Part shown: piece after piece, positions 1-64,000 of the stretch | Layout: the number at the start of each line of letters is the position of its first letter | Position numbering within the stretch: position 1 is the first letter of the stretch | The notes under the pieces: model-generated | The model's database searches: none | What the model was told of the DNA's origin: nothing | Seen by the model: the letters and a program-made list of their open reading frames with translations, nothing else | Program-made: the position numbers and the translations under genes | From: Aquificales bacterium | GTDB taxonomy: Bacteria > Aquificota > Aquificia > Aquificales > QOAS01 | Assembly: GCA_027036735.1 (NCBI GenBank) | Contig: JALWDU010000092.1 | Coordinates: 6,788-70,787 of the forward strand | Direction of reading: 5' to 3' | Length of the DNA: 64,000 nt

Positions 1-1595
<1,595 letters not shown>

Positions 1596-1615
1596 TTAAA
1601 AGAAAAAGGTCTCCA

Positions 1616-4600
1616 TTAGAAAAGGCTTTTCTTCTCCTCTTCCTCTTCCCTGACCTTAACCTGGTCGCAACCTATCGATTTACCTTCGTCGAAGTTGATA
1701 CACCTAACGTCGAGGGCAAGACCCTTAAGCTCCCTAACGAGAACTTTAAACGATTCGGGTAGACCGGGAGTGTAGACATATTTACCGTTTACTATAGCCT
1801 CGTAAACTTTCGTCCTTCCCTCTATATCGTCGGACTTAACGGTCAACATCTCCTGGAGGGTGTAAGCCGCACCGTGGGCTTCGAGAGCCCAAACCTCCAT
1901 CTCACCGAGACGCTGACCACCGAATTGGGCTTTACCGCCCAGGGGCTGTTGGGTTACCAAAGAGTAGGGACCGGTTGCCCTGGCGTGTATCTTGTCGTCA
2001 ACCATGTGGATTAGCTTGAGCATATGCATGTATCCGACGGTAACCTCCATATCGAAGGGTTCGCCGGTTCTTCCGTCGTAGAGGGTAACCTTTCCACTTT
2101 CGGGCAATCCCGCCATTTTGAGGAGGGTTTTAATCTCCTGCTCCTTGGCACCTTCGAAAACGGGAGTAGCCATAGGCACGCCTTTCTTGGCGTATTCCTT
2201 AACAACCTCTTTGAAGCTATCGTCGTCAAGGCTATTAAGCCATTCCTCTATCTCTTTGGCGAGTTTTCCGGTTCTATCTCCCACCGAATAGATTTCCACA
2301 ATACGTTTAGTAATCTCCTCGCGGTTTAGACCCTTTTGGAGCATTTCGCCGAGCTGTTCGCCCAGCTTTTTGGCGGCAAAACCGAGGTGGGTTTCCAGAA
2401 TTTGACCGATATTCATACGGGAGGGAACACCCAGCGGGTTGAGAACTATGTCGACCGGTGTTCCGTCTTCGAGGAAGGGCATATCTTCGACGGGTAGGAC
2501 TACCGAGATAACACCCTTGTTTCCGTGCCTACCCGCCATTTTGTCACCGACTTTAATCTTCCTCTTTTGGGCTATATAAATCTTAACGAGGGTATTGACA
2601 CCCGGTTTCAACCCACCCTTTTCGAGCTGTTTCCTCTTCTCCTCGTAAATTCTGTCGAGAACGCGGGTTTGCAGCTTAAAGCGTTCAGTTATCTCGGAAA
2701 TCTTCTTAAGTATCTCCTCGTCCTTTATGAACTTCTTGGGGTTGAGGCTGATAATGGGGAGAACCCTATCGATGTTTTCCTCGGTAATCTTTTCACCCTT
2801 TTTGAGGATAACGGCGTTACCCACCTTTAGGTCTTCCTCTATCTCCAACCCCATTAGGAGTTCCTTAAGAACGATATTCCTTCCCTCTAGGAGGAGTTTC
2901 TTCCTCTCCTCGTATTCCCTTTCGAGTTTTTCCTTCTCCTCCCTTATAACGTCCTGTGCGAGTTTGTCCTTATTGGCTTTATCCTTCCTAACGAAGACCT
3001 TAACGTCTATAACGACACCTTCCAATCCGGGGGGACACCTTAGGGAGACGTCCTTTACGTCCTTACTCTTTTCGCCGAATACCGCCTGCAGGAGTTTTTC
3101 TTCGGGGGTTAGCTGTCCCTCCTCTTTGGGGGCAACCTTACCGACCAAAATATCGCCCGGTCTGACATAGGTTCCAACCCTCACTATACCGTATTCGTCC
3201 AGGTGGGCTATAGCCTTTTCGGAAACTCCGGGAATGTTTCGGGTTATCTCCTCATCGCCGAGCTTGGTTTCCCTGGCTTCGGCTTCGAGCTCCTCTATGT
3301 GTATGGAGGTGTAAACGTCCTCCTTGACGAGCCGCTCCGATATAACTATGGCGTCCTCGAAGTTGTAACCCCTCCAGGGCATAAAGGCTACGAGGACGTC
3401 TTTACCGAGGGCGAGTTCACCCCTCTCGGTGGAGTATCCGTCGGCTATAACCTCACCCTTTTCGACCTTCTGACCGGGTCTAACAATCGGCTTCTGGTTG
3501 AGACAGGTGTCCTGGTTGGTTCTCTGGAACTTTTTGAGCTCGTATATGTCGATACCCAAATCGTTGGGGTTATTGAAATCTATCTCATCCCTGTTGACGC
3601 GGATAATTATCCTATCGGACGTAGCCTCTTCGACCACCCCTCCCCTCTTGGCAACAACTACGGCGTGGGAATCCCTGGCGATAACCTTTTCCATACCGGT
3701 GCCCACTATGGGAGAGCTGGTCTTTATCAGGGGCACCGCCTGACGTTGCATGTTCGAACCCATCAACGCCCTGTTCGCGTCGTCGTGCTCGAGGAAGGGT
3801 ATCAGCGACGACGAGGGCGAAACCACTTGTTTGGGGGATACGTCCATGTAATCGATTTGTTTCGGATTGTTAATGATGTGGATATCGCTCTTCCACCTTA
3901 CGAGGATACGGTCGGAGATGATATTTCCCTCCTCGTCGGTGGGGGAATACTGGGCTATAAACTTATCCTCCTCCTCGTAGGCGGCGAGCCACTCAACCTC
4001 GTCGGTAACCTTTCCGTCCTTAACCTTTCTGTAGGGGGTTATTAGGAACCCATACTCGTTGAGCTGGGCGAAAACGGTCGGGGAGGTCACCAGACCTATG
4101 TTCTGACCCTCGGGCGTTTCTATGGGACAAATCCTTCCGTAGTGGGAGGGGTGAACGTCACGAATTTCGAACTTCGCACTCTCCCTTGTAAGACCGCCGG
4201 GTCCCAGGGCGGACATACGTCTCTTATGGGTTAGTCCGGTTAGCGGGTTGGTGTGGTCGAGGTATTGGGAGAGCTGTCCGGTTTTGAGAAAGTCCATTAT
4301 GGTGGAGGTGATGTGCCTCGGGTTTATCAAATCCTGGGGTCTCAGGTCGGGGTTTCCGGTATTCACTATATTGGCTTTATCGCGGAAGCCCCTTTCCATA
4401 CGGGCGACGCCCATACGGGCTTGAGCCTCGAGCAGTTCTCCGACGGGGCGCACCCTCCTGTTTCCGAGGTGGGCGACGCTGTCGGTCTTATCCCTTTCGA
4501 AGCGTAGGTCTATGAGCTTTTTGACAATAGCGACGAGGTCATACCACTGCAGGAAGCGGGCTTCGTCCTCGGTGTAGTCCTTGACCGGTATGGGATTGAT

Positions 4601-6175
4601 TCCTGTCTCGAAAAGTTTCTCCGCCAACTCCTTGGTTACGCGGGTTCCCTCTCTGTAAACCTCTCCGTTTACCTCTATATCCTTGGCGAGGGCGAGGGGA
4701 GGTATCTTGTCGAGAATTTCCACATCCTCGGGGCGCAGCTCTTTGGGTAGCTTGTGGGCGCGCGCGTTGAGCTTAACCCTACCGACGTGGGATAGGTCGT
4801 ACCTGTGGAGGTCTGCAAAGTAGGCGCGCCAATAGTTTCTAGCCCTTTCGGCGAGGTTTTCGAAGGTGAGGGTTATCGGCTCCAGGGGACGCAGCTTTTT
4901 GTATATCTCGATTTTTGCGTAATCGGCAAAGCTAAATCTTGCGGGAACCCTAACGGGAGAAGCGTTTTCGGGAGACTTTACGGTGGTTTCCTTTATAACG
5001 GTTTCGAGGGGTATCTTAGCCCAGGGGGATTTGGTCGCCTCGTTGTTGGACACCGCGGTGAGGAAAACTATTTCGTAACGGTCGTCCGATAGGAGTCTCT
5101 TGAGCTTTCCGATATTCTCTATATGGCGCTCCTCGATGAATTCCTCCTCGGTTTGGGTATCCTGAACGAAAGCCTTATACCTTATTAGGGCAAATAGATT
5201 GTAACCTTCGAGGTCTTCGAGGGTGAATTCCTCACCGGTTTCGGCATCGACAAATGCGCCGTCTTGGAAAAAGAGCTTTTTGGTTCCCGGATAGAACTGC
5301 TTCAGTATGTCGTAGGCGGTTTCCAAACCCCAAGCCCTGAAGACGAGGGAACCGCCCAATTTCTTCTTGTTAAGCCTGGCGTAAAATTCATCGGAGGTCG
5401 AAGTGAGTTCGAACTCAACCCTTATACCCTTGTCGGAAACGACCGAACCCCTGTATATCTTTCTGGCGATGGGACCCTCTTTAGCCCTATCCTCCTTAAT
5501 TTCGTAGAAGAGACCGGGAGACCTGATAAGCTGGTTGATTATTATCCTCTCGGTTCCGTTGGTTATAAACGTTCCCTCTTCGGTCATTAAGGGAACTTCG
5601 CCAAAGTACACCTTGCGGGGGGGTCTAACCCACCACCTTACCCCGTCCTTGTCGACCTCTATGTGTCCCTTACCCTTGGGGGGTTCGAAATTCTCGTCCT
5701 CCACGCGGGTGGCAACCTGCAAGAGAACCCTTAAAGCTGCCGAATAGGTCAATCCTTTTTCCTTACACTCTTCGGGGGTATAGGGTTTTTTCCAAACGAG
5801 GTATATCCTCTTATTCTCCTTTTCCAAACAGCGGGGGCAAATCTCTCCGGGACCGCCCAACTCGGTTTCGCCCGGTTTATAACCGCAAACGGGACACTCC
5901 CAATCCCCTATCTCGTATCCCAGATATCTGAGTTCAACCCTCTCGTTGGGGTCTCTTAGGGGGAAGGTAACCCTAAAGAGGTTCTCCAAACCGGTCTGTT
6001 TCCTCTGCTTGGGATTTACATGGTCTTGGAGAAACCTCTTATAGGAATCTTTTGGTATCTTTAACAGATAAGGTATAGGAACCAGGGTCTCTTTGGAACC
6101 GAAAAACTTCCTGGGAAGGGCTTCGTTGGGTTTGAAAACCCTCTTTTGGTCGGTCATAGTGTTGTTACCCCTCAT
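1616..6175 (-). CDS. rpoB: DNA-directed RNA polymerase subunit beta (1519 aa, with lineage-specific insertions)
   Basis: Long ORF with hallmark beta motifs ([65 protein letters not shown]). An alternative ATG is at 6157. Confidence 0.97.
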
Positions 6176-6318
6176 GGTTAGAAACGCAACCTATTAATTA
6201 TAAATCGGATGGGTCGATTTTTCAATACTAGGGGTAAATTTTATATATTATACCCCCACATAGGTTTTTCAAGGTTTTTAAGCCCAAAGGGTGGGAAACA
6301 CATAAAGTAGTCTTTTCC

Positions 6319-6954
6319 ATGCTCCTATCGGTGTGCGAGATATACTCCACCATCCAGGGTGAGGGATTTCTAATAGGTTCGCCGATTACCCTCGTGAGGT
6401 TCCAGGGGTGCAACATCTACTGCTCTTGGTGCGATACGAAATACGCAATTCCCTTTAGAGAAGACCTACAGATACCCCTCGAGGAGGTTCTGAAAAAGCT
6501 CTCCTCCATAGGGAGGGAACACATCTTAATCACCGGTGGGGAACCCTTCGCCCACCCCGTGTTGGGGGATTTTGCCGAAATCCTCATAAAAGAGGGGTAT
6601 TTCGTCCAAATAGAGACCAACGGAACCCTGTGGCAGAGCAAATTCGAGAGCCTACCGCGGGAGCGCTTTTACATAAGCCTATCCCCGAAGTATTCGGTGG
6701 ACTACAAGATAGACCCAAAATTTAGCCGCTACGCGGACGAACTCAAGATGGTCGTGGATAAAAACCTAACCCCCGAGGTGTTGTTAAGGAAAGAATTCCT
6801 CCCCCTGGTGGAGCAAAAGAAACTGATACTCCAACCGGAGGGAAATAGGGAGGAAAACGTCCAAAGGGCGTTGGAGTTGATAGACGAACTCCTAAAAAGG
6901 GGATACTACGCGAGGCTTATCCCCCAGATGCATAAGCTAATAAATCTCCCTTAA
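6319..6954 (+). CDS. queE: 7-carboxy-7-deazaguanine synthase (radical SAM)
   Basis: 211 aa. N-terminus EIYSTIQGEG plus cluster motif CNIYCSWC (C-x3-C-x2-C) is typical of QueE. Confidence 0.82.
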   Translation: MLLSVCEIYSTIQGEGFLIGSPITLVRFQGCNIYCSWCDTKYAIPFREDLQIPLEEVLKKLSSIGREHILITGGEPFAHPVLGDFAEILIKEGYFVQIETNGTLWQSKFESLPRERFYISLSPKYSVDYKIDPKFSRYADELKMVVDKNLTPEVLLRKEFLPLVEQKKLILQPEGNREENVQRALELIDELLKRGYYARLIPQMHKLINLP

Positions 6955-7164
6955 ATGGAAAGGGTTTTGGAGGAATTCGGCAAGTGGTTTTTAAACCTAG
7001 CCCTCGCTTTGGCGATAGGTCTAATTATTCAACCCCTGGCGAAGGAAAAGTTCGACTTTGGAGTTGCCCTAAAAACCTTCGCCGTTATAGGTATTCTCCT
7101 TGCATTCGGTGGAACCTTTCTTTATTTATCCACTAAAGTGGGAGGTAGCAAAGATGACATTTGA
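6955..7164 (+). CDS. small membrane protein (2 predicted TM helices)
   Basis: 69-aa ORF starting 1 nt after the queE stop, with hydrophobic segments LNLALALAIGLII and FAVIGILLAFGGTFLYL. Confidence 0.4.
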   Translation: MERVLEEFGKWFLNLALALAIGLIIQPLAKEKFDFGVALKTFAVIGILLAFGGTFLYLSTKVGGSKDDI

Positions 7165-7264
7165 AGACGTGGTTCTCTTTATAGGTGTCTTTGCCACCCT
7201 TGTGGGATTTGTGGTTTTAGCCCTCGCCCTTTGGGAGATAAAGAGAAAGAGAACAAACCCTTAA
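7154..7264 (+). CDS. possible 36-aa single-TM peptide
   Basis: My translation is MTFEDVVLFIGVFATLVGFVVLALALWEIKRKRTNP. A GGGAGG sits 8-9 nt upstream of the ATG. The ORF is too short to be sure. Confidence 0.25.
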   Translation: MTFEDVVLFIGVFATLVGFVVLALALWEIKRKRTNP

Positions 7265-8184
7265 GGGGTTTTTAAGGTTATCTCCGTTCCCACCCCCTCG
7301 TCGGTAAAGATTTCCAGCAGTATCGAGTGGGGGAGCCGTCCGTCGACTATGTGAACCTTTTTAACGCCTCCCTTTAGCGCCTCTACCGCGGAGCGGACTT
7401 TCGGTATCATGCCCCCGCCTATTGTGCCGTCCTTTATAAGTTCCTCAACCCGGTCGTCCTTTAACTTCTTTATGAGGTTGCCGTTTCTATCCTTTACCCC
7501 CTCGGTGTCGGTTAGGAATATAAGCTTTTCCGCCTTGAGAGCCTTGGCAACCTCGGCGGCGGCTATATCGGCGTTTATGTTGTAAGCCTCCCCCTCCTCT
7601 CCAACCCCTATGGGAGCTATTACCGGGATATAGTTTTGCGCTATCAAAACCTGCAAAAGACGGGTGTTTACCGACGTTATCTCCCCAACCAAACCTATAT
7701 CCGCCGAAGGCGGCTCTATACCCAATTTTTCAACGAAATAGCTCCTATCGATTTTCCGCGCCCTTAGGAGTCTCCCGTCCCTACCGGAGAGCCCGACGGC
7801 GTAGACATCCTCACCGGAGTGTTTGTTAATAAGGGCGACGATATCTTTGTTTATATCGCCGCTAAGTACCATCTCGACAATGTGCATAACCTCTTCGGTG
7901 GTCTTCCTTATTCCCCCGACAAATTCGACCTCTATACCCAGCTGTTGGAGCATTCGGTTTATATGCTTCCCCCCTCCGTGGACTATAACGGGATTTATCC
8001 CCACAAGTTTGAGGAGAACGACATCCCTCGCAAAGGTCTCGCGCAGTTCCTCGTTCACCATTGCCGAACCGCCGTATTTAATGACAAAGGTGCGACCGCG
8101 GAATTTCCTTATATAGGGGAGCGCCTCCAAGAGGACTTCCGCCTTTTGGATAAGCTTTTCCACCATCGGGTTCTTATCTTCCAC
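7261..8184 (-). CDS. argB: acetylglutamate kinase
   Basis: ALPYIRKFRGRTFVIKYGGSAM and VIVHGGG motifs. The track start at 8184 is GTG; an ATG at 8166 is an alternative. Confidence 0.92.
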   Translation of the reverse strand: MEDKNPMVEKLIQKAEVLLEALPYIRKFRGRTFVIKYGGSAMVNEELRETFARDVVLLKLVGINPVIVHGGGKHINRMLQQLGIEVEFVGGIRKTTEEVMHIVEMVLSGDINKDIVALINKHSGEDVYAVGLSGRDGRLLRARKIDRSYFVEKLGIEPPSADIGLVGEITSVNTRLLQVLIAQNYIPVIAPIGVGEEGEAYNINADIAAAEVAKALKAEKLIFLTDTEGVKDRNGNLIKKLKDDRVEELIKDGTIGGGMIPKVRSAVEALKGGVKKVHIVDGRLPHSILLEIFTDEGVGTEITLKTP

Positions 8185-8253
8185 AAAGACCTTTAAAGGG
8201 TGAAAGAGTGGAAAACCTCATGGGGGACTCGGTTTAAACAACCTACCCTTTAA

Positions 8254-10331
8254 GTGATGGGGAGAAAACCGAACCGCCTTATAAGGGAGAAAAGCCTATA
8301 TTTGAGACAGCACGCGTATAACCCGGTCGATTGGTACCCCTGGGGAGAGGAGGCTTTCGAAAAAGCCCGTAAAGAGGATAAACCCCTCTTTATCTCCATA
8401 GGGTATTCCTCCTGCCACTGGTGCCACGTTATGGAGAAAGAGAGCTTCGAAGACCCCGAAATTGCGGAAATCTTGAACAAATACTTCGTTCCCGTAAAGG
8501 TCGATAGGGAGGAGCACCCCGATGTGGACGCCTTTTATATGGATGCCTGCATAGCCCTAAACGGACACGGCGGCTGGCCTCTCACCGTTTTCGCCACCCC
8601 CGATAAAAAGCCCTTTTTTGTGGGAACCTACTTTCCCAAAGAGAGCCGTTGGGGTCGCCCGGGATTGAAAGAACTCCTGCTCTATATAGCCGAACTCTGG
8701 CAAAAGGACAGGGAAAAGCTCCTCTCCTCGGCGGAGAAAATCTTAAAAGCCCTCCGGGAGAGGAGGGATTACGCCCCACGCGGGGGAGCGAGCTTATCGG
8801 AAGATGTTTTGCACCTCGCTTTCGAACAGCTAAGGGCTATGTTTGACGAGGAGTTTGGAGGTTTCGGCGAAGCCCCCAAGTTTCCCACACCCCACAAGCT
8901 TATGTTTTTAACCCGCTACCACTACAGGTATAAAAACGGAGAAGCCCTAAAAATGGTCGATAAAACCCTCCTCCAAATGAGGTTGGGAGGTGTATACGAC
9001 CACTTGGGGGGAGGATTTCACAGGTATTCCACCGACAGGTATTGGCTTCTGCCCCACTTTGAAAAGATGCTCTACGACCAGGGGATGCTCATTTTCGCCT
9101 ACACCGAAGGGTATCAACTCCTAAAGAGAGACCTCTACGGGGAAACGGTGGAGGAGATTGTCCGCTATTTGGAGAGGGAAATGCTTTCCCCCGAAGGGGG
9201 ATTTTACTCGTCCCAAGACGCCGACAGCGAGGGAGAGGAGGGCAAATACTACACCTGGAGCTTGGAGGAACTCAAAGGTGTCTTGACCGAAGAGGAGTTC
9301 CAAATAGCAGTTAAAGTTTTCAATATCCACCCCGAGGGGAACTATTACGAAGAAGCCACCGGTAGGAGGACGGGAAGGAATATCCTCTATATGAAAAAAC
9401 CGACCGAAGACCTTTCGGAGAAACTAAACATTCCCAAAGACCGCCTGGAGGAACTCCTAAAGGGGATTAAGGAAAAACTCCTTAGGGAGAGGGAAAAGAG
9501 GGTTAAACCGGCTACCGATACCAAAATACTGACCGACTGGAACGGTCTCGTTGTAGCCGCACTCTCCTATGCGGGGCGACCCTCGGTAAAGATAGATGGA
9601 TAGAAACCGCCCGGAGGGCGGCGGATTTTATTTTGGAAAATCTATCCACCCCCGAGGGGAAACTCTTCCACCGGTACGCCGACGGAGAGGTTAAATACGA
9701 CGGGACTCTCGACGATTACGCCTACACCATTTGGGGACTTCTCGAACTCTACAAAGCCACCCTTGAGGGGAAATACCTAAAAAAGGCACTCCTCTTTGCG
9801 GAGTATCTAATAAAACACTTTTGGGACGAAAAAAACGGGGGATTTTTCCTTACGGCGGATTACAAAAAAGATATTCCCCTCCGAAAGAAGGAGTTTTACG
9901 ACGGCGCTATCCCTTCGGGGAACTCGGTTGCGGTTTATACCCTCATAAGGCTCGGTAGAATTTTGGGAAGGGACGACCTCGAAAACTACGGCAGACGCAC
10001 CCTCGAGGCGATGGCGCCCCACATAGCCCGCGCACCGGTAGGCTACACCTTCGCCCTTATAGCACTCGACCTCGCCGTAAACGGGTCTAAAGAACTTTTC
10101 ATAGTCCCCGCAAAGGACGACGATAGCTATAGAGACCTACTAAAGGAGATAAATCCCAAATTCCTCCCCGACCTGGATTGGTTGAAAATAGATGAAACCG
10201 TAAAAGGTTTGTCGGAATTCCTCAAAAACCTCCAACCGAAGGGTGAAAAAACGACCTATTACCTATGTAGGAACTACGCCTGCGGGCAACCTACCGACGA
10301 TTGGAAAGGAATTCTGAAGGAACTTCTTTAG
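8254..10331 (+). pseudogene. thioredoxin-domain protein (DUF255/YyaL-type) interrupted by a -1 frame change
   Basis: ORFs 8254-9603 and 9633-10331 are the N- and C-terminal parts of one ~680-aa protein. The N-part reads ..[29 protein letters not shown]. The other frame is open from 9507 and reads [24 protein letters not shown].. The switch must lie between the G4 run at 9573-9576 and the stop at 9601-9603. Confidence 0.8.
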
Positions 10332-10361
10332 GTTTTTTCCTTTCCCACAACCCCTTGGAGG

Positions 10362-10670
10362 TTAGAGCAAACGGACTCCACCCCTTTTGGCGGTCTTTGC
10401 AATTTCATCGTCCGCGCCGGGTTTCCTAATAATGAGGTCTATCCTCTGTTCGCCGATTCTATCCTCGAGTCTTACCAAAAAGGTGAGTTTTTTATCGAGC
10501 ATATCCCCTTTGAAAGGAACTTCGATATAGAGGTCTATATCCCCACCCCGTTTGGTTAAATCGGTTCTCGAGCCGAAAAGCCACACCTTTACCCCTTCCC
10601 CAAAAATCTCTTTCGCTACCTCCCTTATAGCCCTTATCTCCTCTTCCGTTAGGCGAACCTTTACCTTCAT
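10362..10670 (-). CDS. minimal nucleotidyltransferase (MNT/MntA-like antitoxin)
   Basis: 102 aa with the LFGSRTDLTKRGGDIDLYI motif (GS..x..DxD). ATGA overlap with the upstream HEPN ORF. Confidence 0.8.
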   Translation of the reverse strand: MKVKVRLTEEEIRAIREVAKEIFGEGVKVWLFGSRTDLTKRGGDIDLYIEVPFKGDMLDKKLTFLVRLEDRIGEQRIDLIIRKPGADDEIAKTAKRGGVRLL

Positions 10671-11107
10671 TTGAGGATTTTTTCTATTTTCTGAACGATA
10701 CCTTCGAGGGTTTCTACCTCTTCCAATGCCCTTTTAACGGCTTCCAATTTAAGTTCCGTCTCCCAAGGGTAGAGGTGGACGAATTCGTTCCTTAACTTGC
10801 GTAGCTTTTTCCAATACTCCGCGGACGGTATTACCCCATACTTTTCCAACGTGTTTAGGATATCGATAAAGGTTACCTCCGTTCGGTCTCTCCCGGTGAG
10901 TATCTCAAATAGGAGGGGAAAGAGTTTCTCACCCAACGCACTTTGGAGTTTTATAAATCTAAAGATAAACGCGTCGAGTAGTATTAAAAAATCCCTATCC
11001 TCCAACAGGTCGGGAGAGAGTCCCTTCTCCTCTATACGTTCCCGTTCATACTCCACCAAAGCGAGGTGGGTTTTTACTTCTCTCAGTATCCACTTGGGGT
11101 CTTTCAT
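10667..11107 (-). CDS. HEPN-domain protein (DUF86/HepT-like toxin)
   Basis: 146 aa. LRNEFVHLY matches the R-x4-H HEPN motif as found in DUF86. 4-nt overlap with the MNT gene. Confidence 0.7.
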   Translation of the reverse strand: MKDPKWILREVKTHLALVEYERERIEEKGLSPDLLEDRDFLILLDAFIFRFIKLQSALGEKLFPLLFEILTGRDRTEVTFIDILNTLEKYGVIPSAEYWKKLRKLRNEFVHLYPWETELKLEAVKRALEEVETLEGIVQKIEKILK

Positions 11108-11150
11108 AACGCAACCCCCGAGGGGTAAGGGTTAAATTAAATAACCCTTT

Positions 11151-11603
11151 ATGGGTTTTTGGGAGATTCTCTTTTTACTCCTCGTATTGGCGACCATAGG
11201 TTTGGGAGCTTACGCCTTTTACAGGTGGAGGAAATTTAAAAAGCTCCTCTCCTACACCAAGGAGATGGTCGGCAAACGTGTTGAGGATTTGGTAAATATC
11301 CCCTCCCTCAAAGGGGTTCAGGTTCCCATTAATATCCCCAAAAAGGGGGATGTGGTTATCTACTTTTACGGGGCTAAGTGTAAGTTCTGCCCCAAACAGG
11401 AGGAGGAACTTAAAAAACTTCCCAAGAATGTGAAACTGTTCAAGTTCGACGTGAGAACCCGCAAGGGGAAAATTACAGCCGCCATATTCAGGGTTGCCGT
11501 CTTACCCTCGGTTATCGTTTTGAGGGACAGGGTTATCAAGGGATACTTTACCGGTTTCGTTACGGCGGAAAAGGTAATAGAAGCGTTAAAGGGGAAGAAT
11601 TAA
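11151..11603 (+). CDS. membrane-anchored thioredoxin-fold protein
   Basis: N-terminal TM segment [19 protein letters not shown] plus CKFC (CxxC). Confidence 0.55.
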
Positions 11604-11908
11604 GCCTCCGCGGTTTCCTCCGCGGTTTCAAAAGTTTTCGCCCTTTCGAGTATCTTTACCACAACCCACCTTTTGGTTTTGGAAAGGGGTCTGGTCTCCC
11701 TGATTACCACCTTGTCGCCGACCTTGCACTCGTTGTTGGGGTCGTGGGCGTGGTATTTCTTACTCTTTACAACGGTCTTTCCGTAGAGGGGGTGGGGGAA
11801 CTTCCTATCGACCTTAACGACAACGGTTTTATCCATTTTATCGCTAACAACTATGCCGACAAGCTCCCTTCTCCTCTCGTGCCACTGCCTTTCCCTTCTT
11901 TCAGCCAT
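11600..11908 (-). CDS. rpsQ: 30S ribosomal protein S17
   Basis: [66 protein letters not shown] is a classic S17 core. Confidence 0.9.
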
Positions 11909-11969
11909 TATTCTCCTCCAAATATTTTGGGTAGAAAACCGAAGAGGAATATTTTAAAGCAAAACCCCG

Positions 11970-13496
11970 TTAAGGTTTAACCTCTATCTCCAAACCTTCG
12001 GGGGTGAGCCGGTAGATTATAAGTTTTCCACCCTTCGGGGGTTCTCCACTTTCCTCCCTCACGAGGACGGGAATTTCACCTTCCCCACAGAGGAGGTATG
12101 CGTCAACCTCTCCCCCGGAGGGTATCCTGTAACCCTCGCAACCCAACTGTTGGGAAACCACTTCCAAAATAGCCCTTTTGAGGTCACCCTCTAACCTCAC
12201 CTCCGTGGGGATACCGAGGCGGTTTAAGATTTCCGCACCTTTAGAGGGTTCTATATCGCTTCCCGTATACCTCCTATATTTGTTATAGGAGAGGTTTACC
12301 ACCCTAGGTGTGTAGGGTTTGGGATAGATGTCCCTTACTTGGGTAAGCTCTCCACCCGACAACCTTTGGATGAGTCTTATAGCCATTTCCTGCGCGTGGG
12401 GGATGTTTTCTATATCGACGTTCCTCTCGAAGCGGTAGGAGCTTTCGGTTCTTATGTCGAGACGCTTTGCCGTTTTCCTAACCCTAAAGGGGTCGAAATG
12501 GGCGGTCTCCAGGAGTATATTTTTCGTCCCTTCGGAAACGGCGCTCTCGCTTCCTCCGATTATTCCGGCAAGCGCCAAGACCTTCCTGTCATCGGCTATA
12601 ACGAGGTCTCCCCTCTCGAGGGTGTATTCCTTACCGTTTAAAGCCAAAAACTTCTCCCCGCCTTCGGCGGGCTTTACCCTTACCCTTCCCTCAATCTTGT
12701 CGAGGTCAAACGCGTGCATCGGGTTGCCTTCGGTAAAGAGGAGGTAGTTCGTTATATCGACCACGTTGTTTATAACCGCCTCGCCGAACTTCCAGAGGGC
12801 GACCTGAAGCCAGAGGGGGCTTTCCCCAACCTTCACATTCCTTATAACGGCACCCCTGTATCGGTTGCACCCCTCATCGAGGACTTCTATTTCAATTTCC
12901 TCCCCGAAGGGTTGGGTTATATCGATTTTCTCCCCCTTTAGGGGTCTTCCGTAGAGGGCGGAAACCTCCCGCGCCAGTCCTTTGACGCTTAAAAGGTCTC
13001 CCCTGTTGGGGGTTATATCGAGTTCGATAATAGGCTCTCCCAAATCCAAAAGGGTTTTAACGTCGGTTCCCGGTTCCACTTGGGGGTCGTGGAATTTAAA
13101 GACCCCCTCCGAGGGAACGCCGACGAGTTCCTCCAATCCCAAAAACATACCTTGGGAGGTGATACCCTTGAAATCCCTCTCCGCTATGTGGAAATCGCCT
13201 ATCCTTCCACCCGGGAGGACGAGGAAAACCTTATCCCCCTCGCGGACGGTTTTGTCGTTGGTGCATACCACCACCCTTTGGTCTCCGATATCGACTTCGC
13301 ACACCAAAAGTTTTTTTAGGGAGGGATGTTGCTCCGTTTTTAGGATTTTTCCCACAACGACCTTTTCCACATCGGGGTTTCCGAAGTAATCGAGCGTAGC
13401 CTCCACCGAGTGGGTGTTCAATTTTTCCACCAACTCCCGCGGGTCTATATCGGAAACGTCCACATAGCGGTCTAAAATGGAATAGGGAACGCGCAT
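11970..13496 (-). CDS. pheT: phenylalanine--tRNA ligase beta subunit, short form (508 aa)
   Basis: N-terminal B1 and tRNA-binding OB region (VVGKILKTEQHPSLKKLLVCEVDIGD), a B3/4 region and a B5-like region. The ORF ends about 270 aa earlier than the bacterial PheT proteins I know. Confidence 0.85.
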   Translation of the reverse strand: MRVPYSILDRYVDVSDIDPRELVEKLNTHSVEATLDYFGNPDVEKVVVGKILKTEQHPSLKKLLVCEVDIGDQRVVVCTNDKTVREGDKVFLVLPGGRIGDFHIAERDFKGITSQGMFLGLEELVGVPSEGVFKFHDPQVEPGTDVKTLLDLGEPIIELDITPNRGDLLSVKGLAREVSALYGRPLKGEKIDITQPFGEEIEIEVLDEGCNRYRGAVIRNVKVGESPLWLQVALWKFGEAVINNVVDITNYLLFTEGNPMHAFDLDKIEGRVRVKPAEGGEKFLALNGKEYTLERGDLVIADDRKVLALAGIIGGSESAVSEGTKNILLETAHFDPFRVRKTAKRLDIRTESSYRFERNVDIENIPHAQEMAIRLIQRLSGGELTQVRDIYPKPYTPRVVNLSYNKYRRYTGSDIEPSKGAEILNRLGIPTEVRLEGDLKRAILEVVSQQLGCEGYRIPSGGEVDAYLLCGEGEIPVLVREESGEPPKGGKLIIYRLTPEGLEIEVKP

Positions 13497-13531
13497 AGGT
13501 TTTAGTATTTTCCCCTTTAAAATTACCGCCT

Positions 13532-13945
13532 ATGGCTGTAATAGAAGACCTCGAAACGATAAGGGAGATTTTAAAGAATTCGAAGACAATAGCGGTGGTC
13601 GGTATCTCCCCCAAAAAGGAAAGGGCTTCCTACTACGTATCGGAGTGGGCTATAGAGAGGGGACTCCACAAAATATATTTCGTCAACCCCGTTTACGCCG
13701 GACAAGAGATTTTGGGAATAGAGGTTTTGCCGTCCCTTTCCGATATACCCGAGCCGGTCGATATCGTCGATGTATTCCGCCGTCCCGAAGCTCTTGAGGA
13801 GATAGTTCAGGAAGCCCTGAAGATAGGTGCCAAATACATCTGGCTCCAACCGGGAACCGAAAGCGAAGAGGTGATAGAGAAATACAAAGACAAAATAGAC
13901 TTTATAAAAACCGCCTGTCTCGGCGTGGTCGTTAAAACGATTTAA
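13532..13945 (+). CDS. CoA-binding domain protein (YccU-like)
   Basis: 137 aa; KTIAVVGISPKKERASYYV..IWLQPG pattern. Confidence 0.78.
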   Translation: MAVIEDLETIREILKNSKTIAVVGISPKKERASYYVSEWAIERGLHKIYFVNPVYAGQEILGIEVLPSLSDIPEPVDIVDVFRRPEALEEIVQEALKIGAKYIWLQPGTESEEVIEKYKDKIDFIKTACLGVVVKTI

Positions 13946-14505
13946 GAGGCTCTGCAGCCGGTTCTAATAACCCCGTAGTTTCCCGCTTTCTTTTTGTATA
14001 GAATTCTTAGCTCCCCGCTCGCGAGGTCTACAAAGGGTAGGAAATGGAGACCCTTTTCCTCCAGCTCCAAAATGGCATCTTCGACATCCATAGGTTTGTC
14101 TATTACCAACTCCTCAATTTCCACCTTCGGTCTCTTGACCCTTTCGGGAGGTAGGTCGGGCACCGACTTTAGGAGCATTTTCTCTCTTTTTGCCTCCCTC
14201 CGCTCGGCTTTTACCTTTTCTTTATCCTTTACGAGGACTTTTTCCAATTCGTCAATAACCTTGTCTATTGCCGTGTAGAGGTCGGGGTCGGCATCCCAAA
14301 CGTGGAGTTTCTCACCCCTTTGACCCACAAAGAGGTCAACCTCTATGCGGTATTCCGCCCTTTCCCTCTTTAGGGCGATGTGAACCTCTATTTCGTCCGG
14401 TTTTAGACCCTTAAAGAGACGCTCCAAACGGTGGAATTTTTTTTGGATGTAACCTCTAATGGCGTCGGTAATTTCGACATCCTGACCGACAAAGTTGAAC
14501 TTCAT
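13942..14505 (-). CDS. hpf: ribosome hibernation promoting factor (long form)
   Basis: The MKFNFVGQDVEITDAIRGYIQKKFHRLERLF N-domain plus a C-terminal extension. Confidence 0.85.
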   Translation of the reverse strand: MKFNFVGQDVEITDAIRGYIQKKFHRLERLFKGLKPDEIEVHIALKRERAEYRIEVDLFVGQRGEKLHVWDADPDLYTAIDKVIDELEKVLVKDKEKVKAERREAKREKMLLKSVPDLPPERVKRPKVEIEELVIDKPMDVEDAILELEEKGLHFLPFVDLASGELRILYKKKAGNYGVIRTGCRAS

Positions 14506-14596
14506 AGAGCCGCACCCCCTTAGGGTTGATAACCCTAATAAGGAAATTAGGCGGTAAAAGGGGGGAAGGCAAAGCTATTTTGGGAAGGAACAAAAG

Positions 14597-14611
14597 CCCG
14601 CCTTCGGCGGG
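14597..14611 (-). terminator. intrinsic terminator downstream of sucD
   Basis: On the minus strand, CCCGCC-GAA-GGCGGG is followed by CTTTTGTT. It sits 10 nt after the sucD stop. Confidence 0.6.
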
Positions 14612-14620
14612 AAGAATTTA

Positions 14621-15541
14621 TTAATCCCACTCCGCCATTATTTCGGGGTTGGAAAGGTATTCCCTAATGGTTTTTCCTATGAGGGCGGGGTTTTCTATAA
14701 CGACGACACCCGCTTCGCGGAGCGCTTCCATTTTGGACTTGGCGTCACCCTTACCACCGGTGATTATCGCGCCGGCGTGTCCCATACGTTTGCCGGGGGG
14801 AGCGGTTATACCGGCGATATAGGCGAAAACCGGTTTGCTCACGTGCTCCTTGATGTATTCGGCGGCTTCCTCCTCCATAGTTCCGCCAATCTCACCGATT
14901 AGGAGAATTGCGTCGGTTTCGGGGTCTTCTTGGAACATCTTGACTACATCCTTGTGGGTTAGCCCGGGAATGGGGTCTCCACCTATACCGACGGCGGTCG
15001 ATTGCCCGAGTCCTTCGCGGGTTATTTGATAAGCCGCCTCGTAGGTGAGGGTTCCCGAACGGGAGACTATACCGATATTACCCGGCTTGAAGATGTGACC
15101 GGGCATTATACCCACCTTAGCCTGTCCGGGGGTTATTACACCGGGGCAGTTGGGACCGACGAGGATAACGTCGGGATGCTCCTTCTTGAGGTAATCCTTC
15201 ACATACATCATATCCCTTACGGGGATACCCTCGGTTATACAGACTATGGTCTTTATACCGGCATCGGCGGCTTCGACTATCGCGTCGGCGGCGAAGGGGG
15301 GCGGAACGAATATCAAAGAGGTGTTTGCACCGGCTTCCTTAACCGCTTCCTCGACGGTGTTGAATACGGGAACTTGGTATTTGCCCTCGTCGTCGGTCCA
15401 GGTTTGACCGCCCTTACCGGGGGTAACGCCCGCTACTATTTTGGTGCCGTATTCGAGACACTGCTTTGCGTGGAAGGAACCCTCTTTACCGGTGATACCC
15501 TGAACCACCACCTTGGTGTTTTTGTCAACTATTATTGCCAT
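14621..15541 (-). CDS. sucD: succinyl-CoA synthetase alpha subunit (or a citryl-CoA-synthetase-type paralogue)
   Basis: [23 protein letters not shown] and MGHAGAII (active-site His) motifs. Confidence 0.92.
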
Positions 15542-15543
15542 TT

Positions 15544-16080
15544 TTACACCTCCAAAATTTTGTCAAAATTGAGGGTAAATTCGCACCCTTCGAGGTCGAA
15601 AGAAAAATTCCCACCCGAAAGGTCTACCAACTTTTTGTAAACCCCTTCGGGGGAGAGTTTGAAAATCTTCACCTTCCTGAGGTGGGGGTAAACGAGAACG
15701 TAAAGGGGAACGCCCTCCCTCTCATAAATCCCCTTTTTGGTTATCTCGTCCATCTTTGCCGTCGAGGGGGAAACTATTTCAAAGACCACCTTGGGGGTTA
15801 CGGTTACCTTTTCCCCTTTGTTGTCGCAAACCACCGCAACATCGGGGCGTAAAACCGTATATTCGTCCACTATGTAGTCGGTATCGGGAAGCACCTCGCA
15901 GTTTCGACAGTTTTCCAGAGCCTCGTCTATATACCTCACCAACTTAGCCAAAACTCTCCGATGTTTCACCGAAGGGGAGGCTAGCGCGAAGGGTATCCCC
16001 TCGACCAATTCCCAATCCCCTTTCCAATTTCTGTAATCCTCGTAGGTGTATCGGGGAAGGAGTTCCTTGGGAAGGCTCAT
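15544..16080 (-). CDS. Uma2-family (DUF820) PD-(D/E)xK endonuclease
   Basis: [70 protein letters not shown] matches the Uma2 pattern. Confidence 0.85.
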
Positions 16081-16676
16081 CCGTTTTCCCCCACCAGCAC
16101 AAGCGGCTTTTTCTCACCTATAGCCCTCTCCGTCCAGCGGAGTAGTCTATCCAAAATCTCAAACTCTATGTGCCACGGAATGTCCTCGTTAAACTCCCCT
16201 TCGGGGCGCTTTCCCAATTTCTCCCTTATCTCCTCGAGCTCTTCCTTTAGCTTGTAAAGACTTCCCACGGAACAGATTTCAATACCCTTTCCCTCGTGCT
16301 CGAAGTGGAGGGGTTCGTCCAAACCTTTGACCGGCAGATAGACCCCTACCGTTTCGGAGAAGAAGATAAGGGAGGCGAAGGAGTAGCCCTTTTCGTAGGT
16401 GTCTATGTAGGTTATAAGCTCGTCGTCCTCTATCTGTGCCGAGGTATCCTCGGCTAGGGAGCGCTCGGGCGGAGTTCCCCTAAGGTGGAGGTGCGCCGCA
16501 ACCCTCTTCAAAGCGTAGAGATATTCGTCGGGGAATTCGTCCAGCAGTTCCTTATCCCCGTAATCGAAGACTATTTCGGGCTTCTCGCCCGTCTCCTTCT
16601 CTATCGCAAGCTCTATGTCGGGGAGCAGGTATTCGCAAAGCTCGAGAAATGCCCCCCAACCGAGGTATACCTTCAT
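16077..16676 (-). CDS. hypothetical protein (199 aa) coupled to the Uma2 gene
   Basis: ATG with GAGGGAG upstream, and an ATGA overlap with the Uma2 start. I recognise no motif. Confidence 0.6.
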   Translation of the reverse strand: MKVYLGWGAFLELCEYLLPDIELAIEKETGEKPEIVFDYGDKELLDEFPDEYLYALKRVAAHLHLRGTPPERSLAEDTSAQIEDDELITYIDTYEKGYSFASLIFFSETVGVYLPVKGLDEPLHFEHEGKGIEICSVGSLYKLKEELEEIREKLGKRPEGEFNEDIPWHIEFEILDRLLRWTERAIGEKKPLVLVGENG

Positions 16677-16687
16677 CGGTTACTCCC

Positions 16688-17857
16688 TCAGTTGCAGGAT
16701 TGCTCCGCCTCTTTGGCGAGCTCCACAGCCTTTTGTGCGCCTTCCCACATATCCTTGACGGGGATGATATTTAGACCGCTCTCGAGCAGCAGTTTCCTAC
16801 CCTCTTCGGCGTTGGTTCCCTCGAGCCTTGCCACTATGGGAACCCTTATCTCCACCATTTTGGAAGCCTCGATGATACCTTTGGCGAGCCTGTCGACCCT
16901 CAAAATTCCGCCGAAGATGTTTATAAAGACCACCTTAACGTCGGGGTCGCCCATAAGTATCCTGAAGGCGTTTGCGATTTGCTCCACATTGGCACCGCCA
17001 CCTACATCGAGGAAGTTTGCGGGTTCTCCGCCGGCGAGTTTCACTATATCCATGGTGGTCATAGCCAGACCGGCGCCGTTAACCATACAGCCGATGTTTC
17101 CGTTCAGTTTGACATAGTTGAGGTTGTACTTCTTAGCTTCCCTCTCTTGGGGGGGGAGTTGCTCCTCGTCCTCCAGCTCCGCCAGGTCGGGGTGTCTGAA
17201 GAGCGCGTTGTCGTCTATATCCATTTTTGCGTCGAGGGCTACGACCTTACCCTCTTTGGTCACCACCAAGGGGTTTATTTCCACTAAGGAGGCGTCGAGG
17301 TCTTTGTAAATCTCCCACATTTTGAGGAAAATCTTTGCGGCTTCCTTTACGGGGAGACCGAGTTTAAAAGCCATTTTGCGGGCTTGGAAGGGCATAAGTC
17401 CCAATTCGGGGTCTATCGTTTCGATAATTATCGCGTCGGGGTTTTCCTTAACTATCTCCTCTATCTCCATACCGCCGGCGGCGGAAGCCATCAAAACCGG
17501 TTTAGATTTGCTCCTGTCGAGGGTTATGGCGGCGTAATACTCCTTATCGATATTGGTAGCTTTCTCTATGAGAACGCGGGTAACCGGCTTTCCGTCGGGG
17601 CATTGGAAGGTTTTCAAGGTCTTTCCGAGCAGGGAGCTAACCGCCTCCTCCAGCTCGTCCATGTTTTTGACGATTTTCACACCGCCCGCCTTACCCCTTC
17701 CGCCGCAGTGAACCTGAGCCTTTACGACGAGGGGAAATTCGCCGAGCTCCTCCGCAATCTCCTTAGCCTGTTCGAGGGTGAAGGCGGCTTTTCCTTCGGG
17801 AACGGGTATGCCGTATTTAGCAAATATCTCCTTAGCCTGGTGCTCGTGAAGCTTCAT
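16688..17857 (-). CDS. sucC: succinyl-CoA synthetase beta subunit
   Basis: [41 protein letters not shown]-grasp pattern. Confidence 0.92.
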
Positions 17858-17942
17858 ACGCCTACCTCCGTAGAACTTTTTTAAGAAAATGTTAACATCT
17901 CCTTTGACATCAACCGTTGGAAGGAAAAAAACGAAAGAATTG

Positions 17943-18683
17943 TTAAAACCGCTTGAGATAAAACTCCCTAAGGAGTTTATTTATCAATTCCAACCCCTTC
18001 AGGTGTTCCTCCCTAAATCTGTAATCCAAATTTTGGAGATATTCTTTCAAATCCTTCGGGAGGTCTAAATTGTTCAAATCCCTAAAGAAGGAATCGCGCG
18101 AGTTCATCAACTCCACCGAGAGTTTCGCAAATAGGTCGGGGTTTTCAACAGCCCAACGGCGCGGCACCACAAAGAGGGCGAAAATCGCCGGTAAACCGGT
18201 ATACTCAAACCACAGCTCCCCTATGTCGTATCTGTAAGAAAATTCCCGCGGAGCGGGGTTTTTCAACGCCTTATCCCCTATCACCAAAAGGGCGTCGCCC
18301 CCTTCGGGGGTAAATTCCACCTTTTTACCCATAAATTTCCTAAAGAGCGCGTAGGTTAGAAAGTTGGTTGTGAGGCTCTCCCCGCTGGGGATTATTCTCT
18401 CTATACCCTTCAAAGGTTTCTTGGAGAGGAGTATTACCGAATTCGCCCTCCCAAAGGAGGAAATGGAGATATCGGGAACGAGGAGAAAGCGGCTTTGATT
18501 TTGGAGGTAGTAAACGCTCGAGAGGATACCCCCGTCGGCTATGCCGGTGTCGAGCATGCGCGCCAACTCGGAGGGCGTTCCCTCAACAACCTCCACAAAG
18601 GGAAGGGAAAATTTGTAAAACAGCGGAAGGGTGTTTCTGTAGGAAACCCTCCCGAGGCGGAGCTTCTTATCAACTTTCCCCAC
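17943..18683 (-). CDS. mqnA: menaquinone (futalosine pathway) MqnA/MqnD-family protein
   Basis: [17 protein letters not shown]-terminus and overall size fit the MqnA/VitK2_biosynth family. GTG start. The subfamily call is tentative. Confidence 0.65.
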
Positions 18684-18735
18684 GAGGGGTTTTTATTATC
18701 GCCCCTCCGCGGGGAGAAATTTAGGAGGGGAAACA

Positions 18736-20913
18736 TTAAGAGGATTCACCCGCCCTCTCCTCCTCCGCGAGGACGAAATCCACCTCCATCCTCTCCTCGT
18801 CAGCCCTTACGAGTTTAACCTTTACGGGGTCGCCGAGGCGGTAGCGCTTTCCGGTCTTTACGCCGACCAGCTGGTGGTTGGGTTCGTCGAAGATGTATTC
18901 GTCGTCCCTTAGCGTCTCTATGGGAACCAACCCGTCGATTATGAAGTCCTTAAGCTCGACGAAGAACCCGTAAGGGTGGACGCCGGTAATAATCCCCTCG
19001 AAGGTATCCCCGATGTAGGATTTGAGCATTCTAATTTTGAGCCTTTCGACCGCCTCCTCCTCAACCTCGTCGGCTAGGCGTTCCTGAGAGGAGCAATACT
19101 CTCCCGCATAGGTCAGATACTCCTCCCAATACTTATAGTCGGGAATTTCACCCTTAAGCGCCATCTTGGTCAGGCGGTGGACGATGAGGTCGGGATAGCG
19201 CCTAATGGGTGATGTGAAGTGGAGGTAGTGGTCGGAAGCCAAACCGAAGTGTCCTATATTGACCGGGCTGTAAAAAGCCCTCTTCATACTCCGAAGGGTC
19301 AGGTAGCGCACCAGCATCTCCTCCGGTTTGCCCTCGAAGTATTCAAGTATCTGCTGGAAGAATTTGGGGTGGTAGGGGGGCTTTACCTTTTTAACCTGAT
19401 AACCCAAGCCCTGGAGGAGTTCCAAGAGCTGCTGCACCTTTTTGGGGTCGGGTTCCTCGTGAACCCTGTAAAGGCAGGGATAACCGATATTCTGCATATG
19501 CATGGCGACCGTCTCGTTCGCCGCTATCATAAACTCCTCGATGAGCTTGTGGGCGAAGTGCCTTTCGTAGGGGACTACCGCCGTAGGCTCTCCATATTCA
19601 TCGACGATAACCTCCACCTCCGGCAGGTCGAAATCTATAGAACCCCTATCCCAACGTTTCTTGTTGAGAATGCGGGCGAGTTCCGCCATGGCGCGGAGCG
19701 GTTCGACGACGTGGGGGTATTTTTTCTCCAAACCGGGGTCGCCGATTATAAGCCTAAGCGCCTGGTCGTAGGTGAGGCGCGCCTTACTCCTTATCACACT
19801 CTCGTATATGTCGTAGTCCAAAAGGTTGCCCTCGCGGTCGAAGTGCATCTCCACCGTAAAGGCGAGCTTGTCCTCGTCGGGACGGAGAGAGCAAACCCTC
19901 GCCGACAGCTTTTCGGGGAGCATGTGGAGAGCCCTATCGGGTAGGTAGAAGGTGAAACTCCGCCTGAACGCTTCCTCGTCGAGCTTGGTACCCGGTTTGA
20001 CGTAGTGGGAAACGTCGGCTATGTGAACCCAGAGGCGATAGCCTTTGTCGGTTCGCTCTATGGCGACCGCATCGTCGAAATCTCTCGCCCTTTCGGGGTC
20101 TATGGTGAAACATATTTGCTCCCTTAAATCCCTCCTCCTCTCTATCTCCTCTTTTGGAATTTCGTCGGGTATCTGTTCGACCTCTTTTTTAACCTCTTCG
20201 GGGTAATCGGTGGGGAGCTTGTATTTCCTTATGACTATATCCACAATTAGGGAGCGCTCGTCGGGGTGTCCCAGCACCTCCTTAACCTTTACCCTCCCCG
20301 GGGAGGATTTGGTCGGATAGCGGGTTATCTCGCAGTCAACCACCGTTCCCGGTCTAAGCTCCTTGCAGACCTTTTGGGGGAGCAAAAAGCGCAGGTGCTG
20401 ATTGCTATCTATCGGTATCAGGGTGCAACCCTTTTTGGTAATTTCTACCCGCCCCAAGACATATTTGGTTGCCCTCTTTAGGACGCGGATTATCTTAGCC
20501 TCCGGTCTGCCCTTATAGACTTTCGGCTCCGCCAAGACCTTATCCCCGTGGAGGAGATACTGCATTTCGATGGGGGGGATATAGAGGTCTTTTTCGAGCT
20601 CCTCCGACTGCAGAAAACCGAAACCGGCGGGATAGGCTATTACGGTTCCGACAATACGCTTCTTCTCCTCCTTTTTCTTCTCCTCTTTGGAGGGACATAT
20701 GTAGCGCCCCTTCCTAACGGCAACCTTGCCGGCTTTCAGAAGTTTTTTGAGCTCCTTCTTTAGGGCTTTTTTCTCCTTTTTCGTCAAACCGAAATGTTTT
20801 GCTATCTCCGTAAATGAGGGCGGTTTTTTCGCGTTACATATATACTTCAGGAGTTCCTTCTCCGAAGGGACTCTTTTTCCATCTTCCATAGTGTTTATTG
20901 AAATTAATCCCAA
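18736..20913 (-). CDS. rnr: ribonuclease R
   Basis: RNB core (CFTIDPERARDFDDAV..HFGLASDHYLHFTSPIRRYPDLIVHR) plus a C-terminal S1 domain. The track start at 20913 is TTG; an ATG at 20889 is likelier. Confidence 0.92.
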   Translation of the reverse strand: MGLISINTMEDGKRVPSEKELLKYICNAKKPPSFTEIAKHFGLTKKEKKALKKELKKLLKAGKVAVRKGRYICPSKEEKKKEEKKRIVGTVIAYPAGFGFLQSEELEKDLYIPPIEMQYLLHGDKVLAEPKVYKGRPEAKIIRVLKRATKYVLGRVEITKKGCTLIPIDSNQHLRFLLPQKVCKELRPGTVVDCEITRYPTKSSPGRVKVKEVLGHPDERSLIVDIVIRKYKLPTDYPEEVKKEVEQIPDEIPKEEIERRRDLREQICFTIDPERARDFDDAVAIERTDKGYRLWVHIADVSHYVKPGTKLDEEAFRRSFTFYLPDRALHMLPEKLSARVCSLRPDEDKLAFTVEMHFDREGNLLDYDIYESVIRSKARLTYDQALRLIIGDPGLEKKYPHVVEPLRAMAELARILNKKRWDRGSIDFDLPEVEVIVDEYGEPTAVVPYERHFAHKLIEEFMIAANETVAMHMQNIGYPCLYRVHEEPDPKKVQQLLELLQGLGYQVKKVKPPYHPKFFQQILEYFEGKPEEMLVRYLTLRSMKRAFYSPVNIGHFGLASDHYLHFTSPIRRYPDLIVHRLTKMALKGEIPDYKYWEEYLTYAGEYCSSQERLADEVEEEAVERLKIRMLKSYIGDTFEGIITGVHPYGFFVELKDFIIDGLVPIETLRDDEYIFDEPNHQLVGVKTGKRYRLGDPVKVKLVRADEERMEVDFVLAEEERAGESS

Positions 20914-21001
20914 ACCGTTGGCATCACAAAAAAATCTTTACCTTTTATGGTTTTTAGCACCCACCTACCCTTTGCGGGAAACGCTAAGATTTAAACCCAT
21001 A

Positions 21002-21577
21002 ATGAGGAAGCTATCCAAAAAGGTGATAAAGGAGGCGGCTATCGAACTCATCAAGGAAAAAGGTCTTAAGGAATTCACCGCCCGAAACTTGGGCAATAAA
21101 TTGGGGGTGACCGACGCCGCGATTTTCAAATACTTTCCCACTTTGAGGAACCTCTTCGAGGAACTTCTGCTCGACTTTATCGCCGAGTGCAAACAATCCT
21201 TTAGCTCCATAGTCCACAGCGACCTTTCGGCGGAGGAAAAGCTCAAAAAACTTTTGGAGGCTTACGAAACCAAATTCCTCGAAACCAACGGCGCGATGCC
21301 CCTACTCTGCTTCGAAATACCCCGGATGAACGATGTCGGATTGAGGGAACTCATTAAGGAGTATTGGGATTTCTACCTCGAAAAGGTAGGGGAAATTATC
21401 GACCAGGGCAAGAGGGAGGGAAGCTTTAGGGAGGACGTAGACCCCAAAACGGTGGGGCTGATGATAACCGGTTATTACATCTCAAAGGCGCTCCGAAACC
21501 TCGTAACCGGCGAGCCGATAGAGGAGGGCTTCTCCCGAAAAATCGGCGACATAATCCTAAAAGGGATAAAGAAATAG
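21002..21577 (+). CDS. TetR-family transcriptional regulator
   Basis: HTH region IKEAAIELIKEKGLKEFTARNLGNKLGVTDAAIFKYFPT. The start is taken at internal Met 93 of track ORF 20726-21577. Confidence 0.8.
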   Translation: MRKLSKKVIKEAAIELIKEKGLKEFTARNLGNKLGVTDAAIFKYFPTLRNLFEELLLDFIAECKQSFSSIVHSDLSAEEKLKKLLEAYETKFLETNGAMPLLCFEIPRMNDVGLRELIKEYWDFYLEKVGEIIDQGKREGSFREDVDPKTVGLMITGYYISKALRNLVTGEPIEEGFSRKIGDIILKGIKK

Positions 21578-21865
21578 TCACCTCCTCCACTCGAGGCGGT
21601 ATTTACCCCTTGGATAAAACCTGTATAGGTTCCCCTCCTTTACCACTATCCCCCTGTCGGTTTCGACGAACAGAACCTCCTCGTCGAGGAGCTCGTAACA
21701 CAAGTCCCTTTCGAGGGTCTCCCCCTCACCCTCCCCCACAAAGCGGGGAACGCAAATTTTGACCTTCCCTTCGGGGGTGTAGAGCCAACTGCCACCTTTA
21801 CACGCCGAGAGGACTTTCCCATACCTCTCACCCAAAAGGGTCTGAAGGTAGTCGAGAACACCCAT
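21578..21865 (-). CDS. hypothetical protein (95 aa)
   Basis: ORF only, with no recognisable motif. Confidence 0.35.
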   Translation of the reverse strand: MGVLDYLQTLLGERYGKVLSACKGGSWLYTPEGKVKICVPRFVGEGEGETLERDLCYELLDEEVLFVETDRGIVVKEGNLYRFYPRGKYRLEWRR

Positions 21866-21900
21866 AGGGGGAAAATTTTTTCCATACCCTATAGAGGTTT

Positions 21901-22743
21901 ATGGAGTTCACCAAGTGCCAGGGTGCGGGAAACGACTTTATTCTGATAGACAACCGCGACGGGAAGGTCGACAAAAAGCTCCAAGAGCTGGGCGTCGATA
22001 TTGAGACCTTTGTAAGGAAGCTGTGCGCATTCCACACCGGTGTGGGTGCCGACGGACTTATCCTCATAGAGGAACCGGAAAATCGGGAAAACGACTTTAA
22101 GTGGAGGTTTTACAACAGCGACGGGTCGGTCGCCGAGATGTGCGGAAACGGCTCGAGGTGCGCCGTGCGCTTTGCCTACGAGAAGGGTATCGCAAAAAAG
22201 GAGCACGTCAAATTCGAAACCCTCGCGGGGGTGATAGAGGCTTGGATTAAAGAGAACGGCAGGGTGGTAAAAGTTCAACTAACAAAACCCTTCGGGCTGA
22301 AAACCGACTTTAAAATCCCCCTATCGGATATCGAGGTGGAGGGTAACTTCCTCAATACGGGTGTCCCCCACGTGGTGGTCCACCGCGAGGATTTGGAAGA
22401 TTTCGACGTGGTCAAATACGGAAGGGAGATTAGATACCACGAGATGTTCGCCCCCGCGGGGACAAATGTAAACTTTATAAAACCCCTTTCGAAGGACACC
22501 ATAAGGATAAGAACCTACGAGAGAGGAGTCGAAAATGAAACCCTCGCCTGCGGAACCGGTTCGACCGCCGCCGCCATAATCGCCTACCTAAAGGGTTTGG
22601 TTAAGAGAAAACCGGTCAAGGTGATAACAAAAGGTGGGGAGGTTTTGGTTATAGACTTCGACGACAACCTCGAGAGGGTCTACCTGGAGGGTAAGGTTTA
22701 CAAAGTCTTCGATGGAAATTTGGCGTTTGAGATTTTCGAATGA
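21901..22743 (+). CDS. dapF: diaminopimelate epimerase
   Basis: FTKCQGAGNDFILID, NSDGSVAEMCGNG and ETLACGTG (two catalytic Cys). Confidence 0.93.
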   Translation: MEFTKCQGAGNDFILIDNRDGKVDKKLQELGVDIETFVRKLCAFHTGVGADGLILIEEPENRENDFKWRFYNSDGSVAEMCGNGSRCAVRFAYEKGIAKKEHVKFETLAGVIEAWIKENGRVVKVQLTKPFGLKTDFKIPLSDIEVEGNFLNTGVPHVVVHREDLEDFDVVKYGREIRYHEMFAPAGTNVNFIKPLSKDTIRIRTYERGVENETLACGTGSTAAAIIAYLKGLVKRKPVKVITKGGEVLVIDFDDNLERVYLEGKVYKVFDGNLAFEIFE

Positions 22744-22750
22744 AAAAAGA

Positions 22751-22771
22751 GCCCGCCGCGAAGCGGCGGGG
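22751..22771 (-). terminator. GC-rich hairpin terminator between convergent dapF and the phosphoesterase gene
   Basis: GCCCGCCGC-GAA-GCGGCGGG(G). On the minus strand it is followed by CTCTTTTTTCA. Confidence 0.6.
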
Positions 22772-22778
22772 ATAGGAA

Positions 22779-23549
22779 TTACCTCAAATCCCCGTATTCC
22801 ACTTTCTTTTCCTGAACGTCTATGACCGCGAAGTAACCCTCGCACATGGGACCCGGGTTTACAACAAGGGTATCGCCTATCTTTTCGTAACCCCTTCCCG
22901 CCAAGCCCACAATCGCTATTTCAGGGTTGAAGGTCTTAATCAGGGTGTTGGATATGGCGCTTCCGTGGTGCTTGCCGTCGGGGCAAACGTCCACCTTCTG
23001 ACCTATCGGCGGGTGGTGTAAAACCATCAGCTTACGTTTGGGTTTCATTTCGTACATAAACTTGAGGACGTATTCCGCATACCACCTCGGGTATTTGACG
23101 ATAAAGTCCTCCTCGAAAATGGTTTCGTTTAGCTTTCCACCCAATCCGAAGACCACAAACTCACTACCCCAATTGGCAAAGGTCTCGTGAACACCCCTTA
23201 GGTTGGGATAGACATCCTCCATTTGAGCCAAAGCCCTCAGATAAACCTTCAAAGGTGCGTCGTTTTTTCCGGGAACTATGTAGGTTTTTATTCCAGTTTC
23301 ACCCAAAGTTTTGAAAAATTCGTTCAAAACCTTTATTTGGTGCTCTTCAACCTCGTGGAGTATCTCCCTTCTGGGCGGTCTTCCCATTAGGGTAGCCGAT
23401 TTGTATTCCTCTTCGAGTTTTGTCCCTTTCAGAACGGAACCGGCAAATACTATTGCATCGGGTTGAATTTCCTTAACGATGCTCTTAAAGTTGGGTAAAA
23501 ATTCGAAAGCTTCCCTAAAATCCCTTATTGCGAGGATTTTTCTCTTCAT
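22779..23549 (-). CDS. metallophosphoesterase (calcineurin-like)
   Basis: DAIVFAGS..GKND..VLHHPP motifs. The ATG at 23549 is preceded by AGGAGGGGAG; the track uses the GTG at 23552. Confidence 0.75.
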   Translation of the reverse strand: MKRKILAIRDFREAFEFLPNFKSIVKEIQPDAIVFAGSVLKGTKLEEEYKSATLMGRPPRREILHEVEEHQIKVLNEFFKTLGETGIKTYIVPGKNDAPLKVYLRALAQMEDVYPNLRGVHETFANWGSEFVVFGLGGKLNETIFEEDFIVKYPRWYAEYVLKFMYEMKPKRKLMVLHHPPIGQKVDVCPDGKHHGSAISNTLIKTFNPEIAIVGLAGRGYEKIGDTLVVNPGPMCEGYFAVIDVQEKKVEYGDLR

Positions 23550-23689
23550 CACTCTCCCCTCCTAAGGTTGAAAATTAGGCTTAAACCGTTAATTGTCAAA
23601 TACTTTTTCGAAACTTTTATGGTGAGGGAAATATTTCTAAACCCGAAAAGTTTAAGAAGAAAAAAGAATCCAAAGGATTTATTAAGGTT

Positions 23690-24127
23690 TTACTTCTCTA
23701 TGGTGTATTCCCACTCGACTTTTGCGACAGCCTTGAGCATGGCGGAAACGGAGCAATACTTTTCCATCGAAAGTCTTATAGCCTGCTCGACCGCCTTCTG
23801 GGGTATATCCCCCTTGAAGTAATAGCGAACCTTTATGTGGGTGTATATTTTGGGGTGGGTTTCCCTCCTCTTACCCTCAACCTCCACGCGGAAATCCTCA
23901 AATTTAACCCTCTTTTTGGTCAGTATGGTAACCACGTCCATAGCGGTGCAGCCGCCCAGAGCCATGAGGAGTAACTCCATCGGCGAGGGGGCGGAACCAT
24001 CCCCAAAGGGGGGTTTGCCGTCCATTACGATTTTCTTCCCATCGGAGTTTACACCTTCAAACCTCAACCTCTCGAGGTGTCGGATTTCGACCTTTACGGG
24101 AGGAGTTTCCTGCGAAAGGACTTTCAT
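23690..24127 (-). CDS. OsmC-family peroxiredoxin-like protein
   Basis: SPMELLLMALGGCTAMDV..MEKYCSVSAML, carrying the two OsmC cysteines. The track start at 24148 is TTG; the ATG at 24127 is used here. Confidence 0.82.
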   Translation of the reverse strand: MKVLSQETPPVKVEIRHLERLRFEGVNSDGKKIVMDGKPPFGDGSAPSPMELLLMALGGCTAMDVVTILTKKRVKFEDFRVEVEGKRRETHPKIYTHIKVRYYFKGDIPQKAVEQAIRLSMEKYCSVSAMLKAVAKVEWEYTIEK

Positions 24128-24193
24128 AGTTTGGAGAATTGTCCCCAAGGGGGGAATTTTTTCAAGCCGCCCCCAAAGGGGAGAAGGAAAAAT

Positions 24194-24814
24194 TCAATCG
24201 AAGTCCCTACCGAAGCGTCTGTAAAGGTAATAAATCCTCTGAAGGAGCGAAAGGGTGGAGAGGATGGTAATCAGGTATACCCCCGCGGTTAGAGCCCCGT
24301 CGAAGAAACGCTCCAAAACGGCAAAAATTATTAAAGTCAGGTGGGTTTCCGGTCTTCCGAAAAATCCCACCCCCTCCAGCGGGTCCCAAATTTTTCCCTT
24401 AGCCCTTTGAGAGAAACCTATCTCGGCGTAAACGACGGGCTTTATAAAGGTGTGGAGCATATTGACCGTTATCAAAACTATAGCGACCCATGGGTTGGCG
24501 TAGGCTACGGCAACCGCTCCCAAGACAAGCCCGTCAACAAATTTATCCGCAAGCCAGTCGAGAACCGCGCCAAACTTGGTAGCCCTGTCGTTGTGTCGGG
24601 CGACTATTCCGTCGGCTAAGTCCAAAAGACCGGAAATTACTAGCAAAATCGCCCCGCTTAAGACATGGTGGGTGTAAAAGGCGTAGGCGGAAAGCACCCC
24701 GGCAATTATGGAAAAAAAGGTGATAACATTCGGGGGGATATGTAAGTATGCCAAGGAGAGCCCAACCGGTTCATAAATCTTTTTAAGGAGCTCCCTCTTG
24801 CTGGTTAGGTTCAT
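24194..24814 (-). CDS. CDP-alcohol phosphatidyltransferase family protein
   Basis: DLADGIVARHNDRATKFGAVLDWLADKFVD matches D-G-x2-A-R-x8-G-x3-D-x3-D. The protein is multi-TM. Confidence 0.8.
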   Translation of the reverse strand: MNLTSKRELLKKIYEPVGLSLAYLHIPPNVITFFSIIAGVLSAYAFYTHHVLSGAILLVISGLLDLADGIVARHNDRATKFGAVLDWLADKFVDGLVLGAVAVAYANPWVAIVLITVNMLHTFIKPVVYAEIGFSQRAKGKIWDPLEGVGFFGRPETHLTLIIFAVLERFFDGALTAGVYLITILSTLSLLQRIYYLYRRFGRDFD

Positions 24815-24823
24815 TATTACCCC

Positions 24824-25269
24824 TTAGTTTATAGGAATTTCCCTTTTGGAAGTATTCCCTCCGACGGTTTGCAATTGTCTCAATTTCACAACAGCCGTTT
24901 TCCAGCCAACCCCTACCACCGGTAGGTCTATCTTTATCCTTTTTGTCCCTTTCGGGGGTACCTCGCACAAGGAGACACCAAAACCGGGAACGGAAACCTT
25001 TAAACCTTCCTCCGTGAGGAAGTATGTATCGCACTCCAAGAGGAGTTTTTTATCGGAAACATTCCTCAAAAGGAGTTCCACCGATTTTTCACCCCTTTTG
25101 GAGGTTTTTAACTCGGCTTTGAGAACTTCCGCGGGAAGTCCGTAATTTTCCTCCACCAAAAGGCGGTTTGAGAATCTCTTCTCCACCTTAGGGGTGCAGG
25201 AAAAGACAAAAACCGCAAAAGTGAGGGCTAAAAAAAGTATTCCCGTAAGGGGTCTTTTCAACGAACCCA

Positions 25270-25270
<1 letters not shown>
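24824..25270 (-). CDS. putative lipoprotein
   Basis: Signal peptide with a lipobox-like ..FVFSC. The ATG at 25270 forms an ATGA overlap with the serS stop. Confidence 0.5.
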
Positions 25271-27798
<2,528 letters not shown>

Positions 27799-27802
<4 letters not shown>

Positions 27803-28110
27803 GGAGAGGTCGAATTTTTTTCCGGAAAGAGGGAAACGCAATAGTCGGGCGGCACCAACCAGAGACGGCTACCCACGAAATTCTGCAGGGCTACGTCGGG
27901 GTTCTCCCTAACAAAGCGGTATTTTTCCAAAAGGAGGGAGTGCCGCTTCCTCTCCACCTCCAGGAGGTTTTTCAGTCCCTCTATACTCTCGCGGTATTCC
28001 GAGATTTTCCAATACCCCGTTTTGGGGGAGAAGAGATTTTTAAACAGGTAAAAGAGGGAGAGAAGAAAAAAGACCACCAAGAGGATATCGACAAAACGCT
28101 TCCATATCAT
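27799..28110 (-). CDS. ftsB: septum formation initiator (FtsB/DivIC-like)
   Basis: 103 aa with an N-terminal TM segment plus a coiled coil. It lies directly downstream of eno, a common eno-ftsB arrangement. Confidence 0.6.
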
Positions 28111-28117
28111 GGGAGGG

Positions 28118-29431
<1,314 letters not shown>

Positions 29432-29448
29432 TTAACATAATTGCTGTA

Positions 29449-29937
29449 ATGCCGAACCCCATTAGTAGGGAAGAGAAGCAGAAACTCCTCGAGGAGATAA
29501 AGGAAAACCTCAAAAATAGGGGTTTCAAAATAACGGAAGCCCGTCAAAAGGTTATCTCCTACCTTATCGACTACGGGAGGCACTTCGAAATAGAAGACCT
29601 GGTGGTGTGGATTAGGGAACGGTGTAGGGACTACAAAAACTGCCCCTCCCGCCCCACCGTTTACAGGACGGTTAAGCTCCTCGAGGAGCTGGGCTATGTA
29701 AAGCCGGTTCTCAAACAGGGAAACAGGACGGTTTACGAATTTTTGCCCGTTAAAGGGGAACACTACCACCTGCTGTGCCTCAGTTGCGGGAAATTGGTCG
29801 AATTCGAGGCTCCCCAAATAGGGGATATGGTTAAGGGAATAGCCCAAAGGGAGGGTTTCAAATACCTCCACCACCACCTGGAGGTCTGCGGAATCTGTCC
29901 CGAGTGTCTCCAAAAGGAGGAGAGAAAAGAGGATTAA
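29449..29937 (+). CDS. fur: Fur-family metalloregulator
   Basis: ITEARQKVISYL..PTVYRTVKLLEELG..HYHLLCLSCGK..HHHLEVCGICPEC. Confidence 0.85.
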   Translation: MPNPISREEKQKLLEEIKENLKNRGFKITEARQKVISYLIDYGRHFEIEDLVVWIRERCRDYKNCPSRPTVYRTVKLLEELGYVKPVLKQGNRTVYEFLPVKGEHYHLLCLSCGKLVEFEAPQIGDMVKGIAQREGFKYLHHHLEVCGICPECLQKEERKED

Positions 29938-31196
29938 CCCTCGAGCAGTTTCAAAACGTTTTCCACCTTTTGGAGTTCCAACTTCAGTTCCTCGTAAATT
30001 TCTTTCTCCCTCTCCACGACATGTTTGGGAGCCTTTTGGACGAAGTTGGGGTTATTGAGCTTCGCCTCCACCCTCTTGAGTTCTTTTAGGAGCTTTTCCC
30101 TCTTCTTCAGCTGTAGGGATTTAACCTCGGTAACGTTCACGACACCCTCGATGGAAACGTATATCTCCCCACCCTTTATGGGAACTACGAGGGTATTTTC
30201 CGGTCTTCCATCGGCGGGTTCAAAACTTTCGAGACGCGCCAATTTTAGGATATGGCTTTTGAATTCCTCCAAAAGGGTTTCGGTATATCTGTCCTCCGCG
30301 CGGTAGAAGGCTTTTAGCTTTTTCGTTACAGGTATGTCGAGCATATTTTTAAAATTCCTTATGTCGGCGATAACACCCTTTACAAACTCCACCGCGCGGG
30401 AGTCTTCTTCGAACCCCTTAAAGGTTTCGGAATACTTGGGATACTCCGAGAGAGAAATCGACTTCCTATCCTTGGTGGGGAGATAATCCCATATCTCTTC
30501 GGTTATATAGGGCATAAAGGGGTGTAGGAGTTTTAGCGCCCTGTCGAGGACATAGACGAGGGTGTTTAAAGCCGCCTCCTTGTCCTCCTCTCCGCCCTTA
30601 TAAACCCTATCCTTGGAAAACTCTATATACCAGTCGCAGTATTCGTCCCAGAAGAACTGATAGAGCGCCTGCGCCGATTTGGAAAAGTCGAACTCTTTGA
30701 GACCCTCCCTAACTTTGGCAACCGTTTCGTTTAACCGGTAAAGTATCCACTTGTCTTCGGGACGGAGTGCGGTTTCGGTGGGTTCTTTAACCTCAAAGCC
30801 CTCCGGGAGGTTCATGAGGACATATCTCGAGGCGTTCCATATCTTGTTCGCAAAGTGCTTGTATCCCTCGATACGCCTCTCGTCAAACTTTATATCGCTT
30901 CCGGGAACGGTTTGCACCGCCAAACCGAAACGCAGGGCGTCGGCGCCGTACTTCGCTATAAGGTCGAGGGGGTCGACCACATTCCCTTTGGTTTTGGACA
31001 TCTTTTCGCCGAATTTGTCCCTTATGAGTCCGTGGATGTATACCCTTTCGAAGGGCTCGGCGCCCATGTTGTACATGCCCATTAGAACCATACGGGCGAC
31101 CCAGAAGAAGATTATGTCAAACCCGGTAACGAGCAAATCGGTGGGGTATAGGTTGTATAGGTCGCTCTCCTTTATCTTTTCGGGGGTCTTCTCCAT
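29934..31196 (-). CDS. valS: valine--tRNA ligase, C-terminal half only (420 aa)
   Basis: Starts just before LLVTGFDIIFFWVARM and contains KMSKTKGN (KMSKS), the anticodon-binding region, and the terminal coiled coil ..NPNFVQKAPKHVVEREKE.. An in-frame TAA lies 11 codons upstream of the ATG. Confidence 0.85.
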   Translation of the reverse strand: MEKTPEKIKESDLYNLYPTDLLVTGFDIIFFWVARMVLMGMYNMGAEPFERVYIHGLIRDKFGEKMSKTKGNVVDPLDLIAKYGADALRFGLAVQTVPGSDIKFDERRIEGYKHFANKIWNASRYVLMNLPEGFEVKEPTETALRPEDKWILYRLNETVAKVREGLKEFDFSKSAQALYQFFWDEYCDWYIEFSKDRVYKGGEEDKEAALNTLVYVLDRALKLLHPFMPYITEEIWDYLPTKDRKSISLSEYPKYSETFKGFEEDSRAVEFVKGVIADIRNFKNMLDIPVTKKLKAFYRAEDRYTETLLEEFKSHILKLARLESFEPADGRPENTLVVPIKGGEIYVSIEGVVNVTEVKSLQLKKREKLLKELKRVEAKLNNPNFVQKAPKHVVEREKEIYEELKLELQKVENVLKLLEG

Positions 31197-31513
31197 AAAG
31201 GGTTTAGGATAATCGGAAGCTTTCCGTTAAACGGAAAGGGAGAAACAACCAACCTGCACGGAGAGGTAAAAAACAACTCCCAAAAATGGAGGAAAAAAAA
31301 CCTTTTCCCCGAAAGGGAAAATTTCCAAACTCACTTTGGGGGGATAAAACCAACAGAATAGCTTGAAACCTTCCTTTTAACGGAAAATAAAGAATTCCCT
31401 CCTTCCAAAGGTAAAGAGGTTTGAAACACCCCTTGGCGGCTTTCCAATAGCTTCCCTTTCCTCGTTTGGGACATAGATTTAATTTCCAAACCTAAACAGA
31501 AAGGAGGAAACGG

Positions 31514-32737
31514 ATGGCAGTAAAAGAGGTAAAAGACATACTTCCCGACGGTTTGGGAGTGAACGTTATAGAGGGTTGGCACGTAGTTAGGCTCGACAAG
31601 AGGGCGCTAAACGAACTCGGAGAGGAAAAGGAAATTTGGAAAACCTTGAGACTCCTCGAAGAACCCACCTTTTTGAAGCAAACGGTCGGGTATATAGGCG
31701 CGTTTAACAACAACTTTTTGGTTGCCCGGGTAGACCCCGACAGGGGTAGCACCGACCAGACCACAGTCGAATTTCCCATAAGGGATGTCGATACCGACCT
31801 CAACCACTTCTACATAACCACCACCGACAAGATTTACAAGTGCGAGGAAAACAGATTTTTCCCCAAAGAGGATTACGAACTCAAACTCGTCGAAAGTATG
31901 GACAAAGGCTTTAAGAGCATCTCCATAACCCCCGACCACATCTTCCTGGTTAGCCAAAACAAGGTCTACAGGCTGAACAAACACGGCGGGATAGAGAAAG
32001 AGGTCGACCTTCCCGAAGCCCTTTTAATTAGAGCCGATGCCGAAAATGTCTATGTGGTTACCGAGGACAACCGCCTGCTGATAATGACCCCCGACTTGGA
32101 AGTTCAAGCCCACAACACCTTCGAAGGAAATGTCAAAAAATTTGAGGTGGGTCCCTTCTTTATATACCTACTCACGGACAAACACTTCAACGTCTATACC
32201 AAGGTCAGCGGGGAGAGAATTGCCCACGTTGAGGATGCGGAACACTACTCCACCTTCGGTGTGGGATTAAACCACCTCTACTTCTTCAACGAGAAAGAAA
32301 AGGCTTTGGAAGCCGTTCCCAAACGCGACCTCCTCGAAGCCGGCGTCGGCGAAATGCCTCTGCAAGTTCTTATGGAATACATGCTCGCCGCCCTAATGCT
32401 CATCGAAAAGACCACCGGCAAAAAGGCTTACATCCACGTCAAAGAGGGACACTTCCACCTACACATAGGCAAAAAGGTCTTGGACTTCGAACAGTTCATC
32501 AAATACCTATCCAAGGTATTCCCCGAAACCTATTACTTCTTCTACAACAAAGGTTATACGAGGTATCTCCTAACCTTCGGACAGGAGTGCAATATTCTCG
32601 GTTCCACCCCCGAAAAGGGTAAGTTGGAAATAGATATCTCCCAATACGGGGATATTTTGGAAAGGAACTACTTCGTGAAACAAAACGAAGATCTCCTAAT
32701 GGAAACGGTAAAAGAAATAGTCCAAAAGGCGGAGTAA
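31514..32737 (+). CDS. hypothetical protein (407 aa) with repeated beta-strand-like blades
   Basis: AAAGGAGG RBS. Recurrent segments HFYITTTDKIYK, HIFLVSQNKVYRL, NVYVVTEDNRLLIM and FIYLLTDKHFNVY suggest a propeller-like N-terminal half. Confidence 0.6.
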   Translation: MAVKEVKDILPDGLGVNVIEGWHVVRLDKRALNELGEEKEIWKTLRLLEEPTFLKQTVGYIGAFNNNFLVARVDPDRGSTDQTTVEFPIRDVDTDLNHFYITTTDKIYKCEENRFFPKEDYELKLVESMDKGFKSISITPDHIFLVSQNKVYRLNKHGGIEKEVDLPEALLIRADAENVYVVTEDNRLLIMTPDLEVQAHNTFEGNVKKFEVGPFFIYLLTDKHFNVYTKVSGERIAHVEDAEHYSTFGVGLNHLYFFNEKEKALEAVPKRDLLEAGVGEMPLQVLMEYMLAALMLIEKTTGKKAYIHVKEGHFHLHIGKKVLDFEQFIKYLSKVFPETYYFFYNKGYTRYLLTFGQECNILGSTPEKGKLEIDISQYGDILERNYFVKQNEDLLMETVKEIVQKAE

Positions 32738-33598
32738 TCAGTCCAAACTCCTCCTTAGGAGGCTTATTTCGTTTAGGTATTCCCTCAATTCCTTCCCCTC
32801 TCCGTTTTCGACCAACCTTTCCAACCTCTCGAGGGAGTTCTTAAAAGCCCTTATAGACCTAAGGAGGTTGTCCTTATTCTCCAAAAAGATATCCCTCCAC
32901 ATGGTGGGGTCGGAAGCGGCTATACGGGTGAAATCCTTAAAGCCCGCACCGGGGTATTCGAACAGGTCGATATTACCCTCCTGTGAAAGCTCCCGAAGGG
33001 CATCGACCAGGGCAAAAGCCACCGCGTGGGGCAGGTGGGAAACCGCCCCGAAAACGAAATCGTGCAGTTCGGGGGACATATACTCGATTTTCGCCCCTAA
33101 GAATTTCCATAGATTTTCCACCCTTTGCAGGTGGTATTTATCGGTTTCCTTGGTCGGTGTGATTATCAATTTTTTTCCCTCGTAGAGGTTGTCCACCGAA
33201 TGAATTACCCCACTCTTTTCGGTTCCGGCTATGGGATGGGCACCCACAAAGGTCGGAAGTATCTTTTCCAACCTATAGACAAGTCTTTTGGTGCTACCTA
33301 AATCGCTAACGGTGGTGTTTCTTTCAATCTTATCCTTCAGTTGGTTCGCTATTCTTTCGAAAGTCCCCACCGGGGAGGCTAAAACCACAAAATCTATTTC
33401 CTTCCAAGGAACTTTGTCATAATCACTCCACCCGTCGTCTATAACGCCTATTTCCTTCCCCACCTTTATGGCGTCGGGATTTATATCGAGCCCGTAAATG
33501 GGTTTTTTGAATCCCTTTTTTCTCAACCCCTTCGCTAGGGAACCACCCATAAAACCCAATCCCACTATGAGGAGGGCTTTATTTATAAAACCTTCCAT
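32738..33598 (-). CDS. tyrA: prephenate dehydrogenase
   Basis: LIVGLGFMGGSLA Rossmann motif and ..GAHPIAGTEKSG.. Confidence 0.85.
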   Translation of the reverse strand: MEGFINKALLIVGLGFMGGSLAKGLRKKGFKKPIYGLDINPDAIKVGKEIGVIDDGWSDYDKVPWKEIDFVVLASPVGTFERIANQLKDKIERNTTVSDLGSTKRLVYRLEKILPTFVGAHPIAGTEKSGVIHSVDNLYEGKKLIITPTKETDKYHLQRVENLWKFLGAKIEYMSPELHDFVFGAVSHLPHAVAFALVDALRELSQEGNIDLFEYPGAGFKDFTRIAASDPTMWRDIFLENKDNLLRSIRAFKNSLERLERLVENGEGKELREYLNEISLLRRSLD

Positions 33599-33662
33599 TG
33601 GAATAGAGGAATTTTAAAGTTCCTCAAATAGGTGTTTGAAAGGAGATTTGCCTTTACAAGGT

Positions 33663-33894
33663 CAGACTCAAGATTTGATGTCAAGTAATGGATTGAAAAT
33701 TGACAAAAACCTTTTGCAGGTTTGAGTTTTGTCTTAGAGTTCCAACAAGATGGCTCACCTCAAGGAATTAATGTCAATATAGGGTTGACCTTTTAAGTCA
33801 ATTTTTACTTGACCTTTTAAGGTCGTTTTGGTATCTTTTAAACCCAAGTAAGGGTTGGGTTCCTTGGTAACTTAATAAGGTCGGACGCACCTTG
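33663..33894 (+). promoter_or_regulatory. CRISPR leader 1, with a putative promoter
   Basis: This 232-nt block is largely repeated at 38771-39002 upstream of array 2. It has TTGACC (33809-33814), 17 nt, then TATCTT (33832-33837), and a direct repeat TTGACCTTTTAAG at 33785 and 33809. Confidence 0.55.
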
Positions 33895-34120
33895 GTTGTT
33901 ATGTCCCTAGAAGGGATTGAAACTCGGGAAAAAGACTCTGAAGTCTTTTTCTTTTTTCAAGTTGTTATGTCCCTAGAAGGGATTGAAACAAAATAGAAGA
34001 GAACACTTGTGAAAGTTGTGTTCTTGTTGTTATGTCCCTATAAGGGATTGAAACACACCTAGACACCGATAAAAATCCTTTGTGCCCTTTCGTTTTTATG
34101 TCCCTATAAGGGATTGAAAC
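33895..34120 (+). CRISPR. CRISPR array 1 (4 repeats of 29 nt, 3 spacers of 36-37 nt)
   Basis: Repeats lie at 33895, 33961, 34026 and 34092. The consensus is GTTGTTATGTCCCTA[G/T]AAGGGATTGAAAC, and the last copy begins GTTTTT. Confidence 0.93.
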
Positions 34121-34215
34121 GAAGAAATACTTAAAGCCCTGCACCCTCCGGCTTACAAATACTTTCTAAAACACTTTGAGAGGTTAATTTCTATCTTCAA
34201 TAACGGGAAAATCTC

Positions 34216-34566
34216 TTAACAATTGCCCTTCAAAACCTCAAAAGGGTTTAAATCCCCGTTCCAAAGTTCGGGGTGCCACCACCAGTGGGTTTTCGGTCTA
34301 TCGGGGTCGTAGGTTAGGGGAATATAACCCTCTTTTAGGAATTCTTTAGCGTTCTCCCACAAAAGGGTTAAAGCTTTCCTCTTTTCCTCACAGGGGATAT
34401 TGGGGTCTTCTATATCCTCGCTGAAGGTTTCAAACCAAGACCACTCCTCACCGGGGATAAAATCTCCACTTTTCCACGCTTTGGGGTTGAAAAGTCCTAT
34501 ATACCAAAGGTTGGGAAGTTCTTTTTTTAGTTCCTCTTTGGGTGGGTTGGGTTTCATATCCTCCAT
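34216..34566 (-). CDS. hypothetical Trp-rich protein (116-122 aa)
   Basis: ORF only (..WSWFETF..THWWWHPELWNG..). The track start at 34584 is TTG; the first ATG is at 34566. Divergent from cas3. Confidence 0.45.
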   Translation of the reverse strand: MEDMKPNPPKEELKKELPNLWYIGLFNPKAWKSGDFIPGEEWSWFETFSEDIEDPNIPCEEKRKALTLLWENAKEFLKEGYIPLTYDPDRPKTHWWWHPELWNGDLNPFEVLKGNC

Positions 34567-34606
34567 TGTCAGAATTTCATACAATCCACTGTTTGTTATA
34601 AATACT

Positions 34607-36970
34607 ATGCAAATGCCCCAAAGCGGTATCTATTCCCACCCAAATGTCCTTTTGGAGGAACATATAAACAACGTTCTTTCCATATATAGGACATTGAAAA
34701 ATGACCTTTTACCCTTTTGGGGCGGTGAAATTTTAACAACCTTGGAGGTTTCTATAGCCCTCCACGACATAGGTAAGGCTACCGAATACTTTCAGAGGAA
34801 GCTAAGGGGTGAAAGATTAAACTCCAAAGAGAGGAAATATTCCCAACACTCACTTTTTTCGGCTGTTTATACTTTCTACAAGCTCCATAAGGAGTTTTTT
34901 GAAGATTTCGAATACCCCCTATTGGGGTATTTCTTGGTCGCAAATCACCACGCGGGTATTTTAAAAAGTTTCAAAGACCTCTTAAAGTTGTCGGAAGATG
35001 ATATAGAAACCTTTTTGGTTCAACTCAATTCTATAAACCCCGAAGAGGTAAACCGCTTTGTTGAAAACATAGACCTACCGAGGGAGTGGAAGGAAAAGCT
35101 AAAACTCCAAAGGGAGGAATTTGAAACCTTCCTAAAAGAGGAACTTTTAGACCTCTTTGACGACCTCTCTTGGGATTTGGAGGATTACATAAAACCCTCT
35201 TTGGAGAGATACATAACCTTGCTTTACCTCTTTTCGCTTTTGGTCGATGCCGACAAAACCGAGGCGGGTGCTAAGGGTGTTCCCCACTTTTTGGGGAGGA
35301 GAATAGATATTCCACCCTCTTTGGTCGAGGAGTATGTAAAGACCCTTAAGGGGAACTCACCGATTAACAGACTCCGCCAAAGGGTTTTTGAGGAGGTTAA
35401 GACCTTTGAGGTGGATACAAAGGAACATTTTTACACCCTAACCTTGCCAACCGGTTATGGAAAAACCCTTATAGGTCTCCTATTCGCTTTAAAACTCAAA
35501 AGGGAGATAGAGAGGGAAACCCAAAAGGAGGTTAGGCTAATTTACTCCCTGCCCTTTTTGAGTATCATCGACCAAAACACAAGGGTGTTCGAAGAGGTTT
35601 TGAAACCTTTGGGGGAAAGGGTTGTCGTAAAGCATCACCACCTATCGCTGGGAGAATATTTGAAACAACAGGAGGAGGATTACGAGCTAACCCGCATTTT
35701 GGTCGAAGCTTGGAACGCCCCGGTTGTTATAACTACCTTCGTCCAGCTGTTCCACACCTTGTTGGCTTATTCCAATTCCAACGCGAGGAGGTTAAACAAA
35801 CTCTCAAATGCCGTCGTTTTGGTTGACGAGATTCAGGCTCTCCCGCCGAAGTATTGGTATCTGTTCGAAAAATACCTAAAAGAGGTCGCAAAAAATCTAA
35901 ACACCTACTTTGTATTTATGACCGCTACTCAACCCTATTTGGTGGAGGGAAGGGAGGTTATCCGAAATAGGGAGACCTATTTCAATTCGGTAAACCGCTA
36001 CGGGGTTTCTTTAAAATTGGAAGAGACACTCTTTGGGGAATTTTTGGAGAGTTTAAAGCCCGAAGAGGGAACCCTTTACATCCTCAACACCATTAGGAGT
36101 TCCCAAGAGGTCTATAGGTATTTGACGGAGGGGCTTGGCATTCCGAAGGGGGAGGTTGCATACCTATCGGCGAGTCTGACACCTAACGACCACCGAAGGC
36201 GGCTTATTGATTTGAAAAAGGGAAAATACCGCTTCGCGGTTTCAACCCAAGTCGTGGAGGCGGGGGTCGATATAGACTTTCCCCGCGTGGTTAGGGATTT
36301 CGCACCGCTAGATGCCCTAATCCAATCCGCCGGTAGGTGCAACCGAAACTTTACCTTTGAAAAGGGAACCCTTGAGGTGGTCAATCTAATAGATAAAAAC
36401 GATAGGAGGTTTGCTTCCTATATTTACGACCCTATTCTGTTAAAAACCACCTTGGAACTCCTCCTAAAGGAGAGACCGAAAGATGAAAGGGAACTGACGA
36501 GGTTGGTTGAAAAGTATTTCGACCTATTAAAGGAGCTAAAAAGCAAGGACACTTCAAAGGAGCTTTTGGAAAAAATCGAAAATTTGAACTTTAAGGATAT
36601 TCCTTGTAGGAAGGAAAAAGATAAGAACAAAAAGGAGAAAACCAAAGGTTTTTGTTTCATCGAAGATGAACCCTACAAGGCGGACGTATTCGTTCAGACC
36701 GACCAAAGGGCGGTCGAAATTTGGAACACCGCAAAGGGTATCATTCGAAAATTGAGGGAGAAAAAACTAACCCTCTTTGAGGCAAAGAGGGAATTCGAAA
36801 AACTCAAAGGGGACTTCTACGGGTATGTCATCTCCGTGAGGGTGGATAAGAATAAACCACCCTTCGATGAGGAGCTAAATACCTACTATGTCCCTATAGA
36901 GGAACTCGAAAACTATTACGACCCCGAAATAGGTTTTATCTTTGAGGGAGAAACTTATGGAGAGTATTGA
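34607..36970 (+). CDS. cas3: CRISPR-associated helicase/nuclease Cas3 (HD plus helicase, 787 aa)
   Basis: HD region (ALHDIGKATEYFQ..VANHH) and helicase motifs (LTLPTGYGKT, VLVDEIQAL, SAGRCNR). The start is taken at Met 70 of track ORF 34400-36970. Confidence 0.9.
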   Translation: MQMPQSGIYSHPNVLLEEHINNVLSIYRTLKNDLLPFWGGEILTTLEVSIALHDIGKATEYFQRKLRGERLNSKERKYSQHSLFSAVYTFYKLHKEFFEDFEYPLLGYFLVANHHAGILKSFKDLLKLSEDDIETFLVQLNSINPEEVNRFVENIDLPREWKEKLKLQREEFETFLKEELLDLFDDLSWDLEDYIKPSLERYITLLYLFSLLVDADKTEAGAKGVPHFLGRRIDIPPSLVEEYVKTLKGNSPINRLRQRVFEEVKTFEVDTKEHFYTLTLPTGYGKTLIGLLFALKLKREIERETQKEVRLIYSLPFLSIIDQNTRVFEEVLKPLGERVVVKHHHLSLGEYLKQQEEDYELTRILVEAWNAPVVITTFVQLFHTLLAYSNSNARRLNKLSNAVVLVDEIQALPPKYWYLFEKYLKEVAKNLNTYFVFMTATQPYLVEGREVIRNRETYFNSVNRYGVSLKLEETLFGEFLESLKPEEGTLYILNTIRSSQEVYRYLTEGLGIPKGEVAYLSASLTPNDHRRRLIDLKKGKYRFAVSTQVVEAGVDIDFPRVVRDFAPLDALIQSAGRCNRNFTFEKGTLEVVNLIDKNDRRFASYIYDPILLKTTLELLLKERPKDERELTRLVEKYFDLLKELKSKDTSKELLEKIENLNFKDIPCRKEKDKNKKEKTKGFCFIEDEPYKADVFVQTDQRAVEIWNTAKGIIRKLREKKLTLFEAKREFEKLKGDFYGYVISVRVDKNKPPFDEELNTYYVPIEELENYYDPEIGFIFEGETYGEY

Positions 36971-37457
36971 GGGGATTAACGGCACCTTGGTGTGGTATTT
37001 TCACATCTGCCCCCGACAGGTTTGGTATATCTACCACGCCCTTGCGGGGGAACAGGATAACGATTTTCTCCTCTTGGGAAGGCATATCCACGAAGTCTTT
37101 TACAGGAACCGCAAAAGGGAGCTATTAATAGACAACACCATTAAGGTGGACTTTATCGAAGAAGAGGGACTTATAGCGGAGGTCAAAAAGAGCTCCAAAA
37201 ACCTAAAGAGCGCCCTGATGCAACTTGCCTTTTACCTCTATTATTTCAAACACAAAAAGGGTGTAGCCCTATCGGGGAAACTCCTAATCCCCGAAGAGAG
37301 GAAACAAATAAAAGTCGAACTTACGGAGGAACTGGAAAGGGAACTTGAAGAAACCTTTAGGGGGATTAGGGAAATAATTTCTAAACCCCTTCCACCGCCA
37401 CCCCGCAAGATTCCCCACTGCAAGAGGTGCGCCTATAGGGAGATTTGTTGGGTTTAG
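36957..37457 (+). CDS. cas4: CRISPR-associated exonuclease Cas4
   Basis: One N-terminal Cys (HICPRQ) plus a C-terminal CKRCAYREIC, and an EVKKS-type nuclease motif. The ATG at 36957 is preceded by GAGGGAG; the track start at 36942 is TTG. Confidence 0.85.
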   Translation: MESIEGINGTLVWYFHICPRQVWYIYHALAGEQDNDFLLLGRHIHEVFYRNRKRELLIDNTIKVDFIEEEGLIAEVKKSSKNLKSALMQLAFYLYYFKHKKGVALSGKLLIPEERKQIKVELTEELERELEETFRGIREIISKPLPPPPRKIPHCKRCAYREICWV

Positions 37458-37468
37458 ACTAACCTTTA

Positions 37469-38464
37469 ATGGCAAAAAATATCTATATACACAGCAGCGG
37501 TTCCTTAAAAAGAAAGGACAACACCCTAAGGTTGGAACTCCAAGATGGAACAAAAAGGGTCATACCGATAAACGACGTATCCGCTATTTACGTTTTCGGA
37601 GAATTGGAACTCAACAAAAGGGTTTTGGAATTTTTAACAACCCACAAGGTGGCAATTCACTTTTTCAACCGCTACGGGTATTATGTTGGGAGCTACTACC
37701 CAAGGGAGTATCTAAACAGCGGTTTAATGACCCTAAAACAGGCGGAACATTACCTCTCACCCGAAAAGAGGCTCTACTTAGCCCGCTCCTTTGTGGAAGG
37801 AGGACTGAAGAATATCCTCAAAACGCTCAAATATTACCGCTCCAAAAGGGGTAAAAACGAACTGGAAACCACCGAAGGTTTTATAAAGGCAAAGATTGAA
37901 GAACTCAAAGGGGTTGATTCGATAGAACAGATAATGCAAATAGAGGGTTCGGCGAGGGAGGAGTACTACAAGAGCTGGAAACACATAATCGAAAACCCGG
38001 AATTTGTTTTCGAAAAGAGGGAAAAGAGACCGCCGACCAACGAAATAAACGCACTTATCAGCTTCGGGAATAGCTTGGTTTACACTTTGACGCTTTCGGA
38101 GATATACCATACATATTTAGACCCGAGGATTGGATACCTGCACGAGACCAATAGGAGGAGCTTTTCCCTCAATTTGGATATTGCGGAAATTTTTAAACCC
38201 ATTATGGTCGATAAGGTTATCTTTACCCTCCTAAATAGGGGACTTCTAAAAACTCCCGACCACTTTGAGGAGGCTATAGGAAACACCTACCTAAACGAGA
38301 AGGGGAGAAAAATCTTTATAAAACACTTTGAGGAGAAGCTGAAAACAACCTTTAAACATCCCAATTTGGGTAAGATTTCCTACAAGAGGTTAGTTCGCTT
38401 GGAGTGTTATAAGCTCTACAAACACTTTTTGGGGGAAAGGGAATATCAACCTTTGGTGGTTTAG
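37469..38464 (+). CDS. cas1: CRISPR-associated endonuclease Cas1
   Basis: 331 aa; ..REKRPPTNEINALISFGNSLVY..LDPRIGYLHE..SLNLDIAEIFKP.. Confidence 0.95.
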   Translation: MAKNIYIHSSGSLKRKDNTLRLELQDGTKRVIPINDVSAIYVFGELELNKRVLEFLTTHKVAIHFFNRYGYYVGSYYPREYLNSGLMTLKQAEHYLSPEKRLYLARSFVEGGLKNILKTLKYYRSKRGKNELETTEGFIKAKIEELKGVDSIEQIMQIEGSAREEYYKSWKHIIENPEFVFEKREKRPPTNEINALISFGNSLVYTLTLSEIYHTYLDPRIGYLHETNRRSFSLNLDIAEIFKPIMVDKVIFTLLNRGLLKTPDHFEEAIGNTYLNEKGRKIFIKHFEEKLKTTFKHPNLGKISYKRLVRLECYKLYKHFLGEREYQPLVV

Positions 38465-38479
38465 AGGAGGTTTAAACCT

Positions 38480-38743
38480 ATGTTTGTGGTTTTGGTCTAT
38501 GATGTAAAACAGAAAAGGGTCGGGAAGGTTCTAAAAATCTGCAGGAAATATCTAACCCACGTCCAAAATTCGGTGTTTGAAGGAGAAATAACACCCGCAA
38601 AGTTGAGAATTCTTAAAGACGAACTCAAAGGGGTTATAGACGAGGATTACGACAGCGTGATTATATACAAATTCCGCCTACCCGCAGAGGAGAGGGAGAT
38701 TTTAGGAATAGAACCCCCTTCGGCGGAGGATATTTTCTTTTGA
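38480..38743 (+). CDS. cas2: CRISPR-associated endoribonuclease Cas2
   Basis: 87 aa; MFVVLVYDV..KICRKYLTHVQNSVFEGEIT. Confidence 0.9.
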   Translation: MFVVLVYDVKQKRVGKVLKICRKYLTHVQNSVFEGEITPAKLRILKDELKGVIDEDYDSVIIYKFRLPAEEREILGIEPPSAEDIFF

Positions 38744-38770
38744 TACCACTTTGGGTTGCCTTTATAATGG

Positions 38771-39002
38771 CAGACTCAAGATTTGATGTCAAGTTATGGA
38801 TTAAAATTTGACAAAAATATTTTGCAGGATTAGAGGAAGTTAAGGAAAGAGGCTAAAAAGGCATACTCCAGGAAGTTAATGTCAATATAGGGTTGACCTT
38901 TTAAGTCAATTTTTGCTTGACCCCTTTGGGTGTTTTGGGTATAGTTCTAAACCCGTAAAGTGGAGGGTTCTTTGGCAACTTAATAGGGTTGGACTCAAGT
39001 TG
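38771..39002 (+). promoter_or_regulatory. CRISPR leader 2, with a putative promoter
   Basis: Paralogue of leader 1. TTGACC (38917-38922), 17 nt, then TATAGT (38940-38945). Confidence 0.55.
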
Positions 39003-39296
39003 GTTCTTATGTCCCTATAAGGGATTGAAACACAGCATCGAAAGCACCATCTCCCCATTCAGTTGCAGGTTCTTATGTCCCTATAAGGGATTGAAACCCC
39101 TCGCCACCGAACACGAAGCCGACGCGGGGCTCATGTTCTTATGTCCCTATAAGGGATTGAAACTCATTCCAGTTGAATCCGTAAAAGTTGCAAACCAAAG
39201 AGTTTTTATGTTCCTAAGAGGGATTGAAACTCGTGAAACCCAGGTCTTCTAAGAATTTAGCAAGGAAGTTTTTATGTTCCTAAGAGGGATTGAAAA
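39003..39296 (+). CRISPR. CRISPR array 2 (5 repeats, 4 spacers of 37-38 nt)
   Basis: Repeats lie at 39003, 39069 and 39135 (GTTCTTATGTCCCTATAAGGGATTGAAAC), and at 39202 and 39268 (degenerate GTTTTTATGTTCCTAAGAGGGATTGAAA[C/A]). Confidence 0.93.
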
Positions 39297-39321
39297 GAGG
39301 CTGAAACTTAGGTTTTGGTTT

Positions 39322-39879
39322 CTAACCTATGAGGGCGTATAGGACCACAAACTTGCTATCTTCAAAGAGAGGTTTAAATCCGTAGTTTTTATAAGCCTTA
39401 ACAAGTTTAGGATAACCTTCTATTTTTGCAACATCTAAAGTTATCAAACGTGTTCCCACTTTTTCGTTGATTTCCTTACAAATTGCAAAAGCAAACTTTA
39501 AAAATTTTTCCAAAGGAAGTTCCTCTTTTGGAACGCCATCTGCTCTACAGATTTGAGCTATAAAGAACGAATGTATATGGTCTTGTTCCTTTCTGAAACC
39601 TTTGAAAATTTCCTTTCTTTTAGTTTTGCTTAAAGTTTCCGGTAAAGTTATGGAGCGAATTCCCAAAGTTATAAATCCCCTCAAATAAGGTTTTTCGTTC
39701 CCTATCCAAAGGTAGGTTCTGACTACATCCCTTTTGTCAAAGGTCCAAGCCGATTTTTTCAAAAAGTTCTCCACTAAAGGATGCCGTTTGCACGAGAAAT
39801 CTTTTAGAAGAAACTCAAACTCATTTTTCGTTAAGTCTTTCAGCTTCCATGGCTCTTTTAAGAAATTGTTTGAGCTCAT
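39322..39879 (-). CDS. GNAT-fold acetyltransferase-like protein (TacT-like toxin?), tentative
   Basis: 185 aa with a strong GGAGGAGAGG RBS. FLKKSAWTFDKRDVVRTYL resembles the FLxxxA....SRTYV segment of TacT-type GNAT toxins, and the C-terminus ..LVKAYKNYGFKPL is GNAT-like. No clear Q/RxxGxG/A motif. Confidence 0.45.
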   Translation of the reverse strand: MSSNNFLKEPWKLKDLTKNEFEFLLKDFSCKRHPLVENFLKKSAWTFDKRDVVRTYLWIGNEKPYLRGFITLGIRSITLPETLSKTKRKEIFKGFRKEQDHIHSFFIAQICRADGVPKEELPLEKFLKFAFAICKEINEKVGTRLITLDVAKIEGYPKLVKAYKNYGFKPLFEDSKFVVLYALIG

Positions 39880-40048
39880 TTAACCTCTCCTCCATTTTCT
39901 TAGGGTCGTTAAGAGTCCCAATCCATTCTTCAACTTCCGGGTCCGTTTCGAATTTTATAGGTTCCTCGTGTTCCAAAGCCCACATAAGCTTTTCCCAAGC
40001 CTTTTCGTCAACTTCTATGTGAAGTCTAAGTATTTGTTTGCCCTCCAT
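39821..40048 (-). CDS. hypothetical 75-aa protein upstream of the GNAT-like gene
   Basis: ORF only. It overlaps the GNAT-like ORF by 59 nt and has no obvious RBS. Confidence 0.3.
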   Translation of the reverse strand: MEGKQILRLHIEVDEKAWEKLMWALEHEEPIKFETDPEVEEWIGTLNDPKKMEERLNELKQFLKRAMEAERLNEK

Positions 40049-40168
40049 AGGGAAAAAATTATGGCGGAAAGCGTTTAAATTTTAGAGATGGCACAGAATT
40101 CTAAGAAAAGTATGCTAAGCGAGTTTTTTTAAAGGTAATCCTTTATCGGGGAAGTTTTGAAGATGTAG

Positions 40169-40264
40169 GTTTTTATGTCCCTATAAGGGATTGAAACCGA
40201 TTTGGCTATCGAAGGTGGGACTGAAACCTCTATTAGCTTTTATGTTCCTATGAGGGATTGAAAC
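40169..40264 (+). CRISPR. mini-array 3 (2 repeats, 1 spacer-like 38-nt segment)
   Basis: Repeats at 40169 (GTTTTTATGTCCCTATAAGGGATTGAAAC, identical to the last repeat of array 1) and at 40236 (GCTTTTATGTTCCTATGAGGGATTGAAAC). The spacer itself contains GGGACTGAAAC (40217-40227), a 10/11 match to the repeat 3' end. Confidence 0.7.
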
Positions 40265-40624
40265 AGTTGATTTTTTCAAAATAAACTTTTCCACTCTCTC
40301 ATAGTATTCTTTAACCTTTTCCAAAACTACATCAAAGGAAACATTTTTTAGTCCAAGTTCGGGAACGGTGTAAAAACCGGGGATGGAAAAGTTTTTAGTT
40401 TTTTCAGAAAGATATTCCAAACCTCCTATAGGTCTATCGCCATATAGCTCTATATAAAGGTATAGAATTCTTCCCTTCTCGTCAGCGGCTAAAGAAAGTT
40501 CGGGGATATCTTCGACTAACTCTTTGTAAAGTTCCTCCGCTCGGTCAAAATCTTTGTCTTTAGCTTTATGACTATCAAGTTCTACACCATCTAAATAAGG
40601 CTCGGGGGTAAAGTGTAATTTCAT
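40181..40624 (-). CDS. hypothetical protein whose 3' end reads into CRISPR mini-array 3
   Basis: 147-aa ORF. The last ~28 codons (40181-40264) are the reverse translation of repeat and spacer sequence, so the native C-terminus is probably lost. Confidence 0.4.
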   Translation of the reverse strand: MKLHFTPEPYLDGVELDSHKAKDKDFDRAEELYKELVEDIPELSLAADEKGRILYLYIELYGDRPIGGLEYLSEKTKNFSIPGFYTVPELGLKNVSFDVVLEKVKEYYERVEKFILKKSTVSIPHRNIKANRGFSPTFDSQIGFNPL

Positions 40625-40641
40625 AACAATTTTAATATTAG

Positions 40642-40689
40642 GTTTTTAAGTCCCTGAAAAGTTAGATTTAAAAAGAAGGGGATTGATTA
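40642..40689 (+). repeat. degenerate CRISPR-repeat remnant
   Basis: GTTTTTAAGTCCCT (40642-40655) matches the repeat 5' half at 13/14 positions. AAGGGGATTGA (40676-40686) resembles the repeat 3' half. Confidence 0.45.
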
Positions 40690-40713
40690 GAGATTTTGAA
40701 GAGGTGGGCATAG

Positions 40714-41040
40714 ATGAAGGAATACGAAAAATTGCTTATAGATTACGCCAAATACTTAAGTATTATGAAAGATGAAGCAAAGGAGTATGCGAAGACGCTT
40801 TCAGGGGAAAGTTACTATCTCATAATTAACGACCTTCCCACCATAGAAAGGATGAAGCAGAGATTGTTAAAATTGCTCCCTAAAGCTCATCAAAAAGAAA
40901 TCCTTTCCAAATTAGCTAAAAATGAATTTGAAATTTATCGAATTCTGCAGAATACACCCTTAGCCAAACCTTTTGCGGAAGCGGTAAAGCTTAACCTTCA
41001 TCATCCATCGCCGGCCACCGTGGTAAAAGCCAAATCTTAA
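40714..41040 (+). CDS. hypothetical protein (108 aa)
   Basis: ATG with a GAAGAGGTGGG RBS and no recognisable motif. Confidence 0.45.
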   Translation: MKEYEKLLIDYAKYLSIMKDEAKEYAKTLSGESYYLIINDLPTIERMKQRLLKLLPKAHQKEILSKLAKNEFEIYRILQNTPLAKPFAEAVKLNLHHPSPATVVKAKS

Positions 41041-41042
41041 AC

Positions 41043-41426
41043 CTAATAATCCTCCCAACTTTCAACTTTCCATTTCGGTTTTTCCTCAAAAACCTCAAAC
41101 CTTTTGAGGTAGAAATTCCTTTCCAAATACCAAGAGGGGAAAAAGTACCACTTATCCCCTTCGGAGTAATCCCAAGAAAAACAAACCGCCGAAAAGGTTT
41201 TCATAAAATAAAAAGGCTCTAAAAGTCTTTCTATTTCCGAAAAGGGGAGTTCGTTAGCCCATTCCCTAAGGGTTTCGTCTTTTGCATCCGCAACTTTTGA
41301 GAGTATTTGAAGTAAAAATTCCTCCGAGAGTTTATCTTCCTTTAATTCCAAATCGGAAAAGGTTAAACCCCTTACCGCAACCCTTTCCTCGTAAGGAGAA
41401 GCCAAATACCCCAAAAGAACCAGCAT
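41043..41426 (-). CDS. hypothetical protein (127 aa), translationally coupled to cas6
   Basis: Its ATG (41424-41426) overlaps the cas6 stop TAA (41426-41428) as TAATG. No recognisable motif. Confidence 0.55.
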   Translation of the reverse strand: MLVLLGYLASPYEERVAVRGLTFSDLELKEDKLSEEFLLQILSKVADAKDETLREWANELPFSEIERLLEPFYFMKTFSAVCFSWDYSEGDKWYFFPSWYLERNFYLKRFEVFEEKPKWKVESWEDY

Positions 41427-42166
41427 TAAACCCTTATTTTTGCGGGCAAAACCATTCCGAAACCGGCGCTATTTTTCGCACCCAAACCGGTTTCAAATGC
41501 CAACTTCAGTACCTCTTTAGGGGCTTTTATCCTATATATCCCTTCCCAAGCCTTTATTAAGGTTCCTTTAAACACCACCTTTTTGAAATCCCTTCCTGAC
41601 ACCTTTACGGGTTCTATTTCTATTTCACCCTCAAAAGGTCTCCCATAAACGAGCATAAATTTCTTTTTAAGGTTTTCCCTTAAAAGTCTGTAAAATTCCT
41701 CCTCGTGAGGTGTTAGGTAGTTAAAAAACTTACTCCCCGGTTCGGTTTTATAGACCACTATAGGGGAAAGGGTTTTAACCTCAACCTCTTCGGGGATTTC
41801 TTCCAAAACTACCGCTTCCACATTTAGGAGCTCTAGTTTATTTTCACCCAAAAAGAGGTCTTTGTTTTCCAAAATCACCTTTCGGAGGGTGGAAATACTC
41901 ACCTCATTTTTGGGAGAGGCGAAATATATCCTAAATGTGGGTTTGTAATAGACATATTCGTTGTCCTTTTTGAGGAATTTCCCGAAAATTTTTGAGAACG
42001 TAAAGAGTTTAAACTTCCTCTTTCCGAGCTCGTAGCCCCTATCGTGCAAAAAGGTTGCGATTTGTTCGTCCATATTCTTGTAGAAGAAAGCCTGCAGTAG
42101 GCGGTTGTAATGTTTGGGAAGTTTCAAAGCCGCGCCTTCGGCGCGGAATACGAATTTCAAAATCAT
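41426..42166 (-). CDS. cas6: CRISPR-associated endoribonuclease Cas6
   Basis: 246 aa. The C-terminal glycine-rich loop ETGLGAKNSAGFGM and overall size are typical of Cas6. Confidence 0.88.
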   Translation of the reverse strand: MILKFVFRAEGAALKLPKHYNRLLQAFFYKNMDEQIATFLHDRGYELGKRKFKLFTFSKIFGKFLKKDNEYVYYKPTFRIYFASPKNEVSISTLRKVILENKDLFLGENKLELLNVEAVVLEEIPEEVEVKTLSPIVVYKTEPGSKFFNYLTPHEEEFYRLLRENLKKKFMLVYGRPFEGEIEIEPVKVSGRDFKKVVFKGTLIKAWEGIYRIKAPKEVLKLAFETGLGAKNSAGFGMVLPAKIRV

Positions 42167-42330
42167 AGTGTCAGATTTCTATCATACCGCCCGTTCTATA
42201 GTGACCTCCTCCCCACATCTTTGATGTGGGGCTTCCCGCTTCATCGTGGGCAGAGCCCACTCCACGGGCGTCACTTCCCCGCGGTCCACGGGTAGGGCAG
42301 ACTTTAGGCGGTCTGCCAGCGCCTTATTCT
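42150..42330 (-). ncRNA. putative TnpB guide RNA (omega/reRNA) scaffold overlapping the tnpB 3' end
   Basis: Called by analogy with IS200/IS605 TnpB elements. On the minus strand I see stems GGCAGAC..GTCTGCC (42286-42307) and CCCCACATC-AAA-GATGTGGGG (42211-42231). The extent is a guess. Confidence 0.25.
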
Positions 42331-43602
42331 TCTTTGCTAACTGCTTTAATCCAATCTTTAATATGTTCCACGCTCCATTTAAGTCTCTATCAATTTCTAA
42401 ACCGCATTTCGGACATTTATAAGTTCTCTCATTTAATCCAATTCGTTGTTTAAAACCACATCTACAGCAATTTTGCGTTGTTGCTTCGTATTTCGGCACA
42501 AATTCCACAAGGATAAGGGTCGCAAGGTATTTTAGCCTTGCAGTTATTCCCCCTATCCCTGTGTTTTGAACTTCTTTCCCAAACAATCCTTTGTGCCAAC
42601 CTTTTATGTCATCTCTTTGAACCGCTATAAACGGAAACCTCTTCAAGTAGCTTATTACCTTATTTATCGTATCCTTCCTTCTGTTTTTGATATATTCCCA
42701 TTCCTTCTGTATCAACTTTTTAACCTTTTGATAGTTTTTGCTCCCTTTCCTCTTTCTTACCAAAATCTTTTGCAACCTTTTAAGCCTCTTCGTTTCGGGA
42801 ATATACCACTTAAACCTCTCCCCCGTTGTTAAGGTTAGCTGGTATTTAATACCTAAATCTATACCTACTGGAATTGAAGTCTGTTTTTGCTTAATTTCCC
42901 TTAAAACTTCCTCTCTCCAAAGATAGCAAACCACATATAGATAAAAGCCCGAAGGCTTTTTAACCAGAAAAGCGTTTACAATCTCTGAATTTTTAGGTAT
43001 CTGATGCAATCCCAAAACTCTAAACCACTTTCTAATGCCTTGAACTTTAATTCTATTCCTTTCGAAGTCTATTTTGTAGGTAATCCCGAATTGCTTAAGA
43101 GGAATGCTTTTAAAATCGGATTTAAATTGGAGCTTTCCTACCTTATAACCTTGCTCTTTTAGAGTTTTTAAAGCTTTAAGGCTATTTTTAATCCTTTCAA
43201 TAATGCCTTGTTTAACTTGAGAACCTAAGAGTTTAAGTTTCCTTTTTTCAAAACCGTTAGGAGTTTTAATTTCTACCACTTTAAGTTTTTCGGATAGTTT
43301 GTTTAATCGGCTGTCAATATCTGCGATGAGGTAGTTATAGAACCATTTAGCCTCTAAGAAAAGTCTTTCTAAGGTTTTTATATCGGATTTAGAGAGGTTT
43401 TGGAGTTTTAGTTGGAAGACTTTGGGAGTTTGGAGTTTTCTTTTTTCCTTGGTTTGTTTAAGTGATTGCCTGATTTTTTCGGCTTTAGTCATAACTCCAA
43501 ACTCCCTTAAATAAGTATTTTAAAACCTATCGGCCGCCATTCATCCCCGCAAGTCGGATAGGGGACTTTCTGGCGTGATTTTCCGTAAATAGGAGCGGCA
43601 AA
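42167..43602 (-). mobile_element. tnpB-only IS200/IS605-like element (IS1341-type), ends not defined
   Basis: It fills the whole interval between the cas6 ATG (42166) and the cas8b ATG (43603). No tnpA is present, and I could not define the LE/RE hairpins confidently. Confidence 0.45.
42182..43492 (-). CDS. tnpB: IS200/IS605-family TnpB (OrfB) RNA-guided nuclease homologue
   Basis: 436 aa. RuvC-I VGIDLG, zinc finger CCRCGFK..CPKCGLEIDRDLNGAWNI, and a C-terminal tail typical of thermophile OrfB proteins. The RuvC-II position reads IAVQRDDIKGW. Confidence 0.9.
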   Translation of the reverse strand: MTKAEKIRQSLKQTKEKRKLQTPKVFQLKLQNLSKSDIKTLERLFLEAKWFYNYLIADIDSRLNKLSEKLKVVEIKTPNGFEKRKLKLLGSQVKQGIIERIKNSLKALKTLKEQGYKVGKLQFKSDFKSIPLKQFGITYKIDFERNRIKVQGIRKWFRVLGLHQIPKNSEIVNAFLVKKPSGFYLYVVCYLWREEVLREIKQKQTSIPVGIDLGIKYQLTLTTGERFKWYIPETKRLKRLQKILVRKRKGSKNYQKVKKLIQKEWEYIKNRRKDTINKVISYLKRFPFIAVQRDDIKGWHKGLFGKEVQNTGIGGITARLKYLATLILVEFVPKYEATTQNCCRCGFKQRIGLNERTYKCPKCGLEIDRDLNGAWNILKIGLKQLAKKNKALADRLKSALPVDRGEVTPVEWALPTMKREAPHQRCGEEVTIERAV

Positions 43603-45261
43603 ATGTTGGAAGCACTGGCACTTCTGGGTGAGGTTTTTGGAAAATTCACCCTTTGGGACGATTTTACAGCCGATTATATCCTCGTTTTGGAACTTGATAG
43701 AGAGGGAAACCTTAAGGGGATAGATTTGGAGGAATTTACCAAAGATAGGGTGGAAAAGTATCTTTACAAAAATAGCGGAACGTCTAATCCACCCTCTTGG
43801 ACTCCCACCTTGGCTTTAAACAAAAAGGAACCCGTTAAGAGTTTGAGACTTTTGAACCGACAACTGAAGGAGCTTTTGGGAATAGAACTCAAAAGGGATT
43901 TGGAAAAATTGAGCGAACTGATAAAGGAAACCATTAAAGAGATTCCTAAAAGAAAGACGATTTTTATAACGACCAAAATTGAAGGGAAATATTTGGGGGA
44001 AATACCGGAAGTGGTTGAAAATTTAAAAGAATTCCTCAAAAGGAGATTTGAGGAAAGGGCGACCGATGGGGTTTGTTCGCTCTGTTTAAAACCAACAAAA
44101 GTAGTCGGAAAGGATAATTTCCCCTTTAAGTTCTACACCTTGGATAAACCCGGTTTTATCCACGGAGGGTTTAGAGATGAGACCTACGTTTTCCCCCTTT
44201 GTTGGGACTGCATTCAAAAGGTCAAAGAGGGCGGAAACTACGTAAGGGAAAAACTAAACTTCTCCTTCACAAAAGGGGTTAACTTTTATTTAATTCCCGA
44301 ATTGGTTAGGGAGGATAAAGAAACCCTTAAGAGGTTGGTTGAGAAAATTCTCCAACCCCAAGCGGAAACAAAAGATGGACTGACCGAAGAGAGGGCAAGT
44401 TCGCTAATAGCCGACGAGAGGAGGATTTTCAATCGAATTTCCAAAGAGGGAAACTACTTCTATATCCACCTATTGTTTATAACTAAGGAACAATCGGCGG
44501 AGAGGATAGACCTATACCTGCAGGGGATTTATCCATCGAGGTTAAAAGACCTCTTTGAGTGCAAAAGGAAAGTTGAAAACCTCTTGGAGGAGGAGATTAC
44601 CTTTAACTACTCCACCGCAAGGGAATTTTTTGAAGACAGCACCTTTTACGAATACATCTATTCCACCTTTAGGGGTGTTGCCTTCGACAAAAACACCCTT
44701 TTGGGGAACGTTTTGGAAAAATTGCGGACTATTAGTGTTGAGGTTGAAAAGGGAGAACCCCTATCGAAGTTGGTTTTTGCCATTAAAAGAGCCCTTGCGG
44801 TTTATCTGTTCGAACTATGCACCCGAGGAGGTTTGAATATGTCGGAACAAGGTAGGGAAACCTTGGAGGGATTTTTAAACCAATTTCCCCACCTCAAGGG
44901 GGATTTTGAAAAGGGAGTGTTCCTTTTGGGGGTTTTGACCCAAACTTTATTGGAAAAACAATACGGGGAGAGGGGAAATAAGCCATTCCTCAAAAAGTTA
45001 AAAGGTTTCAAACTCCACCTTGAGGACTTTATAGGACTTTACCCCGAACTTAGGGCGAAATTTGAGGAATACGACTTTTGGGGAAAGAGAATTGCATTCC
45101 TATTTGAGGAAGCTGGTAGATACCTCCTAAGGTCTCCCGAAAAGCCGAAGGTCTCCCAAAGGGAGGCGAATTTCATCTTTGCAACCGGTATGGGTCTGAA
45201 AAAAGAGGTTTTCGACCTCTTAAAGGAGGAAGAAAAAGAGGAGGTGGCTCAAAATGGGTGA
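43603..45261 (+). CDS. cas8b: type I-B large subunit Cas8b (TM1802-like)
   Basis: 552 aa with an AGGAG RBS and Cys pairs CSLC..CWDC. It lies immediately upstream of cas7-cas5. Confidence 0.78.
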   Translation: MLEALALLGEVFGKFTLWDDFTADYILVLELDREGNLKGIDLEEFTKDRVEKYLYKNSGTSNPPSWTPTLALNKKEPVKSLRLLNRQLKELLGIELKRDLEKLSELIKETIKEIPKRKTIFITTKIEGKYLGEIPEVVENLKEFLKRRFEERATDGVCSLCLKPTKVVGKDNFPFKFYTLDKPGFIHGGFRDETYVFPLCWDCIQKVKEGGNYVREKLNFSFTKGVNFYLIPELVREDKETLKRLVEKILQPQAETKDGLTEERASSLIADERRIFNRISKEGNYFYIHLLFITKEQSAERIDLYLQGIYPSRLKDLFECKRKVENLLEEEITFNYSTAREFFEDSTFYEYIYSTFRGVAFDKNTLLGNVLEKLRTISVEVEKGEPLSKLVFAIKRALAVYLFELCTRGGLNMSEQGRETLEGFLNQFPHLKGDFEKGVFLLGVLTQTLLEKQYGERGNKPFLKKLKGFKLHLEDFIGLYPELRAKFEEYDFWGKRIAFLFEEAGRYLLRSPEKPKVSQREANFIFATGMGLKKEVFDLLKEEEKEEVAQNG

Positions 45262-46219
45262 GAAAACCCTATTTCCTACAAAGGGACAAAACCCCGAAGG
45301 GCAAACTATTAAAAGAAGGGAATACCTATTCCTCTACGACGTTAAGAACGCCAACCCCAACGGCGACCCGCTTGACGAAAACAAGCCGAGAATGGACGAG
45401 GAAAGCGGTAAGGTACTGGTTACCGATGTGAGGCTAAAGAGGGTTATAAGGGACACCCTCGAGGAGCTCGGAGAGTGTGTTTTCCTCTCAAAGGAGAGGG
45501 TTTTGAAGGACGACCAACAGAAGAAAACGAGGGATGAACTCCTCAAAGAGTTTGGAAACGACCCCTTTAAAGCCGTTGAGAGTTGCATAGATTTAAGACT
45601 CTTTGGGGCAACCTTTTCGGTGAAAAATAACAACTTCTCCCTAACGGGACCCGTTCAGTTCAACTTCGGATATACCCTCCACAGGGTTGAGCCGAAATTG
45701 ATAAAGGGAACGACCATCCTCCCCTCCAAGGAGGATAAAAAACAGGGAACCTTTACCGAAATGTGGATTATCCCCTACGGGCTTATAGTCTTCTACGGGG
45801 TGGCTAACCAGTTCGCCGCAAAGGATACCGGTCTGACCGAAGATGACCTAAACAAAATGGCTAAGGCTATGTGGCTCGGGACAAAAGCCTCCACCGATGT
45901 GCTATCCCACTCCAAAATGGGGCACTCCCCGAGGCTCCTCATAGAGGTGGTTTACAAAGATGGTGTTAAAACCCAAATGGGAGAGTTGGACGCCCTCGTA
46001 AGGGTTGAGGTAAAAGGCGATAAGACCGAAGAGGAAGTTAGGGATATAGAAGACCTCGTGGTGGATTTGTCGAGGCTCAAAAAGAGGGTAGAACGCTATA
46101 GGGACAAAATTGAGAAGGTTCGCTACGCTATTGACGACCGAATAGAGCTGAAGCAACCCCTCGAGGAGGTTTTCGAAGGTATCCAGTTAGAGGAATTCGA
46201 TTGGTTTGAAGAGGTTTGA
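45254..46219 (+). CDS. cas7: type I-B Cas7 (Csh2/DevR family)
   Basis: YDVKNANPNGDPLDENKPR signature. Confidence 0.9.
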   Translation: MGEKTLFPTKGQNPEGQTIKRREYLFLYDVKNANPNGDPLDENKPRMDEESGKVLVTDVRLKRVIRDTLEELGECVFLSKERVLKDDQQKKTRDELLKEFGNDPFKAVESCIDLRLFGATFSVKNNNFSLTGPVQFNFGYTLHRVEPKLIKGTTILPSKEDKKQGTFTEMWIIPYGLIVFYGVANQFAAKDTGLTEDDLNKMAKAMWLGTKASTDVLSHSKMGHSPRLLIEVVYKDGVKTQMGELDALVRVEVKGDKTEEEVRDIEDLVVDLSRLKKRVERYRDKIEKVRYAIDDRIELKQPLEEVFEGIQLEEFDWFEEV

Positions 46220-46222
46220 CCT

Positions 46223-46954
46223 ATGAGGGTGGTCGTTTTCGATATTTGGGGAACCTTCGCCCACTTTAGGAAGTTTTGGACTACCTCCTCCTCCTTGAGT
46301 TATCCCTTTCCACCTCCTCCCACCGTTAGGGGGATTTTGGGTGCGATTTTGGGTTTCCGTAAAGAGGAATATATAAGAAAAACCGAACCTTTTAAGGTTG
46401 GGGTGAGGATATTGAATCCCGTTAAGAGGTTAAAGGTAAGTTTGAACTTGATAGACACCAAAAGGTTGGGAACCGGTTTTAATAACCTCGCGAGGAATAT
46501 AAGGAAAAACGGAATTCTCCACACCCAAGCGGTGGTTGAAATTTTGAAAAACCCCAAATATAGGATTTATGTATCCTCCGAAGACCCTAAATTGTTGGAG
46601 GATTTAGAGGAAACCCTTAAAGGGGAGGAAAATGTTTATACAATCTCCCTCGGGTGGGCTAACTTTTTGGCTAAATACTCCTATAAAGGAGCTTTTGAAG
46701 GGAAATTTATTGAGACCTCAAAGAGGGTAGATTCGGTTATTCCGGTCGAAAATGCCCTAAATTTGGATTTTGAAAGGGAAAATCCCCAATACCTTGCAAG
46801 GGATAGAATACCTTTAAAACTCGCAGAGGATAGGAAACCTCTAAATTACACCTCGGTGGTCTATTCTTTAGACGCAAAACCTTTAAAGGGAGAATTTAAA
46901 AACTTAATAGAACTCCAAAAGGAAGAGAAAGAAATTATTCACCTATTCGGTTAA
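46223..46954 (+). CDS. cas5: type I-B Cas5
   Basis: MRVVVFDIWGTFAHFRKFWTTSSSLSYPFPPPPTVRGILGAILG N-terminal Cas5 signature. Confidence 0.87.
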   Translation: MRVVVFDIWGTFAHFRKFWTTSSSLSYPFPPPPTVRGILGAILGFRKEEYIRKTEPFKVGVRILNPVKRLKVSLNLIDTKRLGTGFNNLARNIRKNGILHTQAVVEILKNPKYRIYVSSEDPKLLEDLEETLKGEENVYTISLGWANFLAKYSYKGAFEGKFIETSKRVDSVIPVENALNLDFERENPQYLARDRIPLKLAEDRKPLNYTSVVYSLDAKPLKGEFKNLIELQKEEKEIIHLFG

Positions 46955-48546
46955 ACGAGCGACAACATCTCCCTTAAGAAGAAGTAATTTCTTTTCAAAT
47001 CCTCTTTGGGGTTGTATTCCTTTATAAACCTGTAGGCGGAGGCGATATTTCGGATTAAGTCGGTGGCGCGAACACTTTCGGTAAATTTTTCCTTCTCCGC
47101 AAGTTCGCCGGCTACGGCGTGGAGGGATACGCCCAATATTAAGGCTTCCTTTACGGGCATTTTTCCTATTAGCGCCCCCAAAATGCCGGAGAGAACGTCC
47201 CCGACACCGCCCTTCGCCATGGCGGGTGTGCCCCTAACGTTTACAAAGGCTTCCCCCTCGGGGGTGGCTATTACCGTTCTCGCCGCCTTTAGGACGATGT
47301 AGCAGTTATTTTCGACGGCAAAGTTTCTCGCAACCTCTATCTGGTTGTGGATTATCTCCTCCCTGTAGAGTCCCGTAAGTCTCTGCATCTCTCCCACGTG
47401 GGGCGTCAATACGGCGGGTATCTCCCTTTTACGGAGGAGCTCTTTACCCTTTGCACCCATGTCGGCGAGGTTGTTTATTCCATCGGCGTCCACCACGAGG
47501 GGTTTTTCCCATCGGGTTAAAAAGTCCTCCACGAGTTCCTGACCACCCTTATACCTCCCCATTCCGGGTCCCAACACCAGGGATGTATACCTCTTGTAGT
47601 CCTCGCTTTCGAAGATAAAGTCCCCCAAAAGGGGGTGTAAATATCCCCTTTCCGCCTCGGGTAGGGGTTTGGTCATCTCCTCGATAAGGGCGTTTTCCAA
47701 AACCGGATTTAGGCTCTCGGCAACGCCGGCGGTTACCAAGCCGGCGCCGGCTTCGGTCGCCGCCTTCGAAGCCATTATTACCGCACCGGTAAAGCCGGAA
47801 CTACCGCCGATAATGAGAACGTGCCCCTCGCGGTTTTTGTAGGTATAGGGAGACCTTTGGGGGATTAATTTTTTTACCTCCTGAAGCTCTATGAGTTCGG
47901 TTTTTAACTCCTCCTCCCAAAGGTGGATGGGAATGGATATATCCCTAATAAGGACTTTTCCGCAGTAAGCCGATGCCGGATAGAGGACATGTCCGTATTT
48001 AGGAAGGGCGAAGGTTATGGTCATCTCCGCCCTAACGACCGGTTCTATCACCTCCCCGCTATCGGAGGATATTCCGCTCGGTATATCGACGGCAACCACC
48101 GGTTTGCCGGAGGTGTTTATTTTCTTTATTACCTCAACCCATCTCCCCTTAACGGGAGGTTTGAAACCGGTTCCAAAAATGGCGTCGATTATTAGGTCGA
48201 ATTCCTCCAAAGGGGGTAGTTCCCTTACGAATTTCACACCCACCTTTTGGGCTATTTCGTATTGAACCCTGCAGTCGTCCTTTAATTCATCTCCCCCGTA
48301 GGGGAGGAAAACGGTCACATCCCTTTTATTGCGGATTTTTAAAATTCTTCCCGCCGCTATTCCGTCGCCACCGTTGTTGCCCTTACCCGCAACCACGAGT
48401 ATTTTTTTCGCCTCGGGGTAGAAGCGTATGACCGCGTTGGCAACACCCCTTGCGGCGTTCTCCATTAGGACGAGGGAGGGAATGCCGATATCCTCTATGG
48501 TGCGGCGGTCGAGCTCTTGCATCTGCTGGGCTCTGACGAGCTTCAT
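46951..48546 (-). CDS. nnr: bifunctional NAD(P)H-hydrate repair enzyme (epimerase/dehydratase)
   Basis: YjeF-N part (AGKGNNGGDG) plus a carbohydrate-kinase-like part (IIGGSSGFTGA, GGVGDVLSG). Confidence 0.9.
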   Translation of the reverse strand: MKLVRAQQMQELDRRTIEDIGIPSLVLMENAARGVANAVIRFYPEAKKILVVAGKGNNGGDGIAAGRILKIRNKRDVTVFLPYGGDELKDDCRVQYEIAQKVGVKFVRELPPLEEFDLIIDAIFGTGFKPPVKGRWVEVIKKINTSGKPVVAVDIPSGISSDSGEVIEPVVRAEMTITFALPKYGHVLYPASAYCGKVLIRDISIPIHLWEEELKTELIELQEVKKLIPQRSPYTYKNREGHVLIIGGSSGFTGAVIMASKAATEAGAGLVTAGVAESLNPVLENALIEEMTKPLPEAERGYLHPLLGDFIFESEDYKRYTSLVLGPGMGRYKGGQELVEDFLTRWEKPLVVDADGINNLADMGAKGKELLRKREIPAVLTPHVGEMQRLTGLYREEIIHNQIEVARNFAVENNCYIVLKAARTVIATPEGEAFVNVRGTPAMAKGGVGDVLSGILGALIGKMPVKEALILGVSLHAVAGELAEKEKFTESVRATDLIRNIASAYRFIKEYNPKEDLKRNYFFLREMLSLV

Positions 48547-48577
48547 AAAGGAAAAGGATAATCCCCGCGAAGCGGGG

Positions 48578-48606
48578 TTGAAACTCTAAAGGGGGAATTC
48601 TATAAT
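48578..48606 (+). promoter_or_regulatory. sigma70-type promoter for tRNA-Arg
   Basis: TTGAAA (48578-48583), 17 nt, then TATAAT (48601-48606). The tRNA starts 15 nt downstream. Confidence 0.55.
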
Positions 48607-48620
48607 TAATACACTTGGTC

Positions 48621-48697
48621 GGGGGCGTAGCTCAACTGGATAGAGCGCGGGACTACGGATCCCGAGGTTGCGGGTTCGACTCCCGCCGCCCTCACCA
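48621..48697 (+). tRNA. tRNA-Arg (anticodon ACG), CCA encoded
   Basis: Manual cloverleaf fold: acceptor GGGGGCG/CGCCCTC; D arm GCTC-AACTGGATA-GAGC; anticodon arm CGGGA-CTACGGA-TCCCG; T arm GCGGG-TTCGACT-CCCGC; then ACCA. Confidence 0.9.
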
Positions 48698-48766
48698 CTT
48701 TAACCGCCAATAGTCTCCCCATTCCAATCCTCCAAAAGGTATCCCTTCAAACTAAATTTCCTAACG

Positions 48767-49864
48767 ATGGAGGAAAAAAATCTTCAAGACCTCTACGAGA
48801 GGGCGTTAGACCTATACCTCTCGGGGGACTTAATGGGGGCTTTGGCACTTTTGGAGGAATTCGTTTCTCAAAACCCCAAACACCCCTACGCGCTCTTTAA
48901 CCTCGGAAAGCTCCACTACGAGCTGGGAAACAAAAAGTTGGCGAAGGCTTACCTCGAGGAGGCTATTAAGCTGAAACCCGACCTCTACGAGGCTTTGAGA
49001 ATTTTGGGCGACATCTACACCGACGAGGGGGAGATAGATAAGGCTATAGAGACCTACGAGAGGTTGGTAAAAATCCACCCCTCCGCGGAGGTTTTCAACA
49101 ATTTGGGATACCTCTACCAGCAAAAGGGGGATTACGAAAAGGCTATCGAATACTTCGACAGGGCTATAGAGCTAAACCCCAAACTTGCGGAGGCTTACTA
49201 CAACAAAGCGCTATCCCTCAGGAGGCTTGGAAAATTTGAGGAAGCCCTTAAGTGGTACGACAAAGCGATAGAGCTAAACCCGAAAGACCCCGACGCATAC
49301 TACAACCGCGCGATTGTGAAAAAGCATCTGGGAGACTTGGAGGGGGCTAAGAAAGACTTCGAAAGGGCTATAGAGCTGAACCCCCTCTTTGTGAGGGCTT
49401 ACAACAATTTGGGGAATGTCTATTACGCCTTGGGAGAGCCGGAAAAGGCGCTCCAATACTACCGCAAGGCTCTCGAAATAAACCCCAACTACCTCGAGTC
49501 GATAATGAATACCGCCTTCATTCTACGGGAGATGGGTAGGTGCGACGAGGCTGTAAAGTGGTACGACAGGGCTTTAAGCCTCTCTCCCGACAATCCCGAG
49601 GCGTTAATCGATAAGGGGATATGTCTCAAAGAATTGGGTAAATTCCGCGAGGCGGAGGAACATTATAGGCGTGCCGCCGAGGTTTCGCCGCAGTTCAAAC
49701 CGCTGGCGCTCTACAATTTGGCGTGTCTCTACAACCTCGAGGGGAAAAAGGAGGAGGCAAGGCACCTCTTGGAGGAGAGTTTCAAACTCGACCCCGAACT
49801 TAGGGAATACGCAAAAACCGACCCCGAGGTGAGGGATTTACTCGAAGAACCCCAAAGGGGTTAA
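48767..49864 (+). CDS. tetratricopeptide-repeat protein
   Basis: About nine tandem 34-aa TPR units (A..YYN.A......G....A...Y.KAIELNP). Confidence 0.85.
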   Translation: MEEKNLQDLYERALDLYLSGDLMGALALLEEFVSQNPKHPYALFNLGKLHYELGNKKLAKAYLEEAIKLKPDLYEALRILGDIYTDEGEIDKAIETYERLVKIHPSAEVFNNLGYLYQQKGDYEKAIEYFDRAIELNPKLAEAYYNKALSLRRLGKFEEALKWYDKAIELNPKDPDAYYNRAIVKKHLGDLEGAKKDFERAIELNPLFVRAYNNLGNVYYALGEPEKALQYYRKALEINPNYLESIMNTAFILREMGRCDEAVKWYDRALSLSPDNPEALIDKGICLKELGKFREAEEHYRRAAEVSPQFKPLALYNLACLYNLEGKKEEARHLLEESFKLDPELREYAKTDPEVRDLLEEPQRG

Positions 49865-50469
49865 CAAAACCTCCCCAGCTCCCTTTGGAGGTATGCCATC
49901 AGCTCCCTAACCTGTCTCTCCGTTTCCTCCAAACTCCCACTGTTGTCTATAACGAAATCGGCGAGCTCCCTCTTTCGGTCTATATCGAGTTGCTTTTCCC
50001 AACGGCGGTTGAAATCCTCTTCGGTCATTCCCCTCCGGAGTGCCCTTTTTTTAGCCACCTCTTTGGGCGCATATACCAAAACGGTGTAGTGAAACCTGTT
50101 TTGGTTGCCCTTTTCGAATATCAGAGCCGCCTCGAGGACGCATATTCCTCCCCTTTCCCTGCAAAAGTTCTCGTATTCCCTATAGACCTCCGGGTGGAGT
50201 AGGTTTTCGAGCCACTTCAGGAGGTCGGGGTTTTTAAACACCCTTTCGGCGATTTTTTTCCTATCGACCCTCCCATCGGGGGTCAGAATATCCTTTCCCA
50301 ACTTTTGCAGGAGCTTTTGCTTTATATCTTCCCTCTCGAGGAGTTTGTGAACGACCTTGTCCGCATCGAGGACGTTGGCGCCGTATTTTTCCATAAGCTT
50401 GGCGACGGTGGACTTTCCCGTGCCTATATTGCCGGTTAGACCTATTTTGAGAGCGCAATTCGCCGACAC
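49861..50469 (-). CDS. coaE: dephospho-CoA kinase
   Basis: IGLTGNIGTGKSTVA P-loop; GTG start. Confidence 0.9.
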   Translation of the reverse strand: MSANCALKIGLTGNIGTGKSTVAKLMEKYGANVLDADKVVHKLLEREDIKQKLLQKLGKDILTPDGRVDRKKIAERVFKNPDLLKWLENLLHPEVYREYENFCRERGGICVLEAALIFEKGNQNRFHYTVLVYAPKEVAKKRALRRGMTEEDFNRRWEKQLDIDRKRELADFVIDNSGSLEETERQVRELMAYLQRELGRFC

Positions 50470-50551
50470 CGCAACCCTCCGAAACTTGCCACTTTTGGTT
50501 AGTATAATTTTTTATCGGTTAAAAATTTTTTTGGCACCAAGGGGGAATATA

Positions 50552-52579
50552 ATGCAAATTACCTATCGGTTTTCCGAAGAAGAGAAAAAATTTTTCGAAG
50601 TATATCGCCAACTATTGGAAAAATATTCCGATAACCTTCAAAAGTTAAAGCTTTTTTTGGAGCTAAAGGCTTTGGATTTGGGTATAGAAAACCCCGATGA
50701 GGTTATAGAAAAAATACATTCCTTTTTGAGGGATTACATCTTTTTTAAAGACCGTAGAGAGGAACTAAAGGAAATCCTTCCCATAGATGATGAATTTTTA
50801 AAAACCTTGGAAAGGTATCCCTACTTTGTGGAATACCGTATCGGTTATGCCTTTCCCACCGAAGCGGTTTATGGCGGTTTCAAGTGGAGGGAACCCTTTA
50901 TTATTGCCGGTGGAATAGACGGAAAGGTTAGGATTTGGAGATACGACGATGGAAAACTTCGATACCTTTTCGATATCGGGGAAAAGCATACCGGTTTCCC
51001 CGCCTACGAGCTCTATAAAGACCATCTTTTCTATTCCGTAGGTTCGACCTTAAAGGTTTTCTATCTACCGAGCGGGAAGCTGGTTGAGGAGATAGATGTG
51101 GGTCAACCCGTAGCGGCTTTAAACCTGGAAGAGGGCGGTAATTTATACCTTTACAAGCGTTTCGGTCAGTTGGCTATAAAGCAAAGGATAGACCTCGATA
51201 GCGGTAAGGTTGAATTCGGTCCCGCCGACCCGGTGGCGCTCACCTCGGTGGAAACCGGCGAAACCGATATGGTGGCGCTCGGAAAAAACCTATTGAAACT
51301 GAAGAAGGGAAGGATTTTATTATTCCGCGGAAAGAAAGAAAGTAACGATAAAAAGCTGGTAAAGGAAAACGCCTTCAAACTGAATTTCCCCATAAACGAT
51401 ATTTACGTCTTGGGAAGCTCCGCGATTTTGGGCACCGACGGCGCCCCTCCCCAAATAGTAGACCTGCAAACGGGTGAAATTTTGGGAACCCTCGACGTGC
51501 CGGTGGTTCACTCCTTTAGGATAAGGAAAAATCCCGTAAGGGATGAGCTCGCCATATCCCACAGCGACAACCTGATATCGATTTGGGACATAAAAACCCT
51601 GGAGAATATCAAGCTTTTGGAAAGCTACTTTATTGACGTTTTGGGATTGGATTACTCCCCCGACGGGAAACTGCTCGTCGCCGCCGGTGAGGGTAGGGAT
51701 ATAAACGTGTGGGACACCGAAAGTTGGGAAATGGTTAAAGATATAGATTTCGACTTCGAGGGTGTTACCGCCCTGAAATTCTCGCCCGACGGCAAATACC
51801 TGGCGGTGGGAGGAGGCGACAACAATATCTACCTGCTATCCACCTCCGATTGGAGCGTTGTTAAAACCCTTTCCCAACATGAGGACTTGATTTCCGACCT
51901 CCTCTTTGTGGATGGAAAGTTGGTTTCCGCCGGATGGGACGGCAAGGCGTTGGTGTGGAACCTGGAAAGGGGAGAGGTAGAACAGGTATTGCAAAACTCC
52001 GACCAGAGGGTTTGGAAGCTGGCGCTTTCGCGCGATGGCGGTCTCCTAGCGGTGGCGGACTGGGAGGGGAAGGTAAATATATACAAAACCGATACGTGGG
52101 ATTTGGTGGAAACCTTTGAGGACAAAAGTGGGGTCACGGCGGTCGCCTTCGGCGAAAACCTCCTCCTCATCGGCAGAAAGGACGGAACCCTCGAGGTGGT
52201 AAAGATAGAGCCTAAGGAACTCGAAGAGGTTGTTGAAAATATTTCCGCAAATCCCTCGGAGGAGGTGGAGGGAATAACCACCTTCGGCGGCAATATACTC
52301 GTCTACACCAAAAGGGGTAGGCTCGGCATATGGAACCCCCAAGGGGAAAGGGTATTCTCCGCAACCGTCGAGGGTCTAAAAGATGCCGATAGCTTGAGGA
52401 CACCGCGGTTGGAAACGAAAGTCCTACCCGATACCTTCATCGTCAGAAGGGAAAACAACTTCTACGGCGCCAAGGGGTGGGACAACTATATCAACATCCT
52501 CAAAGGGTTGGAAATCGTGGAGAAAAAGGAACCCTTCCTGGAGGTTATAGCGGAACCCAAACTCCTCGAGGAGTTATGA
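50552..52579 (+). CDS. WD40-repeat protein (675 aa)
   Basis: Repeated ..GKV.IW.., ..ISIWD.., ..INVWD.. and ..ALVWN.. blades. The ATG at 50552 is preceded by GGGGGA. The upstream part of track ORF 50357 is antisense to coaE. Confidence 0.8.
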
Positions 52580-53698
52580 AGCCTTTTCCTCTTTTTGTTT
52601 CTGTCTATTTGCCCACCACTTTAGGTAGCTCTCTATAAAGCCGTCTATCTCCCCGTCCATTACGCGGTCTATTTGGGTATCCTCGTAACCGGTTCTGAGG
52701 TCTTTAACCAACTGGTAGGGGGTAAACACGTAAGACCTTATTTGGTGTCCCCAACCTATATCGGTCTTTTCCCCTTCATATTGCTTTCTCTTTTCCTCCA
52801 GCTTTTGGAGCTCGAGCTGGTAGAGTTTAGCCTTCAAGATTTTCAGGGCTTTCTGCTTGTTCTGAAACTGGGAGCGCTCGTCCTGGCACTGCACCACTAT
52901 GCCGGTGGGAATGTGGGTAATTCTAACCGCCGTGTCGGTGGTGTTCACATACTGACCGCCCGCACCGCTGGAGCGGAAGGTCTCTATCTTCAAATCTTCG
53001 GGGCGGATTTCCACCTCTATATCCTCGTCTATTTCGGGGGCAACCTGCACCGAGGCGAAGGAGGTGTGCCTGCGCTTGTTCGCGTCGAAGGGCGAAATTC
53101 TAACCAGGCGGTGGACTCCGCTCTCACCCCTTAGGTAGCCGTAGGCGTAAGGTCCCTTTATGTGGAGGGTTGCGCTCTTTATACCGGCCACATCGTCGGG
53201 GGTAATATCCACAACTTCGACGGTGTAGCCTTTCTTTTCAGCCCAGCGGGTGTACATGCGCATGAGCATCTGCGCCCAGTCGCAGGCTTCCGTTCCACCC
53301 GCACCGGCTTGGATGGTGAGGAAGGCGTTTTTCGCGTCCATTTCCCCGCTTAGGTAGGTCTTTATCTCCAGTTTCCCTATTTGGTCCTCTATGCTTTTGA
53401 GTTCCTCCTCGAGGAGGGCGAGGTTTTCCATATCCGTTTCGTCGGTCTCTTCGAGCATCTCCTCCACCCCTTCGAGGGAACTCTCTATATCCCTAAACCC
53501 TTTAAGGGTCTCCTCTATATACTTCCTCCTCTGGAGGACCTCTTTAGCCCTCTTTTGGTCGTTCCAAAAGTCGGACGCCGCCATCTCTTCGTCCAACTTT
53601 CGGAGTTCCTCCTCCAATTTTTCCACGTCGAGGGTCAGTTTTATATCTTCGAAACGCTTTTTGAGGTCTTCCAGAAGTTGTTCGAGCTCGTATTTCAT
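52574..53698 (-). CDS. prfB: peptide chain release factor 2 (uninterrupted ORF)
   Basis: SPF tripeptide (RISPFD) and GGQ (SGAGGQYVN). Confidence 0.92.
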
Positions 53699-53790
53699 CG
53701 GAAGGTTTAAATTTTAGCCTTCACCGCTCAAGTGGAATGAGAAAGGTAATAATCCTATTTGAGTGAAAGAGGCTTTAAAGTATAACCTCT

Positions 53791-54600
53791 ATGGTTAAAG
53801 TTGCCGTATCGGGCGCGCTCGGAAGGATGGGGAGACGTATCCTCAACATAGCCCACGAAGACCCCCAAGTGCGGATATGCGGTGCTATCGAAAGTCCCCA
53901 AAACGCCCAAAAATATAGCGACCTCGGAGAGGCTCTAAACGACGATAGGTTTAAGGGTATTCCCCTTTCCGACAACGCCGAAGAGATTTTGAAAAACTGC
54001 GACGTTTTAATAGAGTTTGCCAACTCAACCAAAGCCGCCTTGGAGCATACGGAAAAGGCGGTTGGACTCGGCAAGAAGGTGGTTGTGGGAACCACCGGTT
54101 TTTCCAAAGAAGAATTGAAAAAGCTTGAGGAATTGGCTAAGAGGGGCACGGTTCTCTTTTCGCCCAATATGAGTCTGGGGGTCAACCTACTCTTTAGGTT
54201 GGTCGAGATAGCAACCCGCGTTCTAAAGGACAAGGATTTCGATATCGAAATAGGGGAGATTCACCATAGGTTTAAAAAGGATGCCCCTTCGGGGACTGCG
54301 ATGAGGTTAGCCGAAATAGTCGCCAAGGAGCTAGGCGTAGATTTGGAGGAGGCGGCCGTTTACGGGCGTAAGGGACATTACGAGAGGGCTAAAAACGACA
54401 TAGGAATAATGACCTTTAGGGGCGGGGATGTGGTAGGAGAACACACCGTTTACTTCTTCGGCTTCGGCGAGAGGTTGGAACTGACCCACAGGGCTACCAA
54501 CAGGGATATTTTCGCCAAAGGTGCGATTATCGCCGCAAAGTGGATAGCCGACAAGGAACCGGGAAAGCTCTACAACATGTTTGACGTTTTGGGGATTTAA
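53791..54600 (+). CDS. dapB: 4-hydroxy-tetrahydrodipicolinate reductase
   Basis: VKVAVSGALGRMGR..EIHHRFKKDAPSGTA.. Confidence 0.93.
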   Translation: MVKVAVSGALGRMGRRILNIAHEDPQVRICGAIESPQNAQKYSDLGEALNDDRFKGIPLSDNAEEILKNCDVLIEFANSTKAALEHTEKAVGLGKKVVVGTTGFSKEELKKLEELAKRGTVLFSPNMSLGVNLLFRLVEIATRVLKDKDFDIEIGEIHHRFKKDAPSGTAMRLAEIVAKELGVDLEEAAVYGRKGHYERAKNDIGIMTFRGGDVVGEHTVYFFGFGERLELTHRATNRDIFAKGAIIAAKWIADKEPGKLYNMFDVLGI

Positions 54601-54624
54601 AACTTTTCCAATTTTTTTATTCCC

Positions 54625-57600
54625 CTAGAGGAAAAACTCCAACATATTCACCTCGGAAGAGAAAACCAGATTTCCACCCCTTAGGAAGTTTGCATTTACC
54701 TCATCGAAGAGGTGTTTATCCAAATCGGTAATCCCGAAAGGTTTTTCATATTTTTGCCCCCTTTGGGGATGGAAGTTTCCCGTTTCACCCAGAAAGGAGC
54801 TAAGCAGAAACCTCAACTTGGAGGGAATATCCAAATTTACAACTCCATCGGGTGAAAATCCTTCGTAATCCCAGGCGAGGGGAGGGATTAACAAAACCCT
54901 ATCGACCTCCGAAGGGGTTAAGTCGATATGTTCAATTCTCCCCCTTTTGAGTAAATCCTTTAAAGGTTTCAGTCCCAGCGACAGTTTCGGCTCACCCTTC
55001 TCTATCTCCTCCAAGAGTTTTAGGAGATACCTCTTCCTCTCGGGGGTTATTTCGAATTCCGTCCTAACGAGGGAGGTGGAAAGGACAAAATTGTGTCCCT
55101 TCACCGTTAGAAACTCAAAAAATTTCCCATCGGGGAGTTTCAAGTTTAGGAAATCCCTTAGAGTCTTTGCCTTTTGAACCTCCTCAAAGAGTTTGAAAAT
55201 AGAGGCGATACTTTCGGGGGGTAGATTAAACCTAACCCTCAAAAGGGATTCGTCGAGTTCGTTTGCCAAAACAGCCGCCTTATCCCTTACCTCCCCTTTG
55301 GCGGTCTTTTGAATCTGCCACAAGACCCTTTTGGGAGAACTTATCCTCCTCTCAAACTCCTTTAGGGGGTGAAAGACCTTTTCCCTCTGAACCCCTACGG
55401 GGACTACTTTTAAAACACTCTCCCCTTCCGCGGTTCGAATTAAGGTTCCACCGCAGGTAATGGTAAATAGGGAAGACCTCAAAAGGGTTGCCAGTTCAAA
55501 ACTTTTAGCCCTTCGGTGGATAGGGACTCTTTTTCCTTCCCTCTCTAAGGGGAATACGAAAAATATCCTCCTCTTGCCGTCCTCTAAATGTTTTCCTCCT
55601 ACTCGGTCGCGTCCCCTAAAGAGGGCTTGAACCAATTCGGTCAAGTTGTTTTCCACCGAAAAGTCGGGCATAACCGCTATGTAGGTGTCTATAAGGGGAA
55701 AGGTGAGTCCCCGCGAAGCGGAAGAGGTTGCCAAGATTAACCTATACCTTTGAGAGTCCAAATCCTCTTCCCTCTCGCTCAAAGAGTGGATAACCAAAAC
55801 CTCTTCTTCCTCCAATAGTTTTTCCCTTTTGGTCACAACCTCTTTGAGTTTTTCAAGTTGCTTTTTGTCCTGCCAAAAGAGGAAAATCTGCTGGCTTCCC
55901 TTTCGGAGGAAACTTTTAACGAGTTTCACCAAGTAGGGAACGAGTTCCTTGCTTTTGTCCCCAAAGGGGTGAAAGTCGTAAATAATCTCAAGCTCCCCCG
56001 CGGGGAAACCTACCGCATCTATGGCGGTGAAGTTTATTCCCCCTTTAATGGGAACCTTTGCGGTCTGAATCCCTCCCAAATTCTCCACTTTGGGTTGGGT
56101 GTCTATATAAACGACCGGTCTCTCGTCGGTATCCTCCGCAAAGGTTTTAAAGACCTCAAACCCCTTTAGGGAGGCGTCCAAAAGTGCGAAATAAAACCTT
56201 AGGTTTAATTCTTTCTCCGCAACCTCTTGGAGTTGCTTAAACCACTCCTCCCCAACAAAGTGTCTGAAGAGAAACCTACCCGTTTCCGAGCCGGTTATCT
56301 CGTCCATTACAAAGACGATGTCCCCAATGCCGTTGGAGATAAAGCGCTTTTCCAAAAGTCTCTTTAAATCCTTAGGAATTTCCCCACCGAAGGTGGGGCT
56401 TTGGTATTTGTCCAAAAAGAAACTTCTTATATGGTCAAAGGTGCTTCCCCCGTCTTTGCGCTTCACGACCGCTTGGGTGGCAAAGGCTACGAGTATCTCT
56501 TTACCCTTTAGGGGTTTGTTTTCATCCTCCAAAAGGTGGGCTACCGTCTTTAACAACCTGTTTAGGACTCCCCTTTCTCCCAACCTCCGGTCGGAGCTGG
56601 TCGTATAGGTTACCTCCCTAACGGTGGAATACCTTTCATCCTCCTCCGAATGGTTTCCCAACCTTTTGAGCTTTACCTTTCCGAGTTTGGGAATATTCAC
56701 CTCCTCGGGAAGGGAAAAGTTTTCCTCCCTTGAGAGGTAAAAGACCGTATCGGGATGCTCCGATTGGGTGTAGAAGGCAACCATGTTTTTGTTGTTCTTG
56801 CACCACTTTTCTATTAGGGAGGTGTTTAAAAAAGTCCTCGGAGAGGTGTAGAGAATTAGGCTATTTTTCCCAAAGAGTTCAAAAATAGTCGTGGTTTTTC
56901 CTATACCGGGAACCCCCAAATTGGCAACCCAACGGGAGTTTTTCAAAACCTCTCGGAAAACCTTTTTGTGTTTCTTCCTTTTTTCCAAATTCAAACGGTA
57001 TTCCTTACCTATCTTCCAAACCTCTTTTAGGATTAGATGCTCATCGCTATTGGTCTTTAGGGGTTGAATTTCTACCTCTATCCCCTTTACAGGTGAGTTT
57101 AAATTCATAAAAAACTTTTGGAGTTTCCCTGTGTATTCCTCCATAAAGCGGTTTCCGTTTTTATCGCTTCCACTTACGGAGGAATAGATTTCCCTCGCTT
57201 TCCCCAAAAGGTTCAAAACTTCTCTAAGTTCCACCTTTGGGGAAAAACTTATCTGCGAGACCTTGTGGAGTGTTATACCGAATACCCTAAGCACTACGGG
57301 AGTTTTTTCGTCGATTATCCCCTTTTGGAGGAGAAGTTTTAAATACTCCCCCGCGTAGGAGCTAGCCTGAACGAGCTTTGCGACCTCTCTATTCTTCCAC
57401 TCCAAAAGTTGGAAAAATTCCCTTAACCTTTCGGGGTCTTCGGTTTTTAATTCCAATAACTTGTTTAGGAGCTCTTTAAAATTTCCCCCACCCTTTAGGT
57501 TTATCGGTTTGAAAAGATAACCTTGGGCTACCCCTTTAAGGTCGGTGTTGTAAATCCTCGTTAAACCGCTCTGGTATAGGTCGGGGGAGTTTAATAAGTC

Positions 57601-58110
57601 GTATCCCCCAAAGAGGTCGCCTGCGCCGTATAAACTCAAATCCGCAACCGTTATATAGTGCAATTTCTCCTTGATGGTAAAGTGCAAGACTAAATCCACA
57701 TGTAGGAGAGACCCCTTTTCATCTTTAGTGAATTCCCCAGAAAGGTTGCCAAACTTTTCCCCAAACCTTTGGAGGAAAAAGTCTTGGTCGTCCTCAACGG
57801 GGATAGGTTTCCCGTAGTAGAAAAACACCGCCAGATGGATATTTTTCAAATCCTCCAAAAGTTTCTTTCCAAATGTATACCCTTGGGTGAAGTAGGTAAA
57901 TAAAACCCTTGAAAGGGATTGTTTGAAAAGTTCTGTAATCCTCGAATCGGAAAAGATGTTTAACGCATAACCTATAAGGGGATAATTTTCAAATTCCTTC
58001 AACCAATAGGGGTAGAAATTTAGGTTTTCTTTTAAAACCTTTAAAAGTCCGATATTGAAAAGAGACTCGTAGAGGTAGCCGAGTTTTCTTTTTTCTTTAT
58101 TAGAGGACAT
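54625..58110 (-). CDS. large P-loop NTPase / SF1-like helicase with a ~380-aa unknown N-terminal region (1161 aa)
   Basis: Walker A NLGVPGIGKTTT (56890-56916), Walker-B-like VFVMDEIT (~56299-56310), and late motifs ILATSSASRGLTF and LVQALFRGRDR, which resemble SF1 motifs V/VI. No obvious RBS. Confidence 0.72.
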   Translation of the reverse strand: MSSNKEKRKLGYLYESLFNIGLLKVLKENLNFYPYWLKEFENYPLIGYALNIFSDSRITELFKQSLSRVLFTYFTQGYTFGKKLLEDLKNIHLAVFFYYGKPIPVEDDQDFFLQRFGEKFGNLSGEFTKDEKGSLLHVDLVLHFTIKEKLHYITVADLSLYGAGDLFGGYDLLNSPDLYQSGLTRIYNTDLKGVAQGYLFKPINLKGGGNFKELLNKLLELKTEDPERLREFFQLLEWKNREVAKLVQASSYAGEYLKLLLQKGIIDEKTPVVLRVFGITLHKVSQISFSPKVELREVLNLLGKAREIYSSVSGSDKNGNRFMEEYTGKLQKFFMNLNSPVKGIEVEIQPLKTNSDEHLILKEVWKIGKEYRLNLEKRKKHKKVFREVLKNSRWVANLGVPGIGKTTTIFELFGKNSLILYTSPRTFLNTSLIEKWCKNNKNMVAFYTQSEHPDTVFYLSREENFSLPEEVNIPKLGKVKLKRLGNHSEEDERYSTVREVTYTTSSDRRLGERGVLNRLLKTVAHLLEDENKPLKGKEILVAFATQAVVKRKDGGSTFDHIRSFFLDKYQSPTFGGEIPKDLKRLLEKRFISNGIGDIVFVMDEITGSETGRFLFRHFVGEEWFKQLQEVAEKELNLRFYFALLDASLKGFEVFKTFAEDTDERPVVYIDTQPKVENLGGIQTAKVPIKGGINFTAIDAVGFPAGELEIIYDFHPFGDKSKELVPYLVKLVKSFLRKGSQQIFLFWQDKKQLEKLKEVVTKREKLLEEEEVLVIHSLSEREEDLDSQRYRLILATSSASRGLTFPLIDTYIAVMPDFSVENNLTELVQALFRGRDRVGGKHLEDGKRRIFFVFPLEREGKRVPIHRRAKSFELATLLRSSLFTITCGGTLIRTAEGESVLKVVPVGVQREKVFHPLKEFERRISSPKRVLWQIQKTAKGEVRDKAAVLANELDESLLRVRFNLPPESIASIFKLFEEVQKAKTLRDFLNLKLPDGKFFEFLTVKGHNFVLSTSLVRTEFEITPERKRYLLKLLEEIEKGEPKLSLGLKPLKDLLKRGRIEHIDLTPSEVDRVLLIPPLAWDYEGFSPDGVVNLDIPSKLRFLLSSFLGETGNFHPQRGQKYEKPFGITDLDKHLFDEVNANFLRGGNLVFSSEVNMLEFFL

Positions 58111-58164
58111 GGATTAGTTATAGATATATCAAAGGGAAAAAGAAATTTTGAGAAACCTACAATG

Positions 58165-58440
58165 TTATTCGTTTCTATATAAGCTCGCTACACAACTACC
58201 GCAGATATTGATACCAGATAAAACTTGAAGGCTATGAGCTACGGCTATGGCTTCGCTTTTGGATAAATTTTCTAAAAGTTTTATTTTTTTTAACCGACGC
58301 TTTCCTTCAGCATCAGTGGAAGTTATTTTCCAAATGCCCATTTTCTTACAACTCTCTTCATCTATTTTCCCACATAACGCCCATCCATCATCTAAAATAT
58401 GAACCACTCCTGTCTCATAAACACAAAAAGTGTAGCCCAT
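58165..58440 (-). CDS. hypothetical Cys-containing protein (91 aa from ATG; 121 aa from TTG at 58530)
   Basis: The ATG at 58440 has AGGGGG 9 nt upstream. It carries a C-terminal CGSC. Lies in AT-rich DNA. Confidence 0.4.
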   Translation of the reverse strand: MGYTFCVYETGVVHILDDGWALCGKIDEESCKKMGIWKITSTDAEGKRRLKKIKLLENLSKSEAIAVAHSLQVLSGINICGSCVASLYRNE

Positions 58441-58873
58441 TGTTACGTACCCCCTAATAAAATTTGTTTTCCTAACAAGCAATTTATCAAGAAAGTCTTT
58501 TGATATCAATCTTATTTGTATAATCTTCAAATTAACCTAAATTGTTTTAATAGTTATAACCCGCATGGGTGAATCCTTTAAGGAGTTAGGAAAGTGATTT
58601 TTCAATGTTTCTCTACTAATTGTGGATGCTTTAATCATCCAACCATTTGTGAAAGGCTCTTTATCCAAAAATTAGTAGGTATAGGATTACTAACAACCTT
58701 TATAGGTCTAGCATTTAGGATTTTCCTTTATTTGAATAGGAAATAAGCTAACCAATAAGGTTTACTTAACGAATTTTATGCTCTTTATCGCTTTATTTTT
58801 TGGAATGTTAGGTTTGTATGAACTTAGAAGGAAAGGGAAAACTTAGAAGATAATTAAAATAGACATTTGTAAG

Positions 58874-59098
58874 CTATAATCCTTTAAATACCTCGTCCGC
58901 GGGTATACCTTCGGTTTTACCTTCTTCCAGTTTTTTTAAGCGTTCTTTCGCTACTTTGGTGCACCAGATAATCTAAGTAAAAGGTTAAAGCTTTGGCTAT
59001 CAATCTACTTTTTTCTTTCCTAGTTTCTTGGATATTCTCTTAAGCTTTCTGGCTAATTCTTCTTCAAGGGTTATATTTAGTCTTTTATTTAACCACCA
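58874..59098 (-). pseudogene. decayed ribbon-helix-helix (CopG/RelB-type) antitoxin
   Basis: My three-frame reading of the minus strand gives ..RLNITLEEELARKLKRISKKLGKKK / SRLIAKALTFYLDYL.. / ..LKKLEEGKTEGIPADEVFKGL*. The frame breaks sit at homopolymer runs 59009-59014 and 58931-58937, and there is no clean start codon. Confidence 0.5.
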
Positions 59099-59139
59099 TG
59101 AGTGTATATTAAGACAAAATAATTATATTATAAAGAAAA

Positions 59140-59961
59140 TTATTTTAAGGTAAACACATAGTTTATAAAGCTATAAAACTTATTTTTCCATATTGGATTT
59201 TCTATCTTATTATTAGCCCCACACCAAAGAATCATATCGAATAATCGGGGTAAAGGATATCTATAACTGTTTTCGAGATAAGAAGACAAAATAATGTTGT
59301 TTATACGAAAGTTATATACCCAAATATTTAAAGCACTAAAACCTTTTTCATTCGCAGGTAATCCTAGAAGATTCATTATAGGATTATCAAAGGCTATAAA
59401 AATATCAGGTCTAAGATAATGCAAAATTTTCGCTATCATAACAGGTTCATTAATTTGTGCTTTATGAGTTTGAATTAATAAATTTTGAAAATGTAAAAAG
59501 CTATTAATAAAAAACCCTAGATTGGGAATAAACTCAAAAGAAATCACTTTTTGAAGAACCTGAGATATTTGATTAACAGGATTTTTCCACATATTTACAA
59601 AATTTTGAAAATCTCCATTATACCTTCTAATGAAATTTTTATTTTTAAATCTTTTTATTTGCCAACTTAATAAAACTGGTAAAATAGCATCAAAAAAAGT
59701 AAAATTTGAAGTGGTAAGGTTGTTAACATAATTTGAAATAGTATTATTCCATAAATTCCTTTTATCTAGATTGTAATAATTAAAACTTTGTAGAAATCTT
59801 TGTAATGTCTGAATATTTTCTTGCTGTATTTGTTGATTTCTTAGAAGATACAAAAGTTCTTGTGTTAATAAATAATCCTCATCTCCAGTGATACTGGAGT
59901 TTTTAAACCAGTTGACACATACTGTTATAAGGTTTTCTAAATCTTCTAAATTGAATAACAT
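59140..59961 (-). CDS. hypothetical protein (273 aa), very AT-rich, Asn/Ile/Phe-rich
   Basis: Uninterrupted ORF with an ATG start 11 nt after the exonuclease stop. Composition differs clearly from its neighbours. Confidence 0.55.
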   Translation of the reverse strand: MLFNLEDLENLITVCVNWFKNSSITGDEDYLLTQELLYLLRNQQIQQENIQTLQRFLQSFNYYNLDKRNLWNNTISNYVNNLTTSNFTFFDAILPVLLSWQIKRFKNKNFIRRYNGDFQNFVNMWKNPVNQISQVLQKVISFEFIPNLGFFINSFLHFQNLLIQTHKAQINEPVMIAKILHYLRPDIFIAFDNPIMNLLGLPANEKGFSALNIWVYNFRINNIILSSYLENSYRYPLPRLFDMILWCGANNKIENPIWKNKFYSFINYVFTLK

Positions 59962-59972
59962 AATTTTCTATT

Positions 59973-60761
59973 TTAATTTGATTTGTTCAAATTCAAACAC
60001 CCCTTGCACACCCTAATCTCCCTAAAGCGGAAACCTCCGTTTTCCTTCCTCTCGGGGTAAGTTATAACAGCCAATTCCTCTATAGGTTTTTCCATTTCAC
60101 ATTTCTCACAACGGAGGGCAGAAAACTTTTCCACCGCGGAGTGGTTGTTTAGAAACTTATCCATGTAAGGGTTCCAAATAGTTAAAAGTTCAAACTCCGA
60201 GAGGATATCTATTAAATTGTGTTGCGCTATTAGGTTTAAAGGTTCCAAGTTTCCACTACTTCGGTGTTCCTCCCAAAGGTTTTTAACCTCTCCGCTGTCT
60301 ATGTCCCAATCGGAAAAACCGAAGTAGTGGAAAAATCTCGGATGTATCAACTCTCGGAGTTTGGGAGTTTTATGCCACCTCTTTAGGTCTCTTATTTTGT
60401 AGGTGATACCCATTGCGGGTTTCATTATTTCTTTAACCTGCAATTGGATACCTAAATGGGTTCTAAGCCATTCACCTTCAAAGGGGGCGTTGTAGGCGTA
60501 AAACTCCTTTTCCCGTGCAAGTTTTTCTATAAACCTTTTGAGTTTGGAATAAAAATCCTCCTTGCTTAGTTTTTTGGTTCTCAAAAGCACAATTGCGGTT
60601 TTTCCGTAAACGAAGCCTCCGCAAATGATTTCTCCCTTTTGCGGGTTGTAATCGGTGGTTTCGAAGTCCAAAACAACCCCTTCGAAGTTTACTTTTGGGT
60701 GCAACTCCAAAAGGATGTAGTAGAGTCCATCTCCATTTAGTTTGCCGTTTACCAAAACCAT
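59973..60761 (-). CDS. RNase-H-fold DEDDh-type 3'-5' exonuclease with a C-terminal zinc ribbon
   Basis: Exo I VVLDFETTD, Exo II-like FYAYNAPFEGEWL, Exo III AQHNLIDILSEFE (H-x4-D), and C-terminal CEKCE..CKGC. Confidence 0.62.
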   Translation of the reverse strand: MVLVNGKLNGDGLYYILLELHPKVNFEGVVLDFETTDYNPQKGEIICGGFVYGKTAIVLLRTKKLSKEDFYSKLKRFIEKLAREKEFYAYNAPFEGEWLRTHLGIQLQVKEIMKPAMGITYKIRDLKRWHKTPKLRELIHPRFFHYFGFSDWDIDSGEVKNLWEEHRSSGNLEPLNLIAQHNLIDILSEFELLTIWNPYMDKFLNNHSAVEKFSALRCEKCEMEKPIEELAVITYPERKENGGFRFREIRVCKGCLNLNKSN

Positions 60762-60783
60762 TTGTTTTGCTAATTATATTAAT

Positions 60784-63700
60784 ATGGTTTACCAACTAAG
60801 AGAGGAACCCCAAAGGTGTTTAACTCTAAAGGATGAAGTTTTCAAAAAATTTATAGAACTGTTTAAGGAAAAATTGAAAAAGCAATCCTCTTTTAGGAAC
60901 GGGAAAGATATTTTTAATTTTTCCAAAGAGGTGGCGATAGAGTTCGAAAAGAGATTTCCAAAAATATCCGAAGTTTTTAACGGAAAACCCTACGATTGTA
61001 AAAAATTCTTTGAGATTTTTACGGAAAGACAGTTGGCGGAAATAAGAAAACTCTCAAAGGAAATTTCCATAAATGCGGAGTTAAAAACTTTTAAGGAATC
61101 CTTAGAGGAGTATATAAAACAAAACTTTGAACTTTTCAAAAAACGTCTAAAGGCGGAGGGATATACCGAGGAAGAAATAAAGGAAGCTTGGGAGAAAAAT
61201 TTCAAATACTTTGAAGAGTTGATAAAGGAAGATACAACCTACTACACCCGAATAGCCTCTTTGAGGATAAAGGATAAAACGGAAAAACCCAACGAATCCG
61301 ACCCCTACTTTTTGACTTATCTATTGGTGTTTGAATTGGAAAAAAGCTCCCGTTCGGAGGAGTTTAAAAACCTAAAGGAATACCTTTTTAGGGGGAGGAT
61401 TGAGTCGGTTGAGGAAACTCTAAAGGAATTGGTCGCTCAAAAGTGGGAGAGTAATGTTGACGAATTGTTAGCAGACCTCGGTATAGTTGACGAGGCTTTT
61501 GACAACAAATGGGAGGAAAAGAGGGAGGATATTCTTAAAATCGTTGAAGACCTGTTCGATGCAATAGATTCCACCGTAAGGAGCAGAATAGAGGCGGAAC
61601 ACTTTAGGGATTTAATAGAGTTTGCCAAAGAGAGGATTGAAAACGAAAATCTACTGGAAACTTTAAAGGTTATAGAAGAAAACTTAAACCTCTTGAGGGA
61701 AATTTACGAAAATAATCCCGATTTGGGAAACATTCTTGTTGAAGCAATCCCCGTAGGGTTTGAATTTTGGGACAAGATAACCGATTACGCGGTTGAGAAA
61801 GACTTTAGGCACTTCCTATACACCTACAAAATGAAAATTAACGATATTGCGGAGGGGGCTATAGAAAATCACTTGTTAAAACCCAAGTGGGTTAAATTAC
61901 CCGACATAAAAACCCGTGCAGATTACTTTATCGCCCAAGGGATACTTTTTAAGGAAATTGTTAGGAATTTGGATAAGGCTATAGAAGACTTGGGAACAGA
62001 TGCGGTTAAAAAACTTCCCTCTTACCTAAAGGGTTTTATAAAAGCACTCTTCTATTACGGGAAGGCGGATATAGAAACCCTTAAGGGGTTTTATAACTAC
62101 TACGAACAGGTTCAAGTTATAGTCTCCGATTGGTTGGCAAAAAGGAGTGATGAAAGAACCTTTAGCGAAGCGGATAGGGAATTTTTAACCCGAATAGGGG
62201 ATGAAATTGAAAGATTACTCCCACCGTTGGAAGGAAACAAAGAACGATTTGAGGAACTTTACGGATATATAGCTCAAAACCTAATAAAGGAATTTGTTGA
62301 AAAGGTTCTACCCTCCAACGGTAGGGAGCTTTTCGTCGCGGTGGATTTCCCTTCCTTGGCGGGGACTATAAAAAGACTCCTTTCGGAGGAAGAAAAACAA
62401 TCCAAAACCCACATATACAGGGGGCTCTTGAAGGTTTTAACCCAAAAGGAGGAGCTGAAAAATTTTGAATACATCTTTAGGGTAAAAAATGCCGTTCAAA
62501 ACCACTTATTGGATTTGGATAGAGAGGTTTCCCCTAAATTGGAGAAATTGAAACCTATAAAAGACCTGAAAGAGTTTTTTACCTTAACGGCGGAACTATC
62601 GGAGGAAAGAATTCCAAGCAACGGACAAACCTACAAATTGGGATTTATTTTAAGTTTCCTTTTGCTAACCTCACTAATAGCCTCGCGAAGCGGGGGAATT
62701 TTAGAGGGTTTCTCTTTACCCCATTCCACCAACAAGGGCGAGGATTTAAAGATAGACAAATACAGGGATTTACTCTATGCACTTGTAGGGGCTTCGGTTT
62801 TTGCGATAAATTCCGACAAAGTAGCGGCGGTTCAAAACTTTAATTGGAGTAATGTATTTAAAAAAGAACCTTTTAGAAAAGATAAAAATAAAAATCTCTA
62901 CAAGGCTATAAATAACCTTCTAAATACCCGTTTGTTGGTGAACAGTAAAATTAAAAACGGCTTAACCTCCCTCTATTCCAACCTACCCTTTGAGGTTGAA
63001 GGTTTAAACCTAAACCAAAAGATGGCAATTTTGGCGCTTTCCCACCCTGCGAAGGTGGATAAAAACTTAAAAGCCGTTCTGGGGGAAGCCTACATTTTTG
63101 AACCTATCAAGGGAAAGGATTTATTTAATACCTCCAAAGGTGTAAGAGTTTTTAGGAAAACCTTTAGTGGTGTTTACAGCTTTATAGAAAAAGACCAAAA
63201 AGGGGAATTCGCGGATTACAAGACCATTTTGAGTGATTTTCTAAAAACTTTAAAGAAACTCGGGGTGGAAAAGGTCTATTTAATTCCACCTTTACCCATA
63301 TATAGGGGTTTATCAACAAAGGAGGACTTTTTAAGAGAGCTCTATTTCTCCGACCTACTTGCGGAGGTTGGGGAGGAAATTGAAATACCTCTAAGGTTGG
63401 TTTTCTCGAGCTTCGGAATAGTTTATACCCCCGAGCTAAGCAACTTCAAAAGGAGAATAAAGGATTTTCTGAAAAAGGAAGGTTTAATTATTAAAACGGA
63501 CAAGAAAGTAGAAGAAAAGAGGGGAATAATAGCGGTAAACCTGTTTAAAAATATTGAGAAAATAACCCCGCGAAGCGGGGCTATGCCTTTTATAACACCG
63601 AAATTTGCGATAATTCCGCTCTTTTCTATGGAGGAAAGCGTTGAAAAGACCCTATTCCACCACGCATTTATATACTCCGTTCCCAACCACCGACTCTTTG

Positions 63701-64000
63701 AGGGAGTCCATCCCGAAAAATTGTTCCTCCGAGAGGAAGAAAAAAGCGAATTGGCTAACCTTTTAAGTGTGGTTCATTTAATCCAATACCAAAAGGGAGA
63801 GGAGTTGAAAAAGTCCAATAAAAGGGTAGGTTGGGAAAAGACCTTTAAGAGGAACCCCTTTTATGTGCTTCCCGAAAGGAGGAGCGGAGATAAAAATATC
63901 CTCGCCCTTACGGAGGTGGATATTTTCTTTAACTCCGAAGCCCGTCCGAGGTTACAGACCGTTTTAACCGCCTTTAGGTTGTGGGATGCGGTTAGAAACC
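60784..64000 (+). CDS. very large hypothetical protein (>1072 aa, runs off right edge)
   Basis: Absent from the ORF track because it has no stop in the window. I translated from the ATG at 60784 to position 64000 without meeting a stop (MVYQLREEPQRCLTLKDEVFKKF....TVLTAFRLWDAVRN). I saw no P-loop or other motif I recognise. Confidence 0.8.
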   Translation, partial: MVYQLREEPQRCLTLKDEVFKKFIELFKEKLKKQSSFRNGKDIFNFSKEVAIEFEKRFPKISEVFNGKPYDCKKFFEIFTERQLAEIRKLSKEISINAELKTFKESLEEYIKQNFELFKKRLKAEGYTEEEIKEAWEKNFKYFEELIKEDTTYYTRIASLRIKDKTEKPNESDPYFLTYLLVFELEKSSRSEEFKNLKEYLFRGRIESVEETLKELVAQKWESNVDELLADLGIVDEAFDNKWEEKREDILKIVEDLFDAIDSTVRSRIEAEHFRDLIEFAKERIENENLLETLKVIEENLNLLREIYENNPDLGNILVEAIPVGFEFWDKITDYAVEKDFRHFLYTYKMKINDIAEGAIENHLLKPKWVKLPDIKTRADYFIAQGILFKEIVRNLDKAIEDLGTDAVKKLPSYLKGFIKALFYYGKADIETLKGFYNYYEQVQVIVSDWLAKRSDERTFSEADREFLTRIGDEIERLLPPLEGNKERFEELYGYIAQNLIKEFVEKVLPSNGRELFVAVDFPSLAGTIKRLLSEEEKQSKTHIYRGLLKVLTQKEELKNFEYIFRVKNAVQNHLLDLDREVSPKLEKLKPIKDLKEFFTLTAELSEERIPSNGQTYKLGFILSFLLLTSLIASRSGGILEGFSLPHSTNKGEDLKIDKYRDLLYALVGASVFAINSDKVAAVQNFNWSNVFKKEPFRKDKNKNLYKAINNLLNTRLLVNSKIKNGLTSLYSNLPFEVEGLNLNQKMAILALSHPAKVDKNLKAVLGEAYIFEPIKGKDLFNTSKGVRVFRKTFSGVYSFIEKDQKGEFADYKTILSDFLKTLKKLGVEKVYLIPPLPIYRGLSTKEDFLRELYFSDLLAEVGEEIEIPLRLVFSSFGIVYTPELSNFKRRIKDFLKKEGLIIKTDKKVEEKRGIIAVNLFKNIEKITPRSGAMPFITPKFAIIPLFSMEESVEKTLFHHAFIYSVPNHRLFEGVHPEKLFLREEEKSELANLLSVVHLIQYQKGEELKKSNKRVGWEKTFKRNPFYVLPERRSGDKNILALTEVDIFFNSEARPRLQTVLTAFRLWDAVRN

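Follow-up and report, generated by a model that had tools for sequence, protein, structure and literature searches.

Organization of Array 2

Two gene-sized pieces of foreign DNA occupy spacer slots of a single type I-B CRISPR array in an Aquificales bacterium from a hot vent. The array (array 2) lies within the window, the 64,000-nt stretch of DNA that was analyzed, and comprises a leader followed by eight repeats, R1 to R8, next to cas4-cas1-cas2. Five of its seven slots hold normal spacers of 37–38 nt, and the two leader-distal slots hold foreign DNA of 872 nt (fragment 1, 39297–40168) and 377 nt (fragment 2, 40265–40641), lengths that agree with those given in an earlier, sequence-only reading of the same DNA. 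In a sample of 47 spacers from the repeat family of array 2, ordinary spacer lengths are 35–48 nt; the 872-nt and 377-nt segments are therefore extreme outliers and lie outside the range of the adaptation ruler. Both pieces meet their flanking repeats as spacers do.

The leader (38744–39002, plus strand) extends from the cas2 stop to R1, shares 75–87% identity with the array 1 leader and with the leaders of six metagenome contigs that have arrays of the same family (L015–L020), and contains a promoter-like site, TTGACC-17-TATAGT, located at 38917–38945 by a promoter scan. It is followed by R1–R5 and four ordinary spacers of 37, 37, 38, and 37 nt (39003–39296, plus strand), with repeats starting at 39003 (R1), 39069 (R2), 39135 (R3), and 39202 (R4) and R5 at 39268–39296. 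R1–R3 have the sequence GTTCTTATGTCCCTATAAGGGATTGAAAC, and R4 and R5 have GTTTTTATGTTCCTAAGAGGGATTGAAA(C/A); the final A of R5 is a point change because R5 of the sibling locus L022 ends in C. Beyond fragment 1, the segment 40169–40264 (plus strand) contains R6 (40169–40197), a 38-nt spacer (S6), and R7 (40236–40264; GCTTTTATGTTCCTATGAGGGATTGAAAC). R6 has the family consensus sequence, as does the last repeat of array 1, and differs from R5 at four positions. S6 includes GGGACTGAAAC, which matches the 3' end of the repeat at 10 of 11 positions, with 0.007 such cases expected among eight spacers. The array ends with R8 (40642–40661, plus strand; GTTTTTAAGTCCCTGAAAAG), which is joined to the conserved flank TTAGATTT..., with homology to the flank of the related locus L010 resuming at 40662. 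R8 is the degenerate terminal repeat, because the terminal repeat of the related loci L026–L028 is built in the same way, from the 5' part of the repeat followed by TTAG. Array 2 thus has seven full repeats and one terminal remnant, near-identical direct repeats in one orientation. Array 1, with its own leader, four repeats, and three ordinary spacers, is at 33895–34120 (plus strand).

R1–R7 were located where the sequence-only reading had placed them, and a search with the 29-nt consensus, allowing at most three mismatches, gave eight matches as compared with none expected from shuffled sequences; matches of the repeats to Rfam CRISPR-DR2 are weak. A longer repeat remnant, at 40642–40689, had also been proposed. 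Its first 20 nt (GTTTTTAAGTCCCTGAAAAG) are repeat-derived, but the rest (TTAGATTTAAAAAGAAGGGGATTGATTAG) is flanking sequence that is conserved in L010 without an adjoining repeat. The variant ATGTTCCT is shared by R4, R5, and R7, as had been noted, and R6 itself has ATGTCCCT. This sharing means little, as the same variants occur together within ordinary arrays of relatives, and a reading of the mosaic of repeat variants as a sign of array fusion was dropped on finding this mixture in the ordinary array of L026–L028.

The adaptation and nuclease genes cas3, cas4, cas1, and cas2 (34400–38743, plus strand) lie upstream of the leader, and cas4 appears intact. Downstream, a cas/IS block (41426–46954) contains cas6 (41426–42166, minus strand), a TnpB-like IS insertion (42182–43492, minus strand) that is missing at the matching site in L026, and cas8b, cas7, and cas5b (43603–46954, plus strand). 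The presence of cas6 together with cas8b/Csh1, cas7/Csh2, and cas5b identifies a type I-B system, complete with cas3, cas4, cas1, cas2, and a conserved leader that has a promoter-like site.

Origin and Junctions of Fragment 1

Fragment 1, which is read on the minus strand, aligns colinearly, as one copy, with an operon that other vent metagenomes carry in repeat-free gene islands (the donor loci). It is 87% identical in nucleotide sequence to L011 (39301–40171 by BLAST) and 79–80% identical to L003, L004, L006, and L012. None of these loci has a CRISPR repeat, and a search of the partial donor contigs for repeat-like sequence (at most eight mismatches in 29) found none. Homology to the donors continues up to the first base of R6, so that DNA of foreign origin abuts the repeat border; in the junction alignments, the overlap is limited to AAC at R6 and to 0–4 nt (GAGG) at R5. 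Homology between the donors themselves runs past both ends of fragment 1. The fragment's start falls within the final ~55 nt of the gene that precedes the operon in the donor, and its end lies ~20 nt past the toxin stop codon, just before the donor's terminator. The donor trinucleotide 5' of fragment 1 is TTA in L011 and TTG in L006; this proves nothing about a PAM, as no ordinary spacer yielded a protospacer from which one could be read. The sequence CTGAAAC beside R5 was considered as a duplicated repeat end and was rejected because the junction alignment shows that it is donor-derived.

Fragment 1 is not a transposon or IS: it has no terminal inverted repeats, family searches detected no transposase in the fragments, and its ends lie inside sequence that is continuous in the donors. 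An integron cassette was also rejected. ORF and family searches found no tyrosine recombinase at the locus, and a short palindrome in the donor loci, TTAGCAC-N17-GTGCTAA, whose GTT/AAC ends face outward, does not delimit the fragment. Thirteen intact copies of this palindrome are present in the donor loci and none in the window, where donor alignment identifies one degenerate copy (40088–40118, minus strand) ~55 nt upstream of the antitoxin start. No relatives of the toxin–antitoxin operon were found in IMG/VR. Judged by its sequence, fragment 1 is a complete operon for a putative GNAT toxin and antitoxin, a copy of DNA from a gene island or mobile element that belongs to other vent Aquificales.

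A Putative GNAT Toxin–Antitoxin Operon

The GNAT-like gene with a strong ribosome-binding site and the small upstream ORF described in the sequence-only reading are both present on the minus strand. The former (39322–39879, RBS GGAGG) encodes a 185-residue toxin-like acetyltransferase of predicted GNAT fold that matches the PHROG acetyltransferase family phrog_1758 (E = 2e-22). The window protein alone has no match in Pfam or NCBIfam and none in the PDB by phmmer. In the PDB, a profile of its family, with the window protein as the first row, finds no chains other than toxins of the AtaT, TacT, and KacT type (E = 1.8e-13 to 2.8e-8). Nearly all of the top Foldseek matches of a low-confidence model (pLDDT 57) are GNAT enzymes. 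Tyr163 is at least 90% conserved across the family alignment of 62 sequences, and its column aligns with the FY..GF motif of chain 9ilr_A; the G-x-G acetyl-CoA loop, usually Q/R-x-x-G-x-G/A, is not recognizable in RADGVPKEELPLEKFL. Distant relatives of the family are carried by small plasmids and prophages.

The second gene (39821–40048), a putative antitoxin gene of 75 codons, lies upstream of the toxin gene and overlaps it by 59 nt. An overlapping upstream gene for 70–75 residues is present in every locus and is always co-inherited. The AF2 model of the 75-residue protein has a coil (residues 1–14) followed by three helices, the last of them long, a predicted layout that is compatible with a ribbon-helix-helix (RHH) protein and is no proof of one; the protein has no match in Pfam, the PDB, or Foldseek and no detectable homology to DUF1778/RHH. 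Searches of the 185-, 75-, 147-, 108-, and 127-residue ORFs against Pfam, NCBIfam, and PADLOC gave nothing useful.

The proposal that the pair is a toxin–antitoxin system is supported by homology, namely the match to phrog_1758, the PDB profile matches, and the co-inherited upstream gene, and we designate the 185-residue protein a putative GNAT toxin of AtaT/TacT/KacT type. As in the GNAT/RHH type II systems TacAT, AtaRT, KacAT, and ItaRT, there is profile homology to solved toxins, a tyrosine at FY..GF, a small overlapping upstream gene, and an association of distant relatives with small plasmids and prophages. Unlike them, the window protein has no Pfam GNAT match and no recognized acetyl-CoA loop, and its partner belongs to a narrow family of 70–75 residues without detectable DUF1778/RHH homology.

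In comparison with L011, dN/dS is 0.047 for the toxin gene and 0.087 for the antitoxin gene, and the array-embedded copies of the operon differ by eight synonymous and six non-synonymous changes (P = 0.01 against neutrality). On the window's own branch there are four non-synonymous versus three synonymous changes, among them the loss of the antitoxin's canonical start codon (I6M polarity): the ATG at 40031–40033, which follows GGAGGG, reads ATA in the window. Because of this ratio and the lost ATG, function of the operon in the window genome is not assured.

Fragment 2

Fragment 2 (40265–40641, minus strand) is a decayed copy of a gene whose homologues, P0009–P0013, encode 104–123 residues (122–123 in four of the five). 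It is 83% identical to L007 and L008 over 40286–40629, with 12–20 nt at each end unassigned in the donor alignment, and its relatives include a phage-like contig (L009) and an IMG/VR contig (L021). The fragment begins 17 nt before the ATG and has neither a ribosome-binding site nor a promoter. Near 40295 the loss of 2 nt has put the gene out of frame, and the resulting ORF of 147 codons (40181–40624, minus strand) reads on through R7 and the 38-nt spacer into R6, in keeping with the earlier observation that it terminates inside repeat and spacer sequence. From these features, fragment 2 is identified as a frameshifted, promoterless copy of a phage-associated gene for 123 residues, presumably inert and decaying. 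The description of the two segments as gene cassettes therefore applies to fragment 1, an intact operon, but not to fragment 2, a decayed gene fragment that forms no working cassette.

Related Loci

The sequence-only reading had proposed one ancestral array with later insertions and had suggested looking for an uninterrupted array in relatives. Such arrays, with spacers of 35–48 nt, are present at the same site in four related loci (L010, L026, L027, and L028), flanked as in the window by cas2 and, downstream, by the same genes, and this supports the proposal. The flanks of L010 are 91–95% identical to those of the window. The arrays of L026–L028 are identical to one another and count as one lineage, and the four loci represent two or three distinct lineages. 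Had the relatives carried these genes here without repeats, insertion would have been contradicted. The opposite is seen: the relatives have ordinary arrays here, and both long segments have homologues elsewhere without CRISPR repeats. Long inserts were found neither in the other arrays of the repeat family (the six contigs L015–L020) nor in those of L010 and L026–L028 at the locus, and a family-wide repeat search for a pre-insertion array returned regular arrays only.

The unit formed by R5, fragment 1, and R6 also occurs in L022 and L023 (98% identical) and in L024 (92%), in a different downstream context; in these sibling populations R6 is the terminal repeat. In L022, where R5 is a perfect repeat, the unit is at the terminal repeat of the array, without S6, R7, or fragment 2. 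The DNA just downstream of the unit is 77% identical between the window and L022/L023 over 49 nt, and 48% identical at the amino acid level. The toxin gene of L024 is mosaic, a sequence pattern that suggests ongoing gene conversion. S6 is absent from JGI metagenomes. The 47 family spacers have no protospacers among all fetched loci and no match in the donor loci, and four spacers scanned against IMG/VR gave no matches.

Origin of the Long Inserts

Cas1-Cas2(-Cas4) is regarded as holding spacers to a strict length, and natural inserts that are 10 to 25 times longer and bounded exactly by repeats suggest that the integrase has a failure mode or that recombination can lead from a spacer to a whole gene; either would be a means of horizontal gene gain through an immune locus. 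We tentatively prefer insertion of over-long DNA by the adaptation integrase to the rival recombination route, while giving it somewhat less than an even chance. Cas1-Cas2 would join the 3' ends of an over-long linear DNA to both borders of a repeat, with the chemistry of normal spacer insertion minus the length ruler. This would explain ends that are arbitrary in the donor and yet exact at the repeats, and also two occurrences. Casposases, which belong to the Cas1 family, insert DNA of kilobase size with duplication of the target site; we know of no experiment in which CRISPR Cas1-Cas2 integrated hundreds of base pairs. Cas1-Cas2 measure prespacers, and in other systems the cas4 product sets spacer length.

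Some properties of the locus run counter to long integration. The cas4 gene looks intact, arrays of the repeat family elsewhere are free of long inserts, and the flanking repeats are non-identical, unlike a fresh duplication, which only age could explain.

The toxin–antitoxin pair would have a promoter of its own, with transcription running antisense to the array, and could act as an addiction module, so that loss of the segment by repeat–repeat deletion would be penalized; it may also be an antidote against related elements that bear toxin–antitoxin genes. Long antisense inserts probably cripple the expression of anything downstream, which would explain the position of the inserts at the far end of the array. 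A broader reading, that the adaptation machinery of this lineage sometimes integrates gene-sized DNA as spacers, that the array serves as a site of gene capture, and that the operon is retained as antidote and deletion penalty, is possible but doubtful; if true, immune memory and antidote would be stored in one place.

Recombination templated by spacers is the main rival, with a probability a little below that of long integration. Two neighboring spacers from the same strand of an element, with source sites ~800 nt apart for fragment 1 and ~300 nt for fragment 2, would have recombined with the element DNA, perhaps cut by interference, and spacer-repeat-spacer would have been exchanged for the intervening stretch. 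This would give exact repeat-adjacent junctions and a colinear insert with no new enzymology, and it does not require identical flanking repeats, consistent with the differences between R5 and R6. Fragment 1 is near to a minimal functional operon, with 120 nt upstream and ~20 nt downstream. Had CRISPR destroyed a plasmid with toxin–antitoxin genes, the surviving cells would be those that had captured the antidote. TTA precedes the start of fragment 1 in L011 and recurs 37 nt from the other end, as two spacers with a TTA PAM would leave, although in such AT-rich DNA this trinucleotide is frequent. Fragment 2 has no TTA at the predicted inner position and brings no evident selective advantage. 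This route is favored by Sulfolobus solfataricus locus F, where an 899-bp pNOB8-like insert is accompanied by an ordinary spacer that matches pNOB8, but none of the 47 family spacers matches the donor loci. The homology arms would be merely ~37 bp, and two adjacent, ordered, same-strand spacers from one element would be needed twice in a short array.

Import of a ready-made R5-fragment-R6 unit from another array or strain by repeat–repeat recombination, as happens when blocks of spacers are exchanged, is improbable. It would account for the 98% identity of the unit between the window and L022/L023 beside far more diverged downstream DNA, for the location of the L022 unit next to a terminal repeat without S6, R7, and fragment 2, and for the mosaic toxin gene of L024. 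However, a window-like array that lost the DNA between R6 and its terminal repeat would give the L022 layout equally well, and import explains spread while pushing the question of origin one step back.

Decayed mobile elements that had once integrated site-specifically, with the repeat as attB, are a very unlikely source, even though both fragments lie beside a terminal repeat in at least one lineage and prophage PhiAP1.1 uses a repeat as its attachment site (bioRxiv 10.1101/2020.10.09.333658). An integrated circle would start and end at attP flanks, but fragment 1 is an uninterrupted colinear stretch of donor DNA; moreover, neither flanking repeat is truncated and donor DNA begins at the first base outside each, there is no repeat-like core within fragment 1 or in any donor locus, and no integrase is present in or near the fragments.

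The remaining explanations merit scarcely any credence. R5 and R7 look degenerate, as terminal repeats do, which would fit three small arrays separated by native chromosomal genes, but the relatives have one continuous array with none of these genes here, R5 of L022 is a perfect repeat, donor homology reaches the first base of R6, and the absence of a leader before R6 or R8 also contradicts this reading. An assembly chimera at the 29-nt repeats is barely conceivable: the contig was assembled from a metagenome and CRISPR arrays are hard to assemble, but the R5-fragment-R6 join was assembled independently in an ENA assembly from a sibling sample set (L001) and in Logan contigs of two runs (L002 and L023), these joins include 98% and 92% identical versions, and unique sequence on both sides of each 29-nt repeat is spanned by single reads. 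The odds are similarly slight for a safeguard like CreTA, in which the nearby repeats would supply a degenerate crRNA that guides the effector complex to repress the toxin promoter: the toxin gene lies beside the odd two-repeat unit R6-S6-R7 and CRISPR-repressed toxins are known (bioRxiv 10.1101/2024.01.05.574328), but this toxin belongs to a protein toxin–antitoxin family with its own antitoxin gene, and no spacer of either array, S6 included, matches fragment 1 (39297–40168) over 11 nt or more, which disfavors such a guide.

Relation to Known Systems

A gene-sized insert between repeats appears to be rare but has a precedent. In CRISPR locus F of S. solfataricus, an 899-bp fragment resembling plasmid pNOB8 lies between two repeats (Lillestol et al. 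2009, as summarized in section 4.5 of Garrett et al. 2015, PMC4390879). According to that section, gene-sized DNA of a mobile element is again inserted in an otherwise regular array, at 899 bp as compared with 872 bp here, but in an archaeal type I-A locus that is leaderless and inactive. The insert there is described as equal in length to ~13 repeats and 14 spacers (PMC4390879); in the window, the 901-nt distance from R5 to R6 corresponds to 13.5–13.65 units, which is not an integer, and a unit periodicity as in Sulfolobus was rejected. As far as the section describes locus F, the window differs in having two inserts, one of them an intact toxin–antitoxin operon, and relatives both with and without inserts. 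A literature search for over-long spacers as such found no description.

The S. pyogenes prophage PhiAP1.1 integrates into a CRISPR repeat, typically the terminal one (bioRxiv 10.1101/2020.10.09.333658). It resembles the window in having large foreign DNA with CRISPR repeats on either side, a preference for the terminal repeat, and disruption of array transcription, which is probable in the window, but it is an entire prophage that carries an integrase and whose attP has 8 bp in common with the repeat; the inserts in the window are short arbitrary fragments with neither. Toxins repressed by CRISPR make cells dependent on their own CRISPR-Cas (bioRxiv 10.1101/2024.01.05.574328). The layout in the window, a toxin module among CRISPR repeats or cas genes with a possible locus-stabilizing role, is similar, but the pair is of the conventional protein type and has no matching guide. 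In CreTA, reportedly described by Li and colleagues in 2021, the toxin is said to be under the control of a crRNA-like guide and an effector complex.

The likeness to casposons, in which a Cas1-family integrase inserts kilobase-sized DNA and duplicates its target, is one of analogy; the fragments in the window are without terminal inverted repeats and a casposase. Integrons assemble promoter-proximal arrays of captured genes, often toxin–antitoxin and acetyltransferase genes, between repeated recombination sites. By analogy, array 2 also has captured genes separated by repeated sites, but it is without attC sites and IntI, and its captured genes are antisense to the array promoter.

These observations suggest that CRISPR arrays can occasionally capture whole genes. 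The case is tractable in that the donor sequence is known, relatives have ordinary arrays, and siblings carry the same unit in another context. Because one insert is an intact toxin–antitoxin operon, selection for array addiction or for protection against plasmid addiction is testable. For annotation, an array can resume past a kilobase-sized gap, and ORFs that run through repeats can be relics.

Organization of Array 2

The window holds a complete type I-B CRISPR-Cas locus, in which the plus-strand genes cas3 (34400–36970), cas4, cas1 and cas2 (the last ending at 38743) are followed by a 259-nt leader and array 2; cas6 (41426–42166) is on the minus strand, and a TnpB-type IS lies between it and the cas8b/Csh1, cas7/Csh2 and cas5b genes (43603–46954). 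Another small array, at 33895–34120, has a related leader of its own. The 29-nt plus-strand repeats of array 2 start at 39003, 39069, 39135, 39202, 39268, 40169 and 40236 (R1–R7), and a search of the window with the repeat consensus gave eight matches, with zero expected. Four slots hold spacers of 37–38 nt, and a spacer of ordinary length (S6, 38 nt) is also present between R6 and R7, but the R5–R6 slot is 872 nt long (fragment 1, 39297–40168) and the R7–R8 slot 377 nt (fragment 2, 40265–40641). The long inserts are real, and the repeats and oversized segments lie where the sequence-only reading had placed them. Because of their length the inserts fall outside the canonical spacer class; CreTA module, integron cassette, transposon and integrated prophage were rejected as classes for them.

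A repeat remnant had been proposed at 40642–40689, of which only 40642–40661 (GTTTTTAAGTCCCTGAAAAG) is repeat-derived; from 40662 the sequence is flank that is also present in the relative L010, distant from any repeat there. The terminal repeat of three other relatives (L026–L028) has the same form as R8, the 5' part of the repeat followed by TTAG. R8 is therefore the degenerate terminal repeat of the array, and fragment 2 occupies the last slot. S6 (40198–40235) contains GGGACTGAAAC, a 10/11 match to the 3' end of the repeat (about 0.007 such matches expected among 8 spacers), and may originate from another CRISPR array or an old rearrangement.

Arrays of Related Genomes

The closest genome in the species-representative collection, L010, is an Aquificales bacterium MAG with a Cas1 identity of 94%. 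Its array, with six repeats and 36–48-nt spacers, sits between the same cas2 and the same downstream genes as in the window, the flanks being 91–95% identical, and contains neither fragment. L026, L027 and L028 (cas region 93% identical) have identical twelve-repeat arrays with spacers of 35–40 nt, and six further arrays of the repeat family from JGI metagenomes are regular as well; across 47 spacers of the family, lengths range from 35 to 48 nt. By this comparison of sequences, the array is older than the inserts. One array with later insertion or recombination of gene cassettes had been proposed, and the uninterrupted arrays at the same site in L010 and L026–L028 agree with this; the earlier interpretation is essentially right. 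The pattern of repeat variants in the window is uninformative on fusion because relatives (L026–L028) mix variants, including R7-like and R6-like forms, within a single array. One spacer in L010 (4647–4694) measures 48 nt, exceeding the adjacent ones by about 11 nt, and hints at a slight laxity of length control in this lineage.

Contigs nearly identical to the window come from hydrothermal-vent metagenomes, and one (L001) is identical to it across the array. L022 and L023 (98%) and L024 (92%) have R5, the same junctions, fragment 1 and an R6-like repeat that ends in GAAAA and leads into the sequence found after the terminal repeat of L010. These three contigs lack S6, R7 and fragment 2; the toxin-antitoxin unit of fragment 1 takes up the last slot of their arrays, and the gene beyond it is a diverged allele with 48% amino acid identity. 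Loss of S6-R7-fragment 2 from a window-like array and movement of the unit between arrays, both via repeat-repeat recombination, fit this state equally. The unit of toxin-antitoxin operon in array is inherited and common to several populations. In L024 the toxin gene (compared with window 39658–39808) follows the L022 pattern upstream and then has dense, mostly synonymous differences, suggesting gene conversion with another allele of the toxin-antitoxin family.

Genes of Fragment 1

The 185-aa protein of fragment 1 had only close relatives in a search of 5.8 billion proteins. It matched phrog_1758 ("acetyltransferase") with an E value of 2e-22. A profile search of 1.84 billion representatives gave 648 relatives, and a 62-sequence profile made from these found essentially only GNAT toxins of type II toxin-antitoxin systems in the PDB (E values of 1.8e-13 to 2.8e-8), including AtaT (6ajm/6gts/7chd), TacT-type (5fvj/6g96/7ak7-9) and KacT (5zgn/5xun). 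The AlphaFold model is poor (pLDDT 57) with a GNAT-like topology, and the top Foldseek matches of this low-confidence model are nearly all GNAT enzymes. Distant relatives (~30%) annotated as acetyltransferases occur on small Acinetobacter plasmids, on Clostridium botulinum plasmids and in prophages. Only Acinetobacter indicus plasmid p94-2-p3 was inspected for a partner, and it does have a small upstream ORF. The 75-aa partner gene has a 59-nt overlap with the toxin gene and is present wherever that gene is; the predicted layout of its product is coil, helix, helix, long helix, and no relatives were detectable beyond its narrow family. Taken together, these results give good support to the earlier guess of a GNAT toxin for the 185-aa protein, and we infer that the 75-aa protein is the antitoxin.

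Donor Loci and Junctions of Fragment 1

The gene pair (70–75 aa and 183–185 aa) is common to L003, L004/5, L006, L011, L012/13 and L025, where it stands among many small ORFs on the same strand, and none of these donor-type contigs contains CRISPR repeats anywhere. Fragment 1 is foreign DNA that is colinear with these loci: window 39301–40171 is 87% identical to L011 over 871 nt and 79–80% identical to the other donor loci. In a base-by-base comparison, AAC is the sole overlap of repeat and donor at the R6 junction, and at the R5 junction donor homology stops 0–4 nt (GAGG) short of the repeat. Mapped onto the donors, the left fragment end lies within the last ~55 nt of the preceding 169–172-aa gene and the right end ~20 nt past the toxin stop, just ahead of the donor terminator hairpin. 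Because homology among donors continues past both points, the ends have no significance in the donor, whereas relative to the array they are exact; they show the geometry of a spacer, and would read as GAGGCTGAAACTTAGGTTTTGGTTTCTAACCTATGAG and AAGGTAATCCTTTATCGGGGAAGTTTTGAAGATGTAG if they were ordinary spacers. Fragment 1 has no terminal inverted repeats.

The small ORFs of the donor islands each have a strong GGAGG RBS and are set apart by the palindrome TTAGCAC-N17-GTGCTAA, with 13 exact-pattern copies in seven loci and none in the 64-kb window. Copies include L003 976–1006, 2624–2654, 3726–3756 and 4464–4494, L004 1260–1290, L006 2747–2776 and 3983–4013, L011 32–62 and 594–624, and L012 702–732 and 2407–2437; a degenerate copy is at window 40088–40118. 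In this arrangement they recall the cassette array of an integron, although no integrase is visible there and the palindrome is not of attC form. In L003 (1–5315), a cassette block that includes the toxin-antitoxin pair occurs twice, ~3.2–3.5 kb apart with 78–93% identity and the second toxin gene cut to 93 aa; it was either duplicated in tandem or stands there as two adjacent copies that have diverged.

Fragment 2

Without its read-through tail, the 147-aa ORF of fragment 2 matches a family of 104–123-aa proteins (four of five at 122–123 aa) with a strongly conserved C-terminal motif. The fragment begins 17 nt upstream of the ATG, without the RBS present in the homologue locus L007. A 2-nt deletion near 40295 has shifted the frame, and therefore the ORF reads through R7 and S6 into R6; an otherwise invariant Pro is also changed. 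By its sequence, fragment 2 is a gene relic. Its homologues are in chromosomal context (L007/L008, 83% nucleotide identity), on a phage-like contig with capsid and scaffold genes (L009) and on an IMG/VR contig (L021).

Origin of the Inserts

Any explanation has to accommodate four facts: the donor ends are arbitrary, the repeat junctions are exact, there were two events, and spacers of relatives are of normal length. Our tentative preference is that the adaptation integrase inserted over-long linear DNA, joining its ends to both borders of one repeat, which would be the ordinary insertion chemistry minus length control. Cas1-family casposases integrate kilobase-sized DNA by joining its ends at the target. 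The main rival, which we regard as somewhat less probable, is that element DNA recombined with two neighbouring spacers derived from the same element. This would give the same geometry, does not need identical flanking repeats, and would have been under strong selection if CRISPR had just destroyed a plasmid armed with the toxin-antitoxin pair; TTA, as a candidate PAM, is at both predicted positions for fragment 1 and would fit this model, but fragment 2 does not fit. Site-specific integration into a repeat in the manner of PhiAP1.1 is contradicted by the donor loci, partial contigs in which no repeat-like att core was found. Independent arrays split by native genes, an assembly chimera and a CreTA-like guide are each contradicted by specific results.

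According to the passage on Sulfolobus solfataricus locus F in Garrett et al. (2015; PMC4390879, section 4.5), citing Lillestol et al. (2009), an 899-bp pNOB8-like plasmid fragment lies between two repeats there, by a mechanism that the passage leaves unexplained. Array 2 is a fresh variant of this rare, already noted phenomenon, differing in that it is bacterial and type I-B, has two inserts, one of them an intact toxin-antitoxin operon with a known donor family, and has comparison genomes with and without the inserts.

Selection and Predicted Consequences

The dN/dS values relative to L011 are 0.047 (toxin) and 0.087 (antitoxin); the divergence behind them may be largely older than capture. 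The array-embedded copies in the window and L022 differ by eight synonymous and six non-synonymous coding changes (P of so few non-synonymous under neutrality, 0.01), and the module has thus been constrained while inside arrays. With L011 as the polarising sequence, the window branch has four non-synonymous and three synonymous changes, among them the replacement of ATG by ATA at the canonical start codon of the antitoxin gene, which has GGAGGG ahead of it; an in-frame ATG is still present five codons upstream. The state of the module in the window genome is less certain.

The operon is oriented against the array promoter and no longer has its terminator, so its transcript should run antisense into S4–S1. 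Cas6 cuts at R5 and R6 in array transcripts would free a ~900-nt RNA antisense to the operon. Inserts of this kind should silence whatever stands downstream of them, a possible reason for their restriction to the leader-distal end of the array. Cells that lost the segment through repeat-repeat recombination would be penalised by the toxin-antitoxin pair. The antitoxin shares 84% identity with its L011 counterpart, with a nearly unchanged C-terminal helix, and the array-borne copy could neutralise related toxins.

Other Features of the Locus

The cas6–cas8b gap holds a TnpB-type IS in the window (42203–43584), a different one on the opposite strand at the same point in L010 (6903–8378) and nothing in L026 (~4269); in L027 a Y1-transposase and TnpB pair is at the expected place of cas3. 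The interior of the cas locus looks like a recurrent IS target. On the minus strand, a 127-aa ORF (41043–41426) that matched no family has an ATGA overlap with the stop of cas6 and is conserved in L010; possibly it is an accessory gene of the type I-B locus that has escaped recognition. In L026, with a cas6 call of 215 aa, this ORF seems to be reduced. The first gene 3' of array 2 (40714–41040; 108–111 aa), hypervariable among relatives and of no known family, has a near-identical allele in L010 (4789–5742 region), one with ~48% amino acid identity in L022 (reverse complement, after the terminal repeat) and one that is also diverged at the 5' end in L026 (2985–3320). Only in L010 is this gene separated from the terminal repeat by an extra ~570 nt, which contain a 179-aa ORF.

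Follow-up and report, generated by a model that had tools for sequence, protein, structure and literature searches.

A tnpB-only insertion sequence with a probably rearranged RuvC-II site in the cas6-cas8b spacer of an Aquificota type I-B CRISPR-Cas locus

The 64-kb stretch of Aquificales DNA analyzed here (64,000 nucleotides, called the window below) contains an Aquificota type I-B CRISPR-Cas locus in which Pfam searches and array detection found cas8b, cas7, cas5, cas6, cas3, cas4, cas1, and cas2 together with arrays, every cas ORF being intact (Table 1). The arrays hold few spacers (4 plus 1) and have degenerate end repeats. The genes cas6 and cas8b are divergent, and the short spacer between them has received a 1.4-kb tnpB-only insertion sequence. 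An initial annotation had this element fill the entire 1436-nt interval from 42167 to 43602; that length is correct, but the element itself comprises only 1384 bp, and the remaining 52 nt are ancestral spacer. None of the CRISPR spacers matches the element or the loci related to it.

Table 1. Coordinates of the insertion sequence, its parts, and the neighboring CRISPR-Cas features in the window.
Feature	Position	Strand	Details
CRISPR arrays	33887-34120, 39003-39299, 40169-40267
cas6	41426..42166	-	246 aa, intact; Pfam Cas_Cas6_C 1.6e-33; same start in same-length homologues
Retained ancestral cas6 leader	42167..42200	-	34 nt without Shine-Dalgarno sequence; kept in L012, L013, and L094
Predicted omega RNA guide	42181..42200	-	TATAGAACGGGCGGTATGAT; first 20 nt of flank after RE, length presumed
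tnpB ORF	42182..43492	-	436 aa, fold about residues 1-400; Pfam OrfB_IS605 and TNB
Insertion sequence	42201..43584	-	1384 bp
Omega RNA scaffold / right end (RE)	42201..42322	-	five helices; ends ...GGAGGTCAC at 42201
Omega RNA terminal hairpin	42211-42231	-
RuvC-III Asp D370 (DRDLN)	42383..42385	-	GAC; kept in 115/120 (4 gaps) and 136/139 homologues
E336	42485..42487	-	GAA; six residues before first CxxC; second candidate compensating acid
D294	42611..42613	-	GAT; two positions after Q292; candidate relocated catalytic carboxylate
Q292	42617..42619	-	CAA; canonical RuvC-II Glu position, aligns with ISDra2 E278
RuvC-I Asp D212 (GIDLG)	42857..42859	-	GAT; invariant in 119/120 and 139/139 homologues
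Left end (LE)	43493..43584	-	92 nt; subterminal hairpin and tnpB ribosome-binding site GGAG; kept in 13 other loci, not beyond
Target/TAM pentanucleotide TTTAC	43585..43589	-	directly 5' of LE; TTTAC in 9/10 and CTTAC in 1/10 insertions
cas8b-side ancestral spacer beyond TAM	43590..43602	+	13 nt; cas8b RBS GGAG at 43592-43595
cas8b (TM1802)	43603..45261	+	Pfam
cas8b-cas7-cas5 operon	43603..46954	+	Pfam TM1802, Cas7, Cas5; collinear with L013 and L094

The ends of the element were defined by an alignment of nine other copies and by the end junctions seen in up to 14 other loci. Such copies fix LE, RE, and the TTTAC target: homology begins and halts at the same bases among more than ten copies at different loci, on the right exactly at 42201, and ten independent copies have identical ends, with TTTAC or CTTAC 5' of the left end and a right end that always closes ...GGTCAC. 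Together with the Pfam domains of the encoded protein, the common ends and the TTTAC target bear out the assignment as a solo-tnpB element of the IS200/IS605 type. The right end lies 34 nt from the cas6 ATG; the 15 nt given previously as the distance to cas6 apply to the tnpB ORF and not to the element, a lesson for annotation in that the end of a tnpB ORF is not the end of the transposon.

Orthologous loci free of the insertion have spacers of 54 nt (L013) and 52 nt (L094), and BLAST collinearity identifies exactly 42201-43585 as the extra DNA relative to IS-free loci, with the break falling at 43585..43589. A third relative, L012, has an uninterrupted target junction in which CTATTTAC is joined directly to TATAGAACGGG. 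This IS-free junction (TTTAC followed by TATAGAAC) and the collinearity of L013 and L094 show no target-site duplication. The same insertion is present in a second sample (L011). An exact-match scan of JGI metagenome contigs with the predicted empty-site 19-mer CTATTTACTATAGAACGGG returned 7 matches, all unrelated and none homologous to the window.

The hairpin at RE is intact, whereas the one at LE is weak in this copy (dG -8.2 kcal/mol, z -0.47, 5-6 bp) compared to six other copies (dG -8.4 to -15.4 kcal/mol, z -2.1 to -5.8), and the LE stem measures 8-9 bp in most other copies. No Y1 (HUH) TnpA is encoded in the 64-kb window, which makes this copy of the element non-autonomous and, together with the degraded LE hairpin, suggests that it may already have lost its mobility.

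The protein encoded by tnpB matches PF01385 (OrfB_IS605, 2.1e-11) and PF07282 (Cas12f1-like TNB, 5.4e-15). As annotated initially, the tnpB stop codon, TGA at 42184-42182, precedes the cas6 start codon (ATG, 42166-42164) by 15 nt. The tail of the ORF is a translation of the DNA specifying the omega RNA plus six flank codons past the right end, and residues 405-428 are disordered in an AlphaFold2 model of the protein (pLDDT 89.3). The best Foldseek matches of this model are ISDra2 TnpB, ISFba1 TnpB, and Fanzor2, and a phmmer search of the PDB likewise identifies TnpB. Over residues 1-400, dN/dS relative to other copies amounts to 0.08-0.13, indicating that the TnpB protein is under strong purifying selection.

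Covariance modeling, which the initial annotation had proposed for detecting an omega RNA, revealed a structured RNA with strong covariation that overlaps the tnpB 3' end. The model (R1) has 55 matches at tnpB 3' ends, and in the window copy, which scores 145.8 bits, every helix is intact. Overall, 88% of cells are paired with compensatory change in 28 of 34 pairs, the covariation score is 0.476 (versus 0.167 after shuffling and 0.04-0.12 in slid controls), and the minimum free energy has a z of -3.8. No Rfam family reaches its gathering score in the element. Sub-threshold matches to RAGATH-18 and HgcC are absent from nine related loci at E<=0.01; the former covers the omega RNA core at 42233-42268 with 32.9 bits and E 5.8e-4 against a gathering score of 44.9 bits.

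These properties of tnpB and its RNA bear on the question of whether the element is an inert fossil, i.e., an immobilized insertion with functionless TnpB and omega RNA inside a decaying CRISPR locus. Such decay would fit the degraded LE hairpin, the small arrays with their degenerate end repeats, and a Cascade operon cut from its upstream sequence, but the tnpB ORF is intact with a dN/dS around 0.1 relative to other copies, the omega RNA helices and the cas ORFs are all intact, and the insertion is seen in two samples. We consider a fossil distinctly improbable.

TnpB guides correspond to the flank 3' of RE, and the RE boundary places the predicted guide in this copy at 42200 to ~42181. The earlier expectation that it would consist of cas6 5' sequence holds insofar as the guide is cas6-proximal, but it falls into the untranslated 34-nt leader and not into cas6 coding sequence. 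Within the window, the guide matches solely its own junction, where it is preceded by TCAC instead of TTAC, and a comparison of insertion flanks shows that the guide differs in every copy.

The initial annotation also noted that cas6 lacks an RBS, and there is no Shine-Dalgarno-like sequence ahead of its ATG (...GATAGAAATCTGACACT ATG). The same kind of leader is kept in three relatives whose target junction is uninterrupted, namely L012 and two loci wholly free of the element, L013 and L094. Given its conservation in relatives that do not carry the insertion, the missing RBS is ancestral, and cas6 once had its own expression signals. No terminator-like site was found between tnpB and cas6, which makes read-through from tnpB into cas6 plausible. 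Sigma-70 consensus scans of the window and two IS-free loci gave matches at or below chance that were not reproducible between orthologues, and none on the minus strand; the tnpB promoter was likewise missed, so the scan is insensitive here. By eye, TATGNT before cas6 and TATAGT or TATCAT before cas8b could be picked as promoter candidates, which the scans do not support.

It is conceivable that the cas6 promoter was lost and that the gene is now expressed only by read-through of tnpB and the omega RNA, perhaps with translational coupling to the tnpB stop codon that lies so close to its ATG. The lack of a terminator-like site, of a minus-strand promoter match, and of a Shine-Dalgarno sequence would agree with this. 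However, the leader is ancestral and conserved in IS-free loci, so that cas6 was once expressed without tnpB, all of its 34 nt are retained including a conserved TATGNT 15 nt before the ATG, and the scan that found no cas6 promoter also failed for tnpB; exclusive dependence on read-through therefore seems doubtful. On the other side of the element, cas8b retains 18 nt of spacer counting the TAM, and the insertion separates cas8b-cas7-cas5 from all spacer sequence beyond. As far as sequence can tell, cas8b looks at least as exposed as cas6 to effects of the insertion.

The RuvC D-E-D triad of this TnpB is incomplete. RuvC-I and RuvC-III are intact as annotated initially, with D212 and D370 conserved across homologues, but the glutamate position is taken by Q292. 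The CAA codon at 42617-42619 is read correctly, and the residue is truly located at the canonical RuvC-II position: phmmer aligns it with the catalytic E278 of ISDra2 TnpB (8bf8/8h1j), and the AlphaFold2 model has it at the C-terminal end of strand 288-292. We compared sets of 120 close and 139 distant homologues, the latter representing the wider clade, and found glutamine at position 292 in 118 and 138 of them, respectively. The four cysteines of the zinc finger are conserved and the fold is full length. Position 294, in the turn joining strand 288-292 to helix 296-301 of the model, is aspartate or glutamate just as often (118/120 and 138/139). The initial suggestion of a rearranged site using D294/D295 is thus compatible with the data for D294, while D295 is not conserved among homologues. 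A register shift that would bring residue 294 onto the canonical glutamate was rejected, since D293, N295, [IV]296, K297, and [WM]299 match the canonical E-D-L-N-h-K-G-M without gaps and glutamate itself is found at residue 292 in a paralogue (L057).

The clade defined by this glutamine is large and both bacterial and archaeal, ranging over Aquificota, Thermotogota, Bacillota, Thermoplasmata, Nitrososphaeria, and Asgard archaea. It is multicopy, with same-genome copies that are up to 99.6% identical but have different flanks, and distant members have a Y1 TnpA (Y1_Tnp) encoded directly upstream of tnpB. Judged by these homologues, Q292 is a conserved hallmark of a large, mobile TnpB lineage and no sign of a broken copy.

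The clade-wide pattern speaks against the proposal, also made initially, of a nuclease-impaired TnpB that acts as a TldR-like RNA-guided DNA binder or repressor. Such a protein would possibly sit on the cas6 leader. In its favor, the canonical glutamate is absent, the guide matches the cas6 leader with an RE junction just one TAM base off a full target, and a degraded LE hairpin with no tnpA nearby is what would be expected of an immobilized copy. But Q292 is fixed in a multicopy, TnpA-linked clade rather than specific to this copy, purifying selection is strong across the whole protein, the transposon ends are normal, and the guide is no more than the flank that any insertion of this type would have. 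TldRs lose RuvC aspartates and the zinc finger, whereas this protein keeps both D212 and D370 as well as its zinc finger. Taken together, we regard a repressor of this kind as very unlikely.

An active enzyme could alternatively draw its compensating acid from E336 and not from D294, similar to the alternative glutamate before the zinc finger in Fanzor and TnpB2. By phmmer, E336 aligns with E467 of Fanzor2, an alternative glutamate shown experimentally to be required for cleavage (PMC10530073), and 104 of the 120 close homologues have E at this position. Yet this alignment needs a one-residue gap, and E336 is found at C-6 as opposed to C-7, where the regular expression published for ‘Ealt’ TnpBs places the alternative glutamate (PMC10711439). 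Across the wider Q clade, only 14/139 sequences have E at position 336, which is otherwise mostly F, V, Y, A, or L, while 138/139 have an acidic residue at position 294. Because of this lack of conservation, we rejected compensation by E336 alone as the main explanation, and we see this residue as an unlikely substitute for D294.

The most likely reading would thus be a rearranged, functional RuvC site composed of D212, D294, and D370, to which Q292 may contribute and, in the subfamily, possibly also E336; the E-D-L-N motif would have turned into Q-x-[D/E]-x in this clade. TnpB of the window would then be a RuvC-II-rearranged nuclease that is probably active and not a TldR-like repressor. More generally, where a TnpB lacks the canonical RuvC-II glutamate, clade-wide conservation should be checked before the protein is called inactivated. 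We tentatively raise the possibility, although we would not favor it at present, that Q-x-[D/E] is a third, biochemically uncharacterized RuvC-II architecture in TnpB, with the carboxylate two residues downstream in the same strand-turn and a conserved glutamine left in the old position, unlike in Fanzor and TnpB2, where the acid has moved into the loop ahead of the zinc finger. The texts of the papers covered contain no description of this pattern. If true, distinct metal coordination or cleavage behavior such as altered collateral activity would be possible. With its many thermophiles, compact proteins, well-defined omega RNA, and TTTAC TAM, the clade is a ready candidate for studies of RuvC-site plasticity.

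Overall, we consider it likely from these comparisons that the locus harbors a non-autonomous tnpB-only IS200/IS605 element in an ancestral spacer whose TnpB has a rearranged, functional RuvC site and is accompanied by an omega RNA with a cas6-leader guide. The element would have inserted 3' of TTTAC into an ancestral 52-nt spacer between divergent cas8b and cas6. By analogy with characterized TnpB systems, its ribonucleoprotein would recognize TTTAC plus flank sequence, a combination expected solely in the IS-free or excised allele, and cleavage there would help the element to be retained or copied back. With TCAC in place of TTAC, the donor junction would be protected from its own ribonucleoprotein. 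For the host, cas6 would keep its whole conserved 34-nt leader and could be reached by read-through from tnpB and the omega RNA as well, while the cas8b-cas7-cas5 operon would be left with 18 nt including its RBS and appears more clearly severed from its former upstream sequence. The locus offers a natural experiment on the disturbance of CRISPR-Cas expression by IS200/IS605 elements: the insertion is clean and can be dated, orthologues without it are available, and it divides the bidirectional control region of a type I-B system.

Compared to known systems, the element resembles tnpB-only (IS1341-type) members of the IS200/IS605 family, for which IS608 is the mechanistic model, in its asymmetric ends with a subterminal hairpin that is intact at RE, its insertion 3' of a TTAC-type tetranucleotide without target duplication, an RE that closes with a related yet distinct tetranucleotide (TCAC, versus TCAA in IS608), and the location of tnpB near RE. 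Mobilization in trans by a Y1 TnpA is suggested by distant members of the same TnpB clade, which have this transposase. This copy differs in its weakened LE hairpin and in having no tnpA, either of its own or elsewhere in the window. [quoted passage not shown] The two proteins are only 24% identical, however, E278 of ISDra2 TnpB is replaced by glutamine with an invariant aspartate or glutamate two residues on, and the TAM is TTTAC versus TTGAT. TldRs have in common with our protein only the TnpB scaffold without canonical glutamate and a guide beside a host gene start; our protein differs from them by its intact RuvC-I, RuvC-III, and zinc finger, its genuine transposon ends and TAM, and a guide that is insertion flank and does not match a remote promoter in a conserved way.

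TnpB clades with a conserved rearrangement of RuvC-II (RIIr) have been described and are held to be active (Altae-Tran et al. 2023, PMC10691335), and the rearranged TvTnpB (TnpB2) and Fanzor (ApmFanzor) cleave DNA (PMC10530073). Like RIIr, TnpB2, Fanzor, and Ealt proteins, the clade studied here has lost the canonical RuvC-II glutamate throughout mobile elements and has an alternative conserved acid available. In the rearranged clades described in PMC10691335, PMC10530073, and PMC10711439, the glutamate is changed to glycine or proline and a glutamate before the zinc finger is used instead, whereas our clade has glutamine and a conserved acid at +2 in the same strand-turn. Finally, the sub-threshold match of the omega RNA core recalls the RAGATH-18-derived reRNA of the IS607 TnpB of ISFba1 (PDB 8IAZ), whose TnpB is the second-best structural match by Foldseek. 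The triad of that protein is canonical (D194/E290/D371), its TAM is AGGAG, and it is partnered with a serine recombinase (PMC11061315), unlike the TnpB described here, which combines a noncanonical triad with a TTTAC TAM.

The insertion between the divergent cas6 and cas8b genes is an ordinary non-autonomous member of the IS200/IS605 group within a CRISPR-cas intergenic spacer. We aligned both ends of copies encoding the closest TnpB homologues (77-91% identity) in differing genomic contexts, and BLAST plus junction extraction enlarged this comparison to ~15 loci, which defined both element ends and the TAM (the target pentanucleotide 5' of the left end). At the right end (RE), all copies lose homology at ...GGGGAGGAGGTCAC (window 42201), and the bases beyond are unrelated between them. 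At the left end (LE), homology begins right behind a pentanucleotide, TTTAC in 9 of 10 independent insertions and CTTAC in the remaining one. Because homology between copies stops and starts at these points, the element comprises 1384 bp with TTTAC as its target. The tnpB stop codon lies outside it, with the ORF extending 6 codons into flanking DNA. Read on the minus strand, the TGA at 42184-42182 indeed stands 15 nt before the cas6 ATG as originally annotated, but this distance applies to the ORF only and the element itself ends 34 nt from that ATG. The subterminal LE hairpin of the window copy and of L011 (a separate sample sharing both the insertion and the CRISPR spacers) has a shortened stem of 5-6 bp versus 8-9 bp. 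Six other copies fold at -8.4 to -15.4 kcal/mol (z -2.1 to -5.8), the window hairpin at -8.2 kcal/mol (z -0.47), and the window copy may be poorly excisable given this weakened hairpin.

Features of the cas6-cas8b insertion and its surroundings (window coordinates)
Feature	Coordinates	Strand	Remarks
Element	42201..43584		
Target/TAM	43589-43585		TTTAC
LE subterminal hairpin	43540-43565	-	~7 substitutions within 12 nt at hairpin centre in window copy and L011
tnpB	42182..43492	-	436 aa; ORF map; Pfam OrfB_IS605 and Cas12f1-like TNB zinc ribbon
Predicted guide	42200 to about 42181		
RAGATH-18-like match	42233-42268	-	sub-threshold
HgcC match	42189-42262		very weak
Sigma-70-like match	42156-42185	+	TTCAAA-18-TATCAT
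cas6	41426..42166	-	directly downstream of tnpB, same strand; Pfam Cas6
127-aa ORF	41043-41426	-	overlaps cas6 stop, ATGA-type junction; no Pfam match
cas8b-cas7-cas5	43603-46954	+	divergent from cas6/tnpB; Pfam TM1802/Cas8b, Cas7, Cas5
NAD(P)H-hydrate repair gene	46951-48546		convergent
cas3-cas4-cas1-cas2	34400-38743	+	upstream of second CRISPR array
CRISPR arrays	33887-34120, 39003-39299, 40169-40267		4, 5 and 2 repeats, respectively
Unannotated ORFs, second-to-third array region	39322-39879, 39821-40048, 40181-40624, 40714-41040		no Pfam match in any

Orthologous contigs were reached through Cas6 homologues, and three of them were informative. In L013 and L094 (Cas6 78% and 73% identical), cas8b and cas6 stand back to back without any IS, separated by 54 and 52 nt, and BLAST collinearity with the window breaks at 43592/42202 and 43586/42200, respectively. 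What is left over as extra DNA is exactly the predicted element. The junction is likewise uninterrupted in L012 (Cas6 89% identical), where CTATTTAC directly adjoins TATAGAACGGG. The 19-mer of the empty site, sought by exact match in JGI metagenomes, turned up only by chance in unrelated sequence. A different TnpB element, oriented like cas6, precedes that gene in L012 (L012:3-836), which comes from a related strain; its TnpB combines Gly in place of the canonical RuvC-II Glu with the alternative Glu known from the literature ("EDESYTTQLC"). The apparent RE of this element (L012:837-931, a hairpin plus ...GAGTGTCAT) ends ~95 nt before the cas6 ATG, and the 61 nt between this end and the TTTAC junction are non-homologous to the cas8b side of the window. 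IS200/IS605 elements may land repeatedly in the region upstream of cas6.

The type I-B genes form two plus-strand blocks with cas6 on the minus strand, and the repair gene directly follows cas8b-cas7-cas5. Gene order varies among relatives, as L013 has cas4-homologous sequence just downstream of cas6. All three short arrays carry one type I-B-like repeat (3' end ATTGAAAC) with degenerate terminal repeats. Apart from L011, which bears the same arrays, no fetched locus matches any of the five spacers extracted from arrays two and three, and the IS does not match them either. L011 and L012 keep the 127-aa ORF in this position, and it may be an uncharacterised cas6-linked gene.

Expression of cas6 had been proposed to depend on read-through from tnpB, given that it showed no RBS or promoter of its own; on the minus strand we confirmed that no Shine-Dalgarno-like sequence precedes it. 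The 34-nt stretch in front of cas6 has conserved counterparts in L012, L013, and L094 (consensus TATARAACGG..G.TATG.TA.....CTGACA.. ATG), and none of these three leaders has a Shine-Dalgarno sequence either, so its absence is ancestral and cas6 was once expressed without an upstream tnpB. No terminator-like site was found between the omega RNA and cas6, so read-through from tnpB and the omega RNA into cas6 is plausible as an additional input, and dependence on it alone is less probable. The cas8b side retains only 18 nt, i.e., the TAM and a GGAG ribosome-binding site, and the sequence formerly further upstream is now 1.4 kb off. The sole sigma-70-like match near the insertion is within chance expectation and was not reproduced by scanning L013 or L094; it faces cas8b from inside the cas6 5' end, now into the IS and antisense to the omega RNA.

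Over its final ~120 nt the element is G+C-rich and strongly conserved among copies, some of which have whole additional hairpins inserted at loop positions. RNAalifold predicts five helices, and the window sequence alone folds better than 200 of 200 shuffles (z -3.8). Searching with a covariance model of 11 copies gave 55 matches; each is on the same strand as tnpB, nearly always at the 3' end of that gene, and the hosts range from Aquificota through Thermoplasmata and Asgard archaea. In the resulting alignment, 88% of cells are paired and compensatory changes occur at 28 of 34 pairs, with a covariation score of 0.476 versus 0.167 for shuffles and 0.04-0.12 with partners slid; the omega RNA is a real structured RNA. 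No Rfam family reaches its gathering score, and the best match below it is RAGATH-18 (32.9 bits versus 44.9, E 5.8e-4), the family that gave rise to the guide RNAs of IS607 TnpBs (PMC11061315). Translated omega RNA DNA makes up the last ~35 residues of the tnpB ORF; AlphaFold2 leaves residues 405-428 disordered, and dS falls and dN/dS climbs across this overlapping tail. Going by characterised TnpBs, the guide would be the flank after RE, TATAGAACGGGCGGTATGAT. The guide had been placed in cas6 5' sequence, which is right as to its proximity, but the RE boundary puts it in the cas6 leader rather than in coding sequence. The element junction is the only place in the window with this sequence, which is preceded there by TCAC instead of TTAC, the usual donor-site protection.

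Codon 292 is CAA (42619-42617), and RuvC-I GIDLG with D212 and RuvC-III DRDLN with D370 are present as first described. In a phmmer alignment that is gap-free around the motif, Q292 pairs with E278 of ISDra2 TnpB. An AlphaFold2 model (pLDDT 89.3, pTM 0.81), which Foldseek groups with ISDra2 TnpB, ISFba1 TnpB, Fanzor2, and Cas12f, has Q292 closing strand 288-292 like the canonical Glu and D294 in the turn preceding helix 296-301. The substitution is not confined to the window copy: Q292 is found in 118 of 120 homologues (54-100% identity) and in 138 of 139 cluster representatives (33-56% identity). The motif of this Q clade, Q-D-[E/D]-N-[IL]-K-x-W, aligns residue for residue with canonical E-D-L-N-h-K-G-M, with the acid shifted two positions onto the former Leu. 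A Nitrososphaerota homologue (L057:2501-3769) has Glu at 292 (YEDDAIKAW) where its three paralogues L053, L055, and L056 have Gln (YQDDTIKAW), confirming the alignment register; it is a natural Q-to-E variant that keeps the +2 Asp.

The Gln had been read as the mark of an impaired nuclease, possibly a repressor, or of a rearranged site using D294 or D295. Impairment is disfavoured, as the Gln is clade-wide while D212 (119/120 homologues, all 139 representatives), D370 (conserved in the 120, 136/139), and the four zinc-finger Cys (conserved in the 120, near-invariant in the 139) are kept. The clade is also alive, with copies up to 99.6% identical over the element length only and differing flanks within single genomes, a Y1 TnpA immediately upstream of tnpB in many distant members, and a dN/dS of 0.08-0.13 for the window copy against others. 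Of the second proposal, D294 holds up (D/E in 118/120, E/D in 138/139). E336 pairs with Fanzor2 E467 and is Glu in 87% of close relatives, but is not conserved across the 139 representatives, which makes D294 the better candidate and E336 a possible subfamily-specific addition. A rearranged RuvC site using D294 is the best-supported reading, and the window TnpB is fairly likely to be active.

The window TnpB differs from TldRs (TnpB-like nuclease-dead repressors) on every defining feature examined. Conserved RuvC-II rearrangements are documented in TnpB and have been interpreted as alternative active sites instead of as inactivation (PMC10691335). The best-studied type, which is active in TvTnpB and Fanzors (PMC10530073; PMC10711439; bioRxiv 10.64898/2026.06.23.733943), has Gly or Pro instead of the Glu, whose role passes to another Glu immediately ahead of the zinc finger. 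Gln at this position is not described in the text of the papers searched. We therefore assign the window TnpB to the known "RuvC-II-rearranged" (RIIr) kind rather than to a new class, and Q-x-[D/E] may represent a distinct RuvC configuration that works.

What the first reader, a model, noticed from the sequence alone, without database searches (positions are those of the whole stretch)
54625..64000. Unassigned helicase, DEDDh exonuclease and giant-ORF cluster after dapB (best candidate for a new defence-type system)
Directly after the conserved dapB gene the sequence changes character.
- A 1161-aa protein combines a ~380-aa unknown N-terminal region with an SF1-like NTPase core: GVPGIGKTT, VMDEIT, ATSSASRGLTF and FRGRDR.
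- A 262-aa DEDDh exonuclease carries a CxxC..CxxC ribbon.
- Divergent from the exonuclease is an ORF that stays open for at least 1072 codons to the window edge, with no motif I can place.
- None of these genes has the GGAGG-type RBS seen upstream of the neighbouring host genes. The DNA is more AT-rich than the backbone.

I cannot map this combination and these sizes onto the defence systems I know (Druantia, DISARM, Zorya, Hachiman, Wadjet, Lamassu, Mokosh, Nhi, BREX, Dnd).
Basis: partly seen in the sequence, partly recalled or inferred. Interest (0 to 1): 0.8.

Follow-up and report, generated by a model that had tools for sequence, protein, structure and literature searches.

The report
Uncharacterised helicase, exonuclease and partner-protein cassette
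Next to dapB lies a conserved gene cassette (a helicase with a probable nuclease domain, a 3'-5' exonuclease and a ~1075-residue partner protein) that matches no named system; its helicase-partner core recurs in many cyanobacteria and on plasmids, so it is a credible but unproven new DNA-targeting, probably defence-type, module.

Summary
The genes are real, and the cluster is conserved as a unit.

**What is conserved**
- The triad of 1161-aa helicase, 262-aa DEDDh exonuclease and divergent ~1075-aa protein recurs in six independent Aquificota-type contigs, with varying flanks on the helicase side.
- The helicase family occurs in at least 174 GTDB species, mostly filamentous cyanobacteria. In about 78 of 91 fetched loci a ~1000-aa ORF sits directly upstream.
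- Profile-profile comparison links that upstream ORF to the C-terminal half of the window's large protein.
- So the core is two genes. The exonuclease is an Aquificota add-on; an Acinetobacter plasmid carries an HNH nuclease instead.

- The helicase is SF2, not SF1.
- The "giant" ORF ends within about 1-15 codons of the window edge.
- A 25%-GC insert carrying a conserved 273-aa gene was missed.
- The RBS argument is weak.

**Assignment**
- Neither core family matched any PADLOC, NCBIfam or PDB-sequence entry; Pfam matched only the generic Helicase_C domain.
- A poor structural model hints at an RNase H-like (NurA/PIWI-like) fold in the partner.

A defence role is plausible: patchy spread, plasmid copies, and BREX, Tiamat-like or WYL neighbours. 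It is unproven, because most cyanobacterial copies sit among housekeeping genes.

The parts
54625..58110 (-). 1161-aa SF2 helicase with a conserved N-terminal domain of about 380 aa (whole gene)
   Evidence: ORF and translation. Pfam Helicase_C at aa 729-832. AF2 model pLDDT 78, pTM 0.70. Foldseek places it in SF2. 25 homologues found.
56971..58110 (-). N-terminal domain (aa 1-380), a putative PD-(D/E)xK / RecB-like nuclease variant
   Evidence: G11, E15, G21, G77, G133, D139, S159, K245, Q248, Y252 and Y309 are invariant across 24 sequences that are 13-61% identical to the window protein (under 23% outside the Aquificota clade). The model shows helix, then strands 93-100, 140-146 and 150-159, then a helix carrying K245/Q248xxxY252. 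The fold assignment is inferred; Pfam and PDB profile searches found nothing.
55561..56970 (-). SF2 motor core (aa ~381-850): Walker A GVPGIGKTT, SPR, DEITG, DAS, TSSASRG, QALFRGRDR
   Evidence: Invariant columns P401-T406, S423, R425, D603, E604, D645-S647, T795, R800, G801, Q828 and R832-R834 in a 23-sequence alignment. Helicase_C hit.
54625..55560 (-). C-terminal region of the helicase (aa ~851-1161), mixed alpha/beta, unassigned
   Evidence: Secondary structure of the AF2 model. No family hit.
58111..59972 (.). AT-rich insert (29% GC) between helicase and exonuclease; absent from L001, L003 and L094
   Evidence: Composition. In the other loci the helicase and exonuclease are directly adjacent.
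59140..59961 (-). 273-aa ORF, 25% GC, no detectable family; a lineage-specific fourth gene
   Evidence: Translation. No Pfam, PADLOC, NCBIfam or PHROG hit. Identical in L004. 75% identical at the same position in L095, where it is split into 60 + 197 aa.
58165..58530 (-). 121-aa ORF inside the insert; doubtful gene
   Evidence: Present in L004, where the gene caller gives 91 aa. No family hit.
59973..60761 (-). 262-aa DEDDh 3'-5' exonuclease (RNase_H_2, PF13482) with a C-terminal CxxC...CxxC zinc ribbon
   Evidence: Found next to the large ORF in every Aquificota-type locus that holds the large ORF with upstream flank. In L002 the contig ends within the upstream gene.
60762..60783 (.). 22-bp divergent intergenic spacer between the exonuclease and large-ORF start codons
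   Evidence: The spacer is 22-27 bp in L001, L003 and L094. It leaves no room for a leader, so leaderless or overlapping promoters are inferred.
60784..64000 (+). Partner protein, 1072 codons in the window (full length about 1073-1085 aa): helical N-terminal half, alpha/beta C-terminal half
   Evidence: Only 7 relatives among 5.8 billion proteins and 12 among 1.84 billion representatives.
62629..63912 (+). C-terminal half (aa ~616-1043), homologous to the ~1000-aa protein encoded upstream of the cyanobacterial helicases
   Evidence: hhalign probability 96.3%, E 1.5e-9, 332 columns. Probability 93.1%, E 3.1e-7 with a second alignment.
63016..63483 (+). Putative RNase H-like fold (aa ~745-900) with no conserved acidic catalytic set
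   Evidence: Strand and helix order b-b-b-a-b-a-b-a in the AF2 model, local pLDDT about 50-87. The weak Foldseek hits include a consistent set of RNase H-like folds: NurA, RNase HI, PIWI of SPARTA/SPARDA/AfPiwi, RuvC and EndoV, E 8e-3 to 0.3. Low confidence.

Best explanation
This is a previously undescribed, horizontally spread cassette that acts on nucleic acids.

**Components**
- The core is a pair. One gene is an SF2 helicase whose conserved N-terminal domain looks like a PD-(D/E)xK (RecB-type) nuclease. The other is a ~1000-1100-aa partner protein whose C-terminal half appears to have an RNase H-like (NurA/PIWI-like) fold without a canonical catalytic set.
- In Aquificota a DEDDh exonuclease with a zinc ribbon is added, divergently coupled to the partner gene.

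**Most likely mechanism (inferred, not shown)**
1. The partner recognises a nucleic-acid structure or end in foreign DNA.
2. It recruits or licenses the helicase.
3. The helicase translocates and cuts with its N-terminal nuclease domain.
4. The exonuclease trims 3' ends, either to create the loading substrate or to finish degradation.

The best-supported role is defence against plasmids or phages.

**Shown versus inferred**
- Shown: gene content, conservation, co-occurrence, SF2 and DEDDh membership, distant homology of the partners, and absence from known-system libraries.
- Inferred: the nuclease fold of the N-terminal domain, the RNase H-like fold of the partner, the order of events, and the defence role.
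For: **Co-occurrence**
- The triad is conserved in six independent Aquificota-type contigs at 36-98% identity, with dapB, Prismane or NadA next to the helicase.
- The helicase family is present in at least 174 GTDB species.
- A ~1000-aa ORF lies directly upstream on the same strand in 78 of 91 loci. No other gene family is shared by more than 19 loci.
- The Aquificota and cyanobacterial partners are homologous over about 330 columns. The Acinetobacter partner matches the cyanobacterial family at probability 99.1%.

**Enzymology**
- SF2 motifs are invariant.
- Eleven residues of the N-terminal domain are invariant at under 23% identity in distant members. They follow an E...D...(D/E)xS...KxxQxxxY pattern on an alpha/beta-beta-beta/alpha scaffold.
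- The DEDDh residues and four cysteines of the exonuclease are invariant.

**Signs of mobility or defence**
- The cassette has lower GC than its flanks in the window, L001 and L002.
- Copies occur on conjugative cyanobacterial plasmids beside an integrase, a transposase and TmtA-like genes.
- One copy lies directly upstream of BREX.
- On an Acinetobacter plasmid the pair is followed by a PtuB-like HNH nuclease and a WYL protein.
- The accessory nuclease is swapped between lineages (DEDDh or HNH).
- A CRISPR-Cas locus lies 11 kb away in the window.
Against: - There is no experimental evidence.
- Neither core gene hits any PADLOC model.
- The immediate neighbours of 132 sampled flanking genes in cyanobacterial loci are mostly housekeeping (ZnuA, PurQ, AhpC, TrpE, Dxs). 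Only Uma2 recurs, in 16 of them.
- The Aquificota flanks are housekeeping too.
- The flavodoxin-murC flank is shared by L001 and L002, which may mean vertical inheritance within that clade.
- The nuclease assignment of the N-terminal domain has no profile support.
- The RNase H-like assignment rests on a model with mean pLDDT 52 and on Foldseek E-values no better than 8e-3.
- One genome has the helicase alone (L005), and one has the exonuclease and partner without a helicase within 8 kb (L096).
Confidence: 0.55

Rival explanations
1. It is a DNA repair or end-processing machine, not immunity. A helicase-nuclease with a large partner and a 3'-5' exonuclease would resect or repair damaged DNA, in the way MrfA-MrfB or AddAB/RecBCD do, in lineages that lack those systems.
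For: - Helicase and DEDDh exonuclease are paired as in MrfAB (PMC11194089, PMC7797055). MrfA is among the Foldseek hits.
- The two large subunits are similar in size to AddA and AddB (from my own knowledge).
- Chromosomal copies are flanked by housekeeping genes.
- No copies were found in phage or viral collections.
Against: - The distribution across phyla and within cyanobacteria is patchy.
- Copies sit on conjugative plasmids next to integrases and defence genes.
- Chromosomal position varies and GC deviates from the flanks.
- The accessory nuclease is swapped between lineages.
- No DUF1998, SF1 or RecB C-terminal architecture is present.
Confidence: 0.2
2. It belongs to a system that is already named but too divergent, or too recently described, for the libraries used here. 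Examples would be a distant branch of the Argonaute-helicase-nuclease systems (DdmDE, pPIWI-RE) or a system named after 2023.
For: - The logic is the same as DdmDE (an inactive pAgo plus a helicase-nuclease; bioRxiv 10.1101/2024.05.10.593530) and the pPIWI-RE triad (REase, helicase and PIWI; PMC3702460).
- There are weak Foldseek hits to PIWI and NurA.
- PADLOC-DB dates from 2023.
Against: - No Pfam hit to Piwi or any pPIWI_RE model in 42 partner sequences at E<=1.
- No PDB sequence hit to DdmD, DdmE or any Argonaute.
- The nuclease-like domain is N-terminal here but C-terminal in DdmD.
- The helicase resembles the Ski2, DEAH and RecQ groups, not XPD/DinG.
- Full-text searches for the accession numbers of the plasmid-borne copies found nothing.
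Confidence: 0.12
3. It serves a mobile element (plasmid or integrative-element replication, partition or transfer) rather than host defence or repair.
For: Copies lie on conjugative plasmids next to an integrase and a transposase. GC is low and an AT-rich gene is inserted.
Against: - No integrase, relaxase, replication gene or flanking repeats accompany the Aquificota cassette.
- No other family is shared by more than 19 of the 91 loci, so no element gene travels consistently with the pair.
- Most sampled neighbours are housekeeping genes.
Confidence: 0.06

Closest known systems
DdmDE (Vibrio cholerae plasmid defence)
   Same: It is a two-gene module. A large SF2 helicase fused to a PD-(D/E)xK nuclease works with a catalytically inactive RNase H-fold (PIWI) partner that recruits it (bioRxiv 10.1101/2024.05.10.593530).
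   Different: - DdmD has an XPD/DinG-like helicase at the N-terminus and the nuclease at the C-terminus. Here the nuclease-like domain is N-terminal and the motor resembles Ski2, DEAH or RecQ helicases.
- The partner here is about 1000-1100 aa and gives no Piwi/MID profile hit.
- No sequence similarity to PDB entries was found.
pPIWI-RE three-gene system (Burroughs et al. 2013, PMC3702460)
   Same: It is a triad of a restriction-endonuclease-fold domain, an SF2 helicase and a large protein with a C-terminal RNase H-fold module. It has a patchy bacterial distribution that includes cyanobacteria and chloroflexi.
   Different: - There the REase is a separate protein, the helicase is DinG-type with an Fe-S cysteine cluster, and the gene order is strictly REase-helicase-PIWI.
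- None of the Pfam pPIWI_RE models hits these proteins.
Type III Druantia (DruH-DruE)
   Same: A ~1000-aa partner gene sits beside a helicase-nuclease, and a 3'-5' exonuclease activity prepares the substrate (bioRxiv 10.64898/2026.05.13.724313).
   Different: - DruE is a YprA/MrfA-like helicase with DUF1998, and DruH is built from Ig-like domains.
- There are no PADLOC DruE or DruH hits and no DUF1998.
- Here the exonuclease is a separate DEDDh protein.
MrfA-MrfB (Bacillus subtilis mitomycin repair)
   Same: An SF2 helicase is paired with a DEDDh exonuclease (PMC11194089). The exonuclease here hits Pfam RNase_H_2; that MrfB/YprB belongs to the same Pfam family is from my memory, not tested. 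MrfA is among the Foldseek matches of the helicase.
   Different: - There is no DUF1998/MZB domain.
- No PDB sequence match to MrfA or MrfB.
- This cassette has an extra ~1075-aa partner and an N-terminal nuclease-like domain.
Hachiman (HamA nuclease + HamB helicase)
   Same: A PD-(D/E)xK-type nuclease works with an SF2 helicase. Here the two would be fused in one polypeptide.
   Different: There are no PADLOC HamA or HamB hits. Hachiman has neither the large partner nor the exonuclease.

Membership tests
   Pfam Helicase_C E 1.8e-6. Motif VI is Q828..R832-G-R834. The best Foldseek matches are all SF2. The only SF1 signal is a weak Walker-A-region hit to SMUBP-2 and Dna2.
SF2 helicase | Two RecA-like domains with motifs I (GxGKT), II (DExx), III, V and VI (QxxGRxxR) | tested here: met
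   These motifs are invariant in 23 sequences. AF2 model pTM 0.70. Foldseek E about 1e-8 to Brr2, HrpA, Mtr4, MrfA and RecQ5.
DEDDh (DnaQ-like) exonuclease, Pfam RNase_H_2 PF13482 | Exo I DxE, Exo II acidic residue, Exo III Hx4D; profile score above the gathering cut-off | tested here: met
   35.7 bits against a cut-off of 22. D32, E34, E95, H181 and D185 are invariant.
PD-(D/E)xK / RecB-like nuclease (helicase N-terminal domain) | An alpha-beta-beta-beta-alpha-beta core with D...(D/E)xK, and QxxxY in the RecB family | tested here: inconclusive
   The motif pattern E15, D139, D157-x-S159, K245, Q248xxxY252 and the strand order fit. However, the canonical lysine is replaced by serine, and Pfam and PDB profile searches found nothing. 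The domain could not be searched by fold on its own.
Argonaute / PIWI superfamily (partner protein) | A PIWI RNase H-fold domain preceded by a MID domain with a 5'-end binding pocket; a Piwi or pPIWI_RE profile match | tested here: inconclusive
   No Pfam Piwi or pPIWI_RE hit and no PDB sequence hit. Only weak fold hits to PIWI, NurA and RNase H from a model with pLDDT 52.
DdmDE | DdmD has an N-terminal XPD/DinG-like helicase and a C-terminal PD-(D/E)xK nuclease; DdmE is a long-C pAgo | tested here: not met
   The domain order is reversed. The helicase fold matches are not XPD/DinG. There are no sequence matches to solved DdmD or DdmE chains.
pPIWI-RE triad | Pfam pPIWI_RE modules and a DinG helicase with a cysteine-rich Fe-S insert | tested here: not met
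   No pPIWI_RE family among the Pfam hits. No conserved cysteine cluster among the invariant columns of the helicase.
Druantia / DISARM / YprA-family systems | A YprA-like helicase with DUF1998 (MZB); DruE or DrmA profiles | tested here: not met
   No DUF1998 in Pfam. No PADLOC hit for any of the helicases tested.
Hachiman, Zorya, Mokosh, Nhi, BREX, Dnd and other PADLOC v2 systems | A match to the system's signature protein models | tested here: not met
   Zero PADLOC families at E<=1 for the helicase, the partner, the 273-aa ORF and their distant homologues. The only hit is a 23-residue match of the exonuclease to a CRISPR-associated DEDDh model.
NurA-HerA | A NurA nuclease with catalytic D/E/D/H, paired with a HerA hexameric ATPase | tested here: not met
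   There is only a weak fold hit to NurA. No HerA-like gene is present, and no acidic set is conserved between the two partner families.
   The triad occurs in 6 Aquificota-type contigs. The pair occurs in 78 of 91 loci across Cyanobacteriota, Ktedonobacteria, a Clostridium MAG and an Acinetobacter plasmid.

The most novel reading that the evidence does not exclude
The ~1000-1100-aa partner is a cryptic, catalytically dead Argonaute/PIWI-like (or NurA-like) sensor. Together with a reversed-architecture nuclease-helicase it would form a new family of guide- or structure-directed DNA-interference systems. That family would be widespread in filamentous cyanobacteria, thermophilic Aquificota, Ktedonobacteria and some plasmids, with lineage-specific add-on nucleases (DEDDh or HNH).
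Probability: 0.2. Interest if true: 0.85.

Novelty: new variant of a known kind. Interest (0 to 1): 0.62.

Why it matters
If this is a defence system, it adds a family of helicase-nuclease immunity that no current annotation tool used here recognises.
- It is common in ecologically important filamentous cyanobacteria (Microcoleus, Nostoc, Arthrospira/Limnospira, Planktothrix) and present in thermophiles.
- The thermophile versions would give heat-stable enzymes.
- If the partner proves to be PIWI-like, it would extend the Argonaute-plus-helicase-nuclease theme (DdmDE, pPIWI-RE) to a third, independent architecture.
- If the cassette is instead a repair machine, it would fill a gap in end-processing pathways in lineages that, as far as I recall and untested here, lack RecBCD/AddAB.

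In either case two large protein families currently labelled "hypothetical" would gain a testable function.

Tried and rejected
**Family and sequence searches that found nothing**
- Pfam, NCBIfam, PADLOC and PHROG scans of all ORFs gave only Helicase_C and RNase_H_2.
- PDB sequence searches with single proteins and with profiles of the helicase, its N-terminal domain, the partner and the exonuclease gave nothing meaningful.
- A HMMER profile of the Aquificota partner against 1.84 billion representatives found only 12 close relatives or fragments.
- A profile of the cyanobacterial partner against 5.8 billion proteins found 130 hits. All listed hits lack a functional name (one carries an evidently spurious amidotransferase label) and none has a Pfam domain.

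**Structure**
- The AF2 model of the partner is poor (pLDDT 52; only a 7-sequence alignment was available).

**Other collections and the literature**
- Phage and viral collections hold no relatives of the helicase, partner or 273-aa ORF.
- Full-text searches for the accession numbers and for candidate systems found no description of this pair.

**Checks within the loci**
- The exonuclease HMM found no copy within 8 kb of the 80 non-Aquificota loci.
- No flanking direct or inverted repeats mark element borders.
- The promoter and terminator scan was uninformative.

**Readings rejected**
- Druantia III and YprA-type systems: no DUF1998, and DruH is Ig-like.
- A 269-aa gene upstream in L008 is not an exonuclease homologue.

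Full report
**1. What is in the window**

The region after dapB (53791-54600, Pfam DapB_N and DapB_C) holds these features:
- A 1161-aa ORF on the minus strand (54625-58110).
- A 1.86-kb stretch of 29% GC that contains a 121-aa ORF (58165-58530) and a 273-aa ORF (59140-59961).
- A 262-aa ORF (59973-60761).
- Only 22 bp further on, and divergent, a reading frame that stays open from 60784 to the window edge, 1072 codons.

GC falls from about 50% in the backbone to 44% (helicase), 41% (exonuclease), 39% (large ORF) and 25-29% (insert).

The absence of GGAGG is not distinctive, because dapB and prfA next door lack it too.

**2. The individual proteins**

*Helicase.*
- It is SF2, not SF1. Pfam finds Helicase_C.
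- Motifs I, Ia, II (DEITG), III (DAS), V and VI (QxxFRGRDR) are invariant in 23 homologues.
- An AF2 model of fair quality (pLDDT 78, pTM 0.70) matches Brr2, HrpA, Mtr4, MrfA, RecQ5 and UvrB by Foldseek at E about 1e-8.
- Its first ~380 residues form a separate domain. Eleven of its residues are invariant across 24 sequences, most of which are under 23% identical to the window protein.
- Those residues follow the pattern E15 ... D139 ... D157-x-S159 ... K245-x-x-Q248-x-x-x-Y252. They sit on a helix, three strands and a helix.
- That is the layout of a RecB-type PD-(D/E)xK nuclease with the lysine displaced. This is my inference; profile searches against Pfam and PDB were silent.

*Exonuclease.*
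- It is a bona fide DEDDh enzyme (RNase_H_2, 35.7 bits).
- The DEDDh residues and a CxxC...CxxC ribbon are invariant in its orthologues.

*Large ORF.*
- It is not giant. Its seven homologues are 1034-1085 aa long, and the alignment shows the window ending 1-7 residues before their C-termini.
- It has no Pfam, NCBIfam, PADLOC, PHROG or PDB sequence match.

**3. Is the cluster conserved?**

Yes. The helicase-exonuclease/large-ORF triad recurs in these contigs:

| Locus | Large-ORF identity | Helicase identity |
|---|---|---|
| L004 | not measured (contig cuts the ORF at 937 aa) | 98% |
| L001 | 52% | 57% |
| L003 | 36% | 47% |
| L094 | not measured | 56% |
| L095 | not measured | 71% |
| L097 (fragment) | 34% | not measured |

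- The gene next to the helicase varies: dapB here, Prismane in L001 and L095, NadA in L094.
- The exonuclease and large-ORF start codons are always 22-27 bp apart.
- There are exceptions. One Aquificota MAG has the helicase alone (L005/L012). One 130-kb metagenome contig has the exonuclease and large ORF but no helicase within 8 kb (L096).
- The AT-rich 273-aa gene is not part of the ancestral cassette. It is absent from L001, L003 and L094. It is present at the same spot in L095 at 75% identity, split there into 60 + 197 aa.

**4. A wider two-gene core**

- Distant helicase homologues (about 23-25% identical, 1200-1300 aa) are common in filamentous cyanobacteria. They also occur in Ktedonobacteria, a Clostridium MAG and proteobacterial plasmids. 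At least 174 GTDB species representatives encode one.
- In 78 of 91 fetched loci the helicase is directly preceded on the same strand by a ~1000-aa ORF, often with overlapping stop and start codons. No other gene family is shared by more than 19 loci.
- HMMER does not connect this ORF to the window's large protein. Profile-profile comparison does, colinearly over about 330 columns of the C-terminal halves:
  - probability 96.3%, E 1.5e-9;
  - probability 93.1%, E 3.1e-7 with a second alignment.
- Shared motifs include KIKNGLTSLYSNLP against KxxNxLSSLYSVLP.
- The Acinetobacter plasmid partner matches the cyanobacterial family end to end (probability 99.1%).
- The exonuclease was not found near any non-Aquificota locus. 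On the Acinetobacter plasmid a PtuB-like HNH nuclease and a WYL protein follow the pair instead.

**5. Fold of the partner**

- The only model I could make, from a 7-sequence alignment, is poor (pLDDT 52). No Foldseek match reaches E 1e-3.
- Even so, the best-scoring weak hits with high Foldseek probability are RNase H-like folds: NurA, RNase HI, the PIWI domains of SPARTA, SPARDA and AfPiwi, RuvC and EndoV. They are interleaved with low-probability helical-bundle and coiled-coil hits.
- Residues ~745-900 have the beta-beta-beta-alpha-beta-alpha-beta order of that fold.
- No acidic catalytic set is conserved between the Aquificota and cyanobacterial families. If the fold is real, the domain is probably non-catalytic.
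- This is a lead, not a result.

**6. What it most likely does**

The parts list is:
- a translocating SF2 motor fused to a probable nuclease;
- a large partner that may bind nucleic acid;
- an optional stand-alone nuclease.

This is the logic of several conflict systems:
- DdmDE, an inactive pAgo that recruits the DdmD helicase-nuclease (bioRxiv 10.1101/2024.05.10.593530);
- the pPIWI-RE triad (PMC3702460);
- type III Druantia, where the DruH 3'-5' exonuclease prepares DNA for the DruE helicase-nuclease (bioRxiv 10.64898/2026.05.13.724313);
- Hachiman.

It is also the logic of the MrfA-MrfB repair pair (PMC11194089).

Evidence favouring defence:
- patchy, cross-phylum distribution;
- copies on conjugative plasmids beside an integrase, a transposase and Tiamat-like genes;
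- a copy immediately upstream of BREX;
- the HNH and WYL neighbours;
- deviant GC;
- swapping of the accessory nuclease between lineages.

Evidence against, or neutral:
- most chromosomal cyanobacterial neighbours are housekeeping genes;
- the flavodoxin-murC flank is shared by two Aquificota relatives;
- nothing was found in viral collections.

I put defence-type DNA interference at about 0.55, repair at about 0.2, membership of a named system I could not detect at about 0.12, and a mobile-element function at about 0.06.

**7. Comparison with known systems and novelty**

- Every membership test for a named system failed or was inconclusive (see the membership table).
- The cassette works like the helicase-nuclease-plus-partner systems, but it differs from each:
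  - in domain order (nuclease-like domain at the N-terminus);
  - in helicase subgroup (not XPD/DinG, no DUF1998);
  - in the partner family, which has no profile anywhere.
- I rate it a new variant of a known kind.
- Neither core family has a functional annotation in any source I could query, and I found no paper that describes the pair.

**8. Limits**

- There is no experiment.
- There is no good structure for the partner.
- The defence-island association was sampled, not measured against a control.
- PADLOC-DB is the 2023 release.
- Two fold libraries were offline.

Noticed in passing
window 34400-43500: A CRISPR-Cas locus in a second low-GC stretch (38-44%). It holds Cas3 (34400-36970), Cas4 (36942-37457), Cas1 (37469-38464), Cas6 (41426-42166, minus strand) and a TnpB/IS605 OrfB-like gene (42182-43492, minus strand). 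CRISPR repeats GTTCTTATGTCCCTATAAGGGATTGAAAC lie at 39000-39296 (5 copies) and 40166-40264 (2 copies). The 39322-39879 ORF lies in the gap between the two repeat blocks; the 40181-40624 ORF starts inside the second block. The locus lies about 11 kb from the cassette.
   Followed up: partly
window 59140-59961; L095 1456-2276: A 273-aa ORF with only 25% GC, in a genome of about 50% GC, sits between the exonuclease and the helicase. It has no detectable family. It is conserved at the same position in a relative whose helicase is 71% identical, but is split there into 60 + 197 aa. It is absent from the other cassettes. It could be an accessory, regulatory or selfish insertion.
   Followed up: partly
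window 60762-60783; L001 6285-6306; L003 4919-4945; L094 3779-3805: The divergent exonuclease and partner genes have start codons only 22-27 bp apart in all loci. This implies leaderless transcripts or promoters embedded in the opposite gene.
   Followed up: no
L096 6810-11315 (Ga0256838_1000024); L005 10001-13561: The cassette can be incomplete. One 130-kb contig has the exonuclease and partner between glycosyltransferase genes and cysK/trigger factor, with no helicase within 8 kb. One Aquificota MAG has the helicase alone, between rpsQ and a tRNA synthetase gene.
   Followed up: partly
L093 12619-14625 (Acinetobacter piscicola plasmid pYH12207-1): The distant partner-helicase pair is followed by a PtuB-like HNH endonuclease and a WYL-domain protein. 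Upstream lie an HNH/NsnA-like gene and a methyltransferase gene.
   Followed up: partly
L092 14146-23675 (Trichormus variabilis ATCC 29413 plasmid C): Directly downstream of the pair lie 828-aa and 1853-aa proteins with TmtA-like (Tiamat) matches and a DEAD/DEAH helicase. Upstream lie a tyrosine integrase and a DDE transposase.
   Followed up: no
L002 370-3593: In a relative that is 82% identical, the partner gene is split into 737-aa and 331-aa ORFs, either a frameshift or a pseudogene. The MAG is labelled Gammaproteobacteria, but its gene content (an Aq_420 family gene, and synteny with L001) looks Aquificota-like.
   Followed up: no
window 50357-52579: A 740-aa WD40 beta-propeller protein lies between the tRNA-Arg/housekeeping block and prfA. 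This is unusual for a bacterium but conserved in L004.
   Followed up: no
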